Notes under the pieces: generated by a model
The model's input: only the letters and a program-made list of their open reading frames with translations
Database searches by the model: none
What the model was told of the DNA's origin: nothing
Program-made: the position numbers and the translations under genes
From: a bacterium
Lineage (GTDB): Bacteria; Patescibacteriota; Minisyncoccia; UBA6257; 2-01-FULL-56-20
DNA length: 64,000 nt
Reading direction: 5' to 3'
NCBI GenBank assembly: GCA_021827685.1
Contig: JAKAUM010000007.1
Location: forward strand, 9,842-73,841
Shown: piece by piece, positions 1-64,000 of the stretch
How the letters are laid out: every line of letters starts with the position of its first letter
Position numbering within the stretch: the first letter of the stretch is position 1

Positions 1-1
1 T

Positions 2-757
2 ATGGGCTTCGCCCCGCAGTTGAAAAGGATCCTCCCGCTCCTGCCCGCGGAACGGCAGACGCTCCTCTTCTCCGCCACCATGCCGGAAAATATCGTCGCC
101 ATGGCGCGCGCATATTTAAAGCTCCCCCTGCGCGTCGAGATCGCGCGCTCGGGAACGGCGGCGGAGAACGTGACCCAGGAATTGTTTTTCGTTTCCCAGC
201 CGGAAAAAACGCGCCTCCTCGAAAAGGTGCTGCAGGAATACCGCGGTTCGGTTCTTGTGTTCCTGAGGACTAAATTCACCGCCAAAAAGCTCGCGACGCA
301 TCTCCGCGCGCTCGGCCACGCCGCCGCCGAACTTCATTCCAACCGTTCATTGAATCAACGGCGGGAAGCACTCGACGGATTCAAGAAAGGAAGATACCGG
401 ATCATCGTTGCGACGGACATCGCCGCCAGGGGCATCGACGTAAATAATATCGAGCTTGTCGTAAACTACGACCTTCCTTCCGTTTCGGAAGATTATGTCC
501 ACCGGATCGGCCGCACCGGCCGGGCGGGCGGCGCCGGGCACGCGATTTCCTTCGCAAGGCCGGACCAGAGAAGGGACGTGCAGGATATCGAGCGGCTTAT
601 GAGAACCACCCTCTCGGTTTCAAAACTGCCGGCATTGCCGCCCCTGCTTTACGCCGCGCCTTCATCCCCCACCGCATCGCGCAAGCCGGCTCCGCCGCTG
701 CGCGGAAGGAACGACTTCCGCCGGAGGAACCATATTAGGCATTTCGAAAAAAGATAA
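2..757 (+). CDS. DEAD-box ATP-dependent RNA helicase, C-terminal part (5' end truncated by window)
   Basis: Helicase C-domain motifs in the translation (LVFLRTK, VATDIAARGIDV, HRIGRTGRAG motif VI); basic C-terminal tail. Confidence 0.85.
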   Translation: MGFAPQLKRILPLLPAERQTLLFSATMPENIVAMARAYLKLPLRVEIARSGTAAENVTQELFFVSQPEKTRLLEKVLQEYRGSVLVFLRTKFTAKKLATHLRALGHAAAELHSNRSLNQRREALDGFKKGRYRIIVATDIAARGIDVNNIELVVNYDLPSVSEDYVHRIGRTGRAGGAGHAISFARPDQRRDVQDIERLMRTTLSVSKLPALPPLLYAAPSSPTASRKPAPPLRGRNDFRRRNHIRHFEKR

Positions 758-773
758 GATGCGCCCCGGCCGT

Positions 774-1694
774 TCACGCCCGGCGCCCGGGCCATTTCGC
801 CTTCTTGATCTTCTCGAATAGCGGCTGGTAGATATCTTCCCGCGGATCGATGAAAAGTTCCCGCGGGTCGGTTTTATCCTTGAATTCCACGGGTGCGTTT
901 TTAATCACGGCGAGCGGCTGGCGTTCCGCCCCCTCCCCCATCATAAGCACTGCGGCAGTCGCCAGGGAATCGGCGACGTCCGTACGGGACAATCTGAGAA
1001 TCCGCCCGAATATGTCGGGCGTTCCCCGGTAATCCCGGATCCCGCCGAAGCCGCTATAGCCGAGCGCGACCCCCACGATGCCCGCACGGAGAGGGAGAAG
1101 CCGGCTGTCCGTGATGATGACGCCGAGATTCTTTATACGATAATGCCTCTTGAGCTCCTCGCGGATGCGGCGCGCCGCGGCGAAACTGTTTTTCGGCAGT
1201 AAGATGAGTTTGCCGTCGGCGTTGGATTCGTCGACGCCGGCCGAGGCCATCACCATATTATCCTTGATCGTAAGCCAGGTATGTTTCGTCCGCATGCGCC
1301 ACTGGCTTTCGGATTTGATGACGCGTGCGCGGGTGCCGGCATCCTTTATCCTGCGCACCCGCCCTTCCGACAAAGCGACGATTTTCGAGGTAATGACGAT
1401 AATCGAGCCGTTCTTAACCTTCTTCGCATGGCGCACGACAAAAGGAAGGAGCGGCTCCCCTTCTTTAAAAACACGGGTTTTGATCGGCTGAATCAGCATC
1501 GCGATTACGGCGCGCGCGTTCTCGCGCATCATAATTATAGTACGCGCGTGGTCGGCGTTAAAAGCCGGAAGCGCCGCTATCCTCCCGTAACCTCGTGCTT
1601 TGCGCCCGGTTTCCCGCGGGCCATGTTCGCTTGATGCTCCTGCGTGCCGATCAGCCCGCACTTCTTCCATTTTTTCCCCGATCCGCAGGGACAA
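774..1694 (-). CDS. CofE-like protein (F420-0:gamma-glutamyl ligase family); true start probably an internal Met
   Basis: ITSKIVALSEGR-type motif typical of the CofE/FbiB N-terminal family; N-terminal 50 aa of the ORF look like read-through. Confidence 0.5.
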   Translation of the reverse strand: MSLRIGEKMEEVRADRHAGASSEHGPRETGRKARGYGRIAALPAFNADHARTIIMMRENARAVIAMLIQPIKTRVFKEGEPLLPFVVRHAKKVKNGSIIVITSKIVALSEGRVRRIKDAGTRARVIKSESQWRMRTKHTWLTIKDNMVMASAGVDESNADGKLILLPKNSFAAARRIREELKRHYRIKNLGVIITDSRLLPLRAGIVGVALGYSGFGGIRDYRGTPDIFGRILRLSRTDVADSLATAAVLMMGEGAERQPLAVIKNAPVEFKDKTDPRELFIDPREDIYQPLFEKIKKAKWPGRRA

Positions 1695-4312
1695 GGATCA
1701 TTCCGGCCGATTCCCGCCTCATCCGGATTCGCGGGGCGGGAAACCGCGATCACCGGCGGCGCAACGCCGCCGCCGGACACCGCCGCGAGCTTGAATGCGT
1801 TTGCGAACACCATGCCGTTGAAATTATCCCAGAAGCTCCTGAAAAGCCGGTGCGCTTCCTGCCGGTATTCTACGAGCGGGTCGCGCTGGCCGTAGGCGCG
1901 AAGGCCGATGGCCTCTTGGATAGCCTCCAATTCTTCCAGATGGTTCATCCACAGCATGTCGAGGATTCCCAGAAGCTGGTTTTTTGCGGCAGGACTCTCG
2001 GCCGCGAGGGCGGCGCGCGCTTCCATTATCTTTTTCATCGCATCGGGATCGTCCGGCGCGGCGGGCGTCGGCGCATCGGCGCCAATAAGCCCTGCTTCCC
2101 CGAGGGCGCGGATCAGATCTCCGCGCGGTCCGCCTTCCGTTCCCGCCGCGCCGCCTCCTTCGCGAGCCGCGCCCGCGCCGCCCGCGGACGCGAGCAGTCC
2201 TTCATAATGCGCCGCCGCCGCCTCGACAACGGCTCGCGCGAGATCCTCCTTTGAAAGTATCTCGAGCATCTCCGACCGGCGGCGGTAGACGGCCGCGCGC
2301 TGCTTATTGAGGACGTCGTCGTATTCAAGGAGGTGTTTCCGCAAGTCGAAGTTCGCGCCTTCCACTTTCTCCTGCGCCTGCTCGACCGCCTTCGTCACGA
2401 ACTTGAACTCGATCGGCTGGTCGTCGGGGACATCGAGCCGCTCCATCATGTTTTTCAGCCGGTCGCCGCCGAAAATCCGGAGAAGGTCGTCCTCGGCGGA
2501 GAGGAAGAACTGCGTGGAGCCGGGATCGCCCTGGCGCCCGGAGCGGCCGCGGAGCTGGTTATCGATGCGCCGCGCTTCGTGGCGCTCGGTTCCGAGCACG
2601 TGCAGGCCGCCGAGCTCGCGCACTTTCGCCGCTTCCTCCGGCGACGGCGGGTTCCCGCCGAGGATGATGTCGACGCCGCGGCCAGCCACGTTCGTCGCCA
2701 CCGTCACCGCGCCGGCGCGGCCCGCTTGGGCGATGATCGCCCCTTCGCGCTCGTTATTCTTCGCATTCAGCGTCTCGTGCGGAATGCCCGCTTCCGAGAG
2801 CGCCGCGGAAAAAAGCTCGTTTTTCGCGATGGAAGTCGTACCCACCAGCACGGGCTGGCCCTTCTCCCGCCGCGCCGCGATCTCGCGCACGACGGCGTCG
2901 ATCTTCGCGCGGAAATTCTTATAAATGAGGTCGTTCAGATCGCGACGGGCGAGGTCCCGGTTCGTCGGGATGCTCACGACTTCGAGCTGGTATACCTTAT
3001 AGAACTCTTCCGCGGAGGTCTGCGCGGTTCCCGTCATGCCGGCGATCTTCCCGTACATGCGGAAATAATTCTGGATGGAAATCTTCGCGTAAGTCCGCGA
3101 CTCGTCCTTGACCATGACGTTCTCTTTCGCTTCGATTGCCTGGTGCAGGCCGCCTTGATACCGGCGGCCGACGAGGATGCGTCCCGTAAACTCGTCGACG
3201 ATCATGACCTCGCCGTTCTTCACGACATAGTCGCGGTCGCGGAAGAAAAGCGCCTTCGCCTTCAAGCTCTCTTCCATGTACCGTACGAGCCGGATGTTCT
3301 CCGGCGCATAAATGTTCCGGAGGCCGAGCGTTTTTTCCACTTTTTCGACGCCTGCGTCAGTGATGGAAACGGATTTTTTCTTCTCGTCCACCGTATAATC
3401 CTCGTCCTTTTCGAGGAGCGCCGCGATGCGGGAAAAGGTCTTATAGGCGTCGCTCGACTGCGCATCCGGCGCCGCGATGATGAGGGGCGTGCGCGCCTCG
3501 TCGATCAGGATGCTGTCCACCTCGTCAATAATCGCGTAATAATGCCCGCGCTGGACGCGGTCTTCGAGCCGATAGACGAGATTGTCGCGCAGGTAGTCAA
3601 AGCCAAATTCGTGGTTCGTGCCGTAGGTCACGTCGGCGGCATAGGCCTCGCCGCGCGCAATCGGACGGAGGAATTCCTGCTGGACAAGGAAACTCCCGGT
3701 TGTATCGCGCTCCTTGTCGAGCAGTTTCGATGCTTCCGGGTTCTGCGCGCCGGCCGCGGCGGCGGCGCCCGCGGCCGCCCCGCCCGCGGCAATCGCCGGG
3801 CCTTCCTCCGGCGCTTTATAGAGCGGGTCGTACGAGAACGCGGCGTTCGGAACAAGGCAGGCGACGCTCAGCCCGAGCGCGCGGTAGATCTGGCCCATCC
3901 AGACGGCGTCGCGGCGCGCGAGGTATTCGTTCACCGTCACCACGTGTACGCCGCGGCCCGCGAGCGCGTTCAGATAGGCGGGCGCCACGGCCGCAAGCGT
4001 CTTCCCTTCCCCCGTCATCATTTCAGCCACCGCCCCGCGGTGCATGACTATGCCGCCCATGAGCTGGACGTCGAACGGGCGCTGGCCGAGAGTCCGCTTC
4101 GCCGCCTCGCGCGCAAGCGCGAAGGCCCGCGGCATAAGGACGTCGAGCGGTTCGCCTCCCGCGGCGCGTTCCTTCAGCTTCATGCTTTCCTCGCGCAATC
4201 CTTCCGCGGAGAGGCCCGCGATCTCGGTTTCGAGGGCACTGATTTCTTTCACCCTCTCCTCAAGCTCCCCGCGCGAGCGCTTGTCGAAAAAATGTTTTAT
4301 GGGGCCGAACAT
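1577..4312 (-). CDS. secA: Preprotein translocase ATPase SecA
   Basis: 911 aa; DEAD-like motor motifs; C-terminal zinc finger CPCGSGKKWKKC. Confidence 0.95.
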   Translation of the reverse strand: MFGPIKHFFDKRSRGELEERVKEISALETEIAGLSAEGLREESMKLKERAAGGEPLDVLMPRAFALAREAAKRTLGQRPFDVQLMGGIVMHRGAVAEMMTGEGKTLAAVAPAYLNALAGRGVHVVTVNEYLARRDAVWMGQIYRALGLSVACLVPNAAFSYDPLYKAPEEGPAIAAGGAAAGAAAAAGAQNPEASKLLDKERDTTGSFLVQQEFLRPIARGEAYAADVTYGTNHEFGFDYLRDNLVYRLEDRVQRGHYYAIIDEVDSILIDEARTPLIIAAPDAQSSDAYKTFSRIAALLEKDEDYTVDEKKKSVSITDAGVEKVEKTLGLRNIYAPENIRLVRYMEESLKAKALFFRDRDYVVKNGEVMIVDEFTGRILVGRRYQGGLHQAIEAKENVMVKDESRTYAKISIQNYFRMYGKIAGMTGTAQTSAEEFYKVYQLEVVSIPTNRDLARRDLNDLIYKNFRAKIDAVVREIAARREKGQPVLVGTTSIAKNELFSAALSEAGIPHETLNAKNNEREGAIIAQAGRAGAVTVATNVAGRGVDIILGGNPPSPEEAAKVRELGGLHVLGTERHEARRIDNQLRGRSGRQGDPGSTQFFLSAEDDLLRIFGGDRLKNMMERLDVPDDQPIEFKFVTKAVEQAQEKVEGANFDLRKHLLEYDDVLNKQRAAVYRRRSEMLEILSKEDLARAVVEAAAAHYEGLLASAGGAGAAREGGGAAGTEGGPRGDLIRALGEAGLIGADAPTPAAPDDPDAMKKIMEARAALAAESPAAKNQLLGILDMLWMNHLEELEAIQEAIGLRAYGQRDPLVEYRQEAHRLFRSFWDNFNGMVFANAFKLAAVSGGGVAPPVIAVSRPANPDEAGIGRNDPCPCGSGKKWKKCGLIGTQEHQANMARGKPGAKHEVTGG

Positions 4313-4315
4313 AGT

Positions 4316-4636
4316 TCAACGCGCCGCGGCCCGGCGCGTCTTATATTTTTCTATCTCGAGGCGCAGAGTGTCGCGCGCGCGGTTGATGGCGGCGCGGGCA
4401 TCTCCGGCATATTCTTCGGCGCGAAGCACCTTGCGGGGAAGGCGTAAACTGGCTGCCGCGACGAACACGTCCCCCTTCCGGTGATGGCGCGTCGTGCGCG
4501 ATATTTCAATCCATATTTCCGCCTCTCCCGTCTCGTCAAAACGCTTGACAAACTTTGCGAGCGTCCCGAGCTTCTCTTCTATATATTTCCTGAACGAAGG
4601 AGTGAGATCGGTACCGGCCTTGATGTTGATTTTCAT
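4316..4636 (-). CDS. hpf: Ribosome hibernation promoting factor (HPF/RaiA family); start chosen at internal MKINIKAG
   Basis: MKINIKAG...FxKYIEEKL pattern of the S30AE family; the shorter start avoids overlap with the murB stop at 4659. Confidence 0.75.
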   Translation of the reverse strand: MKINIKAGTDLTPSFRKYIEEKLGTLAKFVKRFDETGEAEIWIEISRTTRHHRKGDVFVAAASLRLPRKVLRAEEYAGDARAAINRARDTLRLEIEKYKTRRAAAR

Positions 4637-4658
4637 AAAATTCGTTATGGCACTTATT

Positions 4659-5720
4659 TTATACAATTTGGACCTCCTCTTCCAATTCAACGGAAAACCT
4701 CTTCTTTACCGCCGCTTTCGCAAGCCCCATGAGCGCTTTCACGTCCGATGCCTGCGCGTCGAGGGCATTCACGATAAAATTCGGATGCCGCCCCGAAATC
4801 ATGGCGCCTCCCGCAGAAACTCCGCGCAAACCGGTTTCGGCGACGAGCTTCGCCGCCGAAACGACGGGGAACGGATCGTTCTTCACCGAAAAATGCGACC
4901 CGCGGTAGACGATGCGCGCAGCCCGGAGCGCCTCGCGGTACGCCGCGCCTTGTTTGCCGAGTCCGCCGCGTCCGCGCCCGCGCCGCAAGGCCGCAAGCGG
5001 CACATTCTTGAAAATGCTCCCGATATTCGGATAATCGAGCGGATGATTCCTCTCGCGATAAGCGATTTTTTCGCGGATGGAATCCGCAATCGCTTTTTTG
5101 CCGCCCTTCCTTAAACGGAGCGCCGCTTCGAGAATGATCTCCCGCCCATTTTTCTTTTTGAAAATGCTCGCGCGATAGCCGAAGCCGCACGCGCGCGCAT
5201 TGCGCAGGAGAGGCTTCATGGCGCGCGCGTCGAAACTGCGCACCGATTCGACAACGTCTTTCATTTCTCCGCCGAAACAGCCCGCGTTGCCGCGGATCGC
5301 TCCGCCGACCGTGCCCGGCAGGCCGCCCGCCCATTCGAGGCCGGAAAGCGAATGCTTGACGCAAAAATCCAGTAGATCGCTCATGAGCACGCCTGCGCCG
5401 ACGGCGACCCTGTATTCCGCAGGCCCGGCCGGAGCAAGGTTCCGCCTTCCCGCCCGCACTACCCGTGCCGCCCGCGCGATGCGCCGCGCGCGCAGAACCC
5501 GGATCGCCGACTTGAGCACGAGCCCGGGGAATCCCCGGTCATTAATGAGAAGATTCGTTCCGCCGCCGAGGATGAGTATCGGCAGTTTGCGCTTCTTCGC
5601 TTCGCGGACGGCCCAGCCGACCTCGCGTTCATTTTTTGGCGAAAAGAAAAAGCGGGCGGGGCCGCCTATCTTATAATTGCTCAAGCGCCGCAAGGGCACG
5701 TCTTCTTTAAATTTCGGCAT
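4659..5720 (-). CDS. murB: UDP-N-acetylenolpyruvoylglucosamine reductase MurB
   Basis: FAD-binding N-terminus (GGGTNLL) and MurB C-terminal domain, ~350 aa. Confidence 0.9.
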   Translation of the reverse strand: MPKFKEDVPLRRLSNYKIGGPARFFFSPKNEREVGWAVREAKKRKLPILILGGGTNLLINDRGFPGLVLKSAIRVLRARRIARAARVVRAGRRNLAPAGPAEYRVAVGAGVLMSDLLDFCVKHSLSGLEWAGGLPGTVGGAIRGNAGCFGGEMKDVVESVRSFDARAMKPLLRNARACGFGYRASIFKKKNGREIILEAALRLRKGGKKAIADSIREKIAYRERNHPLDYPNIGSIFKNVPLAALRRGRGRGGLGKQGAAYREALRAARIVYRGSHFSVKNDPFPVVSAAKLVAETGLRGVSAGGAMISGRHPNFIVNALDAQASDVKALMGLAKAAVKKRFSVELEEEVQIV

Positions 5721-5955
5721 ATTAACCCGTCGCGCCTGCGCGGATTCCGCAAGCTGGATACGCGTGCGAAACCGGACGACGGGGAGCCGGGGCGCGCGGG
5801 AAACCGGCGGGCATGCCGCTCCGCCAAAACTTCTCCGGAGAAGAGGGCTTGGCGGAGCGGCTATGGTGACCTCCGATTCTTTTTGATTTGAACGAGTGCT
5901 CTCTAGCCGGCTCCGCTTTCAGTATACAAGCCAATGATTAAATTACAATAAACCG

Positions 5956-5981
5956 ACCAAAAACCCCCTTTCGGGGGCTTT
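5956..5981 (-). terminator. Putative intrinsic terminator (CCCCC-TTTC-GGGGG hairpin with a U-tract on the minus strand)
   Basis: Perfect 5-bp GC stem with a 4-nt loop; revcomp gives hairpin + TTTTTGG, downstream of the GtrA-like gene. Confidence 0.4.
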
Positions 5982-6117
5982 GGCCAAAAAGAATCGTGTG
6001 GGACATGCCTTAGTCGACGTCGTCGTTAAGGTATGCTCGCACCCATTCACTGGCATTCTACCAGATATCTCGAAAATGTGCAAGCCCCGTGCGGCGGCAT
6101 CCCGCGCCGTGGCGCCC

Positions 6118-6756
6118 TTATATGCGCTTCGGTTCTACCCTCGACTGCCGGAAAACCAGATATTTGTATGCGAGGAAGTCCCAAAGGAAAGAAGCCGCGA
6201 TGCCGGCAAGAGCTCCGACGTTCGCCCAGACGTTCGCAGAAACGCCCGCGGGCCGCGCAACGCCGCTGAACACGTAAGAAGCGACGCTTACGTTTAAAAG
6301 GAACCCGACCGCGGCCGCGGCATAGAATTTGACCGCTTGCGCCGCGTTCACCGGCTCGTGCGCTTCGAAAGTCCAGAACTTGTTCCATGCGTAACTGTTC
6401 GTAGTCGAACAGAGGAACGAGATGCTCTTGAAAATCCGGTATCCCCAGACGCCGGGCGCGCCGAAGAGGATGATTTCGAGGTTCAAAACGCCGACATCCA
6501 CGAAACTATTCAGGGTACCCACTGCCGCGAATTTGCCGAACTGATACAGTACGCGCACGAACCTGCTCAGGAGATAGAGGACGGAAAGCGCGAGGGGCGC
6601 GAATGCCGTAAAGCCGAGGAACACGGCCGCGCGGCGCGCGGGAGTGAGCGCCAAGTGGAACTGACCCGCCACGTTCGCGAGAATCGGCTGGGAAAGAAGT
6701 CCGACGGCGGCGCCGATTACGAGCGCCGCCCAAAAATCACTTCGTTTCATAAACAA
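6118..6756 (-). CDS. GtrA-family membrane protein (N-terminally extended)
   Basis: QFGKFAAVGTLNSFVD...NKFWTF, GtrA-like TM signature. Confidence 0.7.
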   Translation of the reverse strand: MFMKRSDFWAALVIGAAVGLLSQPILANVAGQFHLALTPARRAAVFLGFTAFAPLALSVLYLLSRFVRVLYQFGKFAAVGTLNSFVDVGVLNLEIILFGAPGVWGYRIFKSISFLCSTTNSYAWNKFWTFEAHEPVNAAQAVKFYAAAAVGFLLNVSVASYVFSGVARPAGVSANVWANVGALAGIAASFLWDFLAYKYLVFRQSRVEPKRI

Positions 6757-7489
6757 TGGTCACGCTATCCGTGATCTCCCGCGTCCCCGGCTGGAGATTC
6801 GGAACTGCTGCGCTACCCGCGCTAAGCGCCACGGCGGAGTCCATCGCGCCATAGAACGGCTGAGGCAGATATGAGTTCTCCGCCACGCTGACCGGCCGGC
6901 CAAGCGAAACGCCGGCCTCCTGCGCCATCTCCTGCGCCTTTGCCCGCGCCAAGCTGAACGCGTCAGCGCGCGCCGCGGCGAGCGCCTTATTCCCGTCGCT
7001 GAAGGTGAAATCAACCGATCCGACCTGGTTCACGCCGAGCGGCGCGAGGCCGCCGAGCACCGAAGCCACCTTGGAGAGGTCGCGCACTTTGACCGTGACC
7101 GTCTGCGTAAGCATGTAGCCCGAGATGCCGCCGCGCAGAACCGTCTTCCCCGATTGATAAATCGGCGCAAGGCTGTAATCGGCGGTCGCGATATCGCTCG
7201 TCGCGATCCCCTGCGATTCGAGGAATCCGATTGCCGCGTTCATCTTTTGATCGTTGAGATTCGAAAGGTCTGATGGGTTCGCCCCCTGTGTAACGACCGA
7301 GAAGGAAATCTCGGCAAGATCGGGGGCGGCCAAAGTTTTTCCCTGTGCGGTTACCGTAAGCGTATGCGCCGGCGCAAAGCTCTCGCCGAGCCGCCGCACC
7401 GCCGGCATCACGAAGAACACAAGATTCACTATCGCGACCGCGAGAAGCGCGTCCAAAAGAATCCAGAACCATAGTTTCGACCGTTCCAT
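6737..7489 (-). CDS. SIMPL-domain (DUF541) periplasmic/secreted protein
   Basis: N-terminal TM/signal anchor; SIMPL-like core (~26 kDa periplasmic immunogenic protein family). Confidence 0.7.
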   Translation of the reverse strand: MERSKLWFWILLDALLAVAIVNLVFFVMPAVRRLGESFAPAHTLTVTAQGKTLAAPDLAEISFSVVTQGANPSDLSNLNDQKMNAAIGFLESQGIATSDIATADYSLAPIYQSGKTVLRGGISGYMLTQTVTVKVRDLSKVASVLGGLAPLGVNQVGSVDFTFSDGNKALAAARADAFSLARAKAQEMAQEAGVSLGRPVSVAENSYLPQPFYGAMDSAVALSAGSAAVPNLQPGTREITDSVTIVYETK

Positions 7490-7510
7490 TTTATTATTTT
7501 TATTTTTGGT

Positions 7511-8308
7511 TTATTTGTTTTTTCCGCGCGGGGCGGCCGAAGCGGCATCCAATAAATCCGCGAACTCCCCGGCGCGCAGACTCGCGCCCCCGACAAGGGC
7601 GCCGTCTATTTCCTTTAATGATATATAATCCCGGATATTTTTGCCGTCCACGGATCCCCCGTAGAGCACGCGCGGCGCAAAACCCGCCGTTTTCCTCAAA
7701 GAGCGCTTGATAAATGCGGCCATGGCGGCCGCGTCTTCCGGTTTGTCGCGCTTCCCCGTGCCGATCGCCCATACCGGCTCGTAGGCGACGATGACGCGCC
7801 GCGCCGCAGCCGTTCCGCGGATGCCGCGAATATCCTTTTTGAGCTGGACTTCCACGAAATGGCGGGCCGAGGCGATCCCCTTCCGGCGAACCGCTGCCGG
7901 TTCGCCCACGCAGAGGATCGCGCGCAGGCCGTCCGTGAGCGCGCGCTTCAGCTTCCGGTTTATCGCGGCATCGGTTTCATGCATCCATCTGCGGCGTTCC
8001 GAGTGCCCGACGATGACATATTCCGCGCCGAGCGCGCGGAGCATTTTCCCTCCCACCTCGCCCGTATGCGGCCCTTTTTCTTCCCAAAATACGTCCTGCG
8101 CGCCGAGCGCCGGACGGGGCGGCTTCAGGCGGCGGAGTTCGCCCGCGACCTGTTCCAAGAACACGAAAGGCGGGCAGACCGCGACGGAGATGCCGGCCGC
8201 CGCGGCGCGGCTCCGCCGCGCCGCGGCGGCAGTAGCCCGAAAAAGCGCGAGCGCCCGCCGCTCCGTTACCGGATTTTCCTTCCAGTTCGCAATAATGAGT
8301 TTATGCAT
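7511..8308 (-). CDS. tpiA: Triosephosphate isomerase
   Basis: IANWKEN, VGHSERR, YEPVWAIGTG motifs. Confidence 0.9.
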   Translation of the reverse strand: MHKLIIANWKENPVTERRALALFRATAAAARRSRAAAAGISVAVCPPFVFLEQVAGELRRLKPPRPALGAQDVFWEEKGPHTGEVGGKMLRALGAEYVIVGHSERRRWMHETDAAINRKLKRALTDGLRAILCVGEPAAVRRKGIASARHFVEVQLKKDIRGIRGTAAARRVIVAYEPVWAIGTGKRDKPEDAAAMAAFIKRSLRKTAGFAPRVLYGGSVDGKNIRDYISLKEIDGALVGGASLRAGEFADLLDAASAAPRGKNK

Positions 8309-8351
8309 GGCGCTATGCGAATTTCGTGTTTTCTGTCCAAAAACCTTTCTT

Positions 8352-8426
8352 GTACCGCCATCGGGATTTGAACCCGAGTTTTCGCCGTGAGAGGGCGACG
8401 TCCTAGACCGGACTAGACGATGACGG
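8352..8426 (-). tRNA. tRNA-Glu (anticodon CUC)
   Basis: Manual fold: acceptor GCCGTCA/TGGCGGT, D-arm GTCTAGTCCGGTCTAGGAC, anticodon loop CTCTCAC, T-arm CGGG-TTCAAAT-CCCG. Confidence 0.7.
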
Positions 8427-9716
8427 CGTCGTGTCTCTTATCACTCCGACCACTTTATCCAACTCCATCGCATGGGAACCTTTCACTAAGATAAGATCCC
8501 CTTCGCGAACCGCCTGGCGCAGGGGTTTGGCGGCCTCATCCGCAACATCGAACGATTCTATCTTCGCCGCCTTCATGCCGCACTTCCGGGCGGCGTCCGC
8601 AATGAATCTGGCGCGGGGACCAACGGTGAACAGGAGATCGGCCGCGCCGGCCGCAAGGCGGCCGACTTCCTCGTGCGCCTCCGGCGCGTATTTTCCTATC
8701 TCCAGCATATCGCCGAGCACCGCAAGGCGGCGTTTTGCAGGAAGCTCGCCGAGCGCGGTGAGCGCCGCGCGCATGGAGAGCGGACTCGCGTTATATGAGT
8801 CGTCGATGACAAGAGAGTGCTTGATGCCGGGCAGGAGTTCCATCCGCGAGGATGCGGGCCTGTATCCGGCGAGCGCCTCGGAAATCTTAACGAGATTCAT
8901 GCCGAAAATCAATCCGGCGGCCGCGGCAGCGGCCGCGGCGTACGCCTGCGCCCTGCCGAACGCGCCCGGGATCCGCACCGGCACCGAACTCCCGGCAAAC
9001 TCCAGCCGGAAAGCGGTTCCGCGCGGCGTTCCGCCATCCATCCAATTCTCGAACCGCGCGATGCGGACATCGGCGCCTTTTTCGAATCCGTAAGTTACGG
9101 CGCGGGCGCGCGTGCGCGGCTCGAGCCGCATGACCGTATCGTCGTCGTGGTTCAAGACCGCGAACCCGGCCGCGGGCAGGCATTCGATAAGGCGGCCCTT
9201 TTCGCGCGCAACCGCTTCGGGACCGGAGTAGTATTCCAAGTGGGCGGGTGTTTCTCCGATGGCGGTCACGACGCTCGCATTCGGCCGCGCAATTCTCAAT
9301 AATTTTTTAATGTCGCCCGGACGGTCGGCTCCGTACTCTAAAACGAGAATTTCCGGATAGCCCGGGTCCTTTACGATGAGGCGGCGGGCGGACGAAAAAA
9401 TGACGCGGCACCAAAAGAAGGCCTTTCGGAGGCGGGCCGCGCCGGGCGGCGTTTCATGCGAAATAAGCGCAAGGTCGCGCGCGGGCCAATCCCCGAGAAT
9501 CGCGAGGGGAAGACCGAGGTCGTTGTTCAGGTTGCCCGCAGAGGCGCGGACGCGCGGCGTCCGGCCCCCGGAAAGCACCGCCGCGATTGCGAGCTTTGCA
9601 GACGTCTTTCCCACGCTCCCCGTAACGCCGATGACGGCCGGCCGGTAGCGGCGGATAGTGAGCCGCGCCAGGCCGCGCAGCAACCATCTGAGCAAATCGG
9701 TGTAAAAGCGTTTCAT
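8403..9716 (-). CDS. murF: UDP-MurNAc-tripeptide--D-Ala-D-Ala ligase MurF
   Basis: GVTGSVGKTS P-loop, Mur ligase middle and C-terminal domains; 3' end of the ORF overlaps tRNA-Glu by ~24 nt. Confidence 0.9.
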   Translation of the reverse strand: MKRFYTDLLRWLLRGLARLTIRRYRPAVIGVTGSVGKTSAKLAIAAVLSGGRTPRVRASAGNLNNDLGLPLAILGDWPARDLALISHETPPGAARLRKAFFWCRVIFSSARRLIVKDPGYPEILVLEYGADRPGDIKKLLRIARPNASVVTAIGETPAHLEYYSGPEAVAREKGRLIECLPAAGFAVLNHDDDTVMRLEPRTRARAVTYGFEKGADVRIARFENWMDGGTPRGTAFRLEFAGSSVPVRIPGAFGRAQAYAAAAAAAAGLIFGMNLVKISEALAGYRPASSRMELLPGIKHSLVIDDSYNASPLSMRAALTALGELPAKRRLAVLGDMLEIGKYAPEAHEEVGRLAAGAADLLFTVGPRARFIADAARKCGMKAAKIESFDVADEAAKPLRQAVREGDLILVKGSHAMELDKVVGVIRDTTPSSSSPV

Positions 9717-9745
9717 TGACGATAATAAAAAGCGCCGCAGGCGGG

Positions 9746-11341
9746 CTACGGCCGATCCGGCGGGATATTGTAATAATTGATAATATATTGCGAAAGCTCC
9801 CTGAACGCGGGCACCACGCTCTCTGCCGCGAGCGAGTTCACGGACAATCCGTCGAGGCGGATGAATGCGATGAAGCGGGGGTTGGATGCGGGGCCGAACC
9901 CGATATAGGAATCCGAGAGCTCGTTTTCATACCCGCCGGTCTTTAGATTGGGAATATAGGCGCTCCCCGTCTTCCCCGCAAGAGCGTATCCCTTAATACT
10001 CGCGACGCCTGCGAGGTCGACGGCCGACACCATCATCTTCGTGACCGCGGCCGCCGTCGTCGTCGAGATGACGCGCCGGATTTCCTGCGGCTTCATTGAG
10101 GCGTCGAGGTACGGCCTCATGAGGACGCCGCCGGTCGCAATGGCTCCGACCGCCGCTACGAGTTCCACGGGAGTCATCGCGATCCCCTGGCCGTACGCCG
10201 CCGTGTCGAAGTCCACCTGCGGCGAACTCGGGTTGAGCTGGCGAAGATCTCCCGCAATCTCGCCCGGAAGATCTATTCCCGTTTTCATGCCGAGCCCGAA
10301 CGCTTTCATGTATTCGGTGAAAATCGCGTTCCCCATCTGATTTTCCAAGAAAATCGCCCCGGTATTGATGGAGTGCTCGATGATTTCCGTCATCGTGGTA
10401 CCCGGCCCGTAAGGCCCGTGAGTCAGGAGGTTGTAATTCGTGATGTGCGCGCCGTCGACGTTCACGTATCCTTTATCGTCATAGGTTTCATTCGGCATAA
10501 TCTTGCCCGAATTGATCCCCGCGGACATCGTGAGCACCTTTACGATCGATCCCGGCTCGTACACGCCCTGCATGGTCGGATTCACGAAATCCTTGACCGA
10601 AAACTTGCCGTAGTCATTCGGGTCGAAATCAGGATACGCGCCCATCGCGAGGATTTTTCCGGTCATAGGATCTTCGACGAGGACGTCTCCTCCGGTCGCG
10701 TTATTCGCCTTTATAAGGTTGTCCAGAATCTTTTCGGCTTCGATCTGCACATTCGGATCTATCGTCAAATCAACCTCGGTGCCCTGCGCCAGCGTGCTGT
10801 TGTAATATTCCTCGATTCCATAGTGGCCGCTCTCGCCGCCGTTCGCGGCGTTCGGCCCTACGTAGCCGATGACCTGCGAGGCCGTCTTGCCGAGCGGATA
10901 ATAGCGGCTCGGGAGATAATCAGCGTAGAGTCCCTTCATATTCAGGTCCGTGATCGCCTGCGCGACCGAAGGATCCGCCTTGCGGACAAGAAGCTCATAC
11001 TGGTCGTGCGGCCTTGAAAAAATCGCGGCGAGCGAGGCGGGCGACATTCCGAGAATCGGCGCCGCCTTTTCCGCCGCAAGCTGGGGATCCGCGATGGAGG
11101 CGGGGACGGCGTAAACTATGGGATATTCTTTTTCCACCGCTACGGGGAGGAGCGTTCCGTTCTTATCGGTGAACGCAATGGCGCCGCGGGCGCCGTTCAC
11201 GCCCTGCGCGGCGATTGCTTCGCTCTCCGCCCGCGCAAGATAAAAACCTCCCTGTTTTACCTGGAGGTCGTACATATGAAATGCAAGAAGTCCGAATGCG
11301 ACGGCGAACGCGCCGATCAATAATGAGAAGCGACTTGCCAT
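9746..11341 (-). CDS. ftsI: Peptidoglycan D,D-transpeptidase (FtsI/PBP2 class B penicillin-binding protein)
   Basis: N-terminal TM; SxxK (GSIVK), SxN (SIN), KTG(S) motifs; dcw cluster position. Confidence 0.85.
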   Translation of the reverse strand: MASRFSLLIGAFAVAFGLLAFHMYDLQVKQGGFYLARAESEAIAAQGVNGARGAIAFTDKNGTLLPVAVEKEYPIVYAVPASIADPQLAAEKAAPILGMSPASLAAIFSRPHDQYELLVRKADPSVAQAITDLNMKGLYADYLPSRYYPLGKTASQVIGYVGPNAANGGESGHYGIEEYYNSTLAQGTEVDLTIDPNVQIEAEKILDNLIKANNATGGDVLVEDPMTGKILAMGAYPDFDPNDYGKFSVKDFVNPTMQGVYEPGSIVKVLTMSAGINSGKIMPNETYDDKGYVNVDGAHITNYNLLTHGPYGPGTTMTEIIEHSINTGAIFLENQMGNAIFTEYMKAFGLGMKTGIDLPGEIAGDLRQLNPSSPQVDFDTAAYGQGIAMTPVELVAAVGAIATGGVLMRPYLDASMKPQEIRRVISTTTAAAVTKMMVSAVDLAGVASIKGYALAGKTGSAYIPNLKTGGYENELSDSYIGFGPASNPRFIAFIRLDGLSVNSLAAESVVPAFRELSQYIINYYNIPPDRP

Positions 11342-11631
11342 TGAGGTGCGGGGAAATACTCCGGATAATTATCGGCTACCAGGCCGTCGTTCGCAACGGC
11401 TGTGGATAATTCCGCGGCACTCAGCGACTGTACGATCGTGTTATTGAATGCGGTGCTTTGCGCGCCGATGGCATCGGCTTGCGCCCTCACCGACGCGAGA
11501 TTGTGGCCGAGGTTCACCGTGGCGTTATCGAGCCATACCATGGCGAATACCCCAATGACGCACGCGGCAACAAGCCCCGCAAGAATGCGGTTTACGATGC
11601 TGCCCTGTTGATTTGGTTGAAGATAAGTCAT
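11317..11631 (-). CDS. Small membrane cell-division protein, FtsL-like
   Basis: 104 aa, single TM helix; located between rsmH and ftsI as in dcw clusters. Confidence 0.45.
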   Translation of the reverse strand: MTYLQPNQQGSIVNRILAGLVAACVIGVFAMVWLDNATVNLGHNLASVRAQADAIGAQSTAFNNTIVQSLSAAELSTAVANDGLVADNYPEYFPAPQWQVASHY

Positions 11632-11642
11632 TTTAAAGAATT

Positions 11643-12566
11643 TCAGCGCATCACGGCCGTCCTGAGCTTCGCCGAGCGGCTGCGCGGGTTCCGCGCGACT
11701 TCCTCCCGCGACGGGGCGACCGGTTTTTTCGCCGTACGGGAGAGCGTCCCCTCTTTTTCCATCCGCAGGAACGCCTGCTTCACCGCGCGGTCCTCCAAGG
11801 AATGGAAGCTTATGATCGCCGCGCGGCCGCCAGGCCGGAGAATCCCGGCGAGCGCCCCCAGCGCACGATCCAGATTTTCAAGTTCCCCATTCGCATATAT
11901 CCTGAGCGCCTGGAATGTCCTTGTCGCGGGATCTATCCGGCCGCGCTCGTAATTCCGCGGGAGCGCCCGCCGCACGGCCTCCGCAAGCTCGCCGCTCGTC
12001 GTAATCGCCCCCTCGCGCTCCCGCGCCGCGATCGCCCTCGCGATGCGCCGCGAATGGCGTTCGCCGCCGAACCGGTAGATTATGTCCGCAAGTTCGGCTT
12101 CGCCCATGCCGCGAAGGAATTCCGCAAGGGGCCTCCGCGAATCGTCATAGGTCATGAGGAGCGGCTCGCCCGCGGCTTCGGGAAGGAAACTGAATCCCCT
12201 GCCCGATCCGGCGAGCTGATCCGAGGAAACGCCGAGATCGAGGAGCAGGCCGTCCGCCTTCCCCCATCCGGCGTCCGCGAGGATTTCGGGGAGGTCGGCG
12301 TAGTTGCCGCACGCGTATTTTTCAAGAACCGCGGCGGCGCGCGCCGGCTTCACGCCGCCCGAGGCGCGCCGCGCCGCCGCGCGCCGTTCGCGCGCCGCGA
12401 CCATCTCCGCATCCCAGTCAACGCCGAGGAATCTGCCTCCGGGCGCGATTTTTTGGATAATCGCTTCCGCATGGCCTCCCCCATCCACCGTGCCGTCGAT
12501 TATGAACTCGCCCGGCTTCGGATCGAGCGCCCGCACCGCTTCGTGTAAAAGAACCGGCTCGTGCAT
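11643..12566 (-). CDS. rsmH: 16S rRNA (cytosine1402-N4)-methyltransferase RsmH (MraW); start at internal MHEPVLL
   Basis: HEPVLLHE N-terminus; SAM-MTase motifs (IDGTVDGGGHA, DLGVSS). Confidence 0.9.
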   Translation of the reverse strand: MHEPVLLHEAVRALDPKPGEFIIDGTVDGGGHAEAIIQKIAPGGRFLGVDWDAEMVAARERRAAARRASGGVKPARAAAVLEKYACGNYADLPEILADAGWGKADGLLLDLGVSSDQLAGSGRGFSFLPEAAGEPLLMTYDDSRRPLAEFLRGMGEAELADIIYRFGGERHSRRIARAIAAREREGAITTSGELAEAVRRALPRNYERGRIDPATRTFQALRIYANGELENLDRALGALAGILRPGGRAAIISFHSLEDRAVKQAFLRMEKEGTLSRTAKKPVAPSREEVARNPRSRSAKLRTAVMR

Positions 12567-12591
12567 GATTCGGACAGGGCGCGCCGCCGGA

Positions 12592-13020
12592 TCAAATCCC
12601 GAGCTCTCCCAGCTTCTCGGCGATTTCTTCCGACGCGCTCTCGGTCTTCGCCTTGTAGGACTTCCATGCCGCTTCGTCCCATATCTCAATGCGGTTATAA
12701 AGGCCCGCGACGACGGCTTCCTTCTTAAGTCCTGCGTATTTCCGAAGATAGTCCGGAATCAGGATTCGTCCCTGGCTATCCGGCTCCACGTCCGACGCGC
12801 CCGCGAGCATAAGCCGTACGAACGCGCGCGAATTCGCCTGTGCAAGCGGCAGGGCGATAAGCTTCTTCGCGAGCGCATCCCATTCGGCATTCGCAAATAC
12901 AAAAAGACAACTGTCTATTCCGCGCGTGATGATGGCGCCGGCATTAAGTTTTTCGCGAAATTTGGCCGGAATCGCCACCCGACCTTTGATATCTAGATTG
13001 TGTTGGAATTCTCCTAAGAG
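12592..13020 (-). CDS. mraZ: Transcriptional regulator MraZ; start at internal MLLGEF
   Basis: Two MraZ repeats (DIKGRVAIP / DSQGRILIP). Confidence 0.85.
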   Translation of the reverse strand, partial: LLGEFQHNLDIKGRVAIPAKFREKLNAGAIITRGIDSCLFVFANAEWDALAKKLIALPLAQANSRAFVRLMLAGASDVEPDSQGRILIPDYLRKYAGLKKEAVVAGLYNRIEIWDEAAWKSYKAKTESASEEIAEKLGELGI

Positions 13021-13050
13021 CATTGGTTCTGCACAGAAGTGGCGGTTTAT

Positions 13051-13075
13051 CCCCAGATTTATCCACAATTCCCCA
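13051..13075 (-). promoter_or_regulatory. Candidate MraZ operator: three TGGGG/TGTGG repeats with 10-bp periodicity upstream of mraZ
   Basis: Minus-strand reading GTGGGGAATT GTGGATAAAT CTGGGGATAA, 31-55 nt upstream of the mraZ ATG; resembles the TGGGN direct repeats bound by MraZ. Confidence 0.4.
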
Positions 13076-13340
13076 CTTGCATATAACTATACGCCACTAA
13101 GATATAGTGTCAAATATGGACTCCTAGTGAGGAAATGTCGCAAAAAGACAAGGTTTTCCCTAGCTTGTCCGTACCTGTACTATGGGATTATTCACATTTC
13201 CATTGCGCTCGCTTCTCTGCGCATGCTTTCTGACGTGAAACCCGGAGGGCATAATGCCATAAGGCATAATACAAAACGGCGCGCGCGGACGGTGAGGCGA
13301 GTCCTGAAACCGTGGCGGTTACACGGTATAATCGGAGGTA

Positions 13341-13835
13341 ATGGCGGGAAAATCGCGGAAACTGTATTTCGCCCCGGGGGATAGCACGCTCGGCGTTTTT
13401 GCCGGGGAAAGGTTCCGCAGGGGCGATTTCATTGTTCGGTTCACGGGAGCCATCTATGGCGTCAAAGATTTACCCCCTATCGTTAGGCCCCAGGATGACC
13501 GCTTTGTTCAGGTGGGAATACGCAAATACATGGGTCCCTCGGGTGGGGTTGATGATTATTTTAATCACTCTTGTAACCCTAATGCGGGTTTAACGTTCGT
13601 GACGGACAGTAAAATCAATTTGATCGCCATTAAAGACATATCTCCCGGCGAGGAAATCACATGGGATTACTCAACCACCATGGACGAAGATGATTGGGAG
13701 ATGAATTGCAAGTGCGGAGCGGCAAACTGTCGCCGCAGGATTAGAGATTTTAAATATCTTCCCCGCGCGATTCAGAAAAAATATGCCATGCTCGGCATCG
13801 TTCCGGCATACAATCTTGCCCATATGACCGCTTAA
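13341..13835 (+). CDS. SET-domain protein-lysine methyltransferase with post-SET Cys cluster
   Basis: NHSCNPN motif; EEITWDY; CKCGAANCRRR post-SET. Confidence 0.8.
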   Translation: MAGKSRKLYFAPGDSTLGVFAGERFRRGDFIVRFTGAIYGVKDLPPIVRPQDDRFVQVGIRKYMGPSGGVDDYFNHSCNPNAGLTFVTDSKINLIAIKDISPGEEITWDYSTTMDEDDWEMNCKCGAANCRRRIRDFKYLPRAIQKKYAMLGIVPAYNLAHMTA

Positions 13836-13848
13836 GCTGCTTGAGCGG

Positions 13849-13920
13849 TGCGTCTTGCAGGGATCGAACCTGCGGCCTTCCCGATGTGAACGGGACGCTC
13901 TGCCACTGAGCTAAAGACGC
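13849..13920 (-). tRNA. tRNA-Val (anticodon CAC)
   Basis: Manual fold: GCGTCTT acceptor, GCTC/GAGC D-stem, anticodon loop TTCACAT, T-arm GCAGG-TTCGATC-CCTGC. Confidence 0.75.
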
Positions 13921-13922
13921 GG

Positions 13923-13951
13923 AGGCGCCCCGCAAGGTGGGGCGTTTCTTT
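13923..13951. terminator. GC-rich hairpin (CGCCCC-GCAAGGT-GGGGCG) followed by TTTCTTT on the plus strand
   Basis: Lies between the rplL stop and tRNA-Val; strand assignment ambiguous. Confidence 0.35.
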
Positions 13952-14330
13952 ACTGCACTTCTACCGTAGCGCCGGCCTCCTCCAGCTTTTTCTTCATTTC
14001 GTCGGCTTCCTCTTTTTTCGCGCCTTCCTTGATCGGCTTGGGCGCGCTGTCCACGAGATCCTTGGCTTCTTTCAGGCCAAGCGTCGGATTCACCTCCCGA
14101 ACCGCCTTGATGACGGCGAGCTTGTTCGCGCCGCTCGATTTCAAGATCACGTTGAAGCTGGACTTTTCTTCGGCGGGCGCGCCCGCGCCTGCTCCTGCCG
14201 CCGCGACCGGCGCCGCGGCCGAGATGCCGAACTTTTCCTCAAGCTTCTTCACGAGCTCCGCGAGCTCGAGCGCCGAAAGGGATTCTATCTTTGTGATAAC
14301 GTCGTCGTAGTTTGCCATTGGTTTATTCAA
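13950..14330 (-). CDS. rplL: 50S ribosomal protein L7/L12
   Basis: Ala-rich hinge; C-terminal [11 protein letters not shown]...GATVEV. Confidence 0.95.
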
Positions 14331-14363
14331 TAATTTGATTCGCGACCTTTTATGCGCTCTTCC

Positions 14364-14921
14364 CTATTCCGCCGCCGCGGGCGCCGTTCCGGCTCCCGCC
14401 CCTGCGGATTTCGCTCTCTCGTTAAGAACGTACAGCAGGGATCTGATCGGTGCCGCAATCATTCCAAGGAGCTGGCCGAGGAGCGCCTCGCGCGGCGGGA
14501 GCTTGCCGATCATGGCAATCGTCGCCGCATCCACGGGCATATTCGCCGAGAGATCGTAGCCACCGAGAAGATGGCTCACCCACATGTTTTTATCGCCTCC
14601 TTCGGGCACTTCCAGCCCCGCAAAAAATTTGTAGGCCGTGCCCGCCGCCGCCTCGGTGCCTTTCGGCGAGAACAGCGTTCCGACGGAAACCTTAAAACGG
14701 GAAAGGTCGGCGCCCGCGATGCCCTTCTCTTTAAAAAGGATGCCGAGAAGCCGCTTTTTCACCACGAGCAGGGCGGCGCCGTTTTTCTTGAGCTCCATGC
14801 GCAGTTTCCGCGCGTCCTCCGTCCCTATCTTTGAAAAATCGGCGAAAAGAAGCGATCCTCCTTTTTCGAAAAGCCCGCGCGCCTTTGCGAGTTCTTCCTG
14901 TTTTCTTGCTTTGGTCTTCAT
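14364..14921 (-). CDS. rplJ: 50S ribosomal protein L10; start at internal MKTKARK
   Basis: L10 family; directly upstream of rplL. Confidence 0.9.
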   Translation of the reverse strand: MKTKARKQEELAKARGLFEKGGSLLFADFSKIGTEDARKLRMELKKNGAALLVVKKRLLGILFKEKGIAGADLSRFKVSVGTLFSPKGTEAAAGTAYKFFAGLEVPEGGDKNMWVSHLLGGYDLSANMPVDAATIAMIGKLPPREALLGQLLGMIAAPIRSLLYVLNERAKSAGAGAGTAPAAAE

Positions 14922-15136
14922 GATGGCGGGTAAGTGATTTTTGATAAAACAAAAGCGGCACCCCAAAGCCGCAACGCTATTTCCTCGACAGGCCTTATTC
15001 CCTCTTTATGTAATCGATATGGGATGCCTGCGGTCTTTGGAAGCACTCCCATTATACCGGCCGCACGTTCCGTGTCAATAGCGTTCCGCCTACCGCTTCG
15101 GCGGGAACGATCGCCGCGATATTATCGCCTTGTCTG
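14922..15136 (-). promoter_or_regulatory. Long 5' leader of rplJ, possible L10-leader autoregulatory structure
   Basis: ~215-nt non-coding stretch with several hairpins between tRNA-Ser and the rplJ start; no rplK/rplA upstream. Confidence 0.25.
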
Positions 15137-15223
15137 CGGAAGCGGGAGGATTCGAACCTCCGATGCCCTTTCGGGCATACCTGATTTCGAGTCAGGCCCA
15201 TTCAACCGCTCTGGCACGCTTCC
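15137..15223 (-). tRNA. tRNA-Ser (anticodon CGA), type II with long variable arm
   Basis: Manual fold: GGAAGCG acceptor, anticodon loop CTCGAAA, variable arm TATGCCCGAAAGGGCATC, T-arm GGAGG-TTCGAAT-CCTCC. Confidence 0.75.
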
Positions 15224-15321
15224 ATGCGGTTCATTATAGGCAAACCGCGCAAAAATAAAAGCGGGCGGCCGCGCGTCGGAAATAATCCGACACGGCCGCC
15301 CGCAAGGGCTTCATGATAAAT

Positions 15322-15915
15322 CTAGACGACCCGCCCGAATATTTTTTCCGAGCGAATCAGCCGGGAAGCGGGTATGGCAAAATTAATCTGCCGTGCACCG
15401 CTCCTCAGGGCCCCTGATAATGCCCGTAGGTGCGGATGTTTTTGAACCATCGCACATATACGGGCGATCTTGCTTTCGATACCGGCGGCGGCCTCCAGGT
15501 CGCCGCGGCGGCGCGCAGCGTCTAGGTCCCGTCGTAAGCACCCGTTGTGCAGACAGCGGACCTGTCGGACTTCGGCCCCCGTAAATACGGGCGCACCGAT
15601 TTCCATCGACGAGCTGCCTCTCGCGTAGACGTAGTGACAGAGCCGCGGATCAATCTGCGGCAACTCTGCGAATGCGTTATCTGCCAAGGCCATCAGGCAC
15701 CTGCGCTCGGCAGGGAACGCGCCTCCGGCAGGAACCGGAAGCTCGCAGATCCATGCGGCACCGCTCAGAACAATGATGAGCGGCTCCTGGGAATCGGAAC
15801 GGAGATTCTTATAGCAAAACACTCCGTTCAGATATGCGAAAGCCGTATTCGCTACCGCGTTTAAGGACGTCGCAGGGTGCACCCCTGCGGTGATAGTGGA
15901 GTATTGCGATTGCAT
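15322..15915 (-). CDS. Hypothetical protein (no family recognised)
   Basis: 197-aa ORF with host-like GC; Cys-containing; function not recognisable by eye. Confidence 0.35.
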   Translation of the reverse strand: MQSQYSTITAGVHPATSLNAVANTAFAYLNGVFCYKNLRSDSQEPLIIVLSGAAWICELPVPAGGAFPAERRCLMALADNAFAELPQIDPRLCHYVYARGSSSMEIGAPVFTGAEVRQVRCLHNGCLRRDLDAARRRGDLEAAAGIESKIARICAMVQKHPHLRALSGALRSGARQINFAIPASRLIRSEKIFGRVV

Positions 15916-16260
15916 ACATCCATCCTTTTTGTCGAGATCCGATACTTCGATACTGCCGTTGAGTATAAACCCATGGTTTGCAAAAAGGAAGTTTCGGGTG
16001 TCTCTATTTTACCAAGCTCGCACCTATTTTCAAAATCGGTAATGTGCCACGCGCGGAGCGCGTGGTGAAACGAAACTAAATCGCACGCTCTCCGCCCCGC
16101 CGCCCGCCTCCGCTATCGCTCCGGCGGCAACCTCGCAGAACATTTTCCCTTACAATTTTTCTTTTGCGCCCCCCTGGAAAAATTCAAAAAAGGAAAGGGA
16201 AATTTCTGCTCGGTTCCGCCCTCCAAGTTTTCGGGCGAGGCGGCGAGGATACCAACGCTC

Positions 16261-16306
16261 GGACGGCTCGGCATTCCTCCCCCAGCCCCCTCCTGCCGAG
16301 CCGTCC
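16261..16306. repeat. Perfect 12-bp inverted repeat GGACGGCTCGGC / GCCGAGCCGTCC with a 22-nt C-rich loop
   Basis: Seen directly in sequence at the left edge of the AT-rich islet, ~40 nt upstream of the putative peptide-gene promoter. Confidence 0.5.
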
Positions 16307-16343
16307 TCACTTCGGAGAGAGAAGATGATTCAGAATTTTCTGT

Positions 16344-16372
16344 TTGACTTAGAGACATGCATTTATACATGG
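16344..16372 (+). promoter_or_regulatory. Putative sigma70-like promoter (TTGACT -35; TATACAT/TACATG -10 region)
   Basis: TTGACT then an AT-rich -10-like element ~55 nt upstream of the small peptide ORF; spacing not ideal. Confidence 0.25.
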
Positions 16373-16424
16373 ATGCGGAGATGTTCTTCGCATTATGTAC
16401 CTTAACTCCAGAAAGGAGACTGCC

Positions 16425-16553
16425 ATGAAGAACTCCAAGAAGTTTTCTTGGAAAGTCACCTCCAGTGACAAGCCTCTTCCCGGCACGATCGTGTGTCAGG
16501 AACAGTGCAGTTCCGGTGGTGGCGGCAACGGCAAGTGTGGCACTCGCAAGTAA
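16425..16553 (+). CDS. Small 42-aa Cys/Gly-rich basic peptide (MKNSKKFSWKVTSSDKPLPGTIVCQEQCSSGGGGNGKCGTRK); not in the ORF track
   Basis: AAAGGAG Shine-Dalgarno 6 nt before the ATG; strong intrinsic terminator 27 nt after the stop; upstream promoter-like element; three Cys plus a Gly run at the C-terminus. Confidence 0.45.
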   Translation: MKNSKKFSWKVTSSDKPLPGTIVCQEQCSSGGGGNGKCGTRK

Positions 16554-16579
16554 CACAGTGCCTCGCTCGCTCCCTCAGA

Positions 16580-16613
16580 GCGCAACAACTCTCGAGATTG
16601 TTGCGCTTTTTTT
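16580..16613 (+). terminator. Rho-independent terminator (GCGCAACAA-loop-TTGTTGCGC + T7)
   Basis: 9-bp perfect stem followed by TTTTTTT; sits between the convergent peptide gene and the metallopeptidase gene. Confidence 0.7.
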
Positions 16614-17424
16614 AGTTTGTTACCTCCATAAATCTTTTGGGGTCAGTTTTCATTAACTCTTCCCAAGATAGATTTTTGTTTCTATTTATAAACTCCTTGA
16701 CTAACCAGTAGCCCGTAGAATATCCGTTCCATTTTTTATATTTACCATTTCCAAATAAAAATTCTTTTATCACTTTTTGTTCTTTTGATTCTAGCGTGTT
16801 TTTATCTAAATCTTTTAGAATCTGAAAAGCTTCCTCTTTTTCTAATGCCCCCGCCCACTTTGTAGTTTTAGGATCAAAATATTGTTCCCTAAAATTTTCC
16901 GCCAATCCCTCCAGCAATATTTCATCTAAAAGTGTATAGCTATTAAAGTCATCGTAATGGTGATAGTAATAAATTGTATGATTTAGCTCGTGGGCGACAG
17001 TATTTTTGATAGATTCTTCCGAATATTCTTCTAAATTTATAAACAAATGAAAAACGCAACTATAAACAGCAACCGCCATTACGCCATCAAAAACTTTATC
17101 GTCTTTAGTCGTGAGATATGGATGGACAAAGATAAAATTCCTCGTCGGGACAGATAATTTCTCGTCGCACTTCTCGACAGTTTCCGAAATGACTTTTTCT
17201 ATCTCTGATTTTTGATCTTCGGAAATTTCCTTATACTGTTCAATATTCCCATTTCCAATATGATCTAGTAAGCCCTGCCTTAATAGTTCGATATCAGCAT
17301 AACCAGAATAATCAATACTACCTTGGTTTTTCATCAAGAAGATAATTGATTCAACAATCTCAGTTTTGTCTTTGAATTCTCCGTTTGGAAAATAGAATTC
17401 AACTCGTGATAAATCTTTACTCAT
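16612..17424 (-). CDS. Predicted Zn-dependent metallopeptidase, DUF2268-like (HExxH)
   Basis: VAHELNHTIYY contains an HExxH motif; very AT-rich gene (~30-35% GC) with Lys/Glu/Asn-rich codon usage unlike the host. Confidence 0.65.
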   Translation of the reverse strand: MSKDLSRVEFYFPNGEFKDKTEIVESIIFLMKNQGSIDYSGYADIELLRQGLLDHIGNGNIEQYKEISEDQKSEIEKVISETVEKCDEKLSVPTRNFIFVHPYLTTKDDKVFDGVMAVAVYSCVFHLFINLEEYSEESIKNTVAHELNHTIYYYHHYDDFNSYTLLDEILLEGLAENFREQYFDPKTTKWAGALEKEEAFQILKDLDKNTLESKEQKVIKEFLFGNGKYKKWNGYSTGYWLVKEFINRNKNLSWEELMKTDPKRFMEVTN

Positions 17425-17440
17425 AACTTCATTTTAACAA

Positions 17441-17475
17441 AATAAAAAGAGGCGGGAAGTCGTTAGCTTTCCGCC
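17441..17475 (-). terminator. Minus-strand intrinsic terminator just upstream of the metallopeptidase start
   Basis: Minus strand reads GGCGGAAAG-CTAACGA-CTTCCCGCC followed by TCTTTTTATTTT, then a TAAAAT -10-like box 6 nt before the ATG. Confidence 0.5.
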
Positions 17476-17880
17476 CCAAGCATCACTCGAAAGGATGAGG
17501 AAACTTGGTTAGCTAACCGTAAGCCATCTTTCCGCGTCCAAACCTTTCGGCGATTTCGTACAAACGCTTCATCCCGGCGGGTTCTTATCGATAACCAAGG
17601 GTCATCTGGACAGTTCCAGGAATAAGCACCCTAACAATGCTAAGGTCACCGTTTCCGCCGTAGTCATCCGAGAGCCTGAGTGGAACAGCTAAACATTTCC
17701 AACCCTTACTCGATTTTTCACACAAGCAGAATGATTGGCTCGCACATCCTCCTCGTCGAAAGAAAAGTGCGCGTCGCCGCAGGCGACGCTCCAAATTCGT
17801 TTGGAAAAATGGGGGGATCAGTGGGCGGCGCTTTGCGCCGCCCACAATTCGGTCTCCGAAAAACCGTTAAGTTCTGTTCG

Positions 17881-17954
17881 GGTGCCCCCGGAGGGAATTG
17901 AACCCCCATCGTATCCTTAGGACGGATCCGCTCTATCCGTTGAGCTACGAGGGC
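17881..17954 (-). tRNA. tRNA-Arg (anticodon CCU)
   Basis: Manual fold: GCCCTCG acceptor, GCTC/GAGC D-stem, anticodon loop GTCCTAA, T-arm GGGGG-TTCAATT-CCCTC; G32 unusual. Confidence 0.65.
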
Positions 17955-17997
17955 TTTTGGGATACACTATACGCAATCGGATGCAGGACGGCAATAT

Positions 17998-18068
17998 GGG
18001 CCTATAGTATAGTGGTAGAACGCCTCCATGGCATGGAGGAGGTCCGGGTTCGATTCCCGGTAGGTCCA
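17998..18068 (+). tRNA. tRNA-Ala (anticodon GGC) with G3:U70
   Basis: Manual fold: GGGCCTA/TAGGTCC acceptor with G3-U70, anticodon stem CCTCC/GGAGG, loop ATGGCAT, T-arm CCGGG-TTCGATT-CCCGG. Confidence 0.75.
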
Positions 18069-18082
18069 CGCGGAGTGATTCC

Positions 18083-18931
18083 TCACCTGAGCAAGAATAC
18101 GCCGAACGCGGCGACGAGGGCCGCAGCGACCTTTTTCCAAAGGCGGTCACGCTCGTTAAGAAAAACGGCGCCAAGCATCACCGTAAGCACGATCACCGAT
18201 TGATTGATGGGAGCGAGCCGCGATATGGCGCCGCCTCGTTGGTATGCGAGATACAATAGTATCGCCGACGCTGAATACGTAACCGCAAGGAATATCATTT
18301 TCACGACGGTCGCCGGGCGAGCCAGGGGTTTTAATTCGAAGACAACCCGTGGACGAATAAGAAAGATAAAAATAGCGGGGAGGAGAAAAGCGGCGGTGGT
18401 ATATGAAAGCGCATCCGCGTATCGCAGAATGAAGGCATCGTTGGCAAATGCCGTGCCATAGCAGAACGCAGCGCCGAGCGCGTACAATCCCTCCCTGCCG
18501 AAGCGCAATGCATTTCTTCCGTAGACGACGATGACGACGCTTACGAAGATGAGAACGATTCCTACGATATTCAACGCGGTGAGCGATTCCCCGAAAAACA
18601 ACGTGGCAACCGCAATAGTCCAGAGGCCGCTCGATGACTTAAGCACCGTGACTTCCGAAACCTCCGCGCGCTGTAAGGCCTTAAGAAGCAATAGCGTTCC
18701 CGTGCCGTAAAGCACGCCGGTGAGGATAAAATTCGGGATGAGCCGCGGCATCGGCGGGAGAGAAAATCCATGCAAGCCCGCCGCAACCCCGACAAGCGCG
18801 CCGCAGGCCAATTGGAAAACGAGCGAATAGCTTATCGTACTGCTCTCTGCGTCTTCCATCAGGGCGCGCTGGAACAAGTTCGCAATGGCAAGCAGTACCA
18901 CGCTTATAATGGCGAGCGAATACCAGTTCAT
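18083..18931 (-). CDS. EamA/DMT-family transporter
   Basis: ~10 TM helices, two EamA-like halves; GC intermediate (~53%). Confidence 0.8.
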   Translation of the reverse strand: MNWYSLAIISVVLLAIANLFQRALMEDAESSTISYSLVFQLACGALVGVAAGLHGFSLPPMPRLIPNFILTGVLYGTGTLLLLKALQRAEVSEVTVLKSSSGLWTIAVATLFFGESLTALNIVGIVLIFVSVVIVVYGRNALRFGREGLYALGAAFCYGTAFANDAFILRYADALSYTTAAFLLPAIFIFLIRPRVVFELKPLARPATVVKMIFLAVTYSASAILLYLAYQRGGAISRLAPINQSVIVLTVMLGAVFLNERDRLWKKVAAALVAAFGVFLLR

Positions 18932-19141
18932 GGACTTATTTTAGCAAAGCGGCGATCTTTTAGGCCCTTGCGCTTTTATATAGCCCGGCGGGGGTGGCCG
19001 AACCGCGCAAATCCCCCGCCCCGCCCCGCCCCGCCTGTTCCGCCTTGTGCCGACGCCCGGGTTCGCTTACTATTTTGATGAAATCCGCGGCTCGTGGCGC
19101 GTGATCCCCCTGCGAGCGGTGGCGGCATCCATATTTAGAGA

Positions 19142-19228
19142 GGAGGCGTGCGTGAGCGGTTGAAACGGACGGTCTTGAAAACCGTTATGCCAGAAATGGC
19201 ATCGAAGGTTCGAATCCTTCCGCCTCCG
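19142..19228 (+). tRNA. tRNA-Ser (anticodon UGA), type II
   Basis: Manual fold: GGAGGCG/CGCCTCC acceptor, 3-bp D-stem CGT/ACG, anticodon loop CTTGAAA, long variable arm TATGCCAGAAATGGCATC, T-arm GAAGG-TTCGAAT-CCTTC. Confidence 0.75.
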
Positions 19229-19306
19229 CCCGTTAGGGCATCGGTTCGAGAGACCTTCCGGCCTCGAGTTTTGCTATCTTTTTGAAATGCAGTTCAGGCG
19301 ATGAAA

Positions 19307-19335
19307 GTCGGCAGGTGTCCAGGATTCGAACCTGC
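19307..19335 (-). other. tRNA 3'-half-like fragment (T-arm GCAGG-TTCGAAT-CCTG + acceptor-like), inverted relative to tRNA-Ser; possible att-site remnant
   Basis: Shares GGTTCGAATCCT with both tRNA-Ser genes; no matching 5' half could be folded. Confidence 0.3.
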
Positions 19336-19366
19336 TGAAGAATAATCCTGATCTATAATACAAATT

Positions 19367-20407
19367 ATGGACTTTGCACGTTTAGACAAACTACGCCCCG
19401 GCAACAAAATTGCCGTCCTTTCCCCTTCCTTCGCTGCGCCGGGGAAATGGCCCTGGGTATATGAGCTCGGCTTGAAGCGCTTGCGTGAGGTATTTGGACT
19501 TGAACCGGTGGAATTCCCCACCACTAAAAAGATCGGCGCTTCAAAAGAGGAACGATCAAAAGATTTGATTGATGCGTTCGAGAATAAAGAGGTTAAGGCG
19601 GTCATCGCGTCCCTCGGCGGCGACGATCAGATAACGTATATCAAAAATCTTCCCGTCGAGCCGTTCGTCAATAATCCCAAGCCATTTTTTGGGTTCAGCG
19701 ACAATACACACTTTGAGAATTTCCTCTGGCTGCATGGCATCCCCTCCTACTACGGCGGATCGCTCTTTACCGAGTTCGCGATGCAAAAACGCATGGATCC
19801 CTACACGGTGGAATATCTTAAGCACGCCCTGTTCGATAAAGACGAATTCGAACTGAAGCCAAGTGATATGTATAACGACATGGGACTCGACTGGAATGAT
19901 CCGGCAAATCTCGACAAAGAGCGCGTCTATGAAAAGAATGAGGGATGGCTCTGGGACGGCACGCAAAATGCCGAAGGCACTACATGGGGCGGGTGCGTAG
20001 AATCCATCGACGAGCTCCTGCGGCACGGGGTTCAAATCCCGTCGCTTCAGGATTTCGAAAATGTCGTGCTTTTTGCCGAAACCTCCGAAGAAATTCCCTC
20101 AGCCGATTACGTGCGCCGCGTCTATCGCGCCCTCGGCGAGCGAGGAATCTTGCAGCGCGTGAAAGCTGTGCTGACCGGCCGCCCGAAAGCGTGGGAATTT
20201 AGTAACGAACGCAACGCGGAAGAGAAACACGCCCACCGGGAAGCGCAAAGAGCGGCAATCACCAAAACCGTAAGGCAGTACAATTCTTCTATCCCGATCA
20301 TCCACAATCTCGACATCGGACACACCGCACCGCAGATTCCTTTGCCGAATGGAAGACGAATCCGAATCGACGCGAAAGAAAAGAAAATATTCGTCGATTT
20401 CTCATGA
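19367..20407 (+). CDS. S66-family LD-carboxypeptidase (MccF/LdcA-like)
   Basis: GFSDNT (catalytic-Ser block), LFAETSEE (Glu block), IGHTAPQIPLPNG (His block); perfect TATAAT 7 nt upstream of the ATG. Confidence 0.8.
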   Translation: MDFARLDKLRPGNKIAVLSPSFAAPGKWPWVYELGLKRLREVFGLEPVEFPTTKKIGASKEERSKDLIDAFENKEVKAVIASLGGDDQITYIKNLPVEPFVNNPKPFFGFSDNTHFENFLWLHGIPSYYGGSLFTEFAMQKRMDPYTVEYLKHALFDKDEFELKPSDMYNDMGLDWNDPANLDKERVYEKNEGWLWDGTQNAEGTTWGGCVESIDELLRHGVQIPSLQDFENVVLFAETSEEIPSADYVRRVYRALGERGILQRVKAVLTGRPKAWEFSNERNAEEKHAHREAQRAAITKTVRQYNSSIPIIHNLDIGHTAPQIPLPNGRRIRIDAKEKKIFVDFS

Positions 20408-21525
20408 GGCATCGTGCGGCGGTATTTGTGCTCGATAACGGCAAAGTTCTCCTCTTCCATCGCTTCAAGAATGGGGATGAATATTATGCCGTTCCGGGCG
20501 GCGGTGTTGAGGCCAACGAAACTCCGGAAGAGGCCGCAATAAGAGAGCTAAAAGAAGAAACCAATTTGGATGTACTGCTCGGAGAAAAAATCGGAGAGCT
20601 CGAAGAAGATAGCAACCGACAATACTTCTATATTGCGAAGTCTTGGGCCGGCACACCGACACTCGGCGGCCCGGAAGCGGAACGCAATTCACCAAACAAC
20701 CAGTATATCCTCGAATGGATACCGATCAAGAAACTGGAAGGTATAAATTTGAGAACTGATATAGCGGCCATTCTTCTGAAACACGCAAACACGACCCAAT
20801 CCGACATCTTCTCCCGCATCAAAGCGCTCAACCTCCCCTTCGGCGAATATGTCGTCGTTTCAAGCGGCACCCTTGAGGCGCTGGGCATCCGTCCGGCGCG
20901 CGATCTGGATATCGCCGCAACGTCAAAGCTTTTCGAGAAACTCCGCGCGGAAGGCGGATGGACCGAAGAAGAGCGGTACGGGAAGATCTTCCTCAGCAAG
21001 CCCGGCATCGATATCATCCGCCAGCTTTCATGGGATACTTACCCCACCACTACCGAAGAAGCCATTAGATCGGCGCTCGTCATCGAAGGCATCCCATTTA
21101 TGAATCTTGATGAGTTGAAGCGATTCAAACGAGCGCTTGGCCGCGAAAAGGATTTTACAGATATCAAACTTATCGAAAAATATGAAGAAAATGCCGCACT
21201 GCGGTTCCTCCATAAAACCGTAACCGCAACTATCGATCGCCCGCTCGGGAGCGAGCATCCAAAGTGGAATTTTGAATATCCAATCAACTACGGATCTATC
21301 CAAAATACGAAAAGCAGCGATGGCGAGGAGGTTGATGCCTATGTGTTGGGCATAAATGAGCCGCTCAAGGAATTCACGGGAAAATGTATCGCGATCATCC
21401 ATCGCCTGGATGATGATGACGACAAGCTGGTGCTCGCGCCCGAAGGCATGGATTTTAGCGACGACGACATCCGGACAACCACCCATTTCCAAGAGCAATA
21501 CTTTACATCGGTGATTGTGAGATAA
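20404..21525 (+). CDS. Three-domain fusion: Nudix hydrolase + polβ-type nucleotidyltransferase + family-I inorganic pyrophosphatase-like domain
   Basis: Nudix box (GGVEANETPEEAAIRELKEETNL); middle VVVSSGTLEALGIRPARDLDIA (GS...DxD NTase signature); C-terminal YPINYGSIQNT...DGEEVDAYVLG...DDDDDKLVLAPEG resembles soluble PPase; 4-nt overlap with upstream gene. Confidence 0.65.
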   Translation: MRHRAAVFVLDNGKVLLFHRFKNGDEYYAVPGGGVEANETPEEAAIRELKEETNLDVLLGEKIGELEEDSNRQYFYIAKSWAGTPTLGGPEAERNSPNNQYILEWIPIKKLEGINLRTDIAAILLKHANTTQSDIFSRIKALNLPFGEYVVVSSGTLEALGIRPARDLDIAATSKLFEKLRAEGGWTEEERYGKIFLSKPGIDIIRQLSWDTYPTTTEEAIRSALVIEGIPFMNLDELKRFKRALGREKDFTDIKLIEKYEENAALRFLHKTVTATIDRPLGSEHPKWNFEYPINYGSIQNTKSSDGEEVDAYVLGINEPLKEFTGKCIAIIHRLDDDDDKLVLAPEGMDFSDDDIRTTTHFQEQYFTSVIVR

Positions 21526-21532
21526 TAAGAAT

Positions 21533-22165
21533 ATGAAGCTTCTCCTCACTTCCTGCGGATGGGAATACAATCCGAAGATCGCGAAAGAATTCCTGCGCCT
21601 GATCAGTAAGAAACCCGCTCAAATAAAAATCTTTCTGGTCACTACCGCGGACAAGAAAAACAAAGATTGGAAATGGGTGAAGCGGCAAGTGAGGATGATC
21701 GCGAGAATCGGCATCGCCGAGAAGAATATCGAGATTTTCAGTTTGGATAGAAAAATAAGGAAAGATGAACTTGCATACATCGACGCCGTCTATGTATGCG
21801 GAGGTAACACGTTCCTCTATCTGCACGGCATCAGAAAGACAGGATTGGATAAGGTGATAGCCAAATTCACCAAAAAGGGCGGGCTGTATTATGGCATAAG
21901 CGCGGGCAGCATTCTTGCAGGACCAGACATCGCGTTCATCACTCCCCTGGATGACCCGAGCGTAGTCCGAGCGCTTCCAACGGTGAAGGTGATACACACA
22001 AAAGGACTTTGCCTGACCAATGTAGGCGTCGCCCCACACTATAACAACAAGGAGTACGTAGGCGTCATTAACGAATCCCGCGCGAAATCAAAATTTCCCA
22101 TCGTGCCGCTTACCGATACGCAGGCGCTCGCGATCGTCGGGCGGAAAAAGAAAATCATTGAATAA
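21533..22165 (+). CDS. Peptidase E / S51 family (alpha-aspartyl dipeptidase or cyanophycinase-like)
   Basis: VCGGNTFLYL and GISAGSIL (Ser nucleophile) motifs. Confidence 0.75.
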   Translation: MKLLLTSCGWEYNPKIAKEFLRLISKKPAQIKIFLVTTADKKNKDWKWVKRQVRMIARIGIAEKNIEIFSLDRKIRKDELAYIDAVYVCGGNTFLYLHGIRKTGLDKVIAKFTKKGGLYYGISAGSILAGPDIAFITPLDDPSVVRALPTVKVIHTKGLCLTNVGVAPHYNNKEYVGVINESRAKSKFPIVPLTDTQALAIVGRKKKIIE

Positions 22166-22168
22166 CCT

Positions 22169-22666
22169 ATGATCATCTTTCTCAACGGCTCCATTAATTC
22201 CGGCAAGAGTACCGCGGCAAAACTCCTTGCCGAGAAGATCTCAAACTCGGCAATCGTGGAGATCGATGCTCTGCGCGACATGATTGCGTGGATGCAGATC
22301 GATCAGGCGGTTCCCATAAATCTTGAAAATGCCGTAGCGGTCATCCGCATTTTCACAAAGCACGGCATCTCCTGCATCGTCCCTTATCCTCTCTCCGAAA
22401 AGAACCACGCCTATATGACCGATGCGCTTGCGGGCATCGGGACGCCGATCCATTATTTTACTCTCGCGCCATCCATTGAGACGGCACTCTCCGACCGGGG
22501 TGGCAGGAAACTCGACGGTGTGGAACGGGATCGGATCAAGCGTCACTATGCAATCGGCATCCATACACCATCGTTCGGCACGACCATCGACAATTCAAAG
22601 CGCACACCACAAGAGACAGTGGAAATAATTTTGGCTAGTATCGATCTTGAGCGTCATAACATTTAA
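22169..22666 (+). CDS. Small P-loop NTPase, predicted small-molecule/nucleoside kinase (AAA_33/CPT-like)
   Basis: Walker A GSINSGKST at the N-terminus; 165 aa. Confidence 0.6.
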   Translation: MIIFLNGSINSGKSTAAKLLAEKISNSAIVEIDALRDMIAWMQIDQAVPINLENAVAVIRIFTKHGISCIVPYPLSEKNHAYMTDALAGIGTPIHYFTLAPSIETALSDRGGRKLDGVERDRIKRHYAIGIHTPSFGTTIDNSKRTPQETVEIILASIDLERHNI

Positions 22667-22671
22667 AATGT

Positions 22672-23298
22672 ATGAAAACGATGTGTATCCTCTATGTCGT
22701 CAGGCATGGCGAAACCGATGCGAACGCGAAAGGCCTCATTCAGGGCCAATCAGATTTTTCTCTTACAAGCATCGGGGAGAGCCAAGCGACCAATCTCGCA
22801 AAGAAATTTAAACATATCCATTTCGCCGCCGTATTCTCATCGGACCTAATACGTGCACGGAGGACCGCCGAGATAATTACACTTGAAAAGAAGCTCGCCG
22901 TTAATACCAGTCATCTTCTTCGTGAACGCAATTTCGGAAAGTACGAGGGGAAGCCGCAAACGCTATTTCGAGAAGAGAATGAGGAATTTCTGAGACAACT
23001 TACGGCATTGCCCTATGAGGAGGGGAAAAAATTGAAAGCCGCGGAAGATATCGAAAACGATGACGAATTAACGGCTCGGTTCATCACATTCTTGCGCGAG
23101 ATTGCCGTAACGTATCAGGGAAAGACCGTTTTGGTTGTTACGCACGCTGGTGTGATGCGTGCGTTTTTGAGACATATGAATCACGATTCGTCGAGCGGCT
23201 TTATCGAAAACGCGGGATACTTCAGGCTCCGTTCGGACGGAATCAACTTTTTCGTCGATGAGACGTCTGGCATAGGCGAGTCTCCTCGATCGCGCTGA
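22672..23298 (+). CDS. Histidine phosphatase superfamily protein (phosphoglycerate-mutase-like)
   Basis: VVRHGETDANAKG (RHGE motif); SSDLIRARRTAE. Confidence 0.8.
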   Translation: MKTMCILYVVRHGETDANAKGLIQGQSDFSLTSIGESQATNLAKKFKHIHFAAVFSSDLIRARRTAEIITLEKKLAVNTSHLLRERNFGKYEGKPQTLFREENEEFLRQLTALPYEEGKKLKAAEDIENDDELTARFITFLREIAVTYQGKTVLVVTHAGVMRAFLRHMNHDSSSGFIENAGYFRLRSDGINFFVDETSGIGESPRSR

Positions 23299-23503
23299 TC
23301 GTCCCGATACAATTTGTTTTAGGCACACACATATGGCGGACTAGGTTTTGAATTCGGCAAGGGCTTCGTTTGGCGTCTTGCCGCCCAATCCGCATGTGTA
23401 GGAATCAAGATGAAGAGAAATACTGGCGCGAAACGAGCTGCGATCAACAATGGAGAAACCTATCGAGAAACCGAGATACCTCAAATTTCGCCCGTAAGCT
23501 ATA

Positions 23504-23893
23504 ATGACCGCAACAAAAATCGTCATAACTCATGCAAGCGCGCTGCCTTGGAAAGGCGAATTTTATGCGGCGGTTCGAGCATCTCGGCTGTACGAAAATA
23601 ATGATGTTTTCTTGCCGCAAGAGAAAAACAAACCGGAGCAGATTACCAAAGAGCGAATCGAACATTGCGACCTCATGATTGCTGAAGTTTCTTGCCCCTC
23701 AACGGGGCAAGAAATAGAACTTGGATGGGCGGATGCCTATCATCGCCCGATTATTTGCGTTCATCAGGAAAAAAACGCTGTTTCGAACTCGCTACGATTT
23801 ACCACGAGCGAATTCATCAGCTATAAGGATTCCGAAAACCTGATTGCACAGCTTGAGCGGCTGATCCTAGAGAAATATCAACCCGCGGCATAG
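23504..23893 (+). CDS. Nucleoside 2-deoxyribosyltransferase-like (NDT/YtoQ fold) protein
   Basis: CDLMIAEVSCPSTGQEIELGWADAYHRPII, the NDT-like ExG + conserved acidic pattern. Confidence 0.55.
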   Translation: MTATKIVITHASALPWKGEFYAAVRASRLYENNDVFLPQEKNKPEQITKERIEHCDLMIAEVSCPSTGQEIELGWADAYHRPIICVHQEKNAVSNSLRFTTSEFISYKDSENLIAQLERLILEKYQPAA

Positions 23894-23966
23894 TTTCCGC
23901 ATAATGTTCTTCTTATAGAAGCGCTTGCGGCCGAACCCGCGCGCGCAAACATGGTAGAATGAGATT

Positions 23967-25049
23967 ATGGATGACAAGCGCGTGATCCGGATTGTCGAGA
24001 AGGTTATGCCCTCGGTAGTCTCGATCGTCATTTCGAAACATCTGGAAGACCTGGAAAAAGAGCTTCCGAAGGAAATGTTCCCCTTCATCCCGGAGGGGGC
24101 GGGCGGGCGGCGCCCCGGGATCGGCAAGGGAGCCGGCGCCGGAACGCTCAAAATCCCGAGCGATATGGTGGATAAAAACGGCATGGTCCAAGTAGGCGGC
24201 GGATCAGGCACGGTGGTCGCGCCGGACGGCCTCATCCTCACGAACAAGCACGTGGTCGCCGACCGGCGTGCGGCATATACGGTGATTCTCGATGGGGACC
24301 GGCGGTTCCCGGCGGAGATCCTGAGCCGCGATCCCATCAACGATGTCGCTATCCTTAAAATCGGCGCAGGCGGGCTTCCCTTCTTAAAACTCGGCGATGC
24401 GGCGAAGCTGAAGCTCGGCCAGTCGGTCATCGCAATCGGGAACGCCCTCGGCATTTTCCGGAACACGGTCTCTCTCGGCATTGTTTCCGGCCTGTCCCGC
24501 TCCGTGACGGCGCAGGCGGAGCCGGACGCCGCGCCGCAGGAGATGCGCGGACTCATCCAGACCGATGCCGCAATCAATCCCGGCAACTCGGGCGGCCCGC
24601 TCGTGGACAAAAACTGCCTCGTCGTCGGCGTCAACACCGCAGTCGTTTCCGGCGCGCAGAGCATCGGCTTTGCGATCCCCGTGAACGCCGCCCGGCGCGA
24701 CCTCGAGGACATCGCGCGCTACGGACGCATCCGGCGCCCCCTTCTCGGCCTCCGCTATCTTATGATCGACGACGACCTTAGGGCGAAGCTCGACCTCCCG
24801 GTGGACTACGGCGCGCTCGCCATCCGCGAAAGCAACCATGACGGAGCGGTGGTGCCGGAGAGCCCCGCCGCGAAAGCCGGCCTCCGCGAAAAAGACATCG
24901 TGCTCTCGCTGAACGGGGCGCGCCTCGATCGCGACCATCCTATCCAGGATTTTCTGGAAAATTTGAACGTCGGCGACGAAATCGCGCTCACCGTCCTCCG
25001 CGGCGCGAAACGGTTCGAGGCGAAACTGACGCTTGCAGAAAGGAAATAA
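23967..25049 (+). CDS. htrA: HtrA/DegP-family serine protease with PDZ domain
   Basis: TNKHVV (His), D, GNSGGPL (Ser) triad; C-terminal PDZ; TAGAAT -10 just upstream of the ATG. Confidence 0.85.
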   Translation: MDDKRVIRIVEKVMPSVVSIVISKHLEDLEKELPKEMFPFIPEGAGGRRPGIGKGAGAGTLKIPSDMVDKNGMVQVGGGSGTVVAPDGLILTNKHVVADRRAAYTVILDGDRRFPAEILSRDPINDVAILKIGAGGLPFLKLGDAAKLKLGQSVIAIGNALGIFRNTVSLGIVSGLSRSVTAQAEPDAAPQEMRGLIQTDAAINPGNSGGPLVDKNCLVVGVNTAVVSGAQSIGFAIPVNAARRDLEDIARYGRIRRPLLGLRYLMIDDDLRAKLDLPVDYGALAIRESNHDGAVVPESPAAKAGLREKDIVLSLNGARLDRDHPIQDFLENLNVGDEIALTVLRGAKRFEAKLTLAERK

Positions 25050-25071
25050 GCCCTCGCGGCGCAACGCGCCT

Positions 25072-26022
25072 TCAGTATGAATAGTAATCTACGAGAAGCC
25101 CCTGCCGGTCGAGGAGTTCCACGCGGTCGTGATACTGGTCAAGCGGGCTCGATCCCATCCAAACGTCAACCTCGTTCGAGAGGAAATTCGGGTCGCGGTA
25201 ATAGGTGTTAAAACACCAGCGATAATCGAACTTCCCGGTGAGGTACTGGCGGCACGCGTAATCGTACGGGGGAATTTCCGGACTCGAGAGATCCGGCGCG
25301 CGGCAGCCGTTCAGCGAGAGGATATAATCCTGGCATGCGCCGGTAAACGCCTGGAGACCCGCAAGGCCGATGCTGGGACAGTTCTGCGGCAAGGGCGGAT
25401 CGAACTGGTTCCGGTTCGGGAGATAGCCGAGGCATTCGTTAAGACGGAGGTTCAGCGGCGCGGAGGTGGAATAGATATGGAGCGTATCCCCGTTCTTGAG
25501 GAATATGTCCGACTGGGGATTGATGCCGAGCGGGTCGTAGATCTCGACGGCCTGCGGGAGATACTCGCCGCCGCGGTTCGTTTTTATTTCCCATCCTGTC
25601 ACGTCGATCGTCGTGGACGGCTTCGAATAATGGGTGTCGAGCGTAATCTCGCCGTATCCGGTGGAGCCGAAAACTTGGGCGGGGGCGGGACTCACCGAGC
25701 CGAAGCGTATTTCGCGGAAGTACGGCGAGAGATCGGCCGCCGTGAAGCCGGGCGGGATATCGGAAAGGGACGGGGAAGAAGATGAGGGCGGTGCGGAAAG
25801 AGAATATCCGCCGCCCGCGCCGCTGCTTCCGGCGCCGCCGGATCCGGCCCCGCCGCTCCCGTTCCCTCCGCCGGAAGGACTCCCGTTCGCCGCCTGATAG
25901 CTCGGCACGGTTGATTTAAGGAAGGTGATCCCTTTCGTAAGGTATCCGGAATTATAGATGAAAAGGAAAACGCCGCCGAAGACGACGATGAGGAAGACGA
26001 AGCCGATCATTTTGGATGCCAT
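25072..26022 (-). CDS. Membrane-anchored secreted protein, Gly/Ser-rich linker, Cys-rich C-terminal domain (hypothetical)
   Basis: N-terminal TM helix; GS-rich low-complexity stretch; 8 Cys in the C-terminal half. Confidence 0.5.
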   Translation of the reverse strand: MASKMIGFVFLIVVFGGVFLFIYNSGYLTKGITFLKSTVPSYQAANGSPSGGGNGSGGAGSGGAGSSGAGGGYSLSAPPSSSSPSLSDIPPGFTAADLSPYFREIRFGSVSPAPAQVFGSTGYGEITLDTHYSKPSTTIDVTGWEIKTNRGGEYLPQAVEIYDPLGINPQSDIFLKNGDTLHIYSTSAPLNLRLNECLGYLPNRNQFDPPLPQNCPSIGLAGLQAFTGACQDYILSLNGCRAPDLSSPEIPPYDYACRQYLTGKFDYRWCFNTYYRDPNFLSNEVDVWMGSSPLDQYHDRVELLDRQGLLVDYYSY

Positions 26023-26035
26023 TGCCGGTGCGCCG

Positions 26036-28432
26036 CTACGCGACGATATTCACGAGTTTCTTCTCGACATAAATGACCTTTTGGGGCTCCTTGCCGGCGA
26101 GCGCGGCGCGCACTTTCGGATCGCCGAGCGCCAGCGCCTTCGCCTCGTCTCCGCCGATTGCCGCATCCGCCTCCGCCGTCCCGCGCACCTTTCCGTTCAC
26201 CTGGAACACAAGCGTGATCTTTTCAGCATTCGCGAGCGCCGAATCGGAGGAAGGCCACGGTTCGCGGTCGAGGCAGTTTTCATGGCCCCCGAGCGACCAC
26301 AATTCCTGCGCGAGGTGCGGCGCGAAGGGATACAGCATTTTGATAAAGCTCTCGGCGTCTTCGCGGACGGGCCGGTCCCCCGCTTCGAGATCGTTCAGCA
26401 GGATCATAAGCGTTGAGATTGCCGTGTTGAACTTAAATCGTTCGATGTCTCCGCCCACTTTTTTTATCGCCTTATGAACCGCCGGCGCGTTCTCTCCGCT
26501 CGGCGCCGCTACGGCACGCTCGCCCCACTTCCATACGCGGGAAAGGAAACGTTCCATCCCGAGGATGCCTTTCGGCTCCCACGGATGGGCATCCTCGAAA
26601 GGACCCATGAACATAAGATAGAGGCGTACGACATCGGCGCCGAATTCCTTTACCAAACCGTCCGGATTCACGACGTTCCCCTTGCTCTTCGACATTTTCT
26701 GGCCGTCGGCGCCGAGAATAAGCCCGACGTGCCTGAGGTTCGTAAACGGCTCGTCGAACGCGAGATAGCCCTCGTCATGCAGGAATTTCGTGATAAAGCG
26801 CGAATAAAGCAAATGCAGTACCGTATGCTCCGCGCCGATGACATAGAGGTCGACCGGGAGCCAGCGCCGCGCTTTCTCCTTGTCGAAAATCGCTTCTTCG
26901 TTGCGCGGGTCGGCGTAGCGGAGATAATACCACGACGAGTCCACGAAGGTGTCGAGCGTCTCCGGATCGCGCCGGGCCGCGCCGGCGCATTCCGGACATT
27001 TTACATCGATAAACTCCGGCGACCCGGCAAGCGGCGGCATGCCGCGCGGGCGGTAATTCTCCAGCTCGGGAAGGAGGACGGGGAGGTCCTTTTCGGGCAC
27101 CGGAACGATGCCGCATTTCGGACAATGGATCATCGGGATCGGCGCGCCCCAATAGCGCTGGCGCGAAACCGACCAGTCGCGGAGCTTGTATTGCGTTTTC
27201 ATCGTGCCGCGGACGAATTCGGCAATCGCTTTCTTCGCCTCCTCCGAATCCATGCCGTCGAACTTGCCGGAGCCGACGAGGCGGCCCGTGCCGACATAGG
27301 CGGCATCCAATACCGGACACACTGGTTCCGGATAGCGGCCGCAGACGACCTGCTTCACCGGCAGGCCGAACTTTTTTGCAAACTCGAAATCCCGCTCGTC
27401 GTGCGCCGGCACCGCCATAATGGCGCCCGTTCCGTAAGAACCGAGCACGTAGTCGGCGATCCAAACCGGAATTTCCTCCTTCGTGGCGGGATTCACGGCC
27501 CTCACTTCCTTCAATTCGACGCCGGTTTTTTCTTTGGCTGCTTCCTGCCGCATAAGCTCGGTCTTATGCGACGCTTCCTCGATATACCCCGCAACCTCTT
27601 TCCAATTCGCAATCTTCGGCTTCAGTTGCCCGACGAGCGGGTGTTCCGGCGCAAGCACTACGTAGGTCGCTCCGAAAAGCGTGTCGAGCCGCGTAGTGAA
27701 AACCTCGATCGATTCGGGGAAATCCGCGATCGGGAACCCGAGCAATGCGCCTTCGCTCTTTCCTATCCAGTCCTCCTGCCGCTTTACGGTCGCCGCGGGC
27801 CAGCCAAGCCCCTTCGCGCCGGCGAGCAGGCGCTCGGCATACGCCGTGATCCTTAGGAACCATTGTTCCATTTCCCGCTCTTCGATGAGCGCGCCGCACC
27901 GTTCGCATTTTCCCTCTATCACCTGTTCGTTCGCAAGCACGGTCTGGTCCTGCGGGCACCAGTTGACGCGCGCCTTCGCGCGGTACGCAAGCCCCTTTTT
28001 ATAGAGCTTTATGAAGAGCCACTGCGTCCATCGGTAATATTCCGGCGACGACGTATTTATCTCGCGATCCCAATCATAAGAAAGACCGAGGAGCCGCACC
28101 TGGCGCCGGAAGTTGTCGATGTTTTCCGCGGCGACTTCCTTCGGCGATTTCCCTATTTTTATCGCGTAGTTTTCGGTAGGGAGGCCGAACGCGTCCCACC
28201 CCATCGTATAGAGCACCTCCCGGCCGCGCATGCGCATATAGCGGGCATGGATATCCTCCGCGGTATAGCCCTTTGGATGTCCCATATGGATGCCTGCCGC
28301 CGAGGGATATGGGAACGTTTCCAGCTGATAATATTTTGGCTTCCGCGAACCGTCGTCGGCGCGGAAAATCCCCCCTTCAAGCCATTTTTTCTGCCATTTC
28401 GCTTCGATGCGCGCGGGGTCGTACTTTGACAT
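26036..28432 (-). CDS. leuS: Leucyl-tRNA synthetase
   Basis: HMGH (HIGH) and KMSKSKGN motifs; 798 aa. Confidence 0.95.
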   Translation of the reverse strand: MSKYDPARIEAKWQKKWLEGGIFRADDGSRKPKYYQLETFPYPSAAGIHMGHPKGYTAEDIHARYMRMRGREVLYTMGWDAFGLPTENYAIKIGKSPKEVAAENIDNFRRQVRLLGLSYDWDREINTSSPEYYRWTQWLFIKLYKKGLAYRAKARVNWCPQDQTVLANEQVIEGKCERCGALIEEREMEQWFLRITAYAERLLAGAKGLGWPAATVKRQEDWIGKSEGALLGFPIADFPESIEVFTTRLDTLFGATYVVLAPEHPLVGQLKPKIANWKEVAGYIEEASHKTELMRQEAAKEKTGVELKEVRAVNPATKEEIPVWIADYVLGSYGTGAIMAVPAHDERDFEFAKKFGLPVKQVVCGRYPEPVCPVLDAAYVGTGRLVGSGKFDGMDSEEAKKAIAEFVRGTMKTQYKLRDWSVSRQRYWGAPIPMIHCPKCGIVPVPEKDLPVLLPELENYRPRGMPPLAGSPEFIDVKCPECAGAARRDPETLDTFVDSSWYYLRYADPRNEEAIFDKEKARRWLPVDLYVIGAEHTVLHLLYSRFITKFLHDEGYLAFDEPFTNLRHVGLILGADGQKMSKSKGNVVNPDGLVKEFGADVVRLYLMFMGPFEDAHPWEPKGILGMERFLSRVWKWGERAVAAPSGENAPAVHKAIKKVGGDIERFKFNTAISTLMILLNDLEAGDRPVREDAESFIKMLYPFAPHLAQELWSLGGHENCLDREPWPSSDSALANAEKITLVFQVNGKVRGTAEADAAIGGDEAKALALGDPKVRAALAGKEPQKVIYVEKKLVNIVA

Positions 28433-28469
28433 GATTACTTCCCCATTGTATGCCGGAACGCCTGTTTTC

Positions 28470-29351
28470 TCAACTTATTTTGAATATCCGCCGGGCGTTT
28501 TCCATGATCTGCGACGCCATCTCTTCCCGCGGAATGCCCTTAAGCTCCGCGAGTCGCTTCACCACTTCCGCGACGTAAGCCGGCTCGTTGCGCCTGCCGC
28601 GCCACGGCGCGGGCGCCACGTAGGGAGCATCCGTCTCGGAGAGAATCCGGTCCGCGGGAATCATCCTCACGAGCGCGTCGTAATCGCCCTCCGCGCGGCC
28701 CTTCCTCGGAGGGAAGGTGACGGCGCCGCCGAACGTAAACGAGAAACCGAGCGCGAGGAGCTCGCGCGCGTCATCCGCGCCGCCGGCGAAAAAATGGATG
28801 ACGCCCGGCCCTCCCGCGCCGGCCGCGCGGAGCTCCCCGCGGCGCTCCTTCAATATCGCAATGAGGTCCGGGAACGCATTCCGGCAATGGATCATAAGAG
28901 GTTTCCCGGCCTCGCGCGCAAGCGCGATCTGCGCCGTAAAGGCCGCCTCCTGTTTTTTCCTCTGCGCTTCCTGCGGCTCGCCTTCGTGAAAGCGAAAATA
29001 GTCCAGGCCGCATTCGCCGATCGCGACCGTTTTCGGATGCGCGGCAAGGGCGCGGTATGCCTCCGCAACGAATACCTCGCCGCGGGAGGTGAACGCCTTC
29101 GCCGCCTCTCCCCCGCCAAGCTCGTTCTCGTCGTGGCGGGAACGGCTCGTATGGACGGGATGGAGTCCGACTGCGGCGTAGACGCCTTCATGCGCCTCCG
29201 CAAGCGCGACCGCGGCGCGGGAGGTATCGATTTGCGTACCCACGCTCACGAACCGCACGCCCGCCGCGCGCGCCCGCGCCACCGCTTCTGTGCGGTCGGC
29301 ATCGAAGGCGGAAAACTGCACGTGCGCATGGGCGTCGAATAGTTCCATCAA
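28470..29351 (-). CDS. TatD-family metal-dependent hydrolase/DNase
   Basis: DAHAHV, GECGLDY, IHCR, ETDAPY motifs. Confidence 0.85.
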   Translation of the reverse strand: MMELFDAHAHVQFSAFDADRTEAVARARAAGVRFVSVGTQIDTSRAAVALAEAHEGVYAAVGLHPVHTSRSRHDENELGGGEAAKAFTSRGEVFVAEAYRALAAHPKTVAIGECGLDYFRFHEGEPQEAQRKKQEAAFTAQIALAREAGKPLMIHCRNAFPDLIAILKERRGELRAAGAGGPGVIHFFAGGADDARELLALGFSFTFGGAVTFPPRKGRAEGDYDALVRMIPADRILSETDAPYVAPAPWRGRRNEPAYVAEVVKRLAELKGIPREEMASQIMENARRIFKIS

Positions 29352-29360
29352 TATGGCGCG

Positions 29361-30794
29361 CTACGCAATCCTCGGGAACAGCGCCGGTATTTTCCGCGCC
29401 CTGAGGACCGCGCCGTCGCGGATGAACGCCTCTTTTATCTTCGCCGAAGTGGAAGGAAGGAACGGATCAAGCGTCTCGGCCGCGCCCTCAAGAAGCGCCG
29501 CGAGGTTGGAAAGCGCCCTTCGGCGCTCCGCCGGATCTTTTATCTCCCAGACCTTCTTTTCATTTATATACCGATCGCCGAATGCGATGGCCTTCCAGAC
29601 CGCCGCAAGCGCGTCGCCGAACCTGAACTCTCCCGTCTTTTCGGCGGCCGCCCGGCGCATCTCCGCGATCGCCTGGCCGAAGCCGTCATCGGTTTCCGCC
29701 GGCGCGAGCTCTTCTTTTTCCGCGAGCGCGAGCACGCGCGCCGCGAAATTGCCGAGTCCGTTCGCAAGATCGCCGTTATAGCGCTCGCGGAGCTTTTCTT
29801 CGGAAAAATCGCCGTCCTCGCCGTAGGGCGTCTCGCGCAGGAGGAAATAGCGCAGGGCGTCCGCGCCGTAGCGCTCCGCAAGCGCGAGCGGGTCGACGGC
29901 GTTGCCGAGCGACTTGCCCATCTTCACGCCGCCCGCCGTGAGGAATCCGTTCGCGATAATCTGGCCGGGCAGAGGCAGGCCGGCCGACATGAGCATGGCG
30001 GGCCAGATCACCGCATGGAACCGAAGGATGTCCTTCCCTACCGCATGAATATCGGCCGGATGCTCCTCCCATCCCTCGATGCCCCCCGCCCCGGTCGCGT
30101 AGCTCACGAGCGCGTCCGCCCAGACGTAAATCGACTGATGAGGGTCGTCCGGCACCGGGATCCCCCACTCGCGGCCTTCGCGGGAAAAGCTCACGTCTTC
30201 CAGCCCGTTTTCGACGAAGCTTTTTACCTCGCTGAACCGGCGCGCGGGCGCCACGAAATCGCCGTGCGCGGCGTAAAGATCCATAAGCGGCTTCTGATAT
30301 CTTGAAAGGCGGAAATAGTAATTTTCCTCGGATACGAATTCCGGCTTCGTGGCGTGATCGGGACAGAGCCCTTCGGGCGTGAGTTCGTCTTCCTTGAGGA
30401 AAGATTCGTGCCCTTTGCAATAAAGACCTTCGTACTTGCCGCGGTAGAGATCGCCCGCCGCGTCCATCCTCTTCCAAAACTCCCTTACGGTTTCGAGGTG
30501 CCGATCCTCCGTCGTACGCATAAAATCGGTGTTCGATATGCCGAGCTTCCGCCACGCGGCTTCCCATATTTCCGCCATGCGATCCAGGTACGGCTGGATT
30601 TCTTCGCCTTCTTTCTTTGCCGCGTCCACCGTTTTCTGGGAATTCTCGTCCACGCCCGTGGAAAAGACGACCTCCATCCCCTGCGCGGCGCGCCAACGCG
30701 CGAGGACGTCCGCCACGACGGTCGTATAGGCATGGCCTATATGCGGCTTGCCGTTTACGTAATAAATCGGTGTGGTGATATAGAACTTGTCCAT
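29361..30794 (-). CDS. metG: Methionyl-tRNA synthetase (short form)
   Basis: PHIGHAYT (HIGH), KMGKSLGN (KMSKS). Confidence 0.9.
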   Translation of the reverse strand: MDKFYITTPIYYVNGKPHIGHAYTTVVADVLARWRAAQGMEVVFSTGVDENSQKTVDAAKKEGEEIQPYLDRMAEIWEAAWRKLGISNTDFMRTTEDRHLETVREFWKRMDAAGDLYRGKYEGLYCKGHESFLKEDELTPEGLCPDHATKPEFVSEENYYFRLSRYQKPLMDLYAAHGDFVAPARRFSEVKSFVENGLEDVSFSREGREWGIPVPDDPHQSIYVWADALVSYATGAGGIEGWEEHPADIHAVGKDILRFHAVIWPAMLMSAGLPLPGQIIANGFLTAGGVKMGKSLGNAVDPLALAERYGADALRYFLLRETPYGEDGDFSEEKLRERYNGDLANGLGNFAARVLALAEKEELAPAETDDGFGQAIAEMRRAAAEKTGEFRFGDALAAVWKAIAFGDRYINEKKVWEIKDPAERRRALSNLAALLEGAAETLDPFLPSTSAKIKEAFIRDGAVLRARKIPALFPRIA

Positions 30795-30834
30795 GCGTTA
30801 ATGGAATTTTAACACGAGGCGGCGGCGCGGAGGC

Positions 30835-31851
30835 CTATGCGGGCGCCCCGCGGCGCTTCGTAGACCACTCCTGGATGACTTCCTGGAAGATGCCGGCGGC
30901 CGGGACGGAAATGATGATGCCGAGCACGCCCGCCACTTCCGCCCCGATAAGGAGGGCGACGATCACGATCACGGGATGGATTCCCACGATCTGCTGGTTC
31001 AAGAGCGGCACGAGCACGTTCGCCTCGAACTGCTCCGCGATGACAAAAAAGATGAGCGTGTAGAACGCGAGCGTAGCGGAGGTCGAGAGGGCGGCGATGA
31101 CGGCGAGCGCGCCCGAGAGGAACGGCCCCACGAACGGGACGATCTCGAAGATGCCCGCGAGGAACGCGATGAGAAGCGCGTATTTCACGTGCAGGAGCGT
31201 AAGTCCCGCCCATACGGTAAAGCCGAAGATGAGCGAGAGGAGGATCTGCGTCCGGAACCAATTGCTGATAAGCTTGCGCGAACGCTCATAGATGCGGAGC
31301 GCCGTCGATTCGTACGCGGGCGGAATGACCACCTTAAGGAAGCGTTCGACGCCGTCCCTGCTCAAGCTCAGGTAGAACGAAGAGAGAATGACCGCGACCG
31401 CAAGGCCGACGCTTCCGACCGCGTTCGAGAAAAATGTAAACGGCGAGCTGCCGGAGAAGAGGGCCGAGGAAATGCTCTGAAGTTTGGCCTGCGGCGATTG
31501 CGGCCCGCTTAAATGGAAGAACGCGCCGAGCCCCCCGCCGAGGGAGGACGCGATGCCGGTACCGGAAAAAATCGAGTTGAGCTCCACGAGCACGATCGGC
31601 GCGACGGAATAAACGATGAAGATGAAAGCGGAGGCGATGCCGAGGAAAACGAGGATGACGCTCACGCTGCGCGGAATCCCGATTTTCCCGACGAAGTTGA
31701 TGAGCCCTTCAAGGCCCGACGAGATGATGATGGCGAGAAAGAGCCCGAGCAGGATCTGGCGCCCGGCATAAAAGACGGCGACGAGCATGACGAAAAGCAG
31801 GATCCGCCAGAGGCTCCCCCATGAAATTTCAAACATCGGCCTGGACTCCAT
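30835..31851 (-). CDS. AI-2E family transporter (UPF0118/PerM-like)
   Basis: 8-TM topology and family-typical N-terminus. Confidence 0.8.
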   Translation of the reverse strand: MESRPMFEISWGSLWRILLFVMLVAVFYAGRQILLGLFLAIIISSGLEGLINFVGKIGIPRSVSVILVFLGIASAFIFIVYSVAPIVLVELNSIFSGTGIASSLGGGLGAFFHLSGPQSPQAKLQSISSALFSGSSPFTFFSNAVGSVGLAVAVILSSFYLSLSRDGVERFLKVVIPPAYESTALRIYERSRKLISNWFRTQILLSLIFGFTVWAGLTLLHVKYALLIAFLAGIFEIVPFVGPFLSGALAVIAALSTSATLAFYTLIFFVIAEQFEANVLVPLLNQQIVGIHPVIVIVALLIGAEVAGVLGIIISVPAAGIFQEVIQEWSTKRRGAPA

Positions 31852-31856
31852 TTTGC

Positions 31857-33137
31857 TTAATTTTTGGGGAATTGAAGTAGTTTTTCGAAAGCGGATTCAT
31901 TCCGGTGCGGGCCGATGATGGCGAGATTCGCGCCCCGCTCCTTCAGCACGGCGCGGGCGGCGGCGCGGACCTCGGCCGCCGTAACACCGTTTATTCTATC
32001 TATAATCGTTTCCGGCGGCAACGGGTTACGCGTCATGATCTCCTGCTCGCCGTAGAAGCCCCCGAGCTCGTCGGCGGTTTCAAGTCCGAGGATGAGCCCT
32101 CCGGTCAGATGGTCCTTTGAACGGGCGAGTTCCGCGGGCGGCACGGGCTCGTTCCGGAGCCGCAGGCATTCTTCCATAATGGCGCCTATGACCGCATGCG
32201 TCCGCGCGTGATCCGCGCCCGCCGCCACCGTAAAAAGGCCGTGATCCAGCGAGAAATCGGCGTCCGCGGAGATATAGTAGGCCGCGCCGAGCTCTTCCCT
32301 CACCCGCTTCCAGAGGCGCGAGCTCATGCCGCCTCCGAGAACATCCGCGAGCACCTGGAGCGCGTAACGCCGCCTGTCGAAGATATCCCACCCGCGGAAG
32401 CCGAGGACCAGGTGACTTTGGCCCGACTCCTTGAAGGACAACCTGATCCGCGGCCGCGCCTCGTGCGCGCGGACGGGCGGCTTCTTTTTCGGCGCCCGGC
32501 GGGGAAGGACGCCCATTGTCGCGCGGATTGCCTTAACCGCCGATTTTTCATCGAATTTCCCTGACATCACGACGACCGTGGCGGGCGCCGCGTACCGCGC
32601 CTCGCGGTATCTTATGAAGTCCTCCCTTCCCAGCCGCCGGATCACGTCTTTTTCCCCGTCCACGCGCCATCCCGCCGGCTGATCGCCGTGGACGAGCTCG
32701 AGAAAAAGATCGTGCACGCGCCGCATCGGCATGTCTTCATACATATTCATCTCTTCTATAACGACGCCGCGCTCTTTTTCTATCTCTTCCGGCGCAAAAA
32801 GCGGGTTCAGATAGAGATCGGCGACGATATCCAGTATTTTCGGGAATTTCGCCGCGGCCGCCTTCGCCCAATAGCCGGTGAGCTCCTGCGACGTGAAAGC
32901 GTTGAACTGGGCGCCGAGCGCGGTGAGCTCTTCCGCAATCATCCCCGGCCGCGGCCGCCGCGCGGTGCCCTTGAACACCATATGCTCGAGGAAATGAGAA
33001 AGGCCGTTGATTTTTTTCGTCTCATATTCGGAGCCCGCCTCCACGAGGATATAGATGCTCGCTGCGACGCTCGATGCGCGCGGCGCGAGCACCAGGCGGA
33101 GGCCGTTTGGAAGCGTTATTTTCTTAAACGGCCTCAT
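31857..33137 (-). CDS. M16-family zinc peptidase (insulinase-like)
   Basis: HFLEHMVFKGT inverted zincin HxxEH motif. Confidence 0.85.
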   Translation of the reverse strand: MRPFKKITLPNGLRLVLAPRASSVAASIYILVEAGSEYETKKINGLSHFLEHMVFKGTARRPRPGMIAEELTALGAQFNAFTSQELTGYWAKAAAAKFPKILDIVADLYLNPLFAPEEIEKERGVVIEEMNMYEDMPMRRVHDLFLELVHGDQPAGWRVDGEKDVIRRLGREDFIRYREARYAAPATVVVMSGKFDEKSAVKAIRATMGVLPRRAPKKKPPVRAHEARPRIRLSFKESGQSHLVLGFRGWDIFDRRRYALQVLADVLGGGMSSRLWKRVREELGAAYYISADADFSLDHGLFTVAAGADHARTHAVIGAIMEECLRLRNEPVPPAELARSKDHLTGGLILGLETADELGGFYGEQEIMTRNPLPPETIIDRINGVTAAEVRAAARAVLKERGANLAIIGPHRNESAFEKLLQFPKN

Positions 33138-34615
33138 GACGTGATGGTCTTAATGTCTCCCGCGAAGCTCTGCGCCCGTTCGACCACCGCTTCCCCGTAG
33201 GTCCAAAGATAGTTCCGCCACCGCGACCCGGCGTAGTATTTCGCCGCGGTACAGCGCTCCTGGCTGATCGCGTTCCCGTAAATCGCCTTGCATCCCGCCA
33301 TCGCGTCATTCAGATAAAGCGCGGTTGCGACGAATGCATCCGCATTGTTCCACGGCGACGCGGGGCTGTCGCCCGTAACGGTAGAAACCTCGTTCGCATA
33401 GAGATTCCATGTGGAAGGAATGAACTGGGCCGGCCCCATCGCGCCGCCGTACGCTCCGTCGGCGTTGGGGCAGGATACCATCATCGTATTCGGATCAAGT
33501 TTCAGCGATGCCGTGAGATTGAGAAAAAGCGGAATGTCCAGCGGATTCATCGCGGTCCGGTAGCTGCACTGGCCGACGTTCTGGCCGAGCGCCGACTCGC
33601 GGTCCAGGACCGCGAGGATGAACGCCGGGTCGATGCCCGTGGCGCCCGAGGCAAGTTTCGCATACTGATAGGCATCGCCGAAAGAAAGCTGGCCGCCGCC
33701 CAGAAGCTGGAAGATGTGGCTCCGCACCTGAGCCGCCGTTTCCTTGGTCTTTTGAAGCAGTACCAGGTAGCGCGACTCCTGTCCCCGCGTCGCGGCGAGA
33801 AGCTGGGCTTTTTCATTCTTTGTGCCTGCCACCTCGGCTGCCTGCGCGGCTTGATACTGCGCGGCGCTCGATGCGTCGGCCTTGGATGCTTCGAATTGGT
33901 GCTCTTGATCCGTAAGCTGGCCCTGGAGATCCGTCACCTGCTGTACCGCGATGCGCAAATTGTCCTGCAGGAGGAGCACGTCCTGGCTGTCGCTCCAAAA
34001 ATCGGAAAGGCGGGGGTCGCGCAGGAATATTTCCATGAGGTTCAGATGGTCGTTTTGATATATGGCCTGCATAAGCCCCCCGATCGCCGATTCCTTATTC
34101 GCGATATCCGACTGCGTGCTCGTGATTTCCGACTGGGTGCTCGTGATTTCCTGATCAAGCTCCTGCATCGTGAGCCGGGTCGCCTTAATCTGGAGATTGA
34201 GCCGCGCGATTTTCGCGTTCAGCATATCGATTTCCCCCTGGAGCGTGTTGCCCTGGCTTTCGTAACTTGAAACCTGGCCTTCGTACTGGTTGATCTGGCC
34301 CTCTAGCTGTTGGAGTTCGCCCTGAAGCGCCGCCTGTTCCGCAGCGGTGCTCGTCGAGGTCGCCGTGTCTCCGGCCGCGTTCGGCAGGAGTATAGGGGCG
34401 GCCACCGAGCCGAGCGCGAGGTACAGGCCGCCGATCGCCGCAATAAAGATTTTCGAGGCGCGCGCGAAGGGAAAATGGATCGTGCGGCGCCTTCCCGCGC
34501 CGATGAAATTCAGGCGTTGAGGAAGCGCCTCGAACGCGTTCCAGCGCCGTGCGCGGGCGCGCCCGCTGGGCGCGACATCTCCAAGCACCCTTGGCTTCAA
34601 AGGCCTCTGCATCAC
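33134..34615 (-). CDS. Membrane-anchored coiled-coil protein with C-terminal SLT-type lytic transglycosylase domain
   Basis: N-terminal TM, long Q/E-rich coiled coil, C-terminal ILAVLDRES...GAMGPAQF...AYNAG-like SLT motifs; 4-nt overlap with the M16 gene. Confidence 0.6.
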   Translation of the reverse strand: MMQRPLKPRVLGDVAPSGRARARRWNAFEALPQRLNFIGAGRRRTIHFPFARASKIFIAAIGGLYLALGSVAAPILLPNAAGDTATSTSTAAEQAALQGELQQLEGQINQYEGQVSSYESQGNTLQGEIDMLNAKIARLNLQIKATRLTMQELDQEITSTQSEITSTQSDIANKESAIGGLMQAIYQNDHLNLMEIFLRDPRLSDFWSDSQDVLLLQDNLRIAVQQVTDLQGQLTDQEHQFEASKADASSAAQYQAAQAAEVAGTKNEKAQLLAATRGQESRYLVLLQKTKETAAQVRSHIFQLLGGGQLSFGDAYQYAKLASGATGIDPAFILAVLDRESALGQNVGQCSYRTAMNPLDIPLFLNLTASLKLDPNTMMVSCPNADGAYGGAMGPAQFIPSTWNLYANEVSTVTGDSPASPWNNADAFVATALYLNDAMAGCKAIYGNAISQERCTAAKYYAGSRWRNYLWTYGEAVVERAQSFAGDIKTITS

Positions 34616-34634
34616 CTATTATTATAGCAGGTCG

Positions 34635-35324
34635 CTATTTCGCTTCGGAATCCGAGGCTTTCTCGGCCTGGCGCTCCGCTTTCTTCTCTTCCGATTCAAC
34701 TTTCACGGCCGAAACATCCCCGACCGCCTCTGCCGCGGGCGCCGCTTCCTCTTCGGGCGCGGGCGGCGTAGCCGTCGCAATCGCGGTATCGCCTCCCACA
34801 AGCAACGTCACGCTTTTCGGCACCGCGAGGTCGCGGACATAAACGCTCTTGTCGATCTCGTCGAGCGCCGAAAGGTCTACCTGCAGGCTGTGAGGCAGGT
34901 CCTGCGGCAGGGCCTCCACCTCGATTTCGGTCATGGATTTATTGAGCACGCCTCCTTTTACCTTGACGGCGGGCGCCTCCCCGACGAATTCCAGGGGAAC
35001 TTTCGCCCTGATCTTTTCGTCAAGCCGGACCTGATAAAAATCCACATGCGCGGGCTCCCCGGTCAGCAGGTCGCACGCGACGTCATGGATCAGGATCGGG
35101 CGCTTCTCGCCGCCCATTGCGAGCGTGACTATCGTGTTGGTGCCCGCTTCCTTGAAAACCTTTCCGAATTCCTTCGCCGAGACGGAAAGGTGCCGGTTCT
35201 CCACTCCGCGGCCATAGAGTTCCGCGGGAACAAGGCCCTCCTTCCGGAGCGCTTTCACTTGTTTGCCGAATTTATCCCGCGCGGTCGCCGTTAATTCCAT
35301 GGCCAATAGTGTAGCAGATTGCAA
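34635..35324 (-). CDS. rplY: 50S ribosomal protein L25 / general stress protein Ctc
   Basis: L25 N-terminal domain plus acidic C-terminal extension. Confidence 0.85.
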   Translation of the reverse strand: MQSATLLAMELTATARDKFGKQVKALRKEGLVPAELYGRGVENRHLSVSAKEFGKVFKEAGTNTIVTLAMGGEKRPILIHDVACDLLTGEPAHVDFYQVRLDEKIRAKVPLEFVGEAPAVKVKGGVLNKSMTEIEVEALPQDLPHSLQVDLSALDEIDKSVYVRDLAVPKSVTLLVGGDTAIATATPPAPEEEAAPAAEAVGDVSAVKVESEEKKAERQAEKASDSEAK

Positions 35325-35348
35325 AAATTCCGCAACCGCGGCGCGGCC

Positions 35349-36233
35349 TCACGCGGCGTTAAAGAGCCGCAGGCGATCAAGCACGATTTTTCTTATTCCC
35401 TCCGCCGCGGGCGGGAGGATCTTATAAGGCGCAATTTCTTCCGGCTTCTCTTTCAGCCCCTCTTCCACGCCGCGCCGCCAGGCAAGGCGCAGTTCGCTTG
35501 AAACATGGATGATGGTCATCCCCGCCTTCGCCGCCGCGGTGAAATCCGCGTCCTCGGTGCCCGAACCGCCGTGCGAAGTCATGAAGCGGCATCCGGCCGC
35601 GCCGATCGCCGCCTTGATCTCGGCGATGCGGGGGATGTCGAGGCGCTTGCGCGCCGTGCCCGAGACCATGGATTTCAGAAGCCCATGCATATTCCCCACG
35701 GCGGGCGCCAGTACGTCGACGCCTGTCGCTTTCACGAACTCAACCGCTTCCTCCGGCGTCGAAAGAACGAGGTCCGGTTTTTCCGCAATGACTTCAGAAT
35801 CCGCGCCGATGTACCCGATCTCGCCCTCAACTACGATATCCTTCCCGATGCCCCGTCCGGCTTCCCTCGCGATGCGCGCCGCCTCCGCGGTCTGCTTTAT
35901 ATTCTCTTCGCGCGGGAGCGCCGATCCGTCGAACAGAATTTCATCGAAGCCCGCCTCGGCCGCCTCGCGGACCTTGTCCAGCGAATGCGTGTGATCGGCA
36001 TTTAGAAAAATCGGATAGTCGAATTCTTCGCGCAAAGATCTCACGAGCGCCGCCGCGCGGCGCACGCCGATGAACGCCCGCTCCCCTTCCGAAACGCCGA
36101 TGATGACGGGAAAGTTGAGCTCGCGGGCGGCGGCGAAAATACCGTTCAGCGCCGCGAGTTCGGCAATATTGAAATGGCCCACCGCGACGCGGCGGGCGTC
36201 GGCATCTTCGAGGATTTCACGGAGGCCTTTCAT
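35349..36233 (-). CDS. fba: Class II fructose-bisphosphate aldolase
   Basis: VAVGHFNI, NADHTHS, HGGSG class II aldolase motifs. Confidence 0.8.
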   Translation of the reverse strand: MKGLREILEDADARRVAVGHFNIAELAALNGIFAAARELNFPVIIGVSEGERAFIGVRRAAALVRSLREEFDYPIFLNADHTHSLDKVREAAEAGFDEILFDGSALPREENIKQTAEAARIAREAGRGIGKDIVVEGEIGYIGADSEVIAEKPDLVLSTPEEAVEFVKATGVDVLAPAVGNMHGLLKSMVSGTARKRLDIPRIAEIKAAIGAAGCRFMTSHGGSGTEDADFTAAAKAGMTIIHVSSELRLAWRRGVEEGLKEKPEEIAPYKILPPAAEGIRKIVLDRLRLFNAA

Positions 36234-36254
36234 AAGTGCGGATACGGCGGCGGG

Positions 36255-37256
36255 TCAGATTGCCTTTGCGACATAATTTTTTGGCGCTTTTTTGAGCAGC
36301 TGCTTGAGCGCGGCCCGGGTGAGCAGCCCTGTTTGCGCGCCGTAAAACTGAACGACGTGCATGGATTCTATGGGCGCCCAGCGGAGCGCTTCGTGGACCG
36401 GCAGGCCGTAAATCAGCGCCGCCATAAAGCCCGTGGAAAACGCGTCGCCGGCTCCCGTCCGGGAAATCGGCGGCTTCGGGTCCGGATACGGCGGCATGAA
36501 GTAGCGGTCCGCGCCGTCCGACGCGTATGCGCCGGCGGGACCGTCGGTCACGGCCACGATTTTCGGGCCGAGCCTATGGAGCGCCCGGAAGAGTTCCGGC
36601 AACGGCGTGCCTTCCGGTTTTTTCGCGACGAGTTCCGCCTCCTCGCGGTTCAAAAAGAGGGCGTACGTATGCCGGTAGACATCCCTCAGCTTCTCCGTGC
36701 CGAAACGCAACTGGAACGTACCGGGATTGAACCCCATCCTGACGTCGGGGTGGCGCTTTAGGTAAGCAGCCATCTCGCGGTGGAACGGAAGGGTATGCTC
36801 CGCGATGGAGGAAAAATAAATCCAGTCCGCGCGCGCGTCGAGCGCGCGCGGATTCGCGTACTCGAAGGGCTGATGCTTGATAAGAATCGTCCGCTCCGTA
36901 TCGTAGGTAAGGACAAAGTGGTAATTGGTCGGCAGGTTCCGGTTCACCCTCACGAATTCGTCCGCGACTTTCTCTTTCTTATAGGCGGCGAGCACTTCCT
37001 TGCCGTGGCCGTCCCCGCCTATCGCGGTAAGCATGGCCGTTCTAAGGCCGAGCCTGCTCGCACCCACTGCGACATTGGACGCGTTCCCCACCGCAGGCGC
37101 GACGAAAAGCGACTGGTACGGGATTTTGTCCGCAAAAGCCATGCAGAGTTCCGCGTGTTCGTGCTTCTTGTCCCACTCGACCCGCGCCTCTTCGAGCTGG
37201 ATGAACGCATCGATAACCACGTCCCCCACGCACACGAGATCGTATTTGCGCCTCAT
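36255..37256 (-). CDS. PfkB-family carbohydrate kinase
   Basis: GAGDAFSTGF motif and ribokinase-like fold. Confidence 0.8.
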   Translation of the reverse strand: MRRKYDLVCVGDVVIDAFIQLEEARVEWDKKHEHAELCMAFADKIPYQSLFVAPAVGNASNVAVGASRLGLRTAMLTAIGGDGHGKEVLAAYKKEKVADEFVRVNRNLPTNYHFVLTYDTERTILIKHQPFEYANPRALDARADWIYFSSIAEHTLPFHREMAAYLKRHPDVRMGFNPGTFQLRFGTEKLRDVYRHTYALFLNREEAELVAKKPEGTPLPELFRALHRLGPKIVAVTDGPAGAYASDGADRYFMPPYPDPKPPISRTGAGDAFSTGFMAALIYGLPVHEALRWAPIESMHVVQFYGAQTGLLTRAALKQLLKKAPKNYVAKAI

Positions 37257-37317
37257 AGCAGTATTATACCCCGCCCGCAGGGTTGTGGAAAAGCGGCCGG
37301 GCGGTTAGGATGGAATC

Positions 37318-37983
37318 ATGAAATCCTTGGAGGATCCGACGCCGGCGGCGGAGCGTGCCGAAGATCCCGTGTTGCGGGAAAAGATAGAAGAACTTCGCGC
37401 CGAACTCGACAGGGCGCGCAAAGAAGCCGTCACGGACGAAATGACCGGTGCGTATAACCGCCGCGGGTTCAAGGAGAAAATCCTCGAAGGAAGAGGGCGC
37501 GAAAGGCGGCGCGCTACCGCCATCCTCATCGTTGACGTAGACAATTTTAAAATGATCAATGACGCCTACGGGCATGACGCGGGCGATGCGGCGGTCGCGG
37601 CGGCGGCCGATTTCCTCCGCGCCAATACGCGGTCGCGCGATACTGTTTCGCGATGGGGCGGCGACGAATTCGTCGTGGCATTCAGCGGCGCGGAGGCGCA
37701 GGACATCATCAATAAATTTTACGAACCGGAGAATTCCGCGCGGCCGATGGAGGATCGCCGTTCAAAAATCAGCATTCCCGTAGAACTCGGCGGCCAGAAA
37801 ACGTTCGTCACCTTGAGCGGCGGCATTACGACCATGAGGGAAGGAGAATCCTTGGAAGAAGCGGTCGCGCGCGCAGACCGCGCGCTCTACCGCGCGAAAG
37901 AGGCCGGGAAAAACCGGCTAGAATCGGCGGACGAAGAAGGCCCTCGGTCGGCGGCGGCGGCGCCTGCGGAAACCTCCGGGTAG
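37318..37983 (+). CDS. GGDEF-domain diguanylate cyclase with N-terminal coiled coil
   Basis: RWGGDEFVVAF; DxxTGxxNRR. Confidence 0.8.
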   Translation: MKSLEDPTPAAERAEDPVLREKIEELRAELDRARKEAVTDEMTGAYNRRGFKEKILEGRGRERRRATAILIVDVDNFKMINDAYGHDAGDAAVAAAADFLRANTRSRDTVSRWGGDEFVVAFSGAEAQDIINKFYEPENSARPMEDRRSKISIPVELGGQKTFVTLSGGITTMREGESLEEAVARADRALYRAKEAGKNRLESADEEGPRSAAAAPAETSG

Positions 37984-38047
37984 GCCGCGGCGGACGTACG
38001 GGAGCGACCGGCCCGGCCCGGCTACCGCTCGACCGCCGTCTCCACCG

Positions 38048-39136
38048 CTACTTCCTGCGCAAGGCCCTTTTTACGGCGGCCTTAATGTCTTTTACCCCCA
38101 TGCCGTACTTTTCGATGAGCTCTTCCGGCGGCCCTGATTCGCCGAACGTGTCATGCAGTCCGATGAATTCAATCGGCACCGGCGCCCGCCTCGCAAGCGC
38201 TTCCGCGACCGCGCCGCCGAGGCCGCCGCGGATCTGGTGCTCCTCCACCGTAACGACCGCGCCGGCTTTCTTTGCAAGCTCGGCGAGCGTCCTTTCGTCA
38301 AGAGGGCTGATCGTATGCACGTTCAGCACCGTCGCGCAGATTTTCTCCTTCTCGAGCTCGCGTGCCGCGACAAGGGCATGGTGCAGAAGGCCGCCGCAAG
38401 CCGCGATGAGCACCTGCGGCTTCTTCGACTGCCAGAAGATTTCCGCCTTGCCCGGGACGAAAGGAGTTTCGTCCGTCGTCATCACGGGCGTTTTTTCCCT
38501 CTGGAAGCGGAGGTATACCGGCCCCCAGACCTGCGCCGCCGCAAGCGTCGCCTTCCGCGCTTCTATCGCATCGCAAGGAACGATGACTTTCATGTTCGGC
38601 ATGGCCCGCATCATTGCGATATCCTCCGTCGCCTGATGCGTCGCGCCGTCCGGACCGACCGAAATGCCCGCGTGGTGCCCCGCGATCTTCACGTTCGCGT
38701 TGTTGTAGGCGATCGTCGTCCTGATTTGCTCCCAATTGCGGCCCGGCGAAAAAGTCGCGTACGAGGCGATGAACGGAATCTTGCCGGAGATGCCGAGCCC
38801 CGCGGCGATCGTCGCCATATTCTGTTCCGCGACGCCGAGCTCGATATAGCGCTCCGGAAACCGCTTCGCGAACGCGTCCGTGCGCGTGGATTCCGCAAGA
38901 TCGGCGCACAGCGCGACGACATTCGCATCCTTCTCGCCCGCGGCGACAAGCCCTTCGCCGTAGCCGTTCCGCGTCGGCGCCTGGGCGGCGTCCGCGTCGA
39001 ACAGCTTCGAATTCAGTTTTGCCGCCGGATCCAGCATATTATCGCGTACCAAGGCGTTCCTTTTGGCCCCGGCTGACAAGCCAGGCGCTTCCGCCGACCA
39101 TGAGCGCCCCGACGATGATCGCCGTACCAAGCCCAA
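38048..39136 (-). CDS. Transketolase, C-terminal subunit
   Basis: Pyrimidine-binding and C-terminal domains of split transketolase. Confidence 0.85.
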   Translation of the reverse strand: MGLVRRSSSGRSWSAEAPGLSAGAKRNALVRDNMLDPAAKLNSKLFDADAAQAPTRNGYGEGLVAAGEKDANVVALCADLAESTRTDAFAKRFPERYIELGVAEQNMATIAAGLGISGKIPFIASYATFSPGRNWEQIRTTIAYNNANVKIAGHHAGISVGPDGATHQATEDIAMMRAMPNMKVIVPCDAIEARKATLAAAQVWGPVYLRFQREKTPVMTTDETPFVPGKAEIFWQSKKPQVLIAACGGLLHHALVAARELEKEKICATVLNVHTISPLDERTLAELAKKAGAVVTVEEHQIRGGLGGAVAEALARRAPVPIEFIGLHDTFGESGPPEELIEKYGMGVKDIKAAVKRALRRK

Positions 39137-39159
39137 AGACGATATTGACGATTTTCATA

Positions 39160-40740
39160 TTATTCGTGTTCGTTCTTTATTCTCCCTCCGAGCGTCCGCA
39201 GTTCATGCAAAGCCCGCTCCGCCTCGCCGGGCCGGAACGGCTTCGAGTGCCAAAGGAAATCGTTTTCCATAAAATCCACCCCCTTGCCGGGAATCGTATG
39301 CGCGATGATGCAGGTCGGCTTTTCGTAGACCGCCCGCGCCTCGTTCACGGCCGCGATGATCTCTTCGAAGCTGTGGCCGTCGATTTCGAGCACGTGCCAG
39401 CCGAAAGATTCGTATTTCGAGCGGAGCGGTTCGAGCGGCATGACGTTTTCCGTGAATCCGTCTATTTGAATATTGTTGCGGTCGACGATGACGGTAAGAT
39501 CGTGCAGGCGGTTTTTCCCCGCGAACATCGCGGCTTCCCACGTATTCCCTTCTTCATGCTCTCCGTCGGAAGTAAGGCAGTACGTCCGCCACCTCCGGCC
39601 GTTGAGCCGGGCGGCGAGCGCCATCCCGCACGCCTGGGAAAGTCCGCTGCCGAGAGGCCCCGAAGTCGTCTCGATTCCGGGAAGCGCGCCGCGGTGCGGG
39701 TGCCCCTGGAGGCGCGTGCCGAGACGGCGGAGCGTCTTCAGCTCTTCCACGGGAAAATATCCGGCGCGCGCGAGGGCGGCGTATTGCACGGGGCATGCGT
39801 GCCCGTTCGAAAGCACGAGCCGGTCGCGGTCCGGCCAGTCCGGCCGCGCGGGATCGTGGTTTAAAATATGGAAATAGAATGCGGCGACGATATCGGCCAT
39901 GCCGAGAGGGCCGGCAATATGGCCGGAACCCGCCCGGGAAACCATGGCGATCACGTCCTCGCGCAGGCGGTTCGCCATGAATTCCAGCTCTTTCAGTTTT
40001 TTGTCGGTAAGGGATTCCATATCTTGTGCGCGCCGCCGCGGCGCGGGCGCGGTTGCGCGATACCATTCCGACCGCGGCGGCGCGGGATGCGCAAGCTCGC
40101 GGTACGCCGCGGCGGGATCGCCGCTTTCAAAAATATACGTGCCGGAGACGACGATGTCCGCGCCGGCAACTTCCGCGCGCCGCGCGGCCGCGGGCGCGAT
40201 GCCTCCGTCGACTTCTATTATAGCATCGGGGATTTTCTTCCGAAGCAGGCGCGCTTTCATAAGCGTAAGCGGCAGGAACTTCTGGCCTGCGGGACCGGGA
40301 TGCACTGCAAGCACCTGGAAAAGTTTCGTGAGCGGCGGGCGCCCGGCGCCTCCGAGGAACGGCGCAAGTTGCGAAATTTTCGTTTCCGGATTCGAGGAGA
40401 GCATGGCTTCCGCGCCCCGCGCGCGGCATTTTTCCGCGATCGCGGCGAACGCGCGCGCATCCGCCGCCTCCGCGTGCACGATAAGGCGCTTGGCGCCCGC
40501 CGCAAGCCAGGCATCCGCATGCGCCTCCGGATGCTCCACCATTAGATGCACCTCCGCCGAAAACGGCGCACGGAGATTCGCCCATTCCGCGGGGCTCACG
40601 CCGGATTTATGGAACGTAAAAACGCCGTCCGCGACGTCGAGATGGATAAGCTCGCCGGGCGCGAGAAATGTTTTTGCCTTTTCAAGGCGCTCCCGGACGC
40701 ACCGCAAGTCGGAACAGTTGATGACGGGAATAACCTTCAT
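39160..40740 (-). CDS. Fusion protein: ribulose-phosphate 3-epimerase (N-terminal) + transketolase N-terminal (TPP-binding) subunit
   Basis: N-terminus: IHLDVADGVF, HLMVEHPE, VHPGPAGQKF, EVDGGI (Rpe); C-terminus: GSGHIAGPLG, SNGH, TPP-binding region. Confidence 0.8.
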   Translation of the reverse strand: MKVIPVINCSDLRCVRERLEKAKTFLAPGELIHLDVADGVFTFHKSGVSPAEWANLRAPFSAEVHLMVEHPEAHADAWLAAGAKRLIVHAEAADARAFAAIAEKCRARGAEAMLSSNPETKISQLAPFLGGAGRPPLTKLFQVLAVHPGPAGQKFLPLTLMKARLLRKKIPDAIIEVDGGIAPAAARRAEVAGADIVVSGTYIFESGDPAAAYRELAHPAPPRSEWYRATAPAPRRRAQDMESLTDKKLKELEFMANRLREDVIAMVSRAGSGHIAGPLGMADIVAAFYFHILNHDPARPDWPDRDRLVLSNGHACPVQYAALARAGYFPVEELKTLRRLGTRLQGHPHRGALPGIETTSGPLGSGLSQACGMALAARLNGRRWRTYCLTSDGEHEEGNTWEAAMFAGKNRLHDLTVIVDRNNIQIDGFTENVMPLEPLRSKYESFGWHVLEIDGHSFEEIIAAVNEARAVYEKPTCIIAHTIPGKGVDFMENDFLWHSKPFRPGEAERALHELRTLGGRIKNEHE

Positions 40741-41183
40741 GCTTCGAGTCCCGCGATTTTCCGGAGCCGGCGGGCGTAGCGCTCGCCGCCGTCGAACGGC
40801 GTCGTAAGGAACACTTTCGCGATCTTCAACGCCGCCGCTTCATCCGTAAAATCCGCAGCGAGCGCAAGCACGTTGATGTCGTCATCATGGCGTCCTTGAT
40901 AGGCCTGATCGGGCGACGCGGCAAGCCCCGCGCGCACGCCGCTCACCTTGTTCGCCGCGATGTCCGCGCCGATACCGGAACCGCACACCACGATGCCGCG
41001 CGAGAGGTCCGGCGCGGAAGCGACGCCCCGCGCGACCGCCCCCGCATAATCCGGATAATCGTCGTCCGGCGCGAGCGCCGCGGCGCCTTCGTCCGCGATT
41101 TCATATCCTTCCTCTTTTAATGCGGCCTTCAGGCGCTCCTTCAGCGCGAAACCGCGGTGATCGGCGCCGAGATAGATGACCAT
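40737..41183 (-). CDS. rpiB: Ribose-5-phosphate isomerase B
   Basis: LGADHRGF, GSGIG motifs; 148 aa. Confidence 0.85.
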   Translation of the reverse strand: MVIYLGADHRGFALKERLKAALKEEGYEIADEGAAALAPDDDYPDYAGAVARGVASAPDLSRGIVVCGSGIGADIAANKVSGVRAGLAASPDQAYQGRHDDDINVLALAADFTDEAAALKIAKVFLTTPFDGGERYARRLRKIAGLEA

Positions 41184-41198
41184 GGGACGATTATGCGT

Positions 41199-42239
41199 TT
41201 ATTTCCCCGCGAGCGCGGCTACATGCTTTACGAGCGTCGCCACGTAGCCGGCTTCGTTGTCGTACCATGAAAGAACCTTGACGAGGTCGCCGTCCACCAC
41301 TTTCGTGAATCCGAGGTCCACGATGGCGCCGTACCGTTCGCCGACGATGTCGCGCGAGACGATCTGGTCATTCGTCACTTTCAATATCCCCTGCCACCGC
41401 GGCGAGGCGGCGGCGTCCGACAAGATCTTGTTTATCTCCTCGACGGAAGTCGGCCGCTTTGCGACGAACGTGATGTCGGAGATCGAACCGACGATGGACG
41501 GCACGCGGAACGCCATGCCGTCGAACTTGCCCTTGAGCTCCGGAATCGCGCGCGTGACGGCGACGGCGGCGCCCGTCGTGGACGGAGAAATGTTCTGGGC
41601 CGCCGCGCGGCCGCGGCGGTAGTCGCGGCCGCGCACGGGGCCGTCGACGATGCTCTGGGTCGCCGTATAAGAGTGGACCGTGGAAAGTATCGCCTTCACG
41701 ATGCCTGGGTTTTCCGAGAGCGCCTGGATGACGGGCGACGCCGAGTTCGTAGTGCAGGAACCGTTCGAGGTGACGGGGCATGCCGCAATCTGATCATCAT
41801 TTACGCCCATGAGGATCGTGCGTCCGGCGGGCCCATCTTCGTCCTTTGCCGGCGCCGTAATCACGACGCGCTTCGCGCCGGCCGCGAGATGCGCCTTTGC
41901 CTGCTCAAAAGATTCGAAAAAACCGGTGGACTCCACGGCAACATCGATATCCATATCCTTCCACGGAAGCGCGGACGGATCCTTGACTTGGAGGAATTTC
42001 ACCGGCGTCCCGTCCACTATGAGCGCGCCCGCCGCGGGGTCGTGCCTCACTTCTTTATCATAACGTCCATAGACCGTATCGTACCGGAGGAGATATGCAA
42101 GATTTTCCGCGTCGCCCAGATCGTTCAGGGCCACTATCTCCATGTCCTCCCTCCCGAACGCCTGCCGGAAAAACAGCCTGCCGATCCTTCCGAAACCGTT
42201 CACCGCAACGCGAAGCTTTGCCATATCCTTATTATACAT
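41199..42239 (-). CDS. gap: Glyceraldehyde-3-phosphate dehydrogenase
   Basis: VNGFGRIGR N-terminus; SCTTN-like catalytic region. Confidence 0.9.
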   Translation of the reverse strand: MYNKDMAKLRVAVNGFGRIGRLFFRQAFGREDMEIVALNDLGDAENLAYLLRYDTVYGRYDKEVRHDPAAGALIVDGTPVKFLQVKDPSALPWKDMDIDVAVESTGFFESFEQAKAHLAAGAKRVVITAPAKDEDGPAGRTILMGVNDDQIAACPVTSNGSCTTNSASPVIQALSENPGIVKAILSTVHSYTATQSIVDGPVRGRDYRRGRAAAQNISPSTTGAAVAVTRAIPELKGKFDGMAFRVPSIVGSISDITFVAKRPTSVEEINKILSDAAASPRWQGILKVTNDQIVSRDIVGERYGAIVDLGFTKVVDGDLVKVLSWYDNEAGYVATLVKHVAALAGK

Positions 42240-42272
42240 GAAAGTTCTTCCGTGCGCTTGCCTCTCGTCCGC

Positions 42273-42782
42273 TTACTGCCCTATCTGCACCGCATCGCCG
42301 ACGCGGATGCCGTATTTCGCGACCGCGCCAGCATTCGTTTCGAGCACCTTGTCCGTGCCGTCGGGGGAAGAATAAATCCTGAGCTTCCATAGCGGGGCTC
42401 CCGGCTGAGGCGCGGCATCCTGTACGAATCCGAGTACCTCTTCGCCGCCGCCCGCGGCGGACGGCCCCATCCAGATCATGTCAATGGGGAAGTTCATATC
42501 CTTCATCCAGAAATTCTGAACGCCCGGCCGCCTGAAGATGAAAAGCATCCCGTCGTCCGCGCCCAAGGCGGTGCGGTATGAAAGACCCCTGGCCTTCGCA
42601 ATCGTCGTCGTCGCAACTTCGGCATTGAACGCGGCGCCGCCGATGCGCACGGTCGCCGCGGCGAGCGGCGGATTCGGGCGGCGGAATAAGTAAAGATAGG
42701 AGACCGCCGCGCCGGCGGCCACTACGATAACGGTGATAAGCATAAAGAGTGCCATGTCCTTTTTCATCGGCGGTGCTTCCAT
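42273..42782 (-). CDS. DUF192-family protein (membrane-anchored)
   Basis: FWMKDMNFPIDMIW DUF192 signature. Confidence 0.7.
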   Translation of the reverse strand: MEAPPMKKDMALFMLITVIVVAAGAAVSYLYLFRRPNPPLAAATVRIGGAAFNAEVATTTIAKARGLSYRTALGADDGMLFIFRRPGVQNFWMKDMNFPIDMIWMGPSAAGGGEEVLGFVQDAAPQPGAPLWKLRIYSSPDGTDKVLETNAGAVAKYGIRVGDAVQIGQ

Positions 42783-43363
42783 CCTACCATGCCGGATCTC
42801 CCGCCGCGGCGGGAGGGATGCTCGCCAAGGCGGCGGGTGGTCGCGTCCGAGTGCGGCAGCGGGGCGGCCGCGCGGGGCCGCGGCGAAGGGCGGCGAAGCC
42901 CGAACGCGACCACGCCGAACGCAACCGCGACATTCAGGGATTCTTTTTTTCCGGACATCGGTATCTCAAGAACCCTGTCCGCGAGGGCGAGGACGGACGG
43001 CGGGAGGCCGCGCACTTCCGCGCCCATAACGAGGCAGAACTTTCCGGCGCGCGTTTCGCGCGCCGGAATCTTGAAATACGGGGTGGCGCGGGACGATTGT
43101 TCCACGGCAAAAATCCGCCACCCGTCCCGCCGCAGGCGCTTCAGGACCGCGGTCGAACTTTTTGCGGATTCCCATGCGACATAGTCCTGCGCCCCGAGCG
43201 CCACCTTCGCGAAATCGGGCCGGAGCGCCCCAAAGCGGTCGAGCGGCGCGGGAGTGATCCCGCAAAGATAAATGCGTTCCGCTCCCGCCGCATCCGCCGT
43301 ACGGAAAATCGAGCCGACGTTATGGATGCTCCTGATATTATGGAGCGCAACCGCGAATCGCAT
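42764..43363 (-). CDS. SpoU/TrmH-family RNA 2'-O-methyltransferase; start at internal MRFAVAL
   Basis: SPOUT motifs (LVMGAE, NVAVA); the long upstream ORF extension is Arg-rich junk. Confidence 0.75.
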   Translation of the reverse strand: MRFAVALHNIRSIHNVGSIFRTADAAGAERIYLCGITPAPLDRFGALRPDFAKVALGAQDYVAWESAKSSTAVLKRLRRDGWRIFAVEQSSRATPYFKIPARETRAGKFCLVMGAEVRGLPPSVLALADRVLEIPMSGKKESLNVAVAFGVVAFGLRRPSPRPRAAAPLPHSDATTRRLGEHPSRRGGRSGMVGWKHRR

Positions 43364-43371
43364 AAAACATA

Positions 43372-45042
43372 TTATAGGGTAAAATCCGCCGCATTGTCTC
43401 CGGTGTCGCGGATTGCGCCGTCCGAGAATTTCCGCGCGAGCGCCTGGCCGGCGCCCGGATCCGCGGGATAAGGCGCGCCTTCGCCATATTGCCCCTCTCC
43501 CATCCCCCATGCGACCGCATCCATTACGGTTCCGCTTGCATCGAAGAGCGCGACGCTGTTGTCCGCGGCGAGCGTCTCCGAACTCGTCGCATCGGCATGA
43601 ATCGCGGCGCCGAACCCGTTCCCGCCGTTCGCCCAGACGAAATACCCATCCGCCGGAACCATACTGCCGACAGGAAACGTCCGCAGGGAATATTCCGCGC
43701 CGGTCGCCGACTTCTTTTTTAATTTCCATCCGCCGACGTCCACGGCGACAGCCGACGGGTTAAAAAGCTTCACGAAGTCATTGTCGGGCGCATCCCCGGC
43801 GATCTGCACCTCGGCGATCTCTATTACCGTGGAGGACACCTCGGCAATCGCGCACGGCGGCTCTTCCGAGGTCGAAGTTGCGCCGCTATTACTGTCGTTC
43901 CCGCCGCCCGCACCGCTTGCGCCGCCGCTTCCGCCTGCGAGAACCGGCGCAGGAACCGAATTCTTCGCCTTCGGCGTACCGCCAGGATCAACGCTCGTAT
44001 GCCATCCGTAGCCGTCGGCATCGCGCTCAAGCGTGCGCTTATCCGTATTATCTCCTCCCGGCCAGCCGGATACCGCCGAAATCCGGTCCGCAACCGCGCA
44101 TCCTGGGCCGAAAAGGGTAAGCGTCGCTCCTTCGTTGGAAAGCGCTCCCGCATATCCCTGGTCGGCTTCAATTCCCGGAATGGTTCCCGACTCCGCCGGT
44201 CCGCCGCCGCGCTCCAAAAGGTAGAAACCGCCCGCGGGAATGACTGCCGCATCCCCTCTTCCGATTACGATATCCAATTTGCCCGCCGCATCCTCCAATT
44301 GCCACCCCGAAACATCCAACGGCGCTGCCGAAAAATTCGCGAGCTCGATCCATTCTCGATTTCCCGCCGCCTCCGCCGTTTCTCCCGCCCGCGGCGGCGA
44401 ACCCATCCATGCAATTTCATTAATGAATGCCGCGCGCGAGGGCATTTCCAAAGCGGCGGAGGCGATATCGCACGGCGGGGGGATCTTGGCGGCCGGTGCC
44501 GAAGACGCGGCGGCCGGCGGAGAAAATGGAAGCGACAGCGGCTCTTCTCCGGGCGGCGCCGTCGCAGACAAGCCGGACGAAGCATTCGCGCCGTCCGCGG
44601 CGGGAATTTCGTCCGCATGGGAGCCGGCGGCATCGGAGGCCTCAACGGGCGCGTCGGCAGTCGCGCCGTTACCGCCGCCCGCCGCGGAAGCGGCGCCGGG
44701 CAAAACAGCCGCGCCCTGCGGAACATCCGCCATTGCTCCGCGCGCGCTATCCGATGCGACGGAAGGAATTTCTTCAGGGGTGGATCCTAATAAAGTATCC
44801 TCCCCGGAGCCGCCGGCTCCGAGTCCGCGGCCCGCGCCTTCAAATGCCCCGCTCCACGATTGCGCAATAATGGCCGTTGTCGCGTGAAACGCGCTTTTCG
44901 CCGCCGTCGGGAAAAAATATGCCGCCGCGCCGGCCGCCGCGCCAATGCCCGCGAACAATCCCGCCGCAATGCCGAATGCCGCACGCCGCGCCGCCCGCCG
45001 CCGCCGCGCCGCAAACCGCTCTATAGTCTGCATGCCGCCCAC
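43372..45042 (-). CDS. Membrane-anchored surface protein with two lamin-tail-domain (LTD) repeats
   Basis: Two INEIA...GWxL...FVWA-type LTD modules; Ala/Gly-rich linkers. Confidence 0.65.
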   Translation of the reverse strand: MGGMQTIERFAARRRRAARRAAFGIAAGLFAGIGAAAGAAAYFFPTAAKSAFHATTAIIAQSWSGAFEGAGRGLGAGGSGEDTLLGSTPEEIPSVASDSARGAMADVPQGAAVLPGAASAAGGGNGATADAPVEASDAAGSHADEIPAADGANASSGLSATAPPGEEPLSLPFSPPAAASSAPAAKIPPPCDIASAALEMPSRAAFINEIAWMGSPPRAGETAEAAGNREWIELANFSAAPLDVSGWQLEDAAGKLDIVIGRGDAAVIPAGGFYLLERGGGPAESGTIPGIEADQGYAGALSNEGATLTLFGPGCAVADRISAVSGWPGGDNTDKRTLERDADGYGWHTSVDPGGTPKAKNSVPAPVLAGGSGGASGAGGGNDSNSGATSTSEEPPCAIAEVSSTVIEIAEVQIAGDAPDNDFVKLFNPSAVAVDVGGWKLKKKSATGAEYSLRTFPVGSMVPADGYFVWANGGNGFGAAIHADATSSETLAADNSVALFDASGTVMDAVAWGMGEGQYGEGAPYPADPGAGQALARKFSDGAIRDTGDNAADFTL

Positions 45043-45073
45043 CGTAGCACACGAGCCATTAAACGGCCGTTAA

Positions 45074-45817
45074 ATGGTCTATAATAGAAAGATGTCTCCC
45101 AGTCCCCGCTCAGATTTCCACCCACATCCCCGCCTCCGCCGGCGCCCCCCGAGACGGGACAGCGTAAAAACCGCGCTTGTCGTACTCTGGTCCGCGGCGC
45201 TTGCCCTTCTCGTACTCACTTTCATCGCCGTCTTCTATCCGCCCGGAGAGGCCGGGCCCACGACCTTGCCGTTCAGCTTGTCGTCAAGCACTCCCGGCAT
45301 GGCGACGACCACCGCGACCACCACTGCAATCGCCGCCCAAAACCCGGCGCCGACCAGTTCGGCGACGAGCAGTGCGGGCGCCACGAGCACCGTAACCGCC
45401 ACCGCGCCGGGAGAATTCGCGAGCGAGTATTCGACGCCGCCCGTCGCCTGGCAGGACAGCGGCGCGCAATTCTCGCTTACCGGCGCTTCGCTCAGCGGAA
45501 ACGAGCTCACGCTCACGCTTGCGATCCAGATCGGCGACTCCCCCGCGTGCATTCCCGCAAACCTCCGCCTCGTCGCAAACGAGACCGGCGCCCTCCGCGC
45601 GCCGGATTCCCCCGCCGGCGGCGAATTTACCTTCCCCGACACGCAAAGCTGTAACGGGACGCCCGGCGCCGTTTACAGCGCCTCCGTTACATTCAGCGTG
45701 GACGGAGTCGCCCCGCCCTATCTCCTCACGACCGGAGGAGCCGCAAACCAATATTTCTTCGCCGCAACCTCCACCCACGGCGGCGTCAACATTTCGCTCC
45801 CCGCGACGCAGGGTTAA
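45074..45817 (+). CDS. Hypothetical membrane-anchored Thr/Ala-rich extracellular protein
   Basis: Basic N-terminus, one TM helix, T/A/S-rich low complexity. Confidence 0.4.
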   Translation: MVYNRKMSPSPRSDFHPHPRLRRRPPRRDSVKTALVVLWSAALALLVLTFIAVFYPPGEAGPTTLPFSLSSSTPGMATTTATTTAIAAQNPAPTSSATSSAGATSTVTATAPGEFASEYSTPPVAWQDSGAQFSLTGASLSGNELTLTLAIQIGDSPACIPANLRLVANETGALRAPDSPAGGEFTFPDTQSCNGTPGAVYSASVTFSVDGVAPPYLLTTGGAANQYFFAATSTHGGVNISLPATQG

Positions 45818-45827
45818 CGGCTCGAGA

Positions 45828-46328
45828 CTAGCCCGCCCGCACCGGCGCTCCCGAAGGGGGCGCCGTTTTTGCCACGCCGTGTTTCCCGAGATCTTCCAGC
45901 CGGCCTTCCAGGCAGACCGGATCCATGGATTCGATTTCATCCATATACGGCAGCCCTTCCGGCATGCCGTGAAGGAAGAAAATCTTCTTGCCGTGGACGT
46001 ATGCCTGCCCCATTTCGATAAGCACGTTTCCGCCGATATAATTCTTGACGCCGTTCTTCTCGGCATTCACGAAAAGTATGACGTCGCTTTCCAAAATCCC
46101 CTGATAATGCTGTTCCAGATATTTGTTCTCGCGCTTGATGGCAGCCCGCTCGCCCCTGCCTCCCCCGTGCCAGCGCGTCATAATATCCTGCTTCTCGCCG
46201 CGCACGAATGCTTCGTAGTCAGGATGGATCCATGCGTCATAACCGAGCTCCTTCAAGCGGTTCGTCGTGGCCACCATCTCTTCCTTGAACCAGCTGCTGC
46301 CGAGTATATAGATCCTTGCGCCGTCCAT
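45828..46328 (-). CDS. Nucleoside 2-deoxyribosyltransferase-like protein
   Basis: IYILGS...NVLIEMGQAYVHGKKIF pattern. Confidence 0.5.
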   Translation of the reverse strand: MDGARIYILGSSWFKEEMVATTNRLKELGYDAWIHPDYEAFVRGEKQDIMTRWHGGGRGERAAIKRENKYLEQHYQGILESDVILFVNAEKNGVKNYIGGNVLIEMGQAYVHGKKIFFLHGMPEGLPYMDEIESMDPVCLEGRLEDLGKHGVAKTAPPSGAPVRAG

Positions 46329-46356
46329 GATGGCCTCATGATATCATGTAGGCGAT

Positions 46357-46932
46357 ATGGCAAGCAATCACGATACGGAGTACATCGACGTTTTGGATGA
46401 AAAAGGGGCTCCCGCCGGAATAAAAAAGACGCGTGCGGAAATTCACCGCGACAGGCTCCGGCACAGGGTGGTGCACGTATGGCTTCTGAATCCGGACGGA
46501 GAACTGCTGATCCAGCGCCGGTCGCCCATAAAGTCCACCTATCCGGACATGTGGGACATCTCGGCGGCCGGCCATATTGATGCCGGTGAAACTCCGGAGG
46601 AGGCCGTCATGCGCGAGGTAAAGGAAGAGCTCGGCATAGTTCTCGGCGAAGGCGATGCGCAATACCTCTTCACGGTGGATGAAGGTAAAACATCCCTCCA
46701 TGGCGGCGGCATCAACCGGGAATTCCAAAATGTGTACCTGGCGAGAGTCCTTGGAAAGGAAAAAGTCGTCCTGCAGGAAGATGAGGTCGCGGAAATAAGA
46801 TGGGTGCCGTGGCGGGAACTCCGGGAAATTGTCGAGAGCCGGAACCCCGCGCGCGCCGCGCAATTCGTTTCCCATCCGGAGGAATATAGAAAATTGTTCG
46901 CCATTTTAGAGAAGGCGGAAACCCGCGCCTAA
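46357..46932 (+). CDS. Nudix hydrolase
   Basis: GHIDAGETPEEAVMREVKEELGI Nudix box. Confidence 0.85.
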   Translation: MASNHDTEYIDVLDEKGAPAGIKKTRAEIHRDRLRHRVVHVWLLNPDGELLIQRRSPIKSTYPDMWDISAAGHIDAGETPEEAVMREVKEELGIVLGEGDAQYLFTVDEGKTSLHGGGINREFQNVYLARVLGKEKVVLQEDEVAEIRWVPWRELREIVESRNPARAAQFVSHPEEYRKLFAILEKAETRA

Positions 46933-46978
46933 AACAAATCCCCCGTTCCAAAAGTCAGGCGATCTGCGCATCGCGGCG

Positions 46979-47689
46979 CTATCCCTCCGCCGAGAGCGCC
47001 GCGCCGATGGCGGGGCCGTTCTCGCGAAAGCGGGAGCGGCGCACCGGAACGGCGATGCCCTGCCGTCGCATTGCCCGGCGGATGAGCGTGAACATGCGCG
47101 GCTTCCGTAAAAGCCCTCCTCCGATGACGATCGCATCGGGCGATAGTCCGGCAATGAGCGGCAAAAGCGCTTTCGCAAGGAATCCGGCAAGCGCGGGCGG
47201 CGGAGACGAGAGGCGCTTCTGGTAGGCGCCTTCCCACCGTTCCGCGCGGCTGAGACGAGCCGATGCCGCGACCTTGCCGTTGCGCACGAAGGCGCGGCCG
47301 ACGCCCGTGCCGAAAATGAGCGCGAGGAGCCGCCGGGCGCCCTTGCCCGCGCCGCGTTTCGCCTCGACGAGCGCGAAGCACCTGGCATCATTCTCGACGC
47401 GCACGATGGCGACGTTGCGCGGCGCAAACGCGCGGAAATCCATCCCCCGGAGGAGGGGCAGGTTATGCGCAAAGGCGCCGCGCGCGCGCCGGACCTCTCC
47501 GGGAAAACCGACGCCGACCCGGCGGACGCCCATGCGCTCGAGCCCCGAAAAGGCCGCGCTCAGCGCGGCGGCGAAGCGCGCCTTGCGGCGCGGCGTTTTA
47601 AATTCATGCGATGCGACGATCCGCAAGCGTTCCAATACTATCCAGCGCACTTTCGTGCCGCCGATGTCCACACCTCCGATCCGTTCCAT
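46979..47689 (-). CDS. ROK-family sugar kinase (short)
   Basis: DIGGTK N-terminus; ENDA motif. Confidence 0.7.
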   Translation of the reverse strand: MERIGGVDIGGTKVRWIVLERLRIVASHEFKTPRRKARFAAALSAAFSGLERMGVRRVGVGFPGEVRRARGAFAHNLPLLRGMDFRAFAPRNVAIVRVENDARCFALVEAKRGAGKGARRLLALIFGTGVGRAFVRNGKVAASARLSRAERWEGAYQKRLSSPPPALAGFLAKALLPLIAGLSPDAIVIGGGLLRKPRMFTLIRRAMRRQGIAVPVRRSRFRENGPAIGAALSAEG

Positions 47690-47716
47690 GCTTTAACTAT
47701 CTGCCATAATGGGATC

Positions 47717-48988
47717 ATGGGCAACATCCGCGAGGTGCGCATCTCGCGCAAAACGCGCATCGGCGACTATGACCAGTTCGCAAAAGGAACCGAAGCCGGC
47801 CTGCGCAAAATAGCGAAGCCGCTCAGAGGGCGGCGCATTTTGCACGTAAACGCCACGGCGGATGGCGGCGGCGTGGCGGAACTTCTGCAGGGCCAGGTGT
47901 CTTTCGAAAATGCGCTCGGCCTTGCAAGCCGCTGGTTCGTGATCAACGCGCCATCCCGGTTTTTTGCGGCCACGAAACAGATGCACAACCTGCTGCAGGG
48001 CAAGAGCGGCAGATTGGACGAGGGAAGCAAGCGTTTTTATCTTGAAATGAACCGCGCGTTCGGCAGGTCGCTTATGCGCATCGTCTCGTCATTCAGGCCT
48101 CACGCCGTGGTCATCCACGACCCCCAGCCGCTGGCCGCCATCGGCGCGCTCGCCGGAAAGGTGCCCGTCATCTCGCGGCTTCACGGAGACCTCCTCACGC
48201 CGAATACGGAAACGCTGGAGTTCATCAGGCCATTCCTCATGAAAGCGAAACGGGTCGTGATGAGTAATCGCGACTATTTGAAAAACTTCCCGTGGCTTTC
48301 GCCGCGGCAGGCGGATATTATCTATCCGGCAATCGATCCGTTTTCCGCGAAAAACAAGCCGATGGAAAAGGATGCGGCGGCGCGGATATTGGAAGGATTC
48401 GGGGTCAACCCGACCAAGCCGCTCATCGCGCAGATCTCGCGGTTCGATCCATGGAAGGATCCGATGGGGGTGGTGCAAGCCTATTATCGCGCAAAGAACG
48501 TCTTTCCGACGCTCCAGCTTGCCTTAGTCGGCCTCACGCTCGCGAAAGACGATCCGGGGGCGGCTGACATATTTCGGCAGATTAAAAAGCATGAGAAGGG
48601 CGATCCGGACATCTTCCTTTTCGCCGACCCCCGCATCACGAAACGCGTTCCGAACGACGCCCTGGTAAGCGCGGCGTACGTCGCAAGCGAGGTCATAGTC
48701 CAGAAAAGCATCCGCGAGGGATTCGGCCTCACTATGACCGAAGCGATGTGGAAGGGAAAAGCGCTTGTTGCGGGAAGAACGAGCGGCGCGCGGGCGCAGA
48801 TCAGCGACGGAAGGAACGGGATTCTCGTCTCATCGCCGGAGGAAGCCGGCCGCGCCATCGTGCGCCTCCTCCGCCATCCGGCATTCCGCGCCAAACTCGG
48901 CCGGGCGGCGCGCGAATCGGTACGGCGGCACTTCCTCATGCCGAGGTTCGTCGCCGACAACCTAAAATTGTACAAAGAAGTGGCATAG
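47717..48988 (+). CDS. GT4-family glycosyltransferase; start at internal MGNIREV
   Basis: EGFGLTMTEAM...G motif near the C-terminus; divergent from the ROK kinase. Confidence 0.8.
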   Translation: MGNIREVRISRKTRIGDYDQFAKGTEAGLRKIAKPLRGRRILHVNATADGGGVAELLQGQVSFENALGLASRWFVINAPSRFFAATKQMHNLLQGKSGRLDEGSKRFYLEMNRAFGRSLMRIVSSFRPHAVVIHDPQPLAAIGALAGKVPVISRLHGDLLTPNTETLEFIRPFLMKAKRVVMSNRDYLKNFPWLSPRQADIIYPAIDPFSAKNKPMEKDAAARILEGFGVNPTKPLIAQISRFDPWKDPMGVVQAYYRAKNVFPTLQLALVGLTLAKDDPGAADIFRQIKKHEKGDPDIFLFADPRITKRVPNDALVSAAYVASEVIVQKSIREGFGLTMTEAMWKGKALVAGRTSGARAQISDGRNGILVSSPEEAGRAIVRLLRHPAFRAKLGRAARESVRRHFLMPRFVADNLKLYKEVA

Positions 48989-49045
48989 GAGCCTCACGGC
49001 CTGCCGCTCCCTCTTGCATTCCGTTCTATTTACCCGATCACCCCC

Positions 49046-49654
49046 TTAATTCGCGTACACCCAAATGCGGGCCGACATGCCATCCGTAAGTTTGGGATAG
49101 CGCGCCGGGTTGAAACGAACGTAGACGTCGAACCGGTTCGTCGGCCGCTGGTCGAAGACATTGGAGGTCACGCTTGCCTCCGCCACCCGCCCGATCTGGC
49201 TCACGACGCCCTCATATACCTTCGATCCGAACGCATCCACCGTGAACTTCGCCACGTCGCCCACCTTGATCGAGGAAAGCCCCTTGTCCTCGTCAATCTG
49301 GCCCACGACGCGGAGCTGGGTCGGGTCGATCATTGTCGCGACGACGTCCTGCCCGGTCGCGGCATTCTCGAACTCGCCGATATTCCTGTCGACGCTCACG
49401 ATCTCGCCCGCCGTCTGCGATTCCACGATCTCGTTCCCCACGAGCGCGACGGGCTGGTTCGCCGCCACCGTATCGCCGACGTTTACATAGATGGCACGGA
49501 GCTGGCCGGATACCGAGGGCGAGAGGTTGATTATGGGCGCCCGGATCTCCGAAAGATCGATGTAGACGGTCTGCGCCGAAACATACCAGTAGGCGCCTAT
49601 GCCGATCGCGGCGGCGGCGGCGATGGCTAACGTGACGGAACGGCGGGTAGTCAT
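49046..49654 (-). CDS. HlyD-like periplasmic adaptor, short form without coiled coil
   Basis: TM anchor plus biotinyl/lipoyl-like and beta-barrel segments. Confidence 0.55.
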   Translation of the reverse strand: MTTRRSVTLAIAAAAAIGIGAYWYVSAQTVYIDLSEIRAPIINLSPSVSGQLRAIYVNVGDTVAANQPVALVGNEIVESQTAGEIVSVDRNIGEFENAATGQDVVATMIDPTQLRVVGQIDEDKGLSSIKVGDVAKFTVDAFGSKVYEGVVSQIGRVAEASVTSNVFDQRPTNRFDVYVRFNPARYPKLTDGMSARIWVYAN

Positions 49655-49672
49655 GGTTTTATGAGAAATTCG

Positions 49673-51217
49673 TTAAAAGTTTACAAGCTCGTCGCCGGCC
49701 TTGATGCCCGAAATGATCTCCGTCATGCCGCCCATGCCTACGAGGCCGACCGTAACCGGCTGTCGCACGATGCCGGCGGCGGTCCGAAGGAGCACTAAAT
49801 TCTCGTTGCCGTTGTTCAAAACGAGCCGGCTCGGCACCGCGATAACATTGCTGTCTTCGGCAAGCTTAATGCGGACGTCGCCCGTCATGCCGACCCTTAC
49901 CTGCGGCTCAAGTTCCGTAAAATGGAGCGTGACGAGGTATGACGGAACGCCGGCTACGAGCGTTTCCGCGCTATCCACCGCCGTCACGGTCGAGGGGAAT
50001 GTCGAGCTCACGCCGAATGCATCGAGCGTCACCGACGCCGTGTCGCCTACTTTTACTTTCGCGACGTCGAGTTCCGATACGTACGTCTCTAATTTTAGTC
50101 CGTTCGAATTCACGAGGGTCATTACGGGCGCTCCGCCCGCAACCACCTCGCCCACCTGCGCCGTGACGTTCTGCACGGTGCCGGGGAACGGCGCGACGAG
50201 CGACGCTTCGCTAAGCGCCACCTGCGCCGCCGACGCCGACGCCTCCGCTTGCGCGACGGCGGCCTCCTGCTCGGCGATCGCCTGCGGCGTGGAACTCGCC
50301 GTCGTAAGATTCAGCCCTGCCTGCGCCTCTGCGACCGCCACTTTTTCCGACGCGATCGCCTGCGCGGCGCTCGTTACCTCCGTGGTCGCCTCATTCACCT
50401 CGGTAAGGCCCGTCGTCGCCGAAGTCTTATAGGCCGCCGCCGTCGATGCGACAAGCCCCGTTTCGTCCGTAAGCGCCGTGAGCGACAGGTTCATAAGATC
50501 TTGCACCGTTGCGAGATGCGTCGCGGCATCGGCAAGTGCGGCGCTGAGCGCGGCGGGGCTCGAACTGCCGCTTATGCCCGCAAGCTCGGCCTGCCACGCA
50601 TTCAACTCCGCGCTCGCGGAAACTCGCGTGTTCTCGATATTGTTAAGCACCTGCGAACCGGTAATCGTAAAGGTCAGCTGGGGGTTCGTGGTTTCCGGCG
50701 ACGAGAAGAATGACGCAAGCTGGGTCCTCACGGCGTCATTCGCCTTGGCATAGGCATCATCCAATGTGTTCGGCACTGCGGCATAGCTCACTGCGAGCGA
50801 CTGCTCCGCCGCCGCGAGCGAGGCCTGCGACACTGCGATCGTCTGGGTGGTTGCGCCGGCCTCGAGCGCGTCGAGTTTCGCCTGCGCCTCGGCGAGCGCC
50901 GCATTCGCCTGCCGGACGCCGGCCTCAAGCGTCGCGGCGTCAAGCGTCGCGAGCGGCGTTCCGGCATCTACCGCCTGCCCGTCATTCACGTATACGCTCG
51001 TGATCCGCCCGGATTCCTGGAATGAAATAGTCGCGTTGTTCTCGGCGGCCACGGTCGCCGGTTCATCGATGGCGAGGGTGACGTTCGCGCGTCCGACGGC
51101 GTACGCGCCGAGCGCGGGCTCTCCGTTTGAGGCGATATACCATGCCGAAATGACCGCGACCATGCCGACCGCAATCCATGCAATAGCTTTCGCGCGCGCT
51201 GTAAGAAATTTTTTCAT
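49673..51217 (-). CDS. HlyD/MFP-family secretion adaptor with long coiled coil
   Basis: TM anchor, Ala-rich coiled coil, C-terminal barrel. Confidence 0.7.
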   Translation of the reverse strand: MKKFLTARAKAIAWIAVGMVAVISAWYIASNGEPALGAYAVGRANVTLAIDEPATVAAENNATISFQESGRITSVYVNDGQAVDAGTPLATLDAATLEAGVRQANAALAEAQAKLDALEAGATTQTIAVSQASLAAAEQSLAVSYAAVPNTLDDAYAKANDAVRTQLASFFSSPETTNPQLTFTITGSQVLNNIENTRVSASAELNAWQAELAGISGSSSPAALSAALADAATHLATVQDLMNLSLTALTDETGLVASTAAAYKTSATTGLTEVNEATTEVTSAAQAIASEKVAVAEAQAGLNLTTASSTPQAIAEQEAAVAQAEASASAAQVALSEASLVAPFPGTVQNVTAQVGEVVAGGAPVMTLVNSNGLKLETYVSELDVAKVKVGDTASVTLDAFGVSSTFPSTVTAVDSAETLVAGVPSYLVTLHFTELEPQVRVGMTGDVRIKLAEDSNVIAVPSRLVLNNGNENLVLLRTAAGIVRQPVTVGLVGMGGMTEIISGIKAGDELVNF

Positions 51218-51252
51218 TAAATTATCTTGATCCTTCCGTTATCCATAATATA

Positions 51253-52002
51253 TCATGCCTGGACCTTTTCGAAAAAATAACCGCCCAGCCATATGCAGAT
51301 GAACGCGAGGACGACGAGGAAGATCGTGTCGCCCGGCACCGTAAGGTCGTGATGGCCGATGTCGGCGAAAAGGACGCGCAGGGCGTCCACCCCGTAGGTC
51401 AAAGGATCGACGCGCGCGATAAGTTCGAGCCAGCTCGGCATGTTCTCAAGGGGGAAGAACGCTCCCGAGATGAAGAGGAGGGGGAGGACGAGGAAATTGA
51501 CGACGAGCTGGAACGCCTGCATGTCCTCGATGAGCGAGCCGAGGATAGTGCCGAAGGCGGCGAAGACAAGGGCGATGAGGAACACGATAAAGAATGCCGG
51601 AAGCACCGCGCCCCACGAAACCGGCCGAAAGCCGAAGAGGTATGCGACGATGAACGTGATGGCTCCTTGTACGGTGGAAGCGGTTGCGGCGCCGATCGTC
51701 CGCCCGAACATGACGTCGGTGCGCGACATCGGCGCAACGAGCGTTTCCTTGAGAAATCCGAACTGGCGGTCCCAGATGACCTCGAGGCCCGAGAAGGTAG
51801 CCGTGAAAATGATGCTCATGCCGATAAGGCCGGGCGCAAGGTAATCGATGTAATTTATGCCGCCCGCCGCAAAGGAGCTCCCGAGGCCGTAGCCGAACAT
51901 GACAAGAAAAACGGTGGGCTGTACAACGAACGCAACCATCCGTATCGGCGAGCGGATATATTTTTTAACCTGCCTCAGCCAAAGGTAATATATTTTTTTC
52001 AT
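51253..52002 (-). CDS. ABC-2 type transporter permease
   Basis: 6 TM helices; ABC-2 family pattern. Confidence 0.8.
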   Translation of the reverse strand: MKKIYYLWLRQVKKYIRSPIRMVAFVVQPTVFLVMFGYGLGSSFAAGGINYIDYLAPGLIGMSIIFTATFSGLEVIWDRQFGFLKETLVAPMSRTDVMFGRTIGAATASTVQGAITFIVAYLFGFRPVSWGAVLPAFFIVFLIALVFAAFGTILGSLIEDMQAFQLVVNFLVLPLLFISGAFFPLENMPSWLELIARVDPLTYGVDALRVLFADIGHHDLTVPGDTIFLVVLAFICIWLGGYFFEKVQA

Positions 52003-52003
52003 A

Positions 52004-52792
52004 TTAGCGGCGTCCGAACATGCGGCCCATCCCCCTCATTTGGGCAGACTGGGCCGCTTCCTCTTCGCGGATCGACTTCCCGGTGAGCGCGAGGAATGCG
52101 TCTTCCAGGCGTTCCTCGTGCGCCTGTTTTTTAAGCTCGGCGGGCGACCCGATTGCGATGATCCTGCCGTGATCCATGATGGCAACGCGCTGCGCCATGA
52201 GGTCGGCTTCCTCGATGTAATGCGTCGTGAGGAAGACGGTCATCCCCTCCGATTTATTGAGCTGTCTTATGCGGTCCCAAAGGAGGTTTCTCGTCTGGGG
52301 GTCGAGGCCCGAGGTCGGCTCGTCGAGAAAAAGGATCTTCGGGTCGTGCAGGAGCCCGCGCGCGATCTCAAGGCGGCGCTTCATGCCGCCCGAGAACTCC
52401 TTTACCTGGCTGTCCTTCCTGTCCCAGAGGTCCACTACCTTGAGCAGTTCTTCGCCGCGCACGCGGCGCTCGTCGTCAGGCACGTCGTAAAGCACGCCGT
52501 GCAAATCCATGTTCTCCCAAGCCGTGAGATCGTCGTCGACGGACGAATCCTGGAAAACGATGCCGAACGTCCGCCGCGCGCGCTCGGGCTCCGCGACCGG
52601 ATCGATGCCGTTCAATCGGATCTTCCCCGACGTCGGGCGGAGGAGCGTTGTGAGCATTTTCACGGTCGTCGTCTTCCCCGCCCCGTTCGGTCCGAGAAAC
52701 GCAAAAATTTCACCTTGGCCGATATTAAACGTTACGCCGTTCACCGCCGTGAGGTCGCCGAACTTTTTGGTTAAATTTTCCACGTCGATCAT
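52004..52792 (-). CDS. ABC transporter ATP-binding protein
   Basis: GPNGAGKTT Walker A, LSGGMKRR signature, LFLDEPTSGLD Walker B. Confidence 0.9.
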   Translation of the reverse strand: MIDVENLTKKFGDLTAVNGVTFNIGQGEIFAFLGPNGAGKTTTVKMLTTLLRPTSGKIRLNGIDPVAEPERARRTFGIVFQDSSVDDDLTAWENMDLHGVLYDVPDDERRVRGEELLKVVDLWDRKDSQVKEFSGGMKRRLEIARGLLHDPKILFLDEPTSGLDPQTRNLLWDRIRQLNKSEGMTVFLTTHYIEEADLMAQRVAIMDHGRIIAIGSPAELKKQAHEERLEDAFLALTGKSIREEEAAQSAQMRGMGRMFGRR

Positions 52793-52892
52793 GGCGATGA
52801 TGGTTCAGTGTTTAAACAATATCGCGCGCCCATAGGAAGGGTCAAGGGCTTTGATTCCTTCCGGGCCTGCCCGCACGGCGGAAATATCGGCG

Positions 52893-54773
52893 TCAGCGGA
52901 GCGCGGAATCCGGTTCGCGGCGGACGGAAAACAGCCGGGCGGTATTCGCAAGCACGAGCACCGAGCTCGCTTCGTGGAATAAGGCGGTTTGGAGTAGTGT
53001 GATCATGCCGAGCGCGGCAAAAAGCCCCGCGGCCGCATGGATCGCCGTCGCCCCGACAAGGTCTTCCTTGATGACGGCGATGACCCGCTTCGAATGTCCG
53101 ATAATCCTCGGTATTTTCATAAGATTCTCCTCCACGAGCACGACGCTCGCCGCGTTCGTCGCGAGGTCGGTCCCCCGCACCCCCATCGCGATCCCCGCGG
53201 TCGCCGCGGAGAGCGCGGGCGCGTCATTGATGCCGTCGCCGACCATGATCGACCGCTCGCCTTTTTTCTCAAATTCCCGGATGCACGCGATCTTGTCCTC
53301 GGGAGAAAGGTTCGCCGCGATCGACGGCTCGGGGAGGCCGAGAAGGCCCGCGATGTGCCGTGCGACGGCGATATCGTCCCCTGTCAAAATGCGGAGGTCG
53401 TATCCCTCCTCCTTCAAGGCCCGGATCGCCTGCGCCGCTTCGGGCCGGAGAAAGTCGGCAACGAAGATCGCGCCGATAAGCGCTCCGTTCTGGGCGACAA
53501 AGACCGGCGTCTCTCCGCGGCCTTCGCGCTCCGCCGCGGCCGCGCGAAACTCGGGCGGGAGCGCCACGCCCTGTTCTTTGAGAAACTTTTCACTCCCCAT
53601 GGTAAAGCGGTCGCTTCCCCGCTCAGCCGTGAGCCCTCCTCCCTTCACGACGTGCACGCCCGCGAATTCTTCCGTGGCAATATTCCTCTTTGCCGCCTCC
53701 CGGACGATCGCCTTTGCGATCTCATGCTCCGATTTTTTCTCCATGCCGCCCGCGCGGGAGAGAAGCGCGTCTTCGCCGCCGCGGCCGCCCTTCCCGTCCG
53801 CAAGCATGATTTCGCGAACCGACGGCGTTCCCGCAGTGAGGGTTCCCGTCTTGTCGAAAACGGCGTGCCTGATCTTCGTGAGGTCCTCGATCGTTTCGGC
53901 GCCTTTTATGAGAATGCCCATTCTCGCGGCGGTGCTTACGCCGATGCTCACCGATACCGGCCCTATGATCGCGAACACGATCGGCACCATCGCGATCCAA
54001 AGGCCGAGCGCCCGGAAAAGATCGCCGGTAAAGAGATAAAGCGCAATGACGAGAACCGCAACCACGAGCGAAGTGTATTTCGCGTACTCGTCGATAAAAC
54101 GCGCAATCGGCGTCTTTTCGCGTCCCGCCTCTTCGGCAATCTTCCGGATTTGAGCGACCGTCGAGTTCTCGCCGACCCGCGCCGCGCGCATCTCGAAATA
54201 GTCTCCGGCGTTGATGGATCCCGCGGGGACTTCGCCGCCTTGCGCGACGGCGATCGGACGCGATTCGCCGGAAATCACCGATTCGTCGAGGAGGGCGGTT
54301 TCCGCAAGGAGGGTTCCGTCCGCCGGCGCGCGGCCGCCGGGCTCCACGACCACGGTGTCGCCGACCGCGATCTCGGCGATCTCGATCTCCTTCACCTCGC
54401 CCGAGGGCGACTTCACAAAACCCGTGTGCGGAAGGAAGACGGTAATCCTTTCAAGCGACTGGCGTACTTTATATAAGATGATCGCCTTGAATAAATCGCC
54501 GGCGATCATGATGAGGACGAAGACGGCGGCAACCGTAATCGCGTTCACGTACACGAGAACGTAAATCGTAAACGCCATCGACACGCCCACGTCGAACTGC
54601 GCATGCGCGGCGCGCTTCGCGGCATTCGAAAGCGTGGGCCACATGGCGCCGGTAAGAAGCAAAAATCCGATCCATTGGAGCGGGAGCGGGTGTCCGCGGC
54701 TGAAGAATACGCAGCCCAAAAGAACGGCGGGGAAAGCCGCTCTTGCGATGAAAACCATAAGGATGCGCTTCAT
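52893..54773 (-). CDS. P-type cation-transporting ATPase (P1B-like architecture, no CPx motif seen)
   Basis: DKTGTLT phosphorylation site, GDGINDAPAL hinge; 626 aa, no N-terminal metal-binding domain. Confidence 0.85.
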   Translation of the reverse strand: MKRILMVFIARAAFPAVLLGCVFFSRGHPLPLQWIGFLLLTGAMWPTLSNAAKRAAHAQFDVGVSMAFTIYVLVYVNAITVAAVFVLIMIAGDLFKAIILYKVRQSLERITVFLPHTGFVKSPSGEVKEIEIAEIAVGDTVVVEPGGRAPADGTLLAETALLDESVISGESRPIAVAQGGEVPAGSINAGDYFEMRAARVGENSTVAQIRKIAEEAGREKTPIARFIDEYAKYTSLVVAVLVIALYLFTGDLFRALGLWIAMVPIVFAIIGPVSVSIGVSTAARMGILIKGAETIEDLTKIRHAVFDKTGTLTAGTPSVREIMLADGKGGRGGEDALLSRAGGMEKKSEHEIAKAIVREAAKRNIATEEFAGVHVVKGGGLTAERGSDRFTMGSEKFLKEQGVALPPEFRAAAAEREGRGETPVFVAQNGALIGAIFVADFLRPEAAQAIRALKEEGYDLRILTGDDIAVARHIAGLLGLPEPSIAANLSPEDKIACIREFEKKGERSIMVGDGINDAPALSAATAGIAMGVRGTDLATNAASVVLVEENLMKIPRIIGHSKRVIAVIKEDLVGATAIHAAAGLFAALGMITLLQTALFHEASSVLVLANTARLFSVRREPDSALR

Positions 54774-54896
54774 GACGTTAGAATGACCGTTCTTGCACTT
54801 ATTCTACCCCACCGGCGGCATTTTCCTTATGCACATCGGACAAGACAGCCGCCGGAGAAAATCCGGAGCCTGCCGCCCGCGGGGTCATTGACAAAG

Positions 54897-56351
54897 CTAA
54901 AGCGCTTCGAGGTCGAGAACGTGATCGATCTTTATCTGTTTTACGAATTCCGGCACGTGACTCACGAGGATCATGGCTCCTTCGTAGCGGTCGAGTGCTT
55001 TTGCAATCACGGGAATATGGCGGAAATTGATGTGATTCGTCGGCTCGTCGAGGATGAGGATCCCGGGGTGGAGAAGGGTGAGCCGCGCAAATGCCACGAG
55101 TCCTTTCTGGCCTTCGGAGAGTAAGCCGATCTTTGTTCTTAATATTTCCGCATTGAGAAGAAATCCGGCGGCGGCGGAGCGGAGCTCTTGTTCCGTACCA
55201 TTGTCTTTAATCGCAGCGGCGAGCGTGCTATACACCGTCGCCGTAAAATCGAGCGTCGAAAAATCTTGGCGGTAGTAGCCGATGCGCACGCCCGGCGCGA
55301 TACACTCCCCCTTTGCATGGCCGCTCGCCAGCTTTTCGAGAAGCGTGGTCTTGCCTATTCCATTCGGGCCGGCGAGAAGAAGCCGTTCTTTTTTCTTGAG
55401 CGTTACGTCAACTTTTTTCACCGCGGGCCTATGATTTTTTATTATCGAAACCGAGGCGAGATCGAGGATCTTCCCGCTTAAATTTTCTTGGCAGGGAATC
55501 ACAAAACTCCGGATGGTCTTGTCTTCGTGCCGCATTTCCACGATATCCTCCTCAAGCTTCTCGATTTTTTCTCTCATCTTCCGCGCAACGTCCCGCATGT
55601 GGCCGCCCTTTTGGGCGAAGAAACCAGCTTGATCCTTCCGATGCGCGATGTCCTTTTCCAGCCGGACGTTCTTCATCCGCTCGCGTTCGAGGCGTATCGA
55701 GATTTCTTTCGTCACGTCCGAATAGTCGCCGGCGTATTGCTCCACCTTATGCGTAAACACGTCGAGGTACAGGACGCCGTGGGTAAAGGAGTTCAAAAAA
55801 TCCGCGTCGTGCGAAATAACGATGCAGGTCTTCGGGTACGCGGCGAGGAATTCCGTAAGGTGGGCGATGCCTTGCTTATCGAGATTGTTCGTCGGCTCGT
55901 CGAGCAATAAAATATCCGGATCTTGGATGAGCGCTTGAGCCAAAAGAATGCGCGCCTGCTGGCCGCCGGAAAGGGACTTCAAGGTTCTTTCGATGGGAAT
56001 TTTGAGATGAACCACTTCCAGGATCTTTTCAATTTTAGGTTCGATGTCATACTGCTTTTTCCTGAAGGCGCTTTCAAAAAATTCTTTCACCGTAAGCCCC
56101 ATAAGGTCTGCGGGGATGACCTGGCGCGCAGTCGCAATCGTCGCATCTTCCGTCACGGTGATACTGCCCGACTCCGGCACGAGCGTTCCCGTAATCATCT
56201 GGAAGATGGTGGTTTTCCCGGCGCCGTTCTGGCCCATGAGGGCGATTTTGGATCCTTCGCGCACGGAAAAGTCCGCTTCCCGGAGAATCGGCCTGCGGTC
56301 GTACTCGAAAGAAACTTTATCGAATCTCAAAATGACGTCGTTGCCGGGCAT
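54897..56351 (-). CDS. ABC-F family ATPase (two tandem ABC domains, no TMD)
   Basis: Two Walker A/B + signature sets with an interdomain linker. Confidence 0.85.
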   Translation of the reverse strand: MPGNDVILRFDKVSFEYDRRPILREADFSVREGSKIALMGQNGAGKTTIFQMITGTLVPESGSITVTEDATIATARQVIPADLMGLTVKEFFESAFRKKQYDIEPKIEKILEVVHLKIPIERTLKSLSGGQQARILLAQALIQDPDILLLDEPTNNLDKQGIAHLTEFLAAYPKTCIVISHDADFLNSFTHGVLYLDVFTHKVEQYAGDYSDVTKEISIRLERERMKNVRLEKDIAHRKDQAGFFAQKGGHMRDVARKMREKIEKLEEDIVEMRHEDKTIRSFVIPCQENLSGKILDLASVSIIKNHRPAVKKVDVTLKKKERLLLAGPNGIGKTTLLEKLASGHAKGECIAPGVRIGYYRQDFSTLDFTATVYSTLAAAIKDNGTEQELRSAAAGFLLNAEILRTKIGLLSEGQKGLVAFARLTLLHPGILILDEPTNHINFRHIPVIAKALDRYEGAMILVSHVPEFVKQIKIDHVLDLEAL

Positions 56352-56352
56352 A

Positions 56353-57315
56353 TTATTTCGAGGACTTTATTTTATTAAGAAGTGCTTCCATATTTTTCAT
56401 GCTCAGGGCGTCTTTCACCGATACTGTCGCCGCATTCGGGTTCAGTTTTTTTAATACCGCCAATTTTGCCTTGCGCGTCGCTTCATCCGCGAGATCGCTT
56501 TTGGAGAGAAATAGGTACTCCGGCTTCTTCAGCAGTTCTTTGCCGTGCGCGCCCAATTCTTTGCGGACCAATTTATAGTCCCCTTTCGGGTCGCCGGATT
56601 CGGCGGAAACAAAATGGAAGAGGATCCTGGTGCGCTCGATGTGCCGCAGAAATTTTGTCCCCAATCCTTTTCCGGACGATGAGCCCTCGATAAGACCGGG
56701 AATATCGGCGATGGTCAGTTCGTAGTATGCGCCGAGGTTCGGCTCGAGCGTGGTGAAAGGATAATCCGCAACCTTGCTCCGGGCGTTCGTGAGCGCGTTC
56801 AACATGCTGGATTTCCCGGCGTTCGGCAGGCCTACGAATCCAATGTCGGCAATAAGCCTAAGCTCCAAATGCAGTTCGAACGTTTCGCCCGGCCGTCCGC
56901 CCTGGGATTGAAGCGGAGAGGTGTTGCGCGAAGAACGGAAGTGAAAGTTGCCCCGGCCGCCGATGCCGCCGCGCGCAAGGAGTATGCGCTCGCCGATCTT
57001 TTCCACGCTTGTTTCGGTCCCGTTCGTGAGATTGTGCACTTCGGTTCCTACCGGGAGCTTGAGCACAAGGTCGTCGCCCCTGCGTCCGTCGCGCAGCTGG
57101 CCCTGACCGACGCCGCCGTCCTTTGCTCCAAATTCTTTTTTATACCGGAATTGTTTCAGCGCGCTGACATCCGAGACGCCCACGGCAAATACGTCGCCAC
57201 CCTTTCCGCCGGACGCGCCCGTGGGCCCGAGGGCTTTGAGGTTGCTGTTAAATGCCACCGCGCCCTTGCCGCCGTTTCCGGCAGAAATTTTGATATGTAC
57301 ATCATCTATGAGCAT
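56353..57315 (-). CDS. obg: GTPase Obg (no C-terminal OCT domain)
   Basis: Gly-rich Obg fold, then G1 GLPNAGKSS, G3 DIPG, G4 SKSD. Confidence 0.9.
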   Translation of the reverse strand: MLIDDVHIKISAGNGGKGAVAFNSNLKALGPTGASGGKGGDVFAVGVSDVSALKQFRYKKEFGAKDGGVGQGQLRDGRRGDDLVLKLPVGTEVHNLTNGTETSVEKIGERILLARGGIGGRGNFHFRSSRNTSPLQSQGGRPGETFELHLELRLIADIGFVGLPNAGKSSMLNALTNARSKVADYPFTTLEPNLGAYYELTIADIPGLIEGSSSGKGLGTKFLRHIERTRILFHFVSAESGDPKGDYKLVRKELGAHGKELLKKPEYLFLSKSDLADEATRKAKLAVLKKLNPNAATVSVKDALSMKNMEALLNKIKSSK

Positions 57316-57379
57316 CCGGTTAGAATGGCATTCTAAACTATTATCACTATTATTGCCATCGGTCCTGCGCTATGATCGA

Positions 57380-57859
57380 ATGATGGAAGAAATGGAAAAA
57401 ATCGAACCGTTCCATGTCACGCAGGAAGGCTTGGAACGCTTGCGCGAGCGGCTTGCATACCTCAAGCGTGTTTTGCCCGAACGCGCCGAGGAAACGAGGA
57501 GGGCGGCCGCGTACGGCGACCGTTCGGAAAACGACGAATACAAAACGGCGAAAGGAGCTTTACAGCATACCAAGTGGCGGATTCTGGAAATCGAAGACCA
57601 AATTAAACGCGCGGTCATAATTACCTCCGGCGCTTCCGCCTCGGGCATGGTGCAGATCGGTTCACGGGTGACGCTCGGCGAGGGCGCTGCGAAAAAGACG
57701 TTTCAGATCGTCGGCCCGCACGAAACCGATCCCGCGCGGGGCCGCATTTCTTACCGATCGCCGCTCGGCGCGGCGCTCCTCGATCGACGGAGGGGGCATG
57801 TCATCGAGGTGGAGTCGATAAACGGAACCAAAAAATACCGGATCATAGAAATACAATAG
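57380..57859 (+). CDS. greA: Transcription elongation factor GreA
   Basis: N-terminal coiled coil with acidic tip (DRSENDEY); C-terminal FKBP-like domain. Confidence 0.85.
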   Translation: MMEEMEKIEPFHVTQEGLERLRERLAYLKRVLPERAEETRRAAAYGDRSENDEYKTAKGALQHTKWRILEIEDQIKRAVIITSGASASGMVQIGSRVTLGEGAAKKTFQIVGPHETDPARGRISYRSPLGAALLDRRRGHVIEVESINGTKKYRIIEIQ

Positions 57860-58023
57860 CTGCCTGATTGCTCCCCGATTTGGACGAGTTTCGAACCAGA
57901 GATTGGGAACAGATTGTACGTGGTTTAGCTTATCTCGATGTGCCGCGGCTGCGGCTTGCAGTGGCGGCATAAGGGGGGGTATATTGGCGACAAAGGTCGA
58001 TTACAAGGCCTATTACATACATC

Positions 58024-58629
58024 ATGAAAAAAATACTACTGGGTGGAGCGGTGGCTGCTGGAAGCCTCCTTGCGTTTTCGTTGGTCGCTCTTGCTGCGCC
58101 ATCGGTCCACACGAATTTCGGCAAGACGCTCAATGCCAGCACCTGCAACACGAGTGGTGCCCCGATCGTAAATGTCTCGCTCAAGGTGATCAACGATTCC
58201 GATTCCGGTTTCGGTGGCAACGCATGGGCAAACGACGATTATGTAAAGACGATCCAGGTGTGGCCGCAAGCAGATGGAACGAACTGCGCTATCGTGAAAT
58301 ACGAAGGGCAGTTCGTTACCTATGATGGATTGAGTCCGAGCGGCAACTCGACGGTAGCGGCTGGAGTTAGGGGAGCGTTTGAGGGCGGCTATCAGGCCAC
58401 CTTCGATGGAACACTTACTCCCACGCTGCCGACCCACGGAAACCTTGGCACGTATGATTATGCGTGCGATGGAACGTTCACATGCAACACGTTCGATTGG
58501 GTGAGCGCCTACTTTACTGGCAATACATTCTTCAACCAGCCGTATTGGGCGTGGGACTACCATGCCGGTCACAATGGGAGCTGGGTGAACGCAAGCACTG
58601 GTAGTTCTGGCGACATCACCGGGAGCTAA
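58024..58629 (+). CDS. Secreted hypothetical protein with signal peptide
   Basis: MKKILLGGAVAAGSLLAFSLVALAA signal; Gly/Asn/Thr-rich, 6 Cys. Confidence 0.5.
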   Translation: MKKILLGGAVAAGSLLAFSLVALAAPSVHTNFGKTLNASTCNTSGAPIVNVSLKVINDSDSGFGGNAWANDDYVKTIQVWPQADGTNCAIVKYEGQFVTYDGLSPSGNSTVAAGVRGAFEGGYQATFDGTLTPTLPTHGNLGTYDYACDGTFTCNTFDWVSAYFTGNTFFNQPYWAWDYHAGHNGSWVNASTGSSGDITGS

Positions 58630-58655
58630 ACGAGTGAGTGCGGAACGATAAGCGT

Positions 58656-58682
58656 AAAAACAGCCCAAGTGGGCTGTTTTTA
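58656..58682 (+). terminator. Bidirectional rho-independent terminator (A5-CAGCCCA-AGT-GGGCTG-T5)
   Basis: Perfect stem flanked by an A-run and a T-run, 27 nt after the secreted-protein stop. Confidence 0.7.
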
Positions 58683-58787
58683 CTGGACAACCCTGCGTGA
58701 GGACTCGGTCTGGGGCGTACGATTCAGCCCGTAAAAGCTGGGCAAAACCAGTTCGTTGATTTTTCATGGGGAATCCGTATTATATAA

Positions 58788-59027
58788 GTGATGGACAAGA
58801 CCTCCTCAAAAAGCGGCGCGATGAGCAAAATCGCGCCAAAAGAAGTTGTAGACAAGAACGCTCCGGCCCTGAAGGCCTACGATGCGTATAAGAGAGCGGC
58901 CGACATCATAGAACAAGCCGACATTGCCTCCGGCAAGCGCGTCGTTTTCAAATCGAGCACTGGCTCTGCGATCAACTTCCAGATAGACCTGCATGGCACT
59001 TACTCAACCACAGCGCAAGAGATTTAG
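58788..59027 (+). CDS. Hypothetical 79-aa protein
   Basis: ORF with moderate GC; first gene of the element; overlaps the next gene start. Confidence 0.3.
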   Translation: MMDKTSSKSGAMSKIAPKEVVDKNAPALKAYDAYKRAADIIEQADIASGKRVVFKSSTGSAINFQIDLHGTYSTTAQEI

Positions 59028-60015
59028 CGCGACACAGGATTGGCAGAACTTCCTCCAAGCAAAACAGGGAGTGGTTAACGGCTCGGAGCTATTTGAGTTA
59101 CGCAAAGCATGTTACGCCGAGATAGAGGCGCTGCGAAAGCGGCCTCTTTTGGTTTACGCAACGAAGTTCTTGGAGGGCGTGCCCCCATTTGCACCTAATC
59201 AAATCGATCTTACCGATGTCGAAGGATTCACCGATCTGGTGAACTCGACAGCTGACGGTTCAGTAGACGTGCTTCTCCATAGCCCCGGTGGGCGTCCCGA
59301 TGCGACCGAGCGGATTGTTGACATACTCCGCGGAAAGTTCAAAGAGGTTCATTTTCTCGTTCCCCATTCGGCATATTCGGCCGCAACGATGCTCGCATTA
59401 TCCGGCAATAGCATTGTTCTCCATCCGAGCGCGACGCTTGGGCCGATTGATCCTCAGGTTGGTGTTCCGACGAAAGAAGGGCTGGTCAGGTTCGTCCCCG
59501 CGAAGTCCATCAGAAATGGATTCGAAAAGGCGAAAGCTGAAATAAAGAAAGAAGGGCCGGAGGCGCTGCCAGCTTACATCCCATTGATTGAACAATACTC
59601 GCTCGACCTCTTTGAGATGTGTGAGGATTCTGAAAAGCTCTCGAAGGAGCTGGTATCAACTTGGCTTCAGCGGTATATGTTTGAAGGCGATGGGAGCGCT
59701 GGGGAGAAAATCAAAAACGCCGTCGCGTATTTCTCGGAATACGATACGCACAAGCTGCACTCCCGGCCGCTCTCAGCGAACAAAATCTCCGGCCTCAATC
59801 TCAAAATCGAAGTCGCAAGCGGCATACTCAAAGACCTCCTGTGGGAGTCGTTTATTCTCCTCAATGGGTTCTTCAACGTAAGTTCGTTTGTGAAGCTATA
59901 CGAAAATACTCGTGGTGTGACATGGGGAAAACAGTTGCAGATTATGATGGGGCCTCAACCTCAAGTCCAGCCGCAGCCACAACCACGGCCGCGGCCACAG
60001 CCTCCGCAAAAATAG
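58993..60015 (+). CDS. ClpP/crotonase-fold serine protease, S49/SDH family, with Pro/Gln-rich C-terminal tail
   Basis: VDVLLHSPGG motif typical of ClpP/SppA-like (SDH) proteases; PQPQ repeat tail. Confidence 0.55.
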   Translation: MALTQPQRKRFSATQDWQNFLQAKQGVVNGSELFELRKACYAEIEALRKRPLLVYATKFLEGVPPFAPNQIDLTDVEGFTDLVNSTADGSVDVLLHSPGGRPDATERIVDILRGKFKEVHFLVPHSAYSAATMLALSGNSIVLHPSATLGPIDPQVGVPTKEGLVRFVPAKSIRNGFEKAKAEIKKEGPEALPAYIPLIEQYSLDLFEMCEDSEKLSKELVSTWLQRYMFEGDGSAGEKIKNAVAYFSEYDTHKLHSRPLSANKISGLNLKIEVASGILKDLLWESFILLNGFFNVSSFVKLYENTRGVTWGKQLQIMMGPQPQVQPQPQPRPRPQPPQK

Positions 60016-60096
60016 CAAGAGATAGCATGTCTTCGGCAGCGCTCAATCGGCGCTGCTTTTTGACGTGCGGGCAAATGTAAACTAAAGTAAAGCGTA

Positions 60097-61170
60097 ATGG
60101 AAGACATTGCGGCCACTTTGCGGGACGATTATGAGGCCTTCGTCAACCAGCCGGAACCGTTCGGCTTCTTTTCCGGCCTCTCGGATTATATGGGCTACGC
60201 GCTGGAGAACCCGACGCTGAAAGCGATTGTGGACGAAGCCATGAAGCCGAAGCAGGCATTGTTTGATGAGTATGACCGGCTTGAACAGCAAACGATGAGG
60301 GAGATGAAAGTGGCCGAAAAGAAAATCCGCAAGATCATTGCGGATAATAAAATCGACCCGGCTTCAATAACGATGGTTTTCTCGACGGGGCCGAATATGC
60401 GGCAGGAGCAAAACCTGCTTGAACGGCTCGAGGTGTTCGACAAAAGTCAGCCTGGCCACGGCAATTCAAAGTGGCATACGTTCGGGCAATACCTTTTCGA
60501 TATTGCCGTAAACCTCGCGCGACAGGGCTACGGGGAGCAGCTCAAGGAGTTTACCGTTCCAGCAAGTGAATGGGGACACCATCACGAAGATCCTTATCCC
60601 GAAGACAATACAAGCGGACTGGTTTTGGCTGGCAACAGCCTCGGCAACTTCGTGTTTTCAAAAACCGAGCCGCTTGTTCTCAAGCAGGATGCCCACATTG
60701 CCAAAGAGCGTGAGTATGGCGCAATGTGGAGCGTTTTCGATCAACTCGTGAAACTCCGCGAAACGGTTGTGGCTCGGAGCGGTGGAATAAGCAAATACGA
60801 TTTTCTCAACGATTACAACCGGCGGCACCCGGCAAGGAATAAAGCCGAAGCTAACGACCTCTGGGAGGTCGGCCTGGCATTTAACGACTTATCCGACATG
60901 ACGATGACCGGGGGGATCATAGAATGTGGATCGGTTCCACTCCCGGACGACAGTTACCGTTACCACCGTTCTTACGGGTCAACGACTTCAAGAGTCGTGC
61001 GGCACGCGCACATAGGCATCTTCTCAAAGAACTCGGGAAGCGGCAGACAAAAATGGCCCCGGCTGGTGGTTTTTCAGCAACCAGCGACGAGCTTTGTTTC
61101 AACGGCAAAAAGATCATTGTATCGCGGTCGAAAAACACAAGGCCTTATTTCCTGCTTAAAATTCTGTTGA
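60097..61170 (+). CDS. Hypothetical protein; C-terminal ~80 aa look like out-of-frame read-through (possible frameshift)
   Basis: First ~280 aa protein-like; the last segment is Arg-rich junk, while the overlapping +1 frame encodes a winged-helix domain. Confidence 0.4.
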   Translation: MEDIAATLRDDYEAFVNQPEPFGFFSGLSDYMGYALENPTLKAIVDEAMKPKQALFDEYDRLEQQTMREMKVAEKKIRKIIADNKIDPASITMVFSTGPNMRQEQNLLERLEVFDKSQPGHGNSKWHTFGQYLFDIAVNLARQGYGEQLKEFTVPASEWGHHHEDPYPEDNTSGLVLAGNSLGNFVFSKTEPLVLKQDAHIAKEREYGAMWSVFDQLVKLRETVVARSGGISKYDFLNDYNRRHPARNKAEANDLWEVGLAFNDLSDMTMTGGIIECGSVPLPDDSYRYHRSYGSTTSRVVRHAHIGIFSKNSGSGRQKWPRLVVFQQPATSFVSTAKRSLYRGRKTQGLISCLKFC

Positions 61171-61385
61171 GCAATCCACAGAAGACTTGGCATTACGACG
61201 AGGTCTGGTGGGAGTTATTCGAGACGCACTATCCCAAAAATCCGACCGAGGCAGACGCGAAGAAAATCTACAATGCCGCCTATGATCTGAACCAGCTCAT
61301 CGCGCAACAAACGACGATAAACGATTTCGTGGATGTGACGATGACTACGTTGAGGGTGAACGAGAAGTATCTTCCGCTCGGGTAG
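61053..61385 (+). CDS. OmpR/CadC-type winged-helix DNA-binding domain protein (either standalone or the frameshifted C-terminus of the upstream ORF)
   Basis: KIIVSRSKNTRPYFLLKILLSNPQKTWHYDEVWWELF resembles the trans_reg_C wHTH. Confidence 0.4.
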   Translation: MAPAGGFSATSDELCFNGKKIIVSRSKNTRPYFLLKILLSNPQKTWHYDEVWWELFETHYPKNPTEADAKKIYNAAYDLNQLIAQQTTINDFVDVTMTTLRVNEKYLPLG

Positions 61386-61449
61386 CAGAGATTCAGCAGA
61401 GTTCTGCTGACTGCGGTAGGCATATCCTGATGAAAAATCAGGATCTTTT

Positions 61450-61689
61450 ATGCCTGCCAAAAGAGTTAAAAAGAAAAAGGATATTCCGGTCAGAGGCCTA
61501 TTCGAGGAAACTCGCTCGGATGATGCTACCAAGACGTTACCCGCAAAGCCGACCGTAGACGAGATTTTTAGCGACCCTGCGGCCCGCCGTAATATCGTCG
61601 GTCTCTACGAACTGCTGTACGAAATCGACCGGCGCATTAATCCGCAGTTCTACGGCTTGCCTGAGAGAAAAGATGACGCGGTAAAATAA
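61450..61689 (+). CDS. Hypothetical 79-aa basic protein
   Basis: ORF immediately upstream of the Rep gene. Confidence 0.3.
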   Translation: MPAKRVKKKKDIPVRGLFEETRSDDATKTLPAKPTVDEIFSDPAARRNIVGLYELLYEIDRRINPQFYGLPERKDDAVK

Positions 61690-61694
61690 AACCA

Positions 61695-62846
61695 ATGATT
61701 GATACTGCGACGCTATCGGTACCCACAAGGAAAATCGTAACCGATCCGATCATCGATAGGATCGGTTCGAAGTGGCACCTCCAACGCCGGACGCCGGGCT
61801 ACGACATGTATATCAGAAATCCGTCCGCGGCGTTTACGAAGCAAAACTACTTCCCGTACGTGACGGCATTCAACCGCAAAGGATCGCATTCCTCGTGGAA
61901 AGAAGCCGAGTCAACTATCCACTTTCGTTTCTCCGCGCCGAAGCTCATTTTTCAAAATAACGTAGACGAGCTAACCGAAGACCAGTTCGAAGCGGTCGTA
62001 CGGGCGCTCACTGACCGGCTCCGCGAGATGAACATCCTCGTCCGGTCGCAAACATTGGCCGACGCGGAGGTGCGCACAGTGCATTACTCAAAGAACATTG
62101 AGCTGCACGACGGCTACACTGCTCGTTACGTCATCAATGAACTCGGGAAAATCGATATGAGCAAGCGCTTCGATTTCGGTAAGGCGCGATATGAGAATGA
62201 CGGTAGTGGGATCGTAGCACATACGAAGGCACACGAGTTTGTGGTGTACGACAAGATCGCGGACATGGGAAAAAGTCAAAAACGGGCTATCGACAAAGAC
62301 CAGACGTCTCGGCAGCCGAGCCTGTTCGCTGATTTTGAAAAAGCCGAGAAGCCGCACGAGATCATCCGCTTCGAGATACGACTGAACGAGAAGCGCAAGA
62401 TCGATGCGCTGTTTCAGGAACTCGGTTTCGCGCCGAACCCAACCTTCAAAGACGCATTCTCTGCCGCAAAGAGCAAGAAAGTGGTTCGGCATTACTGGGA
62501 CACGATGGTCACGGGACATGCAGCAGCGCTATTCGGCCACACGCTGACTATGAAGGAACTACTCCACCAGATCATGCTGGCCGAGAAGAACATGCGGCCC
62601 AAGGAAGCGATCTACCGCGCTGCCGCGATTTTCATGGCTCGCGAGGGCAACGGCCTGCGGGAGCTACGAAGTATTCTTCAGCGGCGCGGTCGTGACGACT
62701 TTTGGTATGACCTCACGGCCGACGTAAAGAAAACAACCACAAAGCTCGACAAGCTCCGGCCGCGCGACTGGTTTGACCAGATTATCAAGGGTTTCGAGGT
62801 CTTTGAGTCGCTCCGAGTTGTTCACTTGCTTGGTAAACAAAAGTAA
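61695..62846 (+). CDS. Rolling-circle replication initiation protein, Inoviridae gene-II-like (Phage_CRI family)
   Basis: N-terminus MIDTATLSVP resembles the gpII MIDxLxL start; SHSSWKEAESTIHFRFSAPKLIFQNNVDEL block. Confidence 0.55.
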   Translation: MIDTATLSVPTRKIVTDPIIDRIGSKWHLQRRTPGYDMYIRNPSAAFTKQNYFPYVTAFNRKGSHSSWKEAESTIHFRFSAPKLIFQNNVDELTEDQFEAVVRALTDRLREMNILVRSQTLADAEVRTVHYSKNIELHDGYTARYVINELGKIDMSKRFDFGKARYENDGSGIVAHTKAHEFVVYDKIADMGKSQKRAIDKDQTSRQPSLFADFEKAEKPHEIIRFEIRLNEKRKIDALFQELGFAPNPTFKDAFSAAKSKKVVRHYWDTMVTGHAAALFGHTLTMKELLHQIMLAEKNMRPKEAIYRAAAIFMAREGNGLRELRSILQRRGRDDFWYDLTADVKKTTTKLDKLRPRDWFDQIIKGFEVFESLRVVHLLGKQK

Positions 62847-62866
62847 AGTATCATAAAGCTAATACC

Positions 62867-63049
62867 ATGAAGCCAAAACACAAACCCTACTATACCGCTC
62901 GCGAGCTTGCCGACGCGCTCTCGGTGAACATCATGACCATCTATCGCTACATCAACAAGAAGCGGTTGAAGGCATACAAAATTGGCAAGGAGTTCAGGAT
63001 CGAAAAGGCCGAATTCGACCGGTTCATGCAAAAGGCAAAACTCAAATAA
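62867..63049 (+). CDS. Excisionase/MerR-type HTH DNA-binding protein
   Basis: YTARELADALSVNIMTIYRYINKKRLKAYKIG, HTH_17-like. Confidence 0.65.
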   Translation: MKPKHKPYYTARELADALSVNIMTIYRYINKKRLKAYKIGKEFRIEKAEFDRFMQKAKLK

Positions 63050-63051
63050 CC

Positions 63052-63570
63052 ATGGAAAAAACAATCAGTGGATTGAATAGCAGAAGCTGGTATAGGTTAC
63101 TGAAGGTGCTCTATGTCGGAGTATTCCTTGTCGTCGTCCTTTTCGGATTACTGTTGATCTTCGACTCTAATCAATTAGAAACCACAGTCGATAATGCAAG
63201 GACGACCATAGAATGCGATTATCCTGTGCAACATAACATTACGGCAGCCGATGGAGGCGTGTATTTTATGCCATCAGATTTCACGGACGGGGAATACAAC
63301 AATTTCAATAAAAACGCAGAAATACAAGATGCCTGCGGGATGACCGACTACGTTAATAACCTTATTTCCAGGGCTGGCAATCTCCAATTAGGAACAAACG
63401 GTTTCCCCTCCCATCTCTTCACTGTGGACCCAGTTTTTGATAGCGAAGGTGGCTGGTCTTATATACTCGGATACTCGCTACTCTTCATCGTCATAGTCGT
63501 CGCTATCTCTGAAGGGTTGAGGAGGGTTTTCTATTACGTGGTGCTTGGCAGCTTCAAGCCGCACAAATAA
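63052..63570 (+). CDS. Hypothetical membrane protein (2 TM)
   Basis: N-terminal and C-terminal TM helices flanking a Cys-containing extracytoplasmic domain. Confidence 0.4.
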   Translation: MEKTISGLNSRSWYRLLKVLYVGVFLVVVLFGLLLIFDSNQLETTVDNARTTIECDYPVQHNITAADGGVYFMPSDFTDGEYNNFNKNAEIQDACGMTDYVNNLISRAGNLQLGTNGFPSHLFTVDPVFDSEGGWSYILGYSLLFIVIVVAISEGLRRVFYYVVLGSFKPHK

Positions 63571-63572
63571 CT

Positions 63573-64000
63573 ATGAAGGCCATCGTCCTTGCAAGGGTGT
63601 CAGATAAAAAACAGGATTCCAACGAAGCGCAGGTAATGCGGATAGCCGACTTCATTAAATCGAAAGATCTTGAGGTTTGGAAAACGTACGAAATCGAGGA
63701 GTCATCATCAAGGGGCGATAGAAAGAAGTTCCATGAGGTCATAAAAGATATTGAGAAAGCCAAGGAGCCGATTGCTCTCGTCGTTGATACGATTGATCGT
63801 CTCCAGCGCAGCTTCAAGGAATCCGTGCTCTTGGATGATTTACGCAAGTCCGGGAAGCTCGTTATCTACTTTTACCGCGAGAACCTCACGATCCATAAGG
63901 ACTCCAATAGCGCCGACATTCTTCGGTGGGAAATGGGTGTCCTGCTCGCGCACAGCTACATACTCCAGTTGAGCGATAACGTGAAGCGTACGTTTGAACA
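63573..64000 (+). CDS. Serine recombinase (resolvase/integrase catalytic domain), 3' end truncated by window; not in the ORF track
   Basis: MKAIVLARVSDKKQD... nucleophile-Ser motif and resolvase N-domain pattern; ORF open to the window end. Confidence 0.8.
   Translation, partial: MKAIVLARVSDKKQDSNEAQVMRIADFIKSKDLEVWKTYEIEESSSRGDRKKFHEVIKDIEKAKEPIALVVDTIDRLQRSFKESVLLDDLRKSGKLVIYFYRENLTIHKDSNSADILRWEMGVLLAHSYILQLSDNVKRTFE

Follow-up and report, generated by a model that had tools for sequence, protein, structure and literature searches.

The gene at positions 20404..21525 (+) of the stretch of DNA analyzed here (64,000 nucleotides; the window) raises the question of why a Nudix domain, a nucleotidyltransferase, and a pyrophosphatase should be joined in a single polypeptide, and what such a protein would do for its host. 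The window comes from the genome of an uncultured member of the Patescibacteria, which are without most nucleotide biosynthesis and depend on imported precursors; to our knowledge, how they police the imported nucleotide pool is poorly understood. The open reading frame is complete and encodes 373 amino acids, in which three confidently modeled domains, N, M, and P, follow one another in that order. A sequence-only reading of this DNA had proposed the same three domains (Nudix, nucleotidyltransferase, and pyrophosphatase) in one 373-aa ORF, and all of these assignments are correct and the ORF bounds exact. The possibility that the ORF is an artefact of a frameshift or a misjoined gene pair was checked and is rejected, as the identical protein is present on six contigs, among which are one from an NCBI MAG and one from a Logan assembly made independently, where the neighbors are also the same, and nine full-length 373-aa relatives share 79 to 82% identity; the fusion is thus real and conserved. 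The AlphaFold model of the full-length protein has a mean pLDDT of 91.7 and a pTM of 0.67, with short, confidently modeled junctions between the domains and an inter-domain geometry that is only moderately defined.

The N module (aa 1 to 127; 20404..20784, +) is a MutT/RppH-like Nudix hydrolase domain. It matches Pfam PF00293 over aa 1 to 111 (E 4.2e-18; 66.1 bits against a gathering cut-off of 21.1), and its Nudix box (aa 33 to 55, GGVEANETPEEAAIRELKEETNL; 20500..20568, +), located with the regular expression GX5EX7REUXEEX[GN]U, is intact, with R47, E48, E51, and E52 present and N replacing the last G. The top PDB sequence matches are 8-oxo-dGTPase/MutT proteins, which like RppH enzymes liberate PPi; scores against the NCBIfam MutT equivalog models fall well short of their cut-offs (NF008044, 36 versus 148 bits; TIGR00586, 31.8 versus 97.9 bits), and by sequence N is MutT-like at the superfamily level only. 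As a domain that is MutT-like in both sequence and fold, it is predicted to convert an NTP to NMP and PPi. NadM-Nudix (NMN adenylyltransferase/ADP-ribose pyrophosphatase) and mycobacterial MutT1 (Nudix plus histidine phosphatase) are weak sequence or structure matches of N, with scores far under the model cut-offs. They too carry a nucleotidyltransferase or a phosphatase together with a Nudix domain on one chain, analogous to the linkage of N, M, and a histidine phosphatase (H) described below, but neither has a pyrophosphatase module, and NadM is a Rossmann-type, HIGH-motif nucleotidyltransferase and does not have the Pol-beta fold.

An alpha/beta/alpha Nudix fold is supported by Foldseek (E 5e-10, TMt about 0.75 to BdRppH, 3ees), with many MutT structures next. 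That the top matches are to an RNA pyrophosphohydrolase favors a reading in which the protein processes or repairs RNA ends, with N an RppH-like 5'-triphosphate pyrophosphohydrolase, M a MenT/CCA-like 3'-terminal nucleotidyltransferase, P removing PPi, and the products of two nearby genes, a kinase-like protein (K) and H, acting as the 5'-kinase and 3'-phosphatase of end healing. We regard this as very improbable: all of the modules, as well as the M family at large, are acidic (pI 4.7 to 5.2), and N-M-P has no recognizable RNA-binding domain.

The M module (aa 128 to 262; 20785..21189, +) is a Pol-beta-fold nucleotidyltransferase of an undescribed family, which contains 2,273 clusters at 50% identity, is about 135 aa long, and is without a Pfam model. 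No match to M was found in Pfam or NCBIfam, and there are only sub-threshold traces among its relatives (DUF6036, E 0.077; NTP_transf_2, E 0.005). A profile built from the M alignment matched nothing among PDB sequences even at E ≤ 10, so a fold comparison was needed, and M was modeled alone because the 50 Foldseek matches listed for the full-length protein are all Nudix. PF22327 was considered as the middle domain and rejected, since re-scanning of M-N proteins placed that match on the Nudix part.

M has the nucleotidyltransferase fold of the Pol-beta superfamily and the associated hG[GS] and [DE]h[DE]h motifs, with a family consensus of VVGSG...DIDI and D167-L-D169-I in the query. The signature that had been read as GS...DLD holds in its second half, with the two aspartates of motif II (D167-L-D169; 20902..20910, +) present in 60/60 relatives; in the first half the query reads S153-S154-G155 (20860..20868, +), and G-S-G appears only as the family consensus (G155 in 60/60, S154 in 54/60). 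A C-terminal helix carries a further motif, K242-x4-R247-x-K249-D250-x2-D253 (21127..21162, +), in which R247 and K249 are each conserved in at least 58 of the 60 relatives. The residues invariant across all 60 are G155, R163, D167, D169, K242, D250, and D253, and candidates for a third carboxylate are E188 (55/60, on the strand at 187 to 191) and D203, which is variable (mostly D or E, some T or N). From these residues and the predicted fold, M is probably a catalytically intact small Pol-beta nucleotidyltransferase of the ANT(2'')/Lnu(A)/TM1012/MenT clade.

Within that clade, M is structurally closest to TM1012 (PDB 2ewr, a putative Thermotoga maritima nucleotidyltransferase; 13% identity) and MenT1, ahead of the resistance enzymes, at identities of 12 to 17%. 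As TM1012 is without known function, this match identifies a fold clade and not a function. The C-terminal motif of M resembles what we take to be the motif IV consensus of the DUF1814/AbiEii/MenT nucleotidyltransferases, a resemblance that also favors a role at RNA ends. Compared with these toxins, for which four motifs have been described (PMC7450476), M is about half the size, acidic, has no cognate antitoxin, and lies in metabolic gene blocks rather than toxin-antitoxin loci; PF08843 does not match the N-M-P protein, and neither AbiEi nor MenA is found among the flanking S66, S51, kinase-like, and histidine phosphatase genes. The lack of an antitoxin-like partner of the kind seen in MenAT and AbiE argues against an RNA-end function as well.

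By analogy with ANT(2'') and Lnu(A), antibiotic nucleotidylylation by M is possible. On that reading, M would be an O-nucleotidylyltransferase inactivating an aminoglycoside, lincosamide, or nucleoside-type antibiotic, P would pull the reaction, and together with genes for a TmrD/CPT-like kinase, APH, GNAT, and MccF-like S66 proteins the locus would form a resistance island. The acidity of the M family (median pI about 5.0) is consistent with this, as small-molecule antibiotic nucleotidyltransferases are acidic too. This was the main suggestion of the sequence-only reading, which named a signaling nucleotide as the alternative; both stand as conjecture, and we consider the antibiotic version unlikely. 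M is only 12 to 15% identical to ANT(2'')-Ia and Lnu(A), matches no resistance-gene model, and resembles TM1012 and the tRNA-modifying MenT as much as or more than it does these enzymes, which we do not know to occur as fusions to Nudix or pyrophosphatase modules. Moreover, by general Nudix chemistry, a Nudix domain would not be expected to cleave the phosphodiester of an O-nucleotidylylated antibiotic, which would leave N without a role on such drugs, yet N is the most frequent partner of M.

The P module (aa 263 to 373; 21190..21522, +) is a hairpin-less, C-terminally truncated family-I pyrophosphatase core. PF00719 matches aa 289 to 365 (E 1.5e-6; 28.6 bits against a cut-off of 23.5), with only positions 31 to 110 of the 153 in the profile aligned, and phmmer recovers solved pyrophosphatases (e.g., 3d53 at E 3e-4). 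The strings on which the pyrophosphatase assignment had been based are present (YPINYG, 292 to 297; DGEEVD, 306 to 311; DDDDDK, 336 to 341). As a reference we used the E. coli Ppa sequence, with all 14 active-site residues at their textbook numbers. The complete canonical set (E20, K29, E31, R43, Y51, Y55, D65, D67, D70, D97, D102, K104, Y141, and K142) is not found in P, which has D278 (for E20), K287, Y292, Y296, D306, D311, D336, D339, and K341, carries E308 in place of D67, and lacks E31 and R43 of the hairpin and Y141 and K142 of the C-terminal region. Across 95 P sequences, the equivalents of E20 (as D), Y51, Y55, D65, and D70 are present in all 95, those of D102 and K104 in 94, and that of K29 in 90, and E. 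coli residues ∼31 to 49, the hairpin between strands 1 and 2, are deleted in every member. In the predicted model the strands run 272 to 279, 295 to 299, 310 to 314, 323 to 334, and 341 to 345, followed by a helix, a pattern consistent with a hairpin-less OB core. The proposal of a family-I pyrophosphatase at the C terminus therefore stands as regards the core, and has to be amended in that the enzyme is incomplete. P keeps the metal-binding acidic cluster and is predicted to be a minimal pyrophosphatase core; given the four missing residues and the substitution at D67, hydrolysis of PPi is no more than plausible. A P module that does hydrolyze PPi would be the smallest soluble pyrophosphatase known; otherwise, its annotation in genomes as 'inorganic pyrophosphatase' is misleading.

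Domains of this type have been described before, as the hairpin-less InPase domains of phage polyvalent proteins (Iyer, Burroughs, Anand, de Souza, and Aravind, 2017, J Bacteriol; PMC5512222). P shares with them a type-I pyrophosphatase core, predicted to be an OB fold, without a hairpin between strands 1 and 2, and a phage portal protein in the PDB (9b41_L, aa 641 to 687) aligns to the same segment of P; the Pfam InPase model PF18823 scores below its gathering threshold on P (18.5 versus 26.8 bits, E 0.0019), while PF00719 passes. The genomic associations are also alike, in that P is fused or adjacent to Nudix domains and lies beside a TmrD-like P-loop protein, with GNATs frequent neighbors, and the 2017 paper briefly mentions Nudix-InPase fusions and links of InPase to TmrB-like P-loop proteins and GNATs. 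The Pol-beta nucleotidyltransferase partner, the N-M-P protein, the links to histidine phosphatase, APH, and S51, and the Patescibacteria/DPANN range are not described there. Those authors suggested a nucleotide-like phosphoanhydride, in place of free PPi, as a possible substrate of InPase, and the same may be true of P.

The genes around N-M-P bear on which of these activities belong together. The fusion gene lies in a compositionally foreign block (19367..23893, +) beside the genes for tRNA-Arg, tRNA-Ala, and tRNA-Ser (17881-19230), whose members have a GC content of 0.47 to 0.52 and GC3 of 0.49 to 0.61, compared with 0.58 to 0.64 and 0.73 to 0.79 for the flanking genes. By composition the block looks laterally acquired, as would be expected of a resistance island too. 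It opens with a gene for an S66 LD-carboxypeptidase/MccF-family peptidase (346 aa; 19367..20407, +; PF02016 and PF17676), the stop codon of which overlaps the ATG of N-M-P (ATGA); the two are translationally coupled. Downstream are an S51 (PepE-like) peptidase (210 aa; 21533..22165, +; PF03575, E 1.8e-26), K (165 aa; 22169..22666, +), H (208 aa; 22672..23298, +; PF00300, His_Phos_1, E 1e-43), and, last in the block, a nucleoside 2-deoxyribosyltransferase-like gene (129 aa; 23504..23893, +; GC 0.469) with a PF05014 match just below the gathering score (E 4.6e-6; 27.2 versus 28.8 bits). The S66 and S51 genes hold the same positions in three related loci (L001-L003), and S51 is fused to P in another (L143). 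A toxin-antitoxin or phage-defense reading of the locus was set aside: the sole PADLOC match is to a generic Nudix model (PDC-S07), with none in the neighboring genes, and a viral contig collection contains no relatives of M. The PADLOC result also speaks against a role at RNA ends.

K is a small P-loop kinase-like protein with weak AAA_33, AAA_18, and CPT matches. Its best PDB match, over the full length, is 2vli, deposited as an 'antibiotic resistance protein', and it has a weak Gar/GrdA match; both would suit drug inactivation, but the 2vli match is weak (E 0.037). The AAA_33 similarity would fit RNA-end healing, as this Pfam family presumably includes polynucleotide kinases; against this, the neighboring genes belong to nucleotide metabolism and not to RNA repair, such as a ligase or Hen1. 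The idea that M is a non-orthologous cofactor adenylyltransferase (for NMN, FMN, or phosphopantetheine) and K its matching kinase was discarded, as just a weak CoaE/cytidylate-kinase P-loop similarity lies behind it. K shares 63% identity with the N-terminal half of a K-P fusion (P0078) and 78% with the gene following N-P at another locus (L006), and H shares 79% with the C-terminal half of an M-H fusion (P0052). Judged by these identities, K and H of the window are orthologous to domains that other loci carry joined to P and M, and the functional unit of the fusion gene also includes the adjacent kinase-like and histidine phosphatase genes.

The same modules recur in many arrangements. We found N-M-P (nine clusters), M-N-P, N-M, M-P, N-P, M-N, P-M, P-N-N, K-P, M-H, M-APH, and S51-P fusions, and unfused neighbors as M|N-P with a 4-bp overlap (L006) and M-P|N (L010). 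Nudix genes are the commonest neighbors of P (11/144) and, with P-loop kinases, of M. M is fused or adjacent to N, P, K, H, or S51 at 24 of 80 loci, or at 11 of the 34 with adequate flanks, and about two-thirds of the latter have no N, P, K, or H neighbor. These surroundings are also rich in genes for nucleotide house-cleaning and salvage, among them HIT, Ham1, dCMP deaminase, PNP, NDK, guanylate kinase, and NrdD, in line with a role in nucleotide processing. The fusion had been called unusual; it is real, but less singular than that implies, because Nudix-InPase fusions and an InPase-TmrB link were already noted in 2017 (PMC5512222) and N, M, and P shuffle freely. N-M-P is a new arrangement of known enzyme kinds, all three folds of which were already known.

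Some of these partners are what would be expected of drug resistance, namely, the fusions of M to APH kinases (P0074 and P0086), to a glyoxalase/bleomycin-resistance domain (P0300), and to a shikimate-kinase-like kinase (P0307), and the APH, Acetyltransf_3, HIT, and S66/MccF neighbors; however, each of these resistance-like families is a broad superfamily in which housekeeping members are numerous. ASCH domains, found among the fusion partners and neighbors, could likewise be cited for a role in RNA-end processing.

A different explanation is that the fusion is incidental, the very compact genomes of Patescibacteria having joined and shuffled small accessory genes so that the three modules work independently on unrelated substrates. 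Since the genes of the block overlap or lie a few bases apart, such fusions would readily arise wherever a stop codon is lost; in addition, the three-domain form is rare (the nine clusters and permuted forms), and the partners of P are diverse, including kinase, peptidase, ASCH, and PhzF domains. We find this distinctly unlikely. The same partners recur in N-M-P, M-N-P, P-M, M-P, N-M, and M-N, and their recurrence in different orders needs independent rearrangements, not stop-codon loss alone; the linkage spans many lineages, and for N-P extends to non-CPR taxa; and the junctions in the model are short and confident. Because related genomes carry the same modules joined or side by side in a variety of orders, N, M, and P very probably cooperate.

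The explanation that we favor, and to which we would give roughly an even chance, is that the protein is a trifunctional nucleotide-processing enzyme in which the PPi-releasing modules N and M are tethered to a PPi-removing P, within a block that sanitizes, salvages, or detoxifies nucleotides. PPi released by N, and by M in transferring NMP from an NTP to an acceptor (NTP + acceptor -> NMP-acceptor + PPi), would be hydrolyzed in place by the tethered P, which would relieve product inhibition and make both reactions irreversible. N, M, P, K (as a TmrD/CPT-like P-loop kinase), H, and S51 would constitute a shuffling set of modules that move jointly, in Patescibacteria, within an accessory block subject to lateral transfer, most probably acting on nucleotides or nucleotide-like compounds in hosts that use imported precursors. 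In the ATP sulfurylase-PPase fusions of stramenopiles and haptophytes, the pyrophosphatase is presumably full-length. There, too, a nucleotidyl-transferring, PPi-releasing enzyme is joined to a pyrophosphatase that pulls an unfavorable equilibrium (Patron et al. 2008; PMC2275785), although ATP sulfurylase is unrelated in fold to Pol-beta nucleotidyltransferases, the organisms are eukaryotes, and a Nudix domain is absent. With this precedent, and the discussion of InPase as a further one (PMC5512222), a pyrophosphatase pulling PPi-releasing chemistry forward, as the sequence-only reading had proposed, would be the most economical reading by analogy. A point against it is the occurrence of P in fusions whose other partner releases no PPi (P-loop kinase, S51 peptidase, ASCH, and PhzF); P therefore does more than drain PPi from the domain to which it is joined. 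Furthermore, should the acceptor of M be a phosphate, its product could be undone by N in a futile cycle.

A bolder version, doubtful in our view, is that N, M, P, K, and H with S51 and S66 constitute an undescribed, laterally mobile pathway of several enzymes in Patescibacteria and other microbes with reduced genomes. The pathway would inactivate or recycle a class of toxic compounds resembling nucleotides, for instance nucleoside antibiotics, aminoacyl-nucleotide antibiotics, or salvaged nucleotides that are damaged; M would then found a new family of small-molecule nucleotidyltransferases, and the hairpin-less P would act on a nucleotide-linked phosphoanhydride and not on free PPi. The locus links five or six small enzymes through repeated independent fusions, which makes them a concrete and testable set, and it offers a handle on two sizeable uncharacterized families, M and the mini-pyrophosphatase P (about 113 aa). 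With the folds known and the Nudix-InPase linkage on record, we see the finding as useful rather than startling. A scan of species-representative genomes, keyed on P motifs only and so giving the distribution of P and not of N-M-P, has no N-M-P protein among its best 80 loci, and places P in at least 563 genomes, with hosts that range from CPR and DPANN to Clostridia of the gut.

The ORF at 20404..21525 (+) starts with ATG and encodes 373 aa in both the ORF listing and the raw sequence, and its start codon and the upstream gene's stop codon share the sequence ATGA. The sequence-only reading had described a single polypeptide, and this holds, as do the strings it quoted (YPINYG at aa 292-297, DGEEVD at 306-311, and DDDDDK at 336-341). 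A frameshift or assembly artifact can be set aside: the 373-aa protein is identical on six contigs, among which are the NCBI MAG contig DAHVPJ010000001.1 (GCA_027318325.1) and one of an independent Logan assembly that has the same neighbors, and over their full lengths nine further 373-aa proteins, recovered from different samples, are 79-82% identical to it. AlphaFold predicts the whole 373-aa chain with a mean pLDDT of 91.7 and no low-confidence linker, and this confident model, together with the independent copies and full-length relatives, shows that the fusion is not an artifact. We are highly confident of the identities of its Nudix (N), nucleotidyltransferase (M), and mini-pyrophosphatase (P) domains; all three look catalytically competent, and their types of chemistry are known.

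The N module (aa 1-127) matches Pfam NUDIX on aa 1-111 (E 4.2e-18) and has an intact Nudix box at aa 33-55. Its closest solved proteins are of the 8-oxo-dGTPase/MutT type by sequence, and the RNA pyrophosphohydrolase BdRppH and MutT proteins by structure (TMt ~0.75). These matches, and scores far under the cut-off for every NCBIfam equivalog, point to a small MutT-like Nudix enzyme. The M module (aa 128-262) is a Pol-beta nucleotidyltransferase; no Pfam or NCBIfam model matched these ~135 residues, and a search of PDB sequences with the M profile gave no match. Querying with M only retrieves mostly free-standing proteins of ~135 aa, annotated as hypothetical and without a Pfam domain, from Patescibacteria such as Lloydbacteria and Paceibacterota. 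At the 50% identity level, an exhaustive HMM search recovered 2,273 representatives for E <= 1e-3 and 1,003 for E <= 1e-10; M is thus a sizeable family without a Pfam model. In a 60-sequence alignment, G155, R163, D167, D169, K242, D250, and D253 (protein numbering) are invariant, within a G-S-G...DxD pattern and a C-terminal helix, K-x4-R-x-KD-x2-D. The C-terminal motif resembles what we take to be the 'motif IV' consensus of DUF1814/AbiEii/MenT enzymes. Four DUF1814 motifs have been described (PMC7450476). A giant 3540-aa protein (P0247) with no Pfam match has three stretches that match the M profile (best E 2e-44).

An RppH-like N and a MenT/CCA-like M, with end-healing by the downstream P-loop kinase-like protein (K) and histidine phosphatase (H), could constitute an RNA-end processing system, but every module is acidic (the M family has a median pI of ~5.0), RNA-binding domains and antitoxins are absent, and the gene context is metabolic, so we regard this as very improbable. 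A toxin-antitoxin or phage-defense role is likewise not supported, because PADLOC gave only a generic Nudix match and a search of the viral contig collection found no relatives of M.

The P module (aa 263-373) is predicted to be a hairpin-less family-I pyrophosphatase core. The Pfam Pyrophosphatase model matches aa 289-365 (E 1.5e-6; 28.6 bits versus a gathering score of 23.5), spanning only profile positions 31-110 of 153. We compared 95 family members with E. coli Ppa by alignment, using a reference sequence in which 14/14 canonical residues fall at their textbook numbers. Strand 1 is kept (E20 corresponds to D278 in 95/95 and K29 to K287 in 90/95), as are Y51, Y55, D65, and D70 (95/95) and D102 and K104 (94); Glu replaces D67 in 93/95, and both the beta-hairpin bearing E31 and R43 and the C-terminal region bearing Y141 and K142 are missing. 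With these features, P is the domain type for which Iyer et al. 2017 (PMC5512222) gave the description 'InPase lacking the beta-hairpin'. With the metal-binding acidic cluster intact, catalysis is likely; specificity for PPi is not assured, because P lacks several of the residues by which true PPases bind phosphate. A match to aa 641-687 of a phage portal protein in PDB (9b41_L) agrees with the InPase identity. That protein is gp19, the P-aligned segment includes the DG[DE]EVD metal site, and it offers an experimental structure of the hairpin-less type, usable as a template. P occurs in at least 563 species-representative genomes, mostly as free-standing proteins of 111-125 aa (as at loci L013-L089), in Patescibacteria, DPANN archaea, gut Clostridia and Bacilli, Proteobacteria MAGs, and Chloroflexota. 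JGI labels many P-containing proteins 'inorganic pyrophosphatase' despite the absence of four canonical active-site residues.

The most likely rationale for the fusion is that a MutT-type step by N (NTP to NMP and PPi) and a Pol-beta step by M (NTP and acceptor to NMP-acceptor and PPi) would share PPi as a product, and that its destruction by the tethered P core would relieve product inhibition and keep either reaction from running backward. A pull of this kind has a documented precedent in ATP sulfurylase-PPase fusions (PMC2275785), and PPi removal is one of two readings that Iyer et al. (PMC5512222) give for InPase domains. However, the four canonical residues named above are missing from P, and some of its fusion partners are enzymes that do not liberate PPi; we consider the case for such a PPi sink evenly balanced. 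As a physiological role we favor most, though with lower confidence, the system may sanitize, salvage, or detoxify nucleotides or compounds resembling them in precursor-importing organisms, and K and H would add phosphorylation and dephosphorylation steps.

Placing every homologue on the 373-aa query shows that N, M, and P behave as mobile cassettes. The order N-M-P is present in nine clusters and M-N-P in P0010; two-module forms include N-M (P0011), M-P (~13 clusters), M-N (~20 clusters), P-M (P0076), and many N-P proteins (239 and 282 aa), and a P-N-N form was also found. M is further fused to a His phosphatase (P0052), APH kinases (P0074, P0086), a shikimate-kinase-like domain (P0307), and glyoxalase/Ble (P0300), and P occurs in P-loop kinase-P (P0078), P-ASCH (P0103), and P-PhzF-AAA_33 (P0119) proteins. 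Elsewhere the modules are adjacent: at L006 the start of an N-P gene shares 4 bp with a 138-aa M gene, and at L010 an M-P gene is directly followed by an N-containing gene. Among 80 M-bearing metagenome contigs, M is linked (fused, or on the same strand no more than 150 bp away) in 24, to N in 15, P in 9, K in 4, H in 2, and S51 peptidases in 2; where at least 700 bp flank each side, 11 of 34 are linked. The remaining ~2/3 of well-flanked M loci have other neighbors, which counts against the proposed system. N, M, P, K, and H show strong and repeated genomic linkage, and an incidental fusion in compact genomes seems decidedly unlikely, since the same partners recur in different orders across lineages. 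At L143 a 333-aa S51-P fusion (2852-3850, +) lies directly upstream of an M-N fusion (3859-4509, +), so the peptidase type encoded after N-M-P in the window is itself joined to a mini-PPase elsewhere, a pairing with no obvious mechanistic rationale. NUDIX is the commonest Pfam family among immediate neighbors of P genes (11/144), followed by HAD phosphatases and GNATs. Next to M genes, the most frequent families are NUDIX (8/128) and small P-loop kinases (AAA_18, 8; AAA_33, 5; CPT, 4), with His_Phos_1, MazG-like PRA-PH, ASCH, and Acetyltransf_3 also present; wider contexts contain HIT, Ham1, dCMP deaminase, purine nucleoside phosphorylase, NDK, guanylate kinase, further Nudix genes, APH kinases, and NrdD. 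The theme is nucleotide metabolism and house-cleaning.

Some of these associations could instead indicate an island for nucleotidylylation of antibiotics or xenobiotics: the M fold is similar to ANT(2'')/Lnu(A) and its pI is acidic, M is fused to APH and glyoxalase/Ble domains, K best matches a TmrD-like protein (2vli, E 0.037) with a weak Gar/GrdA match, and APH, GNAT, HIT, and MccF-family genes are neighbors. However, the M structure is no closer to ANT(2'')/Lnu(A) than to TM1012 or MenT1, no resistance model matched, and Nudix, the commonest partner of M, would by its general chemistry have no role against O-nucleotidylylated drugs; we therefore think such an island unlikely. Three enzyme classes are known to confer resistance to microcin-C-type aminoacyl-nucleotide antibiotics: S66/MccF-family peptidases, HIT hydrolases, and RimL/MccE-type Acetyltransf_3 GNATs. 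All of them recur around N/M/P genes in different genomes (19367-20407 in the window; L003, L004, and L006), which could be a coincidence of broad families.

Each of the three folds is already known, and a single paragraph of Iyer et al. 2017 (PMC5512222) mentions both a Nudix-InPase fusion and InPase-TmrB linkage; our literature search for such a fusion found nothing more specific. We found no description of the Pol-beta partner lacking a Pfam model, the three-domain protein and its permuted forms, the Rosetta-stone network joining P-loop kinase, His phosphatase, APH, and S51 peptidase, or the concentration of these modules in Patescibacteria accessory blocks. N-M-P therefore combines known kinds in a new domain architecture and linkage, no surprise to a comparative genomicist and a good entry point for characterizing two sizeable unknown families.

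Both downstream genes of the window belong to the fusion network: K (22169-22666, 165 aa) shares 63% identity with the kinase part of the P0078 fusion and 78% with the gene after N-P at L006, and H (22672-23298) shares 79% with the phosphatase part of the P0052 fusion. Relatives at L001-L003 keep the gene order S66 peptidase, N-M-P, S51 peptidase, K. The block at 19367-23893 has GC of 0.47-0.52 and GC3 of 0.49-0.61, compared with 0.58-0.64 and 0.73-0.79 in flanking housekeeping genes, lies directly downstream of tRNA-Arg, tRNA-Ala, and tRNA-Ser genes, and resembles the relatives' loci in composition (GC ~0.47-0.49), which makes lateral acquisition of this accessory block probable. Its last gene (23504-23893, +) encodes a 129-aa nucleoside 2-deoxyribosyltransferase-like protein (PF05014, 27.2 bits, just below the cut-off of 28.8); this fold includes nucleotide N-glycosidases, and such a function would fit a nucleotide-degrading pathway. 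The stretch at 17881-19230, with tRNA Arg-cct (-), Ala-ggc (+), and Ser-tga (+) and an EamA transporter gene, sits between a GC-0.33 gene and the low-GC block and is a plausible integration hotspot. The GC-0.33 gene (16612-17424, -), just upstream of the tRNA cluster, encodes a DUF2268 predicted Zn-protease, is far more deviant from the region mean (~0.60) than the block, and was probably acquired separately and recently. GC also drops (to 0.49-0.53) in a second stretch at the window end (58000-64000), with GC3 of 0.57-0.67 for the ORFs at 58993-60015, 60097-61170, and 61695-62846.

What the first reader, a model, noticed from the sequence alone, without database searches (positions are those of the whole stretch)
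58700..64000. Mobile element with inovirus-like rolling-circle Rep and a serine recombinase, carrying an S49/SDH protease cargo
After a strong bidirectional terminator the GC falls to ~50% and nine same-strand genes follow. They are a 79-aa protein, a ClpP-fold S49/SDH protease, a 357-aa unknown, a wHTH protein, a 79-aa protein, a gpII-like Rep (MIDTATLSVP...), an Xis-like HTH, a 2-TM protein and a serine recombinase running off the window. No Zot-like ATPase or coat genes appear within the window, so this may be a non-canonical integrative replicative element rather than a classic filamentous prophage. Its left-hand cargo (protease + unknown + wHTH) is uncharacterised and could be a defence or exclusion module.
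Basis: partly seen in the sequence, partly recalled or inferred. Interest (0 to 1): 0.7.

Follow-up and report, generated by a model that had tools for sequence, protein, structure and literature searches.

The report
Small integrative rolling-circle element at tRNA-Asn
This is a 6.3-kb mobile DNA element inserted next to a tRNA-Asn gene in a probable Patescibacteria genome, one of a large undescribed family of small integrating plasmid-like elements that mostly carry restriction-modification genes and whose integrase gene is cut in two by its own insertion site.

Summary

Three points need correcting.
- The '357-aa unknown' and the 'wHTH protein' are one gene, split by a 1-nt frameshift in a G6 run.
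- The protease and this gene belong to a recurring left-hand (backbone) module, not the cargo. The variable cargo slot lies between the HTH gene and the recombinase. It holds restriction-modification genes in most relatives and a 2-TM protein here.
- The GC drop begins about 4 kb before the element.

The element spans about 58,694 to 65,041 (6.35 kb) and ends just past the window. Its right end abuts the 3' end of a tRNA-Asn(GUU) gene that carries a group I intron.

Among 76 non-redundant relatives, 29 have an informative recombinase 3' end. Nineteen of these run antisense into an intact tRNA: Asn 16, Trp 2, Gln 1. A circular 8.9-kb relative and fully delimited integrated relatives show that attP lies inside the recombinase ORF, so integration swaps its C-terminal tail.

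No virion or conjugation genes were found. Mobility of this copy is unproven, and it shows signs of decay.

Verdict: a new variant of a known kind.

The parts
58654..58683 (.). Bidirectional terminator hairpin of the host 201-aa gene. It is the last host feature before the element.
   Evidence: Perfect 14-bp inverted repeat with a 2-nt loop, flanked by A and T runs (I18, 90).
58684..58734 (+). Inferred attL. It comprises the host arm, the crossover candidate CT at 58693-58694, and the element arm P'. P' mimics the tRNA-Asn 3' half (58691-58715, ccctgcgtgAGGACTCGgtCTGGgg). In the recombinase frame P' encodes an orphan tail, LREDSVWGVRFSP, with its stop at 58732-58734.
   Evidence: Read directly from the sequence and compared with attR. 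Integrated relatives carry an orphan recombinase tail at their left end right after (G)CTCC. Inferred for this copy; no empty site was seen.
58756..58783 (+). Promoter-like site TTGATT-16-TATTAT in front of the left-hand operon.
   Evidence: Consensus scan. DNA homology with the related element L100 starts at 58751 and includes this site.
58791..59027 (+). 78/79-aa gene of unknown function. It overlaps the protease start.
   Evidence: The same overlapping pair is conserved in L100, with clear protein similarity. No family hits.
58993..60015 (+). ClpP-fold SDH-family serine protease, 340 aa.
   Evidence: PF01972 at 9.7e-14, above cutoff. phrog_11747 at 1.5e-49. NF047768 at 1e-17, below its cutoff. 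HSPGG and AYSAAT motifs are present.
60097..61385 (+). Gene X. It has a helical N-terminal region and a C-terminal OmpR/PhoB-type winged-helix DNA-binding domain. In this copy it is interrupted by a frameshift.
60910..60915 (+). G6 homopolymer where the reading frame of X breaks. G7 would restore a single ORF.
   Evidence: Sequence and frame switch in the alignments. Four further contigs cover this run; three are 100% identical to the window and L004's only mismatch is at 61560.
61424..61444 (.). Inverted repeat ATCCTGAT-gaaaa-ATCAGGAT followed by a T-rich stretch (CTTTTAT). Candidate double-strand origin or operator; it may also act as the terminator of X.
   Evidence: CCTG-N5-17-CAGG occurs 100-350 nt upstream of Rep in 21 of 67 loci, against about 1.6 expected. 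Stem changes are compensatory: GAGG/CCTC, GATG/CATC, GAGA/TCTC, GTAGG/CCTAC. Function is inferred.
61450..61689 (+). Small conserved ORF (79 aa) immediately upstream of Rep.
   Evidence: tblastn relatives at the same position in many loci. No family hits.
61695..62846 (+). Rep, a 383-aa initiator of the Rep_trans / Phage_CRI (gpII) superfamily. Y185 in the motif YDK is invariant.
62867..63049 (+). Excisionase-type HTH protein (60 aa). Candidate recombination directionality factor or regulator.
   Evidence: PF12728 at 3.8e-13. TIGR01764 at 49 bits against a cutoff of 28.8. phrog_66. Found directly after Rep, or within about 1.2 kb of it, in nearly all loci that extend far enough.
63052..63570 (+). 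Cargo slot. Here it holds a 172-aa protein with two predicted transmembrane segments, function unknown.
   Evidence: No hits in Pfam, PHROGs, PADLOC or NCBIfam. A relative sits in the same slot in L076/L077. The slot holds R-M genes in most relatives.
63573..64000 (+). Large serine recombinase, first 142 codons. The full ORF runs to window-equivalent 65084 (503 aa).
   Evidence: Resolvase + Recombinase + Zn_ribbon_recom, and phrog_95 at 4e-60. The last 15 codons are antisense to the tRNA-Asn 3' exon.

Best explanation
The stretch from about 58,694 to about 65,041 (window-equivalent coordinates) is an integrated copy of a small, plasmid-like integrative element.

Proposed life cycle:
- A large serine recombinase inserts a circular form at the extreme 3' end of tRNA-Asn(GUU). 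The crossover lies in or next to the ...GGCTCC... that ends the tRNA, and the tRNA stays intact.
- attP lies inside the recombinase ORF. The free form therefore encodes a recombinase with its own C-terminal tail. In the integrated form that tail is left as an orphan at attL, and the ORF instead ends in tRNA-antisense sequence.
- After excision the circle is copied by rolling-circle replication. Excision is presumably helped by the excisionase-type HTH protein. Replication is started by the Rep_trans/gpII-type Rep, possibly at the conserved CCTGA...TCAGG hairpin just upstream of the small-ORF/Rep operon.
- The left-hand genes (79-aa protein, SDH protease, OmpR-type winged-helix protein X) are a recurring accessory or regulatory module.
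- The slot between the HTH gene and the recombinase holds the payload. This is usually a restriction-modification system; here it is a 2-TM protein.

Shown: gene identities, family architecture, the tRNA target, attP inside the ORF in relatives, and a circular relative.

Inferred: the exact crossover in this copy, the origin, the roles of HTH, X and protease, the route of cell-to-cell transfer, and whether this copy is still mobile.
For: Gene assignments:
-.

Rep:
- 398 homologues, mostly from metagenomes, some named Patescibacteria or Kaiserbacteria.
- 1,162 clusters at 50% identity reach E<=1e-3.
- Two homologues pass the Phage_CRI gathering score and five weakly hit Rep_trans.

Architecture:
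- X - small ORF - Rep - HTH_17 - cargo - recombinase recurs in loci from JGI metagenomes, NCBI, ENA and Logan.

Target:
- The recombinase ORF ends antisense inside an intact tRNA in 19 of 29 informative non-redundant loci: Asn 16, Trp 2, Gln 1.
- In the window's contig the tRNA is tRNA-Asn(GUU) with a 231-nt group I intron at position 35/36. Rfam scores it 72 bits, and the spliced exons fold as tRNA-Asn.

attP inside the ORF:
- L081 is a circular 8.9-kb contig with a 123-bp terminal repeat. It carries TCCTAACTGGCTCC 31 codons before the recombinase stop.
- L074 and L075 are identical up to TTGCTCC. One then continues into tRNA-Asn and the other into the element's own left end.
- L031 is fully delimited by GGCTCCGC at both ends, with an orphan tail at attL in frame. 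L022, L023, L026, L030 and L044 also carry orphan tails at their left ends.

Right boundary here:
- Contigs from two independent datasets (k=141 and k=31) both imply a branch whose shared part starts at 65039, the tRNA 3' end.

Left boundary here:
- Homology with L100 starts at 58751 and includes the promoter and the 79-aa gene.
- 58691-58715 mimics the tRNA 3' half, in the recombinase frame.

Cargo:
- 71 ORFs from 39 loci (3 of the loci have an empty slot) are dominated by N6_N4_Mtase, ResIII, N6_Mtase, Eco57I, TaqI_C, D12 MTase and MmeI.

No virion genes:
-.
- No tblastn match in the phage or plasmid collections.
- One partial hit in IMG/VR.
Against: - No empty site, circular junction or second insertion of this particular element was seen. 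An attB pattern scan of JGI metagenomes found nothing, and the only related genome locus is not syntenic.
- The window's attL core reads CTGCG where attR reads CTCCG.
- Its P'-encoded tail is only 13-14 aa and fits the family consensus poorly.
- Gene X is frameshifted. Together these suggest the copy may be decaying or immobile.
- An assembly-graph branch at 59019/59020, inside the element, is unexplained.
- The right-hand branch point (65039) is 1 nt off the best crossover candidate.
- The Rep itself has no direct Pfam hit. The catalytic role of Y185 and the origin hairpin are not tested, and the hairpin could be only a terminator.
- The host's phylum is inferred from homologue names and the intron type, not from a marker phylogeny.
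Confidence: 0.7

Rival explanations
1. A satellite or defective prophage of a filamentous (inovirus- or plectrovirus-like) or other phage. It would keep only Rep, regulators and an integrase and borrow the virion from a helper, as RS1 does with CTXphi.
For: - Rep relatives pass the Pfam model built on phage gpII.
- The small size, integrase and excisionase-like gene fit satellites.
- The protease has weak similarity to head-maturation proteases: PHROGs 1e-5 to 1e-6, and NF045542 at 9e-6.
Against: - No Zot/pI ATPase, coat, capsid, terminase or packaging gene in the window element or in the complete circular relative L081.
- Only one partial hit among 2.9 million IMG/VR contigs, and none in 50,697 phage records.
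- The payload is R-M systems, which is more typical of plasmids and genomic islands.
Confidence: 0.1
2. An integrative mobilizable element. The Rep_trans-type protein would act mainly as a MobT-like relaxase, and the element would hitch a ride on a conjugative system of the host or of the host's partner cell.
For: - MobT relaxases of Tn916/ICEBs1 and of streptococcal IMEs are Rep_trans proteins that both nick oriT and start rolling-circle replication.
- IMEs with serine recombinases and R-M or TA cargo are known (PMC5704250).
- The module order resembles such IMEs.
Against: - No coupling protein or other transfer gene was noticed next to the elements. This rests on the precomputed Pfam labels of the few loci that came with gene tables and on targeted scans of the window element and L081; one search covered only for element-derived proteins, so the remaining flanks were not screened.
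- From general knowledge, conjugative systems are not a known feature of Patescibacteria. This was not tested here.
- Serine-recombinase IMEs described so far insert inside protein genes, not at tRNA ends.
Confidence: 0.1
3. A fixed, decaying remnant. It was once mobile but is now just a genomic island inherited vertically in this population.
For: - Frameshift in X.
- Short, divergent P' tail and a mismatch in the attL core.
- Identical sequence in contigs from at least five samples with no junction variants recovered.
- Decayed tRNA-like remnants next to the recombinase occur in some relatives: L008, L069, L097.
Against: - All other ORFs are intact. Rep, HTH and recombinase are full length with their catalytic motifs.
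- A G-run frameshift is reversible, and the C-terminal domain of X has its own ATG at 60924.
- Assembly graphs branch exactly at the tRNA end in two datasets.
- In one sample the flank differs by 14 SNPs while 7.6 kb including the element is identical. This suggests recent spread or recombination.
Confidence: 0.25

Closest known systems
Integrative mobilizable elements of Firmicutes with Rep_trans/MobT proteins (IME_oriT family, Tn916/ICEBs1-type modules)
   Same: Small integrated elements with a site-specific recombinase, an excisionase-type HTH, a Rep_trans-superfamily protein able to start rolling-circle replication after excision, and R-M or similar payloads (PMC5704250). ICEBs1 also pairs a protease with a DNA-binding regulator.
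   Different: The host is Patescibacteria by inference. The Rep is very distant, with no direct Pfam hit. No evidence of conjugative helpers. The serine recombinase targets a tRNA 3' end instead of the interior of a protein gene. attP lies inside the recombinase ORF.
Rep_trans plasmid initiators (RepD/RepC of the pT181 family, Geobacillus RepSTK1; PDB 4cwc, 4cij) and phage gpII/RstA (Pfam Phage_CRI)
   Same: The predicted fold is best matched by these structures. Two homologues pass the Phage_CRI gathering score across nearly the whole N-terminal domain. An invariant Tyr sits in a Y-D-K motif on a beta-strand; from memory this resembles the R-x-Y-N/D-K active-site region of the pT181 family.
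   Different: Only 10-13% identity in the structural alignments. An extra helical C-terminal half of about 150 aa. The gene sits in an integrating element without phage morphogenesis genes or plasmid copy-control genes.
SSV1-type integrases of archaeal fuselloviruses
   Same: attP lies inside the integrase ORF and matches part of a tRNA gene. Integration therefore splits the integrase gene and leaves an orphan fragment at the other end of the element.
   Different: Those are tyrosine recombinases of archaeal viruses. Here a bacterial large serine recombinase loses only its last 13-38 codons. This comparison rests on general knowledge, not on a test done here.
pSAM2-type actinomycete integrative elements (AICEs)
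   Same: Small plasmids that integrate at tRNA 3' ends, carry int and xis, and replicate by rolling circle after excision.
   Different: AICEs use tyrosine integrases, a different Rep family and an FtsK-like transfer protein. None of these is present here. The comparison is from general knowledge.
Characterised large serine integrases (phiC31, Bxb1, A118, TP901-1, CcrAB)
   Same: Same three-domain architecture, with the N-terminal catalytic Ser in ARVS. The gene sits at the edge of the element.
   Different: The characterised examples target protein-coding genes or intergenic sites. Here the target is the last nucleotides of tRNA-Asn/Trp/Gln, and the crossover lies within the enzyme's own coding sequence. 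The large LSR survey PMC10083194 does not mention tRNA targets in its main text.

Membership tests
Rep_trans / Phage_CRI rolling-circle initiators | Profile match above the curated Pfam threshold | tested here: inconclusive
   The window protein has no hit. Homologues P0044 (47% identical) and P0016 (52% identical) score 28.6 and 23.4 bits against a cutoff of 21.7 for Phage_CRI, over profile positions 1-217 of 232. Rep_trans hits (best 18.7 bits) stay below its cutoff of 29.6.
Rep_trans / Phage_CRI rolling-circle initiators | Rep_trans fold | tested here: met
Rep_trans / Phage_CRI rolling-circle initiators | Catalytic tyrosine and a cognate nick site in an origin hairpin | not testable with these tools
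   Y185 (YDK) is invariant in 28 sequences. A conserved inverted repeat lies upstream of Rep. Nicking was not and cannot be tested here.
Large serine recombinase (integrase) | Resolvase catalytic domain + Recombinase domain + zinc ribbon, about 500 aa | tested here: met
   PF00239 at 3.5e-14, PF07508 at 1.1e-11, and PF13408 at 1.3e-4 (22.7 bits, just below its 25.3 cutoff). phrog_95 'integrase' at 4e-60. Catalytic Ser in the ARVS motif.
Large serine recombinase (integrase) | Defined attP/attB pair with a short crossover and element-specific junctions | tested here: inconclusive
   Met in relatives: L074/L075 share TTGCTCC, L031 shares GGCTCCGC, and L081 carries attP in a circular contig. For the window copy, attR is supported by graph branches and family conservation, attL is inferred, and no empty site was seen.
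Inovirus / filamentous prophage | Zot/pI-type morphogenesis ATPase and small coat proteins | tested here: not met
   Neither Pfam nor PHROGs finds such a protein among the element's genes, and Pfam finds none among the unassigned ORFs of the complete circular relative L081.
Integrative mobilizable element (IME) | Own integration/excision module | tested here: met
   Recombinase plus an excisionase-family HTH. Integrated and circular or tandem states occur in the family.
Integrative mobilizable element (IME) | oriT/relaxase used by a co-resident conjugative system | not tested
   The Rep_trans-type protein could act as a MobT-like relaxase. No search for conjugation genes in host genomes was made, and none was noticed in the flanks that came with Pfam labels.
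SSV1-type split-integrase integration | attP inside the integrase ORF, so that integration partitions the gene at a tRNA | tested here: met
   Family level: L081 has attP 31 codons before the stop. Orphan tails sit at attL in L022, L023, L026, L030, L031 and L044. In the window, the ORF's last 15 codons are tRNA antisense and a short in-frame tail remnant lies at 58693-58734. The enzyme class differs (serine, not tyrosine), so this is a working analogy, not family membership.
SDH-family ClpP-fold protease | Pfam PF01972 above threshold | tested here: met
   51.5 bits against a cutoff of 31.3, but only residues 71-166 are matched. The NCBIfam equivalog NF047768 scores 64.6 bits, far below its cutoff of 250. 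It is therefore a distant member.
Known anti-phage defence systems (PADLOC) | Any element protein matching a defence model | tested here: not met
   Only the generic HTH matches mad1, at 1.7e-10. The protease, X, the 79-aa proteins and the 2-TM protein have no hit.

The most novel reading that the evidence does not exclude
These elements would be a phylum-wide, so far undescribed class of integrative rolling-circle plasmids of Patescibacteria that shuttle restriction-modification and other defence genes. Their serine integrases have evolved to use the last nucleotides of tRNA-Asn (or Trp, Gln) as attB while carrying attP inside their own coding sequence. The enzyme's conserved C-terminal tail would then be present only in the free form, giving a built-in switch that senses integration state and sets the direction of recombination.
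Probability: 0.35. Interest if true: 0.75.

Novelty: new variant of a known kind. Interest (0 to 1): 0.55.

Why it matters
- Mobile elements of the ultra-small, mostly uncultured Patescibacteria are poorly known.
- This family is large: about 1,000 Rep clusters at 50% identity. It is almost invisible to standard annotation, because the Rep has no Pfam hit, IMG/VR holds only one partial hit, and the phage and plasmid collections hold none.
- It appears to be a major vehicle for restriction-modification genes in these organisms.
- The recombinases come with natural, readable attP/attB pairs on a universally conserved tRNA end. That is useful raw material for serine-integrase engineering.
- Splitting of the integrase ORF by integration parallels archaeal SSV1-type integrases. 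It suggests a testable regulatory role for the swapped C-terminal tail.
- For annotation, recombinase ORFs next to tRNAs in these genomes have chimeric 3' ends, and intron-bearing tRNA-Asn genes are missed by tRNA finders.

Tried and rejected
1. Contig ends as element ends. The 6,301-bp contig L002 has no terminal overlap and is not a circle. I first read the branch at 59019/20 as attL. I rejected that because the 79-aa gene and its promoter are conserved with the protease in L100.
2. An 8-bp direct repeat GCTCCGGC at 58860 and 65039 as att cores. Rejected: the left copy lies inside the conserved 79-aa gene and is not conserved in L100.
3. GATTTAGC repeats at 59021 and 65016 as att cores. Rejected: they do not fit the branch points, and the right copy is simply the conserved LELA codons of the recombinase.
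4. GC as the crossover dinucleotide. It fits q=65039 but is palindromic and drops the conserved Leu of the tail. CT is preferred, and the point remains unresolved.
5. Empty-site searches. An attB pattern scan of JGI metagenomes found nothing. The relative of the flanking 201-aa gene in GTDB genomes is not syntenic. Exact-protein look-ups of the flank returned only element-bearing or truncated contigs.
6. Direct family searches. Pfam, PHROGs, PADLOC and NCBIfam searches of Rep, X, the two 79-aa proteins and the 2-TM protein gave nothing. Profile searches of Rep and X against PDB sequences also gave nothing.
7. tblastn of Rep against the phage and plasmid collections found no match.
8. Cluster look-up for organism names returned none.
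9. X as a capsid or scaffold protein was rejected by the fold search.

Full report
**Where the window sits.** The window is the reversed end of NCBI MAG contig DAHVPJ010000001.1 (GCA_027318325.1, 342,864 bp). Locus L001 is identical to window 51695-64000 and continues 1,482 bases further, to the contig end at window-equivalent 65482. All coordinates above 64000 are such equivalents (L001 + 51,694).

**Checking the observation.**
- A perfect 14-bp hairpin flanked by A and T runs lies at 58654-58683, after a host 201-aa gene.
- A same-strand gene row follows it.
- GC is 0.45-0.53 in the row. However, it already falls from about 0.62 at roughly 54.7 kb, over ABC-F, Obg and GreA, so it does not mark the boundary.
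- The protease matches Pfam SDH_protease above threshold and phrog_11747 at 1.5e-49.
- The 60-aa protein is an excisionase-family HTH: PF12728, and TIGR01764 at 49 bits against a cutoff of 28.8.
- The last ORF is a 503-aa large serine recombinase with Resolvase, Recombinase and zinc-ribbon domains.
- Neither Pfam nor PHROGs reports a Zot-like ATPase or a coat protein.

**One gene, not two.** The 357-aa ORF and the overlapping 153-aa 'wHTH' ORF align colinearly, in two frames, with intact 422-aa (L010) and 457-aa (L100) homologues. The frame changes at the G6 run 60910-60915, and one more G would restore a single ORF of about 427 aa. Four further contigs cover this run; three are 100% identical to the window and L004's single mismatch is at 61560, so the run itself is the same in all. 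The frameshift is therefore real and not an assembly slip.

**The Rep.**
- The window protein has no direct Pfam, PHROG, NCBIfam or PDB-sequence hit.
- It has 398 word-indexed homologues, some named Patescibacteria or Kaiserbacteria.
- In an exhaustive profile search it reaches 1,162 clusters at 50% identity at E<=1e-3, and 512 at 1e-30.
- Of 28 aligned homologues, two pass the gathering score of Phage_CRI, the N-terminal domain of filamentous-phage gpII, over profile positions 1-217 of 232. Five hit Rep_trans weakly.
- Tyr185 in a Y-D-K motif on a strand is invariant. Its catalytic role is an inference.
- tblastn finds nothing in 50,697 phage or 72,556 plasmid records. A pattern scan finds one partial hit in IMG/VR.

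'gpII-like' is therefore supported at superfamily level only.

**Family architecture.** Contexts of homologues and 80 loci from JGI metagenomes share one order:

[SDH or ClpP protease, sometimes absent or replaced] - X - small ORF - Rep - HTH_17 - variable segment of 0-7 kb - large serine recombinase.

I scanned the variable segment in 39 loci (71 ORFs; three of the loci have an empty slot) against Pfam. It is dominated by restriction-modification genes: N6_N4_Mtase 15, ResIII 15, N6_Mtase 9, Eco57I 8, TaqI_C 6, D12 methylase 5, MmeI 5, type I S 3, plus single cases of HpaII, CfrBI, Vsr and others. In the window the slot holds only the 172-aa 2-TM protein, which recurs in L076/L077.

The payload therefore sits on the right of Rep, and the left-hand genes belong to a recurring module. 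None of the left-hand proteins matches a PADLOC defence model.

**The target.** Immediately after the recombinase, on the minus strand, Rfam finds a group I intron at 72 bits, E 6e-17. Removing 231 nt (65078-65308) joins two exons (65342-65309 and 65077-65040) into a sequence that ARAGORN folds as tRNA-Asn(GUU), with the intron at position 35/36. This intron class in Patescibacteria tRNA-Asn was published in 2026 (PMC13011429), so it is not new.

What matters here is that the recombinase ORF (stop at 65082-65084) runs antisense through the whole 3' exon. The same is seen across the family. Of 76 non-redundant Rep loci, 29 have an informative recombinase 3' end:

| Recombinase 3' end | Loci |
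|---|---|
| Inside tRNA-Asn(GTT), four of them intron-bearing | 16 |
| Inside tRNA-Trp | 2 |
| Inside tRNA-Gln (L099, the closest relative of the window's Rep) | 1 |
| Uninterrupted longer ORF | about 6 |
| Decayed tRNA-like remnant or other | about 4 |

Homology between recombinases stops at the same codon, just before ...GGCTCC, which is the complement of the tRNA's ...GGAGCC end.

**attP lies inside the recombinase ORF.** Three lines of evidence support this.
1. L081 is a contig with a 123-bp terminal direct repeat, that is, a circle of about 8.86 kb. It carries an X-like ORF in the X position (no detectable similarity to X), a small ORF, Rep, HTH_17, a C5 methylase, HpaII endonuclease and a 531-aa recombinase. 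Its recombinase ORF contains TCCTAACTGGCTCC 31 codons before the stop. Integrated relatives share this string and then continue into tRNA-Asn.
2. L074 and L075 come from different contigs and are identical up to ...GTCCTAACTTGCTCC. L075 then continues into tRNA-Asn. L074 continues into the element's own left end and a second, identical copy. That is a tandem or circular junction.
3. In integrated copies an orphan ORF fragment sits at the left end directly after (G)CTCC. It encodes the conserved tail L-R/P-x-L-D-x-F-R-T-x-x-W. L031 is delimited by GGCTCCGC at both ends, in frame.

Integration thus removes the last 13-38 codons of the recombinase gene and replaces them with tRNA-antisense codons. 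From general knowledge this parallels archaeal SSV1-type tyrosine integrases. According to the IME review PMC5704250, it is unlike described serine-recombinase elements, which insert inside protein-coding genes.

**Boundaries of the window's copy.**

Right end:
- Contig L002 (MEGAHIT, k=141) ends at 65179 and contig L004 (Logan, k=31, a different dataset) ends at 65068.
- With the overlaps seen on the left side, both imply a downstream unitig with two predecessors whose shared part begins at 65039, one base beyond the tRNA's discriminator.

Left end:
- DNA homology with L100, which has the same 78-aa + SDH + X module, begins at 58751. It covers the promoter-like site at 58756-58783 and the 79-aa gene. 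These therefore belong to the element.
- Between the host terminator and that point, 58691-58715 (ccctgcgtgAGGACTCGgtCTGGgg) mimics the tRNA 3' half.
- If this stretch is joined to the recombinase at the CT dinucleotide (58693-94 / 65040-41), it continues the ORF in frame as GLREDSVWGVRFSP-stop.

I place attL at about 58693-58696 and attR at about 65039-65041, giving an element of about 6.35 kb. These positions are inferred, because no empty site or circular junction of this copy was found.

**Signs of decay and open points.**
- The attL core reads CTGCG against CTCCG at attR.
- The P' tail is short and fits the consensus poorly.
- X is frameshifted, although its C-terminal domain has its own ATG at 60924.
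- An assembly branch at 59019/20, seen with k=141 and k=31 and possibly from the same data, lies inside the element and is unexplained.
- In one sample the flank carries 14 SNPs within 56383-57598, but the following 7.6 kb including the element is identical.

**Candidate origin.** An inverted repeat CCTG-N5-17-CAGG lies 100-350 nt upstream of Rep in 21 of 67 loci, against about 1.6 expected from the rest of the loci. It shows compensatory stem changes and a T-rich stretch after it. In the window it is ATCCTGATgaaaaATCAGGAT at 61424-61444. It may be the double-strand origin, an operator, or just the terminator of X. This was not tested.

**Mechanism.** The best-supported reading is an integrative, rolling-circle-replicating, plasmid-like element.
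- The recombinase integrates it at the tRNA end.
- The HTH_17 protein probably acts as excision factor or regulator.
- Rep amplifies the excised circle.
- X, with the protease and the 79-aa protein, probably regulates. The analogy with the ImmR/ImmA pair of ICEBs1 is only that, an analogy.
- The right-hand slot carries the payload.

How the DNA moves between cells is unknown. No virion or conjugation genes are present in the window element or in the circular relative.

Rivals are a phage satellite, a conjugatively mobilised IME, or an immobile remnant. None can be excluded, and each is given a lower weight above.

**Novelty.**
- The component families are known, and integrative RCR elements exist (IMEs, AICEs).
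- I found no paper describing this Patescibacteria family, though the searched library is incomplete.
- The combination of a serine integrase, a tRNA-end target and attP within the integrase ORF is unusual.
- The window's copy itself is an ordinary and possibly decaying member.

I rate it a new variant of a known kind.

Noticed in passing
just beyond the window: window-equivalent 65040-65342 (L001 13346-13648), minus strand: tRNA-Asn(GUU) interrupted by a 231-nt group I intron at anticodon position 35/36. ARAGORN misses it. The same intron-bearing tRNA-Asn lies next to the recombinase in L041/L043, L050 and L078. This intron class is already described (PMC13011429).
   Followed up: yes
window 16000-24000: A second low-GC stretch (0.44-0.54 against about 0.60), bracketed by tRNA-Arg 17881-17954, tRNA-Ala 17998-18069 and tRNA-Ser 19142-19230. 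It encodes a DUF2268 protease, an EamA transporter, an LD-carboxypeptidase, a NUDIX-pyrophosphatase fusion, an S51 peptidase and a histidine phosphatase. No mobility genes and no relative of the element.
   Followed up: partly
window 54700-58700: GC is already down to 0.50-0.57 over the housekeeping genes ABC-F, Obg and GreA, 4 kb before the element. In contig L015, from another sample, 14 SNPs cluster in 56383-57598 and none occur from 57599 onward. This may mark a recombination tract that includes the element.
   Followed up: no
window 59019/59020: Two assemblies (k=141 and k=31) end the chromosomal contig at exactly 59019, and the element contigs start one k-overlap earlier. This is a graph branch inside the element, in the overlap of the 79-aa gene and the protease start. 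It is unexplained.
   Followed up: partly
window 58757-58772 and 61425-61440: The motif TGATTTTTCAT in the left-hand promoter region recurs in inverted orientation inside the hairpin upstream of the small-ORF/Rep operon (I19). In L100 the promoter copy is itself palindromic (TTGATTTTTCATCAA). It may be a shared operator.
   Followed up: no
L074 5719-21083 (647-kb contig) versus L075: The same element is followed by tRNA-Asn in one contig and by a second identical copy of itself in the other. Upstream of it sits a different recombinase gene joined to the same left end. Elements therefore pile up in tandem at this site, or circular and integrated forms were co-assembled.
   Followed up: partly
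L008 15320-15370; L097 13960-14000; L069: In some relatives the recombinase is followed only by a decayed fragment of a tRNA 3' end, not an intact tRNA. L008 and L010 also have a tRNA-Arg(TCT) at their left flank.
   Followed up: no
L100 (Logan ERR11594402 contig, 15.9 kb): This relative has the same 78-aa + SDH + X module but an uninterrupted recombinase ORF, and about 4 kb of other genes (HD domain and others) after it. It is possibly a larger, non-integrated member.
   Followed up: no

Follow-up and report, generated by a model that had tools for sequence, protein, structure and literature searches.

A candidate defence-type protease cassette beside the probably inactivated, putative regulator gene of an integrative element

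Introduction

Does a protease gene that lies beside two overlapping reading frames at the edge of a mobile element form a single module with them, or do the three belong to separate genetic units? The question is raised by a 64,000-nucleotide stretch of bacterial DNA (hereafter, the window), in which three ORFs follow one another on the plus strand, on which all window features described below also lie, at positions 58993-60015 (340 aa), 60097-61170 (357 aa, ORF2) and 60924-61385 (153 aa, ORF3). A sequence-only reading of this DNA had described them as a cargo triad composed of an SDH-type ClpP-fold protease, a protein of no recognisable motifs and an OmpR/CadC-like winged-helix (wHTH) domain, possibly acting as a regulatory or abortive-infection-type module. 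The geometry it reported is correct, with ORF3 lying in a different frame and overlapping the end of ORF2 by 247 nt, and the mobile-element setting is likewise confirmed by a gene order that recurs in related loci. The region nonetheless consists of two units, a protease cassette (58751-60059) and an integrative element (60060 to ~65085), and the three-gene triad does not stand: two of its three genes are one broken gene, which makes it unsuited to operon analysis.

Results

Overlapping reading frames of the first gene

Alignment with homologs indicates that the 357-aa and 153-aa ORFs are the two halves of one gene, encoding a ~430-aa protein, that has been split by a -1 frameshift. Three homologs (P0003, P0004 and P0005) are uninterrupted ORFs covering both halves, and in tblastn searches the alignment runs in one frame up to residue 269 and continues in the -1 frame from there on. 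By this alignment the N-terminal ~271 codons of the disrupted gene occupy 60097..60909, after which the 357-aa ORF reads through out of frame (60910-61170), and neither its last ~86 residues nor the first ~15-20 residues of the 153-aa ORF have a counterpart in the homologs. The C-terminal part, in the -1 frame at 60912..61385, carries a conserved helix (FKSRAARAHRHLLKEL), a linker and the winged helix. A run of six G (60910..60915) is the sole homopolymer in 60900-60960, the interval in which the frame must shift by -1, and the addition of one G to it restores a single ORF. Two sequence records agree on the frameshift, which could be an assembly error.

An overlap of this kind might be deliberate, with programmed -1 frameshifting or transcriptional slippage producing proteins with and without the wHTH domain. 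The G6 run falls exactly within the shift interval, and both frames are open over 286 nt, 13 open codons (from 60885) preceding the 153-aa ORF. We consider it very improbable: a slippery heptamer of the form X XXY YYZ was sought at the shift and is absent, the G run is missing from L002, L004 and L015, whose first genes stay in frame, the sole other shifted copy (L003) owes its shift to another, +1 indel and lies on a contig that is full of split genes, and nothing in any homolog corresponds to the out-of-frame tail. Programmed -1 frameshifting was rejected because the shift is not kept in homologs and there is no slippery site. Since the gene is split next to the G6 run, its product is probably inactive or cut down to the 153-aa DNA-binding fragment; an in-frame ATG at 60924, 8 nt past the G run, makes such a stand-alone product possible.

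To describe the domains of the intact protein we used an AF2 model computed from a 30-sequence alignment (a run with 5 sequences, pLDDT 47.6, was discarded). The winged helix (~61071-61373), which is C-terminal to the conserved helix and linker, comprises an N-terminal beta-sheet, three helices and a C-terminal beta-hairpin, the arrangement that defines the OmpR/PhoB-type (Trans_reg_C) fold, and the profile of the first-gene family matches the DNA-binding domain of AdeR in the PDB (E 0.0068), in agreement with the OmpR/CadC-like assignment made from sequence. Its similarity to Trans_reg_C falls short of what the Pfam model detects: the model does not match the window ORF at E <= 0.1 and matches 1 of 30 family members (E 0.0063). 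The preceding N-terminal part is all-helical, ~300 aa long and without a Pfam family, and Foldseek searches with it against PDB and BFVD returned low-probability coiled-coil matches only; the family of this helical domain counts 586 cluster representatives. The protein thus differs from OmpR/PhoB/CadC/ToxR-type proteins in having neither a receiver domain nor a transmembrane segment, and in placing its wHTH after a helical domain that lacks both a Pfam family and a confident structural match. The description of the 357-aa protein as free of recognisable motifs is accurate, with no Pfam, PHROG, NCBIfam or PADLOC match.

Left end and backbone of the element

The left end of the element core is marked by a promoter-like sequence, TTGACG-17-TAAAGT (60060..60092), that contains a motif found across the family, TGTAAACTAAAGTAAAG (60076-60092), made of three 5-nt repeats (GTAAA/CTAAA/GTAAA) and ending 4 nt short of the ORF2 start codon (ATG, 60097). 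This motif is present in 47 of 51 loci, among them loci in which no wHTH is detectable in the first gene; a wHTH first gene occurs in 26 of the 51. Nucleotide homology to L002, L003 and L004 begins at 60055-60059, right after the protease terminator, and the break falls at TTGAC (60055-60062). The same boundary separates L004 from L096, which are 92% identical to its right and carry to its left an nSTAND gene and a u78-protease pair, respectively. The motif may be a mere promoter or a site for the Rep protein, HTH_17 or the recombinase; its GTAAA-N5-GTAAA repeats are also a possible direct-repeat binding site for the wHTH protein. Copies of the tRNA end, sought as direct repeats at the left flank, gave chance matches only, and the tRNA-like fragment at the right end of L012 does not match the tRNA-Arg at its left.

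Comparison of 78 non-redundant loci revealed a conserved order: wHTH protein, small ORF, Rep_trans/G2P-like initiator, HTH_17, cargo and large serine recombinase (LSR). Homologs bear Patescibacteria names, and the element, a small one, appears to belong to ultra-small bacteria of this type. In the window the small conserved ORF, p79 (61450..61689), lies as always between the first gene and Rep, a 383-aa protein resembling Rep_trans/G2P (Phage_CRI) rolling-circle initiators or relaxases (61695..62846). This assignment comes from its homologs, 5 of 26 of which match Rep_trans (best 5e-4) and 2 of 26 Phage_CRI (best 1.4e-6), the window protein itself matching neither. There follow an excisionase-type HTH_17 DNA-binding protein (62867..63049) and, in the internal cargo slot, a predicted membrane protein of 172 aa without a family match (63052..63570); related elements carry restriction-modification systems in this slot. 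The LSR gene, encoding 503 aa with Resolvase and Recombinase domains, starts at 63573, exits the window at 64000 and is completed by contig L001. An LSR is present in every one of the 15 loci whose sequence extends 9 kb or more beyond Rep. The recombinase gene usually adjoins a tRNA gene (Asn, Gln, His, Trp) at the right end, the 3' ends of the two genes overlapping or abutting in at least six loci; beside the window element, beyond the window, lies an intron-containing tRNA-Asn-like gene.

The first gene, which lies behind the conserved motif and heads this order, belongs to the element backbone, not to its cargo as had been proposed. Its sequence is hypervariable, in the manner of a specificity gene: L015 and L016 have flanks of 87-94% nucleotide identity and first genes whose proteins are just 22% identical.

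The protease cassette

The protease (58993..60015) is identified as an SDH-type ClpP-fold serine protease by Pfam, PHROG and alignment, as had been read from the sequence: it scores 51.5 bits against Pfam SDH_protease (PF01972; curated cut-off 31.3, E 9.7e-14), and its best PHROG is phrog_11747 (E 1.5e-49), of unknown function. Against the NCBIfam Clp_like_SDH equivalog (NF047768) it reaches 64.6 bits, far below the cut-off of 250, which points to a relative of that protein and not to the equivalog. An 11-sequence alignment with relatives down to 27-33% identity shows Ser129, Asp153 (in GPIDPQ) and His256 to be invariant and to follow one another in the order that is characteristic of the SDH family, and the enzyme is apparently catalytically active. 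The PQ-rich tail noted earlier is indeed present: the protein ends in PQPQVQPQPQPRPRPQPPQK, a low-complexity Pro/Gln-rich stretch (59956..60012) that differs among close homologs. Prophages of Gordonia, Klebsiella and Pseudomonas carry relatives of the protease as single accessory genes, and a search of viral contigs for relatives found none. A role as a phage head-maturation protease was rejected, given weak PHROG matches of that kind (~1e-5), the absence of structural genes nearby and a best PHROG of unknown function.

Its conserved partner is not the 357-aa protein, as the sequence-only reading had it, but an overlooked 79-aa ORF (u79; 58788..59027) without a family match, which extends in the +1 frame over the first 35 nt of the protease gene. 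An overlapping upstream ORF was found in all six close-homolog loci examined. In L008-L011 the copies are 47-69% identical with the geometry unchanged, and L096 has a 78-aa ORF (u78) of the same geometry inside a stretch aligning to the window at 72% nucleotide identity. A promoter-like site, TTGATT-16-TATTAT (58756..58783), precedes the start of u79 by 4 nt and lies just inside the left limit of homology to L096 (58751). The protease gene is followed by a terminator-like hairpin with a 9-bp stem and UUUUU (60035..60059; dG -19.8 kcal/mol, z -2.9), whose T-run extends into the -35 hexamer of the element. The cassette, ~1.25 kb long, is self-contained. Searches of PADLOC, NCBIfam, PHROG and Pfam with ORF2, ORF3 and u79 returned nothing informative, and neither these three nor the protease match the system protein models of PADLOC-DB v2. 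Literature searches on PF01972, SDH proteases and ClpP-like proteins in defence found no link of SDH proteases to defence.

The synteny that a triad would predict is largely lacking in both directions, ORF2-family genes being free of any protease in L002, L003 and L004, and the u79-protease pair standing alone in four genomes (L008-L011) and beside an element in two. Could the pair, then, be ordinary host chromosome beside which the element landed by chance? The exact break of homology among elements at 60055-60059 would fit this, as would the cassette's own promoter-like site and terminator, the more than 100 protease homologs (63-79% identity) on Patescibacteria-sized chromosomes and the genomes in which the pair sits between housekeeping genes. 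Against it, the window and L096 have both cassette and element in common but differ in the outer flank on either side, with a tRNA adjoining the window copy only. Moreover, an SDH protease occupies the junction in 8 of 42 elements, far above the rate of roughly 1 in hundreds at which any given gene of a genome of ~800 genes would be expected there, so that the association is commoner than chance. We therefore judge a chance landing to be quite unlikely.

Occupancy of the left junction

The position left of 60055-60059 is variable among related elements. SDH or ClpP-type proteases, found there in about a fifth of elements, are the commonest single class; SDH proteases account for 8 of 42 loci, and elsewhere the position has CLP_protease, SocA_Panacea, Shedu SduA_C, HEPN_AbiV, HerA, DUF3800, nSTAND and toxin-antitoxin genes. 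The junction proteases are mostly divergent, with ~20-60 nt between their starts and the conserved promoter motif, and belong to at least four subfamilies in both orientations.

By analogy with ImmA/ImmR of ICEBs1, the protease and the wHTH protein might form one switch, in which cleavage of the regulator by the protease would trigger excision and replication, an idea not far from the regulatory module of the sequence-only reading. In ICEBs1, ImmA is a metalloprotease universally paired with ImmR. The resemblance lies in a protease gene, often divergent from the main operon, that neighbours the gene for the DNA-binding regulator at the edge of the element, and both the prevalence of proteases at the junction and their closeness to the promoter motif would agree with it. 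SDH proteases are also commoner beside ORF2-type first genes (5 of ~14) than beside other first genes (3 of ~28), a difference that is not statistically significant and that we take as a hint of a functional link outside our best explanation. Unlike ImmA, however, the junction protease has a ClpP fold, is facultative and can be replaced by unrelated defence genes: any protease is present in only ~20-25% of elements, the rest having unrelated defence or toxin-antitoxin genes, and near-identical cores bear nSTAND instead (L004 versus L096). With proteases drawn from several subfamilies in either orientation, and a cassette of the window type existing without the element in four genomes, we regard a shared switch as unlikely.

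Discussion

Overall, we favour a reading in which a candidate defence-type cassette lies beside the inactivated regulator of an integrative element, the two being independent units, and we assign it a probability of roughly 0.6. The cassette would be an accessory module of the defence or addiction type, carried inside the element or only flanking it, in which the protease would be the effector and u79 would regulate it, inhibit it or serve as its substrate. The context is that of a conserved overlapping pair at changing genomic locations, with toxin-antitoxin and Abi genes as neighbours. The element (60060 to ~65085) would be integrated by its large serine recombinase, and the ~430-aa first-gene protein would be a DNA-binding protein that regulates the element or determines its specificity and that controls the operon begun by its own gene (followed by small ORF, Rep, excisionase-like HTH, cargo and recombinase), possibly by binding the GTAAA repeats in the promoter. 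In the window, this regulator is probably inactive or reduced to the stand-alone DNA-binding fragment. For the protease, the abortive-infection-type role once proposed for the whole triad is compatible with the Shedu, AbiV, nSTAND, Panacea and ClpP-type genes that occupy the position in other elements; the wHTH gene belongs to the backbone.

A more ambitious proposal, which we put forward tentatively and find somewhat doubtful, is that the u79-SDH protease pair and the other ClpP-fold proteases at this position constitute an unrecognised anti-phage or abortive-infection system, housed in an undescribed family of Patescibacteria LSR elements that mostly lie beside tRNA genes, with the wHTH first gene as an immunity or specificity regulator.

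Elements combining an LSR with a Rep_trans-type protein are known from streptococcal integrative mobilizable elements (IMEs), and Tn916 encodes a Rep_trans protein of the Orf20 type. The present family resembles IMEs and small LSR islands in having an LSR at one end, an excisionase-type HTH_17, a Rep_trans/G2P-like protein and a cargo of restriction-modification and defence genes. It differs from known IMEs in its apparent Patescibacteria hosts, its family-specific left-end motif, its hypervariable wHTH first gene and the placement of the LSR 3' end at a tRNA 3' end, and we found no description of it in the searchable literature. The protease, in turn, is like SDH-family Clp-fold proteinases (PF01972; NF047768) in its above-threshold Pfam score and conserved S-D-H order, and unlike them in the obligate overlapping small upstream ORF and Pro/Gln-rich tail of its subfamily.

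Patescibacteria are considered to have few classical defence systems, and very little has been described of their mobile elements. The wHTH protein adds an uncharacterised family of ~300-aa helical domains fused to an OmpR-type output domain, and among the unexplained occupants of the position beside the element, SDH/ClpP-fold protease cassettes are found most often. If our reading holds, the element family would be a recognisable vehicle whose end motif is conserved and which has two places for further genes, a cargo slot inside it and a variable position next to it. The genes in these places include restriction-modification, Shedu, AbiV, nSTAND and Panacea genes, which would make the family a practical marker for finding new Patescibacteria defence genes.

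A protease gene with a small overlapping partner

The sequence-only reading had grouped three open reading frames (ORFs) on the forward strand, at 58993-60015, 60097-61170 and 60924-61385, into a triad of SDH-type protease, protein without recognisable motifs and winged helix. All three ORFs are present. The first, of 340 amino acids, is indeed an SDH-type ClpP-fold protease, with matches to Pfam PF01972 (51.5 bits, cut-off 31.3), phrog_11747 (E 1.5e-49) and NCBIfam Clp_like_SDH (64.6 bits, below the required 250), and its C-terminal end is the Pro/Gln-rich tail described. S129, D153 (within GPIDPQ) and H256 show no variation even when relatives at 27-33% identity are added to the alignment; the catalytic triad thus appears intact, and the enzyme is predicted to be active.

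Immediately ahead lies u79, a 79-residue ORF without a family match (58788-59027, forward strand), which occupies the +1 frame and shares 35 nt with the start of the protease gene. Homologs of u79 (47-69% identity, same geometry) precede the protease in four other loci, L008 to L011, and a 78-residue ORF (u78) takes the equivalent overlapping position in a fifth, L096. All six loci examined retain the overlap, a constancy that suggests translational coupling and points to u79 as the probable real partner of the protease. The protease subfamily is abundant, with 2870 matches at E ≤ 1e-20; among the 120 matches listed, identity is always at least 63% (63-79% excluding the query's own cluster), and several homologs are located on chromosomes of 650-830 kb.

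In L008 to L011 the pair sits in mutually unrelated settings: between 6PGD and PGI, between two tRNA-Val genes and SerRS, in a stretch rich in toxin-antitoxin genes, and between tRNA-Lys and Nramp, respectively. Within 5 kb of these pairs the replication protein (Rep), large serine recombinase (LSR) and homolog of the 357-residue ORF discussed below are all absent. The homology is also sharply bounded, spanning 994-2229 of L096 when compared with L008. None of the PADLOC models links SDH proteases to defence, and we found no paper that does so. The upstream flank of the window cassette encodes a 201-residue protein (58024-58629) with a signal-peptide-like N-terminus and no family match, to which nothing ahead of the L096 cassette corresponds; a strong bidirectional hairpin follows at 58654-58683.

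The two downstream reading frames are one frameshifted gene

Neither the 357-residue ORF (60097-61170), as had been noted from its sequence, nor the 153-residue ORF (60924-61385) matches any family library scanned. The latter does lie in a different frame, as the sequence-only reading stated, but it is not a separate gene. Among 5.8 billion clusters the 357-residue ORF has only five close relatives, three of which (P0003, 416 residues; P0005, 457 residues; and P0004, missing ~92 residues at its N-terminus) continue unbroken across the region of the shift and on through the C-terminal domain. When these homologs were aligned with the window by tblastn, residues 1-269 mapped to the frame that starts at 60097 and the rest of the protein to that of 60912-61385, requiring a -1 slip between about 60900 and 60960. 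The sole homopolymer of this interval is a run of six G (60910-60915); one more G would rejoin the two frames as a single ORF, here called the first gene because it opens the adjoining element.

The related loci L002, L004 and L015 carry the gene in frame and without the G run, and L003 has a different +1 indel; the window frameshift therefore appears lineage-specific and not programmed. A programmed shift joining the two ORFs is very improbable, as there is no slippery site and the shift is not conserved in homologs. The L003 contig (ENA contig_70982) is full of split genes, among them Rep, recombinase, SpoU methylase and GAPDH; it has the look of an error-prone assembly of long reads, and the shift in its copy of the gene is best not treated as biological. 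That of the window is present in two records, its own contig and the separate 6.3-kb contig L001, which are identical over 5122 nt and may have reads in common. An ATG at 60924, 8 nt 3' of the G run, could start a stand-alone 153-residue fragment. A promoter-like site (ATGACG-16-TAGAAT, 60898-60925) ends on this ATG; it is probably a chance match, and if real would permit separate expression of the winged-helix fragment.

The first gene encodes a putative, replaceable regulator

An exhaustive profile search with the first-gene protein gathered 586 cluster representatives (64 at E ≤ 1e-30), most of them full length at 370-470 residues and some consisting of the C-terminal domain alone or joined to different N-terminal domains. 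An AlphaFold2 model built from a 30-member alignment (pLDDT 86.9) bears out the winged helix first proposed: the last ~100 residues are predicted to adopt the OmpR/PhoB/CadC fold (Foldseek target-normalised TM-scores of about 0.7), their profile matches the AdeR DNA-binding domain (E 0.0068), and some family members carry a GYR-LNP wing motif. The ~300 residues at the N-terminus form an all-helical part with an invariant GN..GNF.FS motif and invariant W residues, for which neither a Pfam family nor a confident structural match was obtained.

The blocks flanking the first gene in loci L015 and L016 are 87-94% identical in nucleotide sequence, yet the first-gene proteins are only 22% identical, so that the gene (L015 5536-6804) appears to have been exchanged as a module. 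Genes that determine immunity or specificity diverge in this way, and for this reason we infer that the first gene encodes a putative DNA-binding regulator of its own element. The L015/L016 common block takes in the protease and stops 188 nt past it.

An element family with a conserved left end

Beyond the window, L001 continues to a 503-residue LSR. We collected related loci through homologs of the 357-residue ORF, Rep homologs and a metagenome scan, giving 78 non-redundant loci with a common order: first gene, small ORF (about 60-80 residues), Rep (about 380 residues), HTH_17 protein, cargo (type II or III restriction-modification, GmrSD or nothing) and LSR, the last present in all 15 loci whose sequence continues for 9 kb or more beyond Rep. 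Rep appears to belong to a Rep_trans/G2P-like family (Rep_trans matches in 5 of 26 members, Phage_CRI in 2 of 26), and several homologs are labelled Patescibacteria or Kaiserbacteria. In related elements the internal cargo slot is taken by restriction-modification systems; that of the window element contains only a 172-residue predicted membrane protein without a family match (63052-63570).

Left ends were compared in the 51 of 78 loci whose sequence reaches 1.9 kb or more upstream of Rep, allowing up to 3 mismatches. The motif TGTAAACTAAAGTAAAG occurs in 47 of these, as a rule ~10-25 nt ahead of the first-gene ORF; in the eight loci inspected at sequence level it ends 4-5 nt before the ATG. 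First genes in which no winged helix is detected are preceded by it as well. The winged helix is found in 26 of the 51, the N-terminal domain of the window type in 13 and both in 9. In the window the motif (60076-60092) comprises three 5-nt repeats, GTAAA/CTAAA/GTAAA, within a promoter-like TTGACG-17-TAAAGT whose -10 hexamer ends 8 nt ahead of the ATG, a position that suggests a leaderless transcript.

At the other end, the LSR 3' terminus overlaps or adjoins an opposite-strand tRNA gene in at least six loci (Asn, Gln, His, Trp twice, Asn). In the window's continuation it adjoins a minus-strand tRNA-Asn-like 3' half followed by group I intron-like sequence (L001 6160-6301, ~65038-65179 in window coordinates; Rfam RF00028, E 0.0013, under the gathering score). 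ARAGORN does not call this tRNA gene; the arrangement fits the introns published at position-35/36 of Patescibacteria tRNA-Asn genes (PMC13011429). No att repeats or empty sites of the element were found. Elsewhere in the window, G+C falls to 0.44-0.55 at about 13000-24000, compared with about 0.60 over most of the sequence upstream of ~55 kb; five of the six tRNA genes lie in this stretch (Val, Ser, Arg, Ala and Ser at 13.8-19.2 kb), which could represent a further island or a cluster of RNA genes.

The protease occupies a variable position beside the element

Homology of the window to L002, L003 and L004 starts at 60055-60059, directly after the protease terminator hairpin. L004 and L096 are 92% identical rightward of this boundary, and leftward L004 has an nSTAND NTPase where L096 has u78 and the protease. 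Homologs of the 357-residue ORF are thus found where the protease is missing, and the protease where they are missing, the outcome that the sequence-only reading had itself named as refuting it; this lack of synteny, together with the single frameshifted gene and the pairing with u79, dissolves the proposed triad. So sharp a break is what an incidental host gene next to the element would produce, a reading we nevertheless consider quite unlikely: cassette and element form a unit common to the window and L096, whose outer flanks differ on both sides, and six further elements carry divergently transcribed SDH proteases of other subfamilies starting about 20-60 nt from the left-end motif, for a total of 8 of 42 elements.

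Two more elements have CLP_protease-type genes at the same position (2 of 22 left neighbours scanned, best E 4e-19), assigned by sequence motifs, not member names, to L024 and L066, where ClpP-like proteins of about 185-195 residues diverge from the motif. The window/L096 unit, the SDH recurrence and these cases argue against pure-chance pairing. Other occupants are SocA_Panacea (four), DUF3800, Shedu SduA_C, HEPN_AbiV, Hypoth_Ymh, HerA/DUF87, NOV_C, Bro-N and nSTAND, a diversity that marks the left position as a variable accessory site for defence, abortive-infection and toxin-antitoxin genes, which may lie within the element or form a hotspot immediately beyond attL. An ImmA/ImmR-like switch, with protease and regulator working as one unit, is unlikely: SDH proteases are commoner beside first genes of the window type (5 of ~14 versus 3 of ~28), a non-significant difference, but proteases are facultative and replaceable at this position.

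We favour, at roughly 60%, a candidate defence or addiction cassette in which u79 would act with the predicted active SDH protease, beside and possibly riding on an LSR/Rep_trans element whose winged-helix regulator gene is frameshifted. Elements combining LSR, Rep_trans, an excisionase-like HTH protein and defence cargo are already a known kind. What this family adds is an apparent Patescibacteria host range, judged from Rep homolog names and small chromosomes, a conserved end motif, a hypervariable winged-helix first gene whose N-terminal domain is undescribed, and recurrent ClpP-fold protease cassettes.
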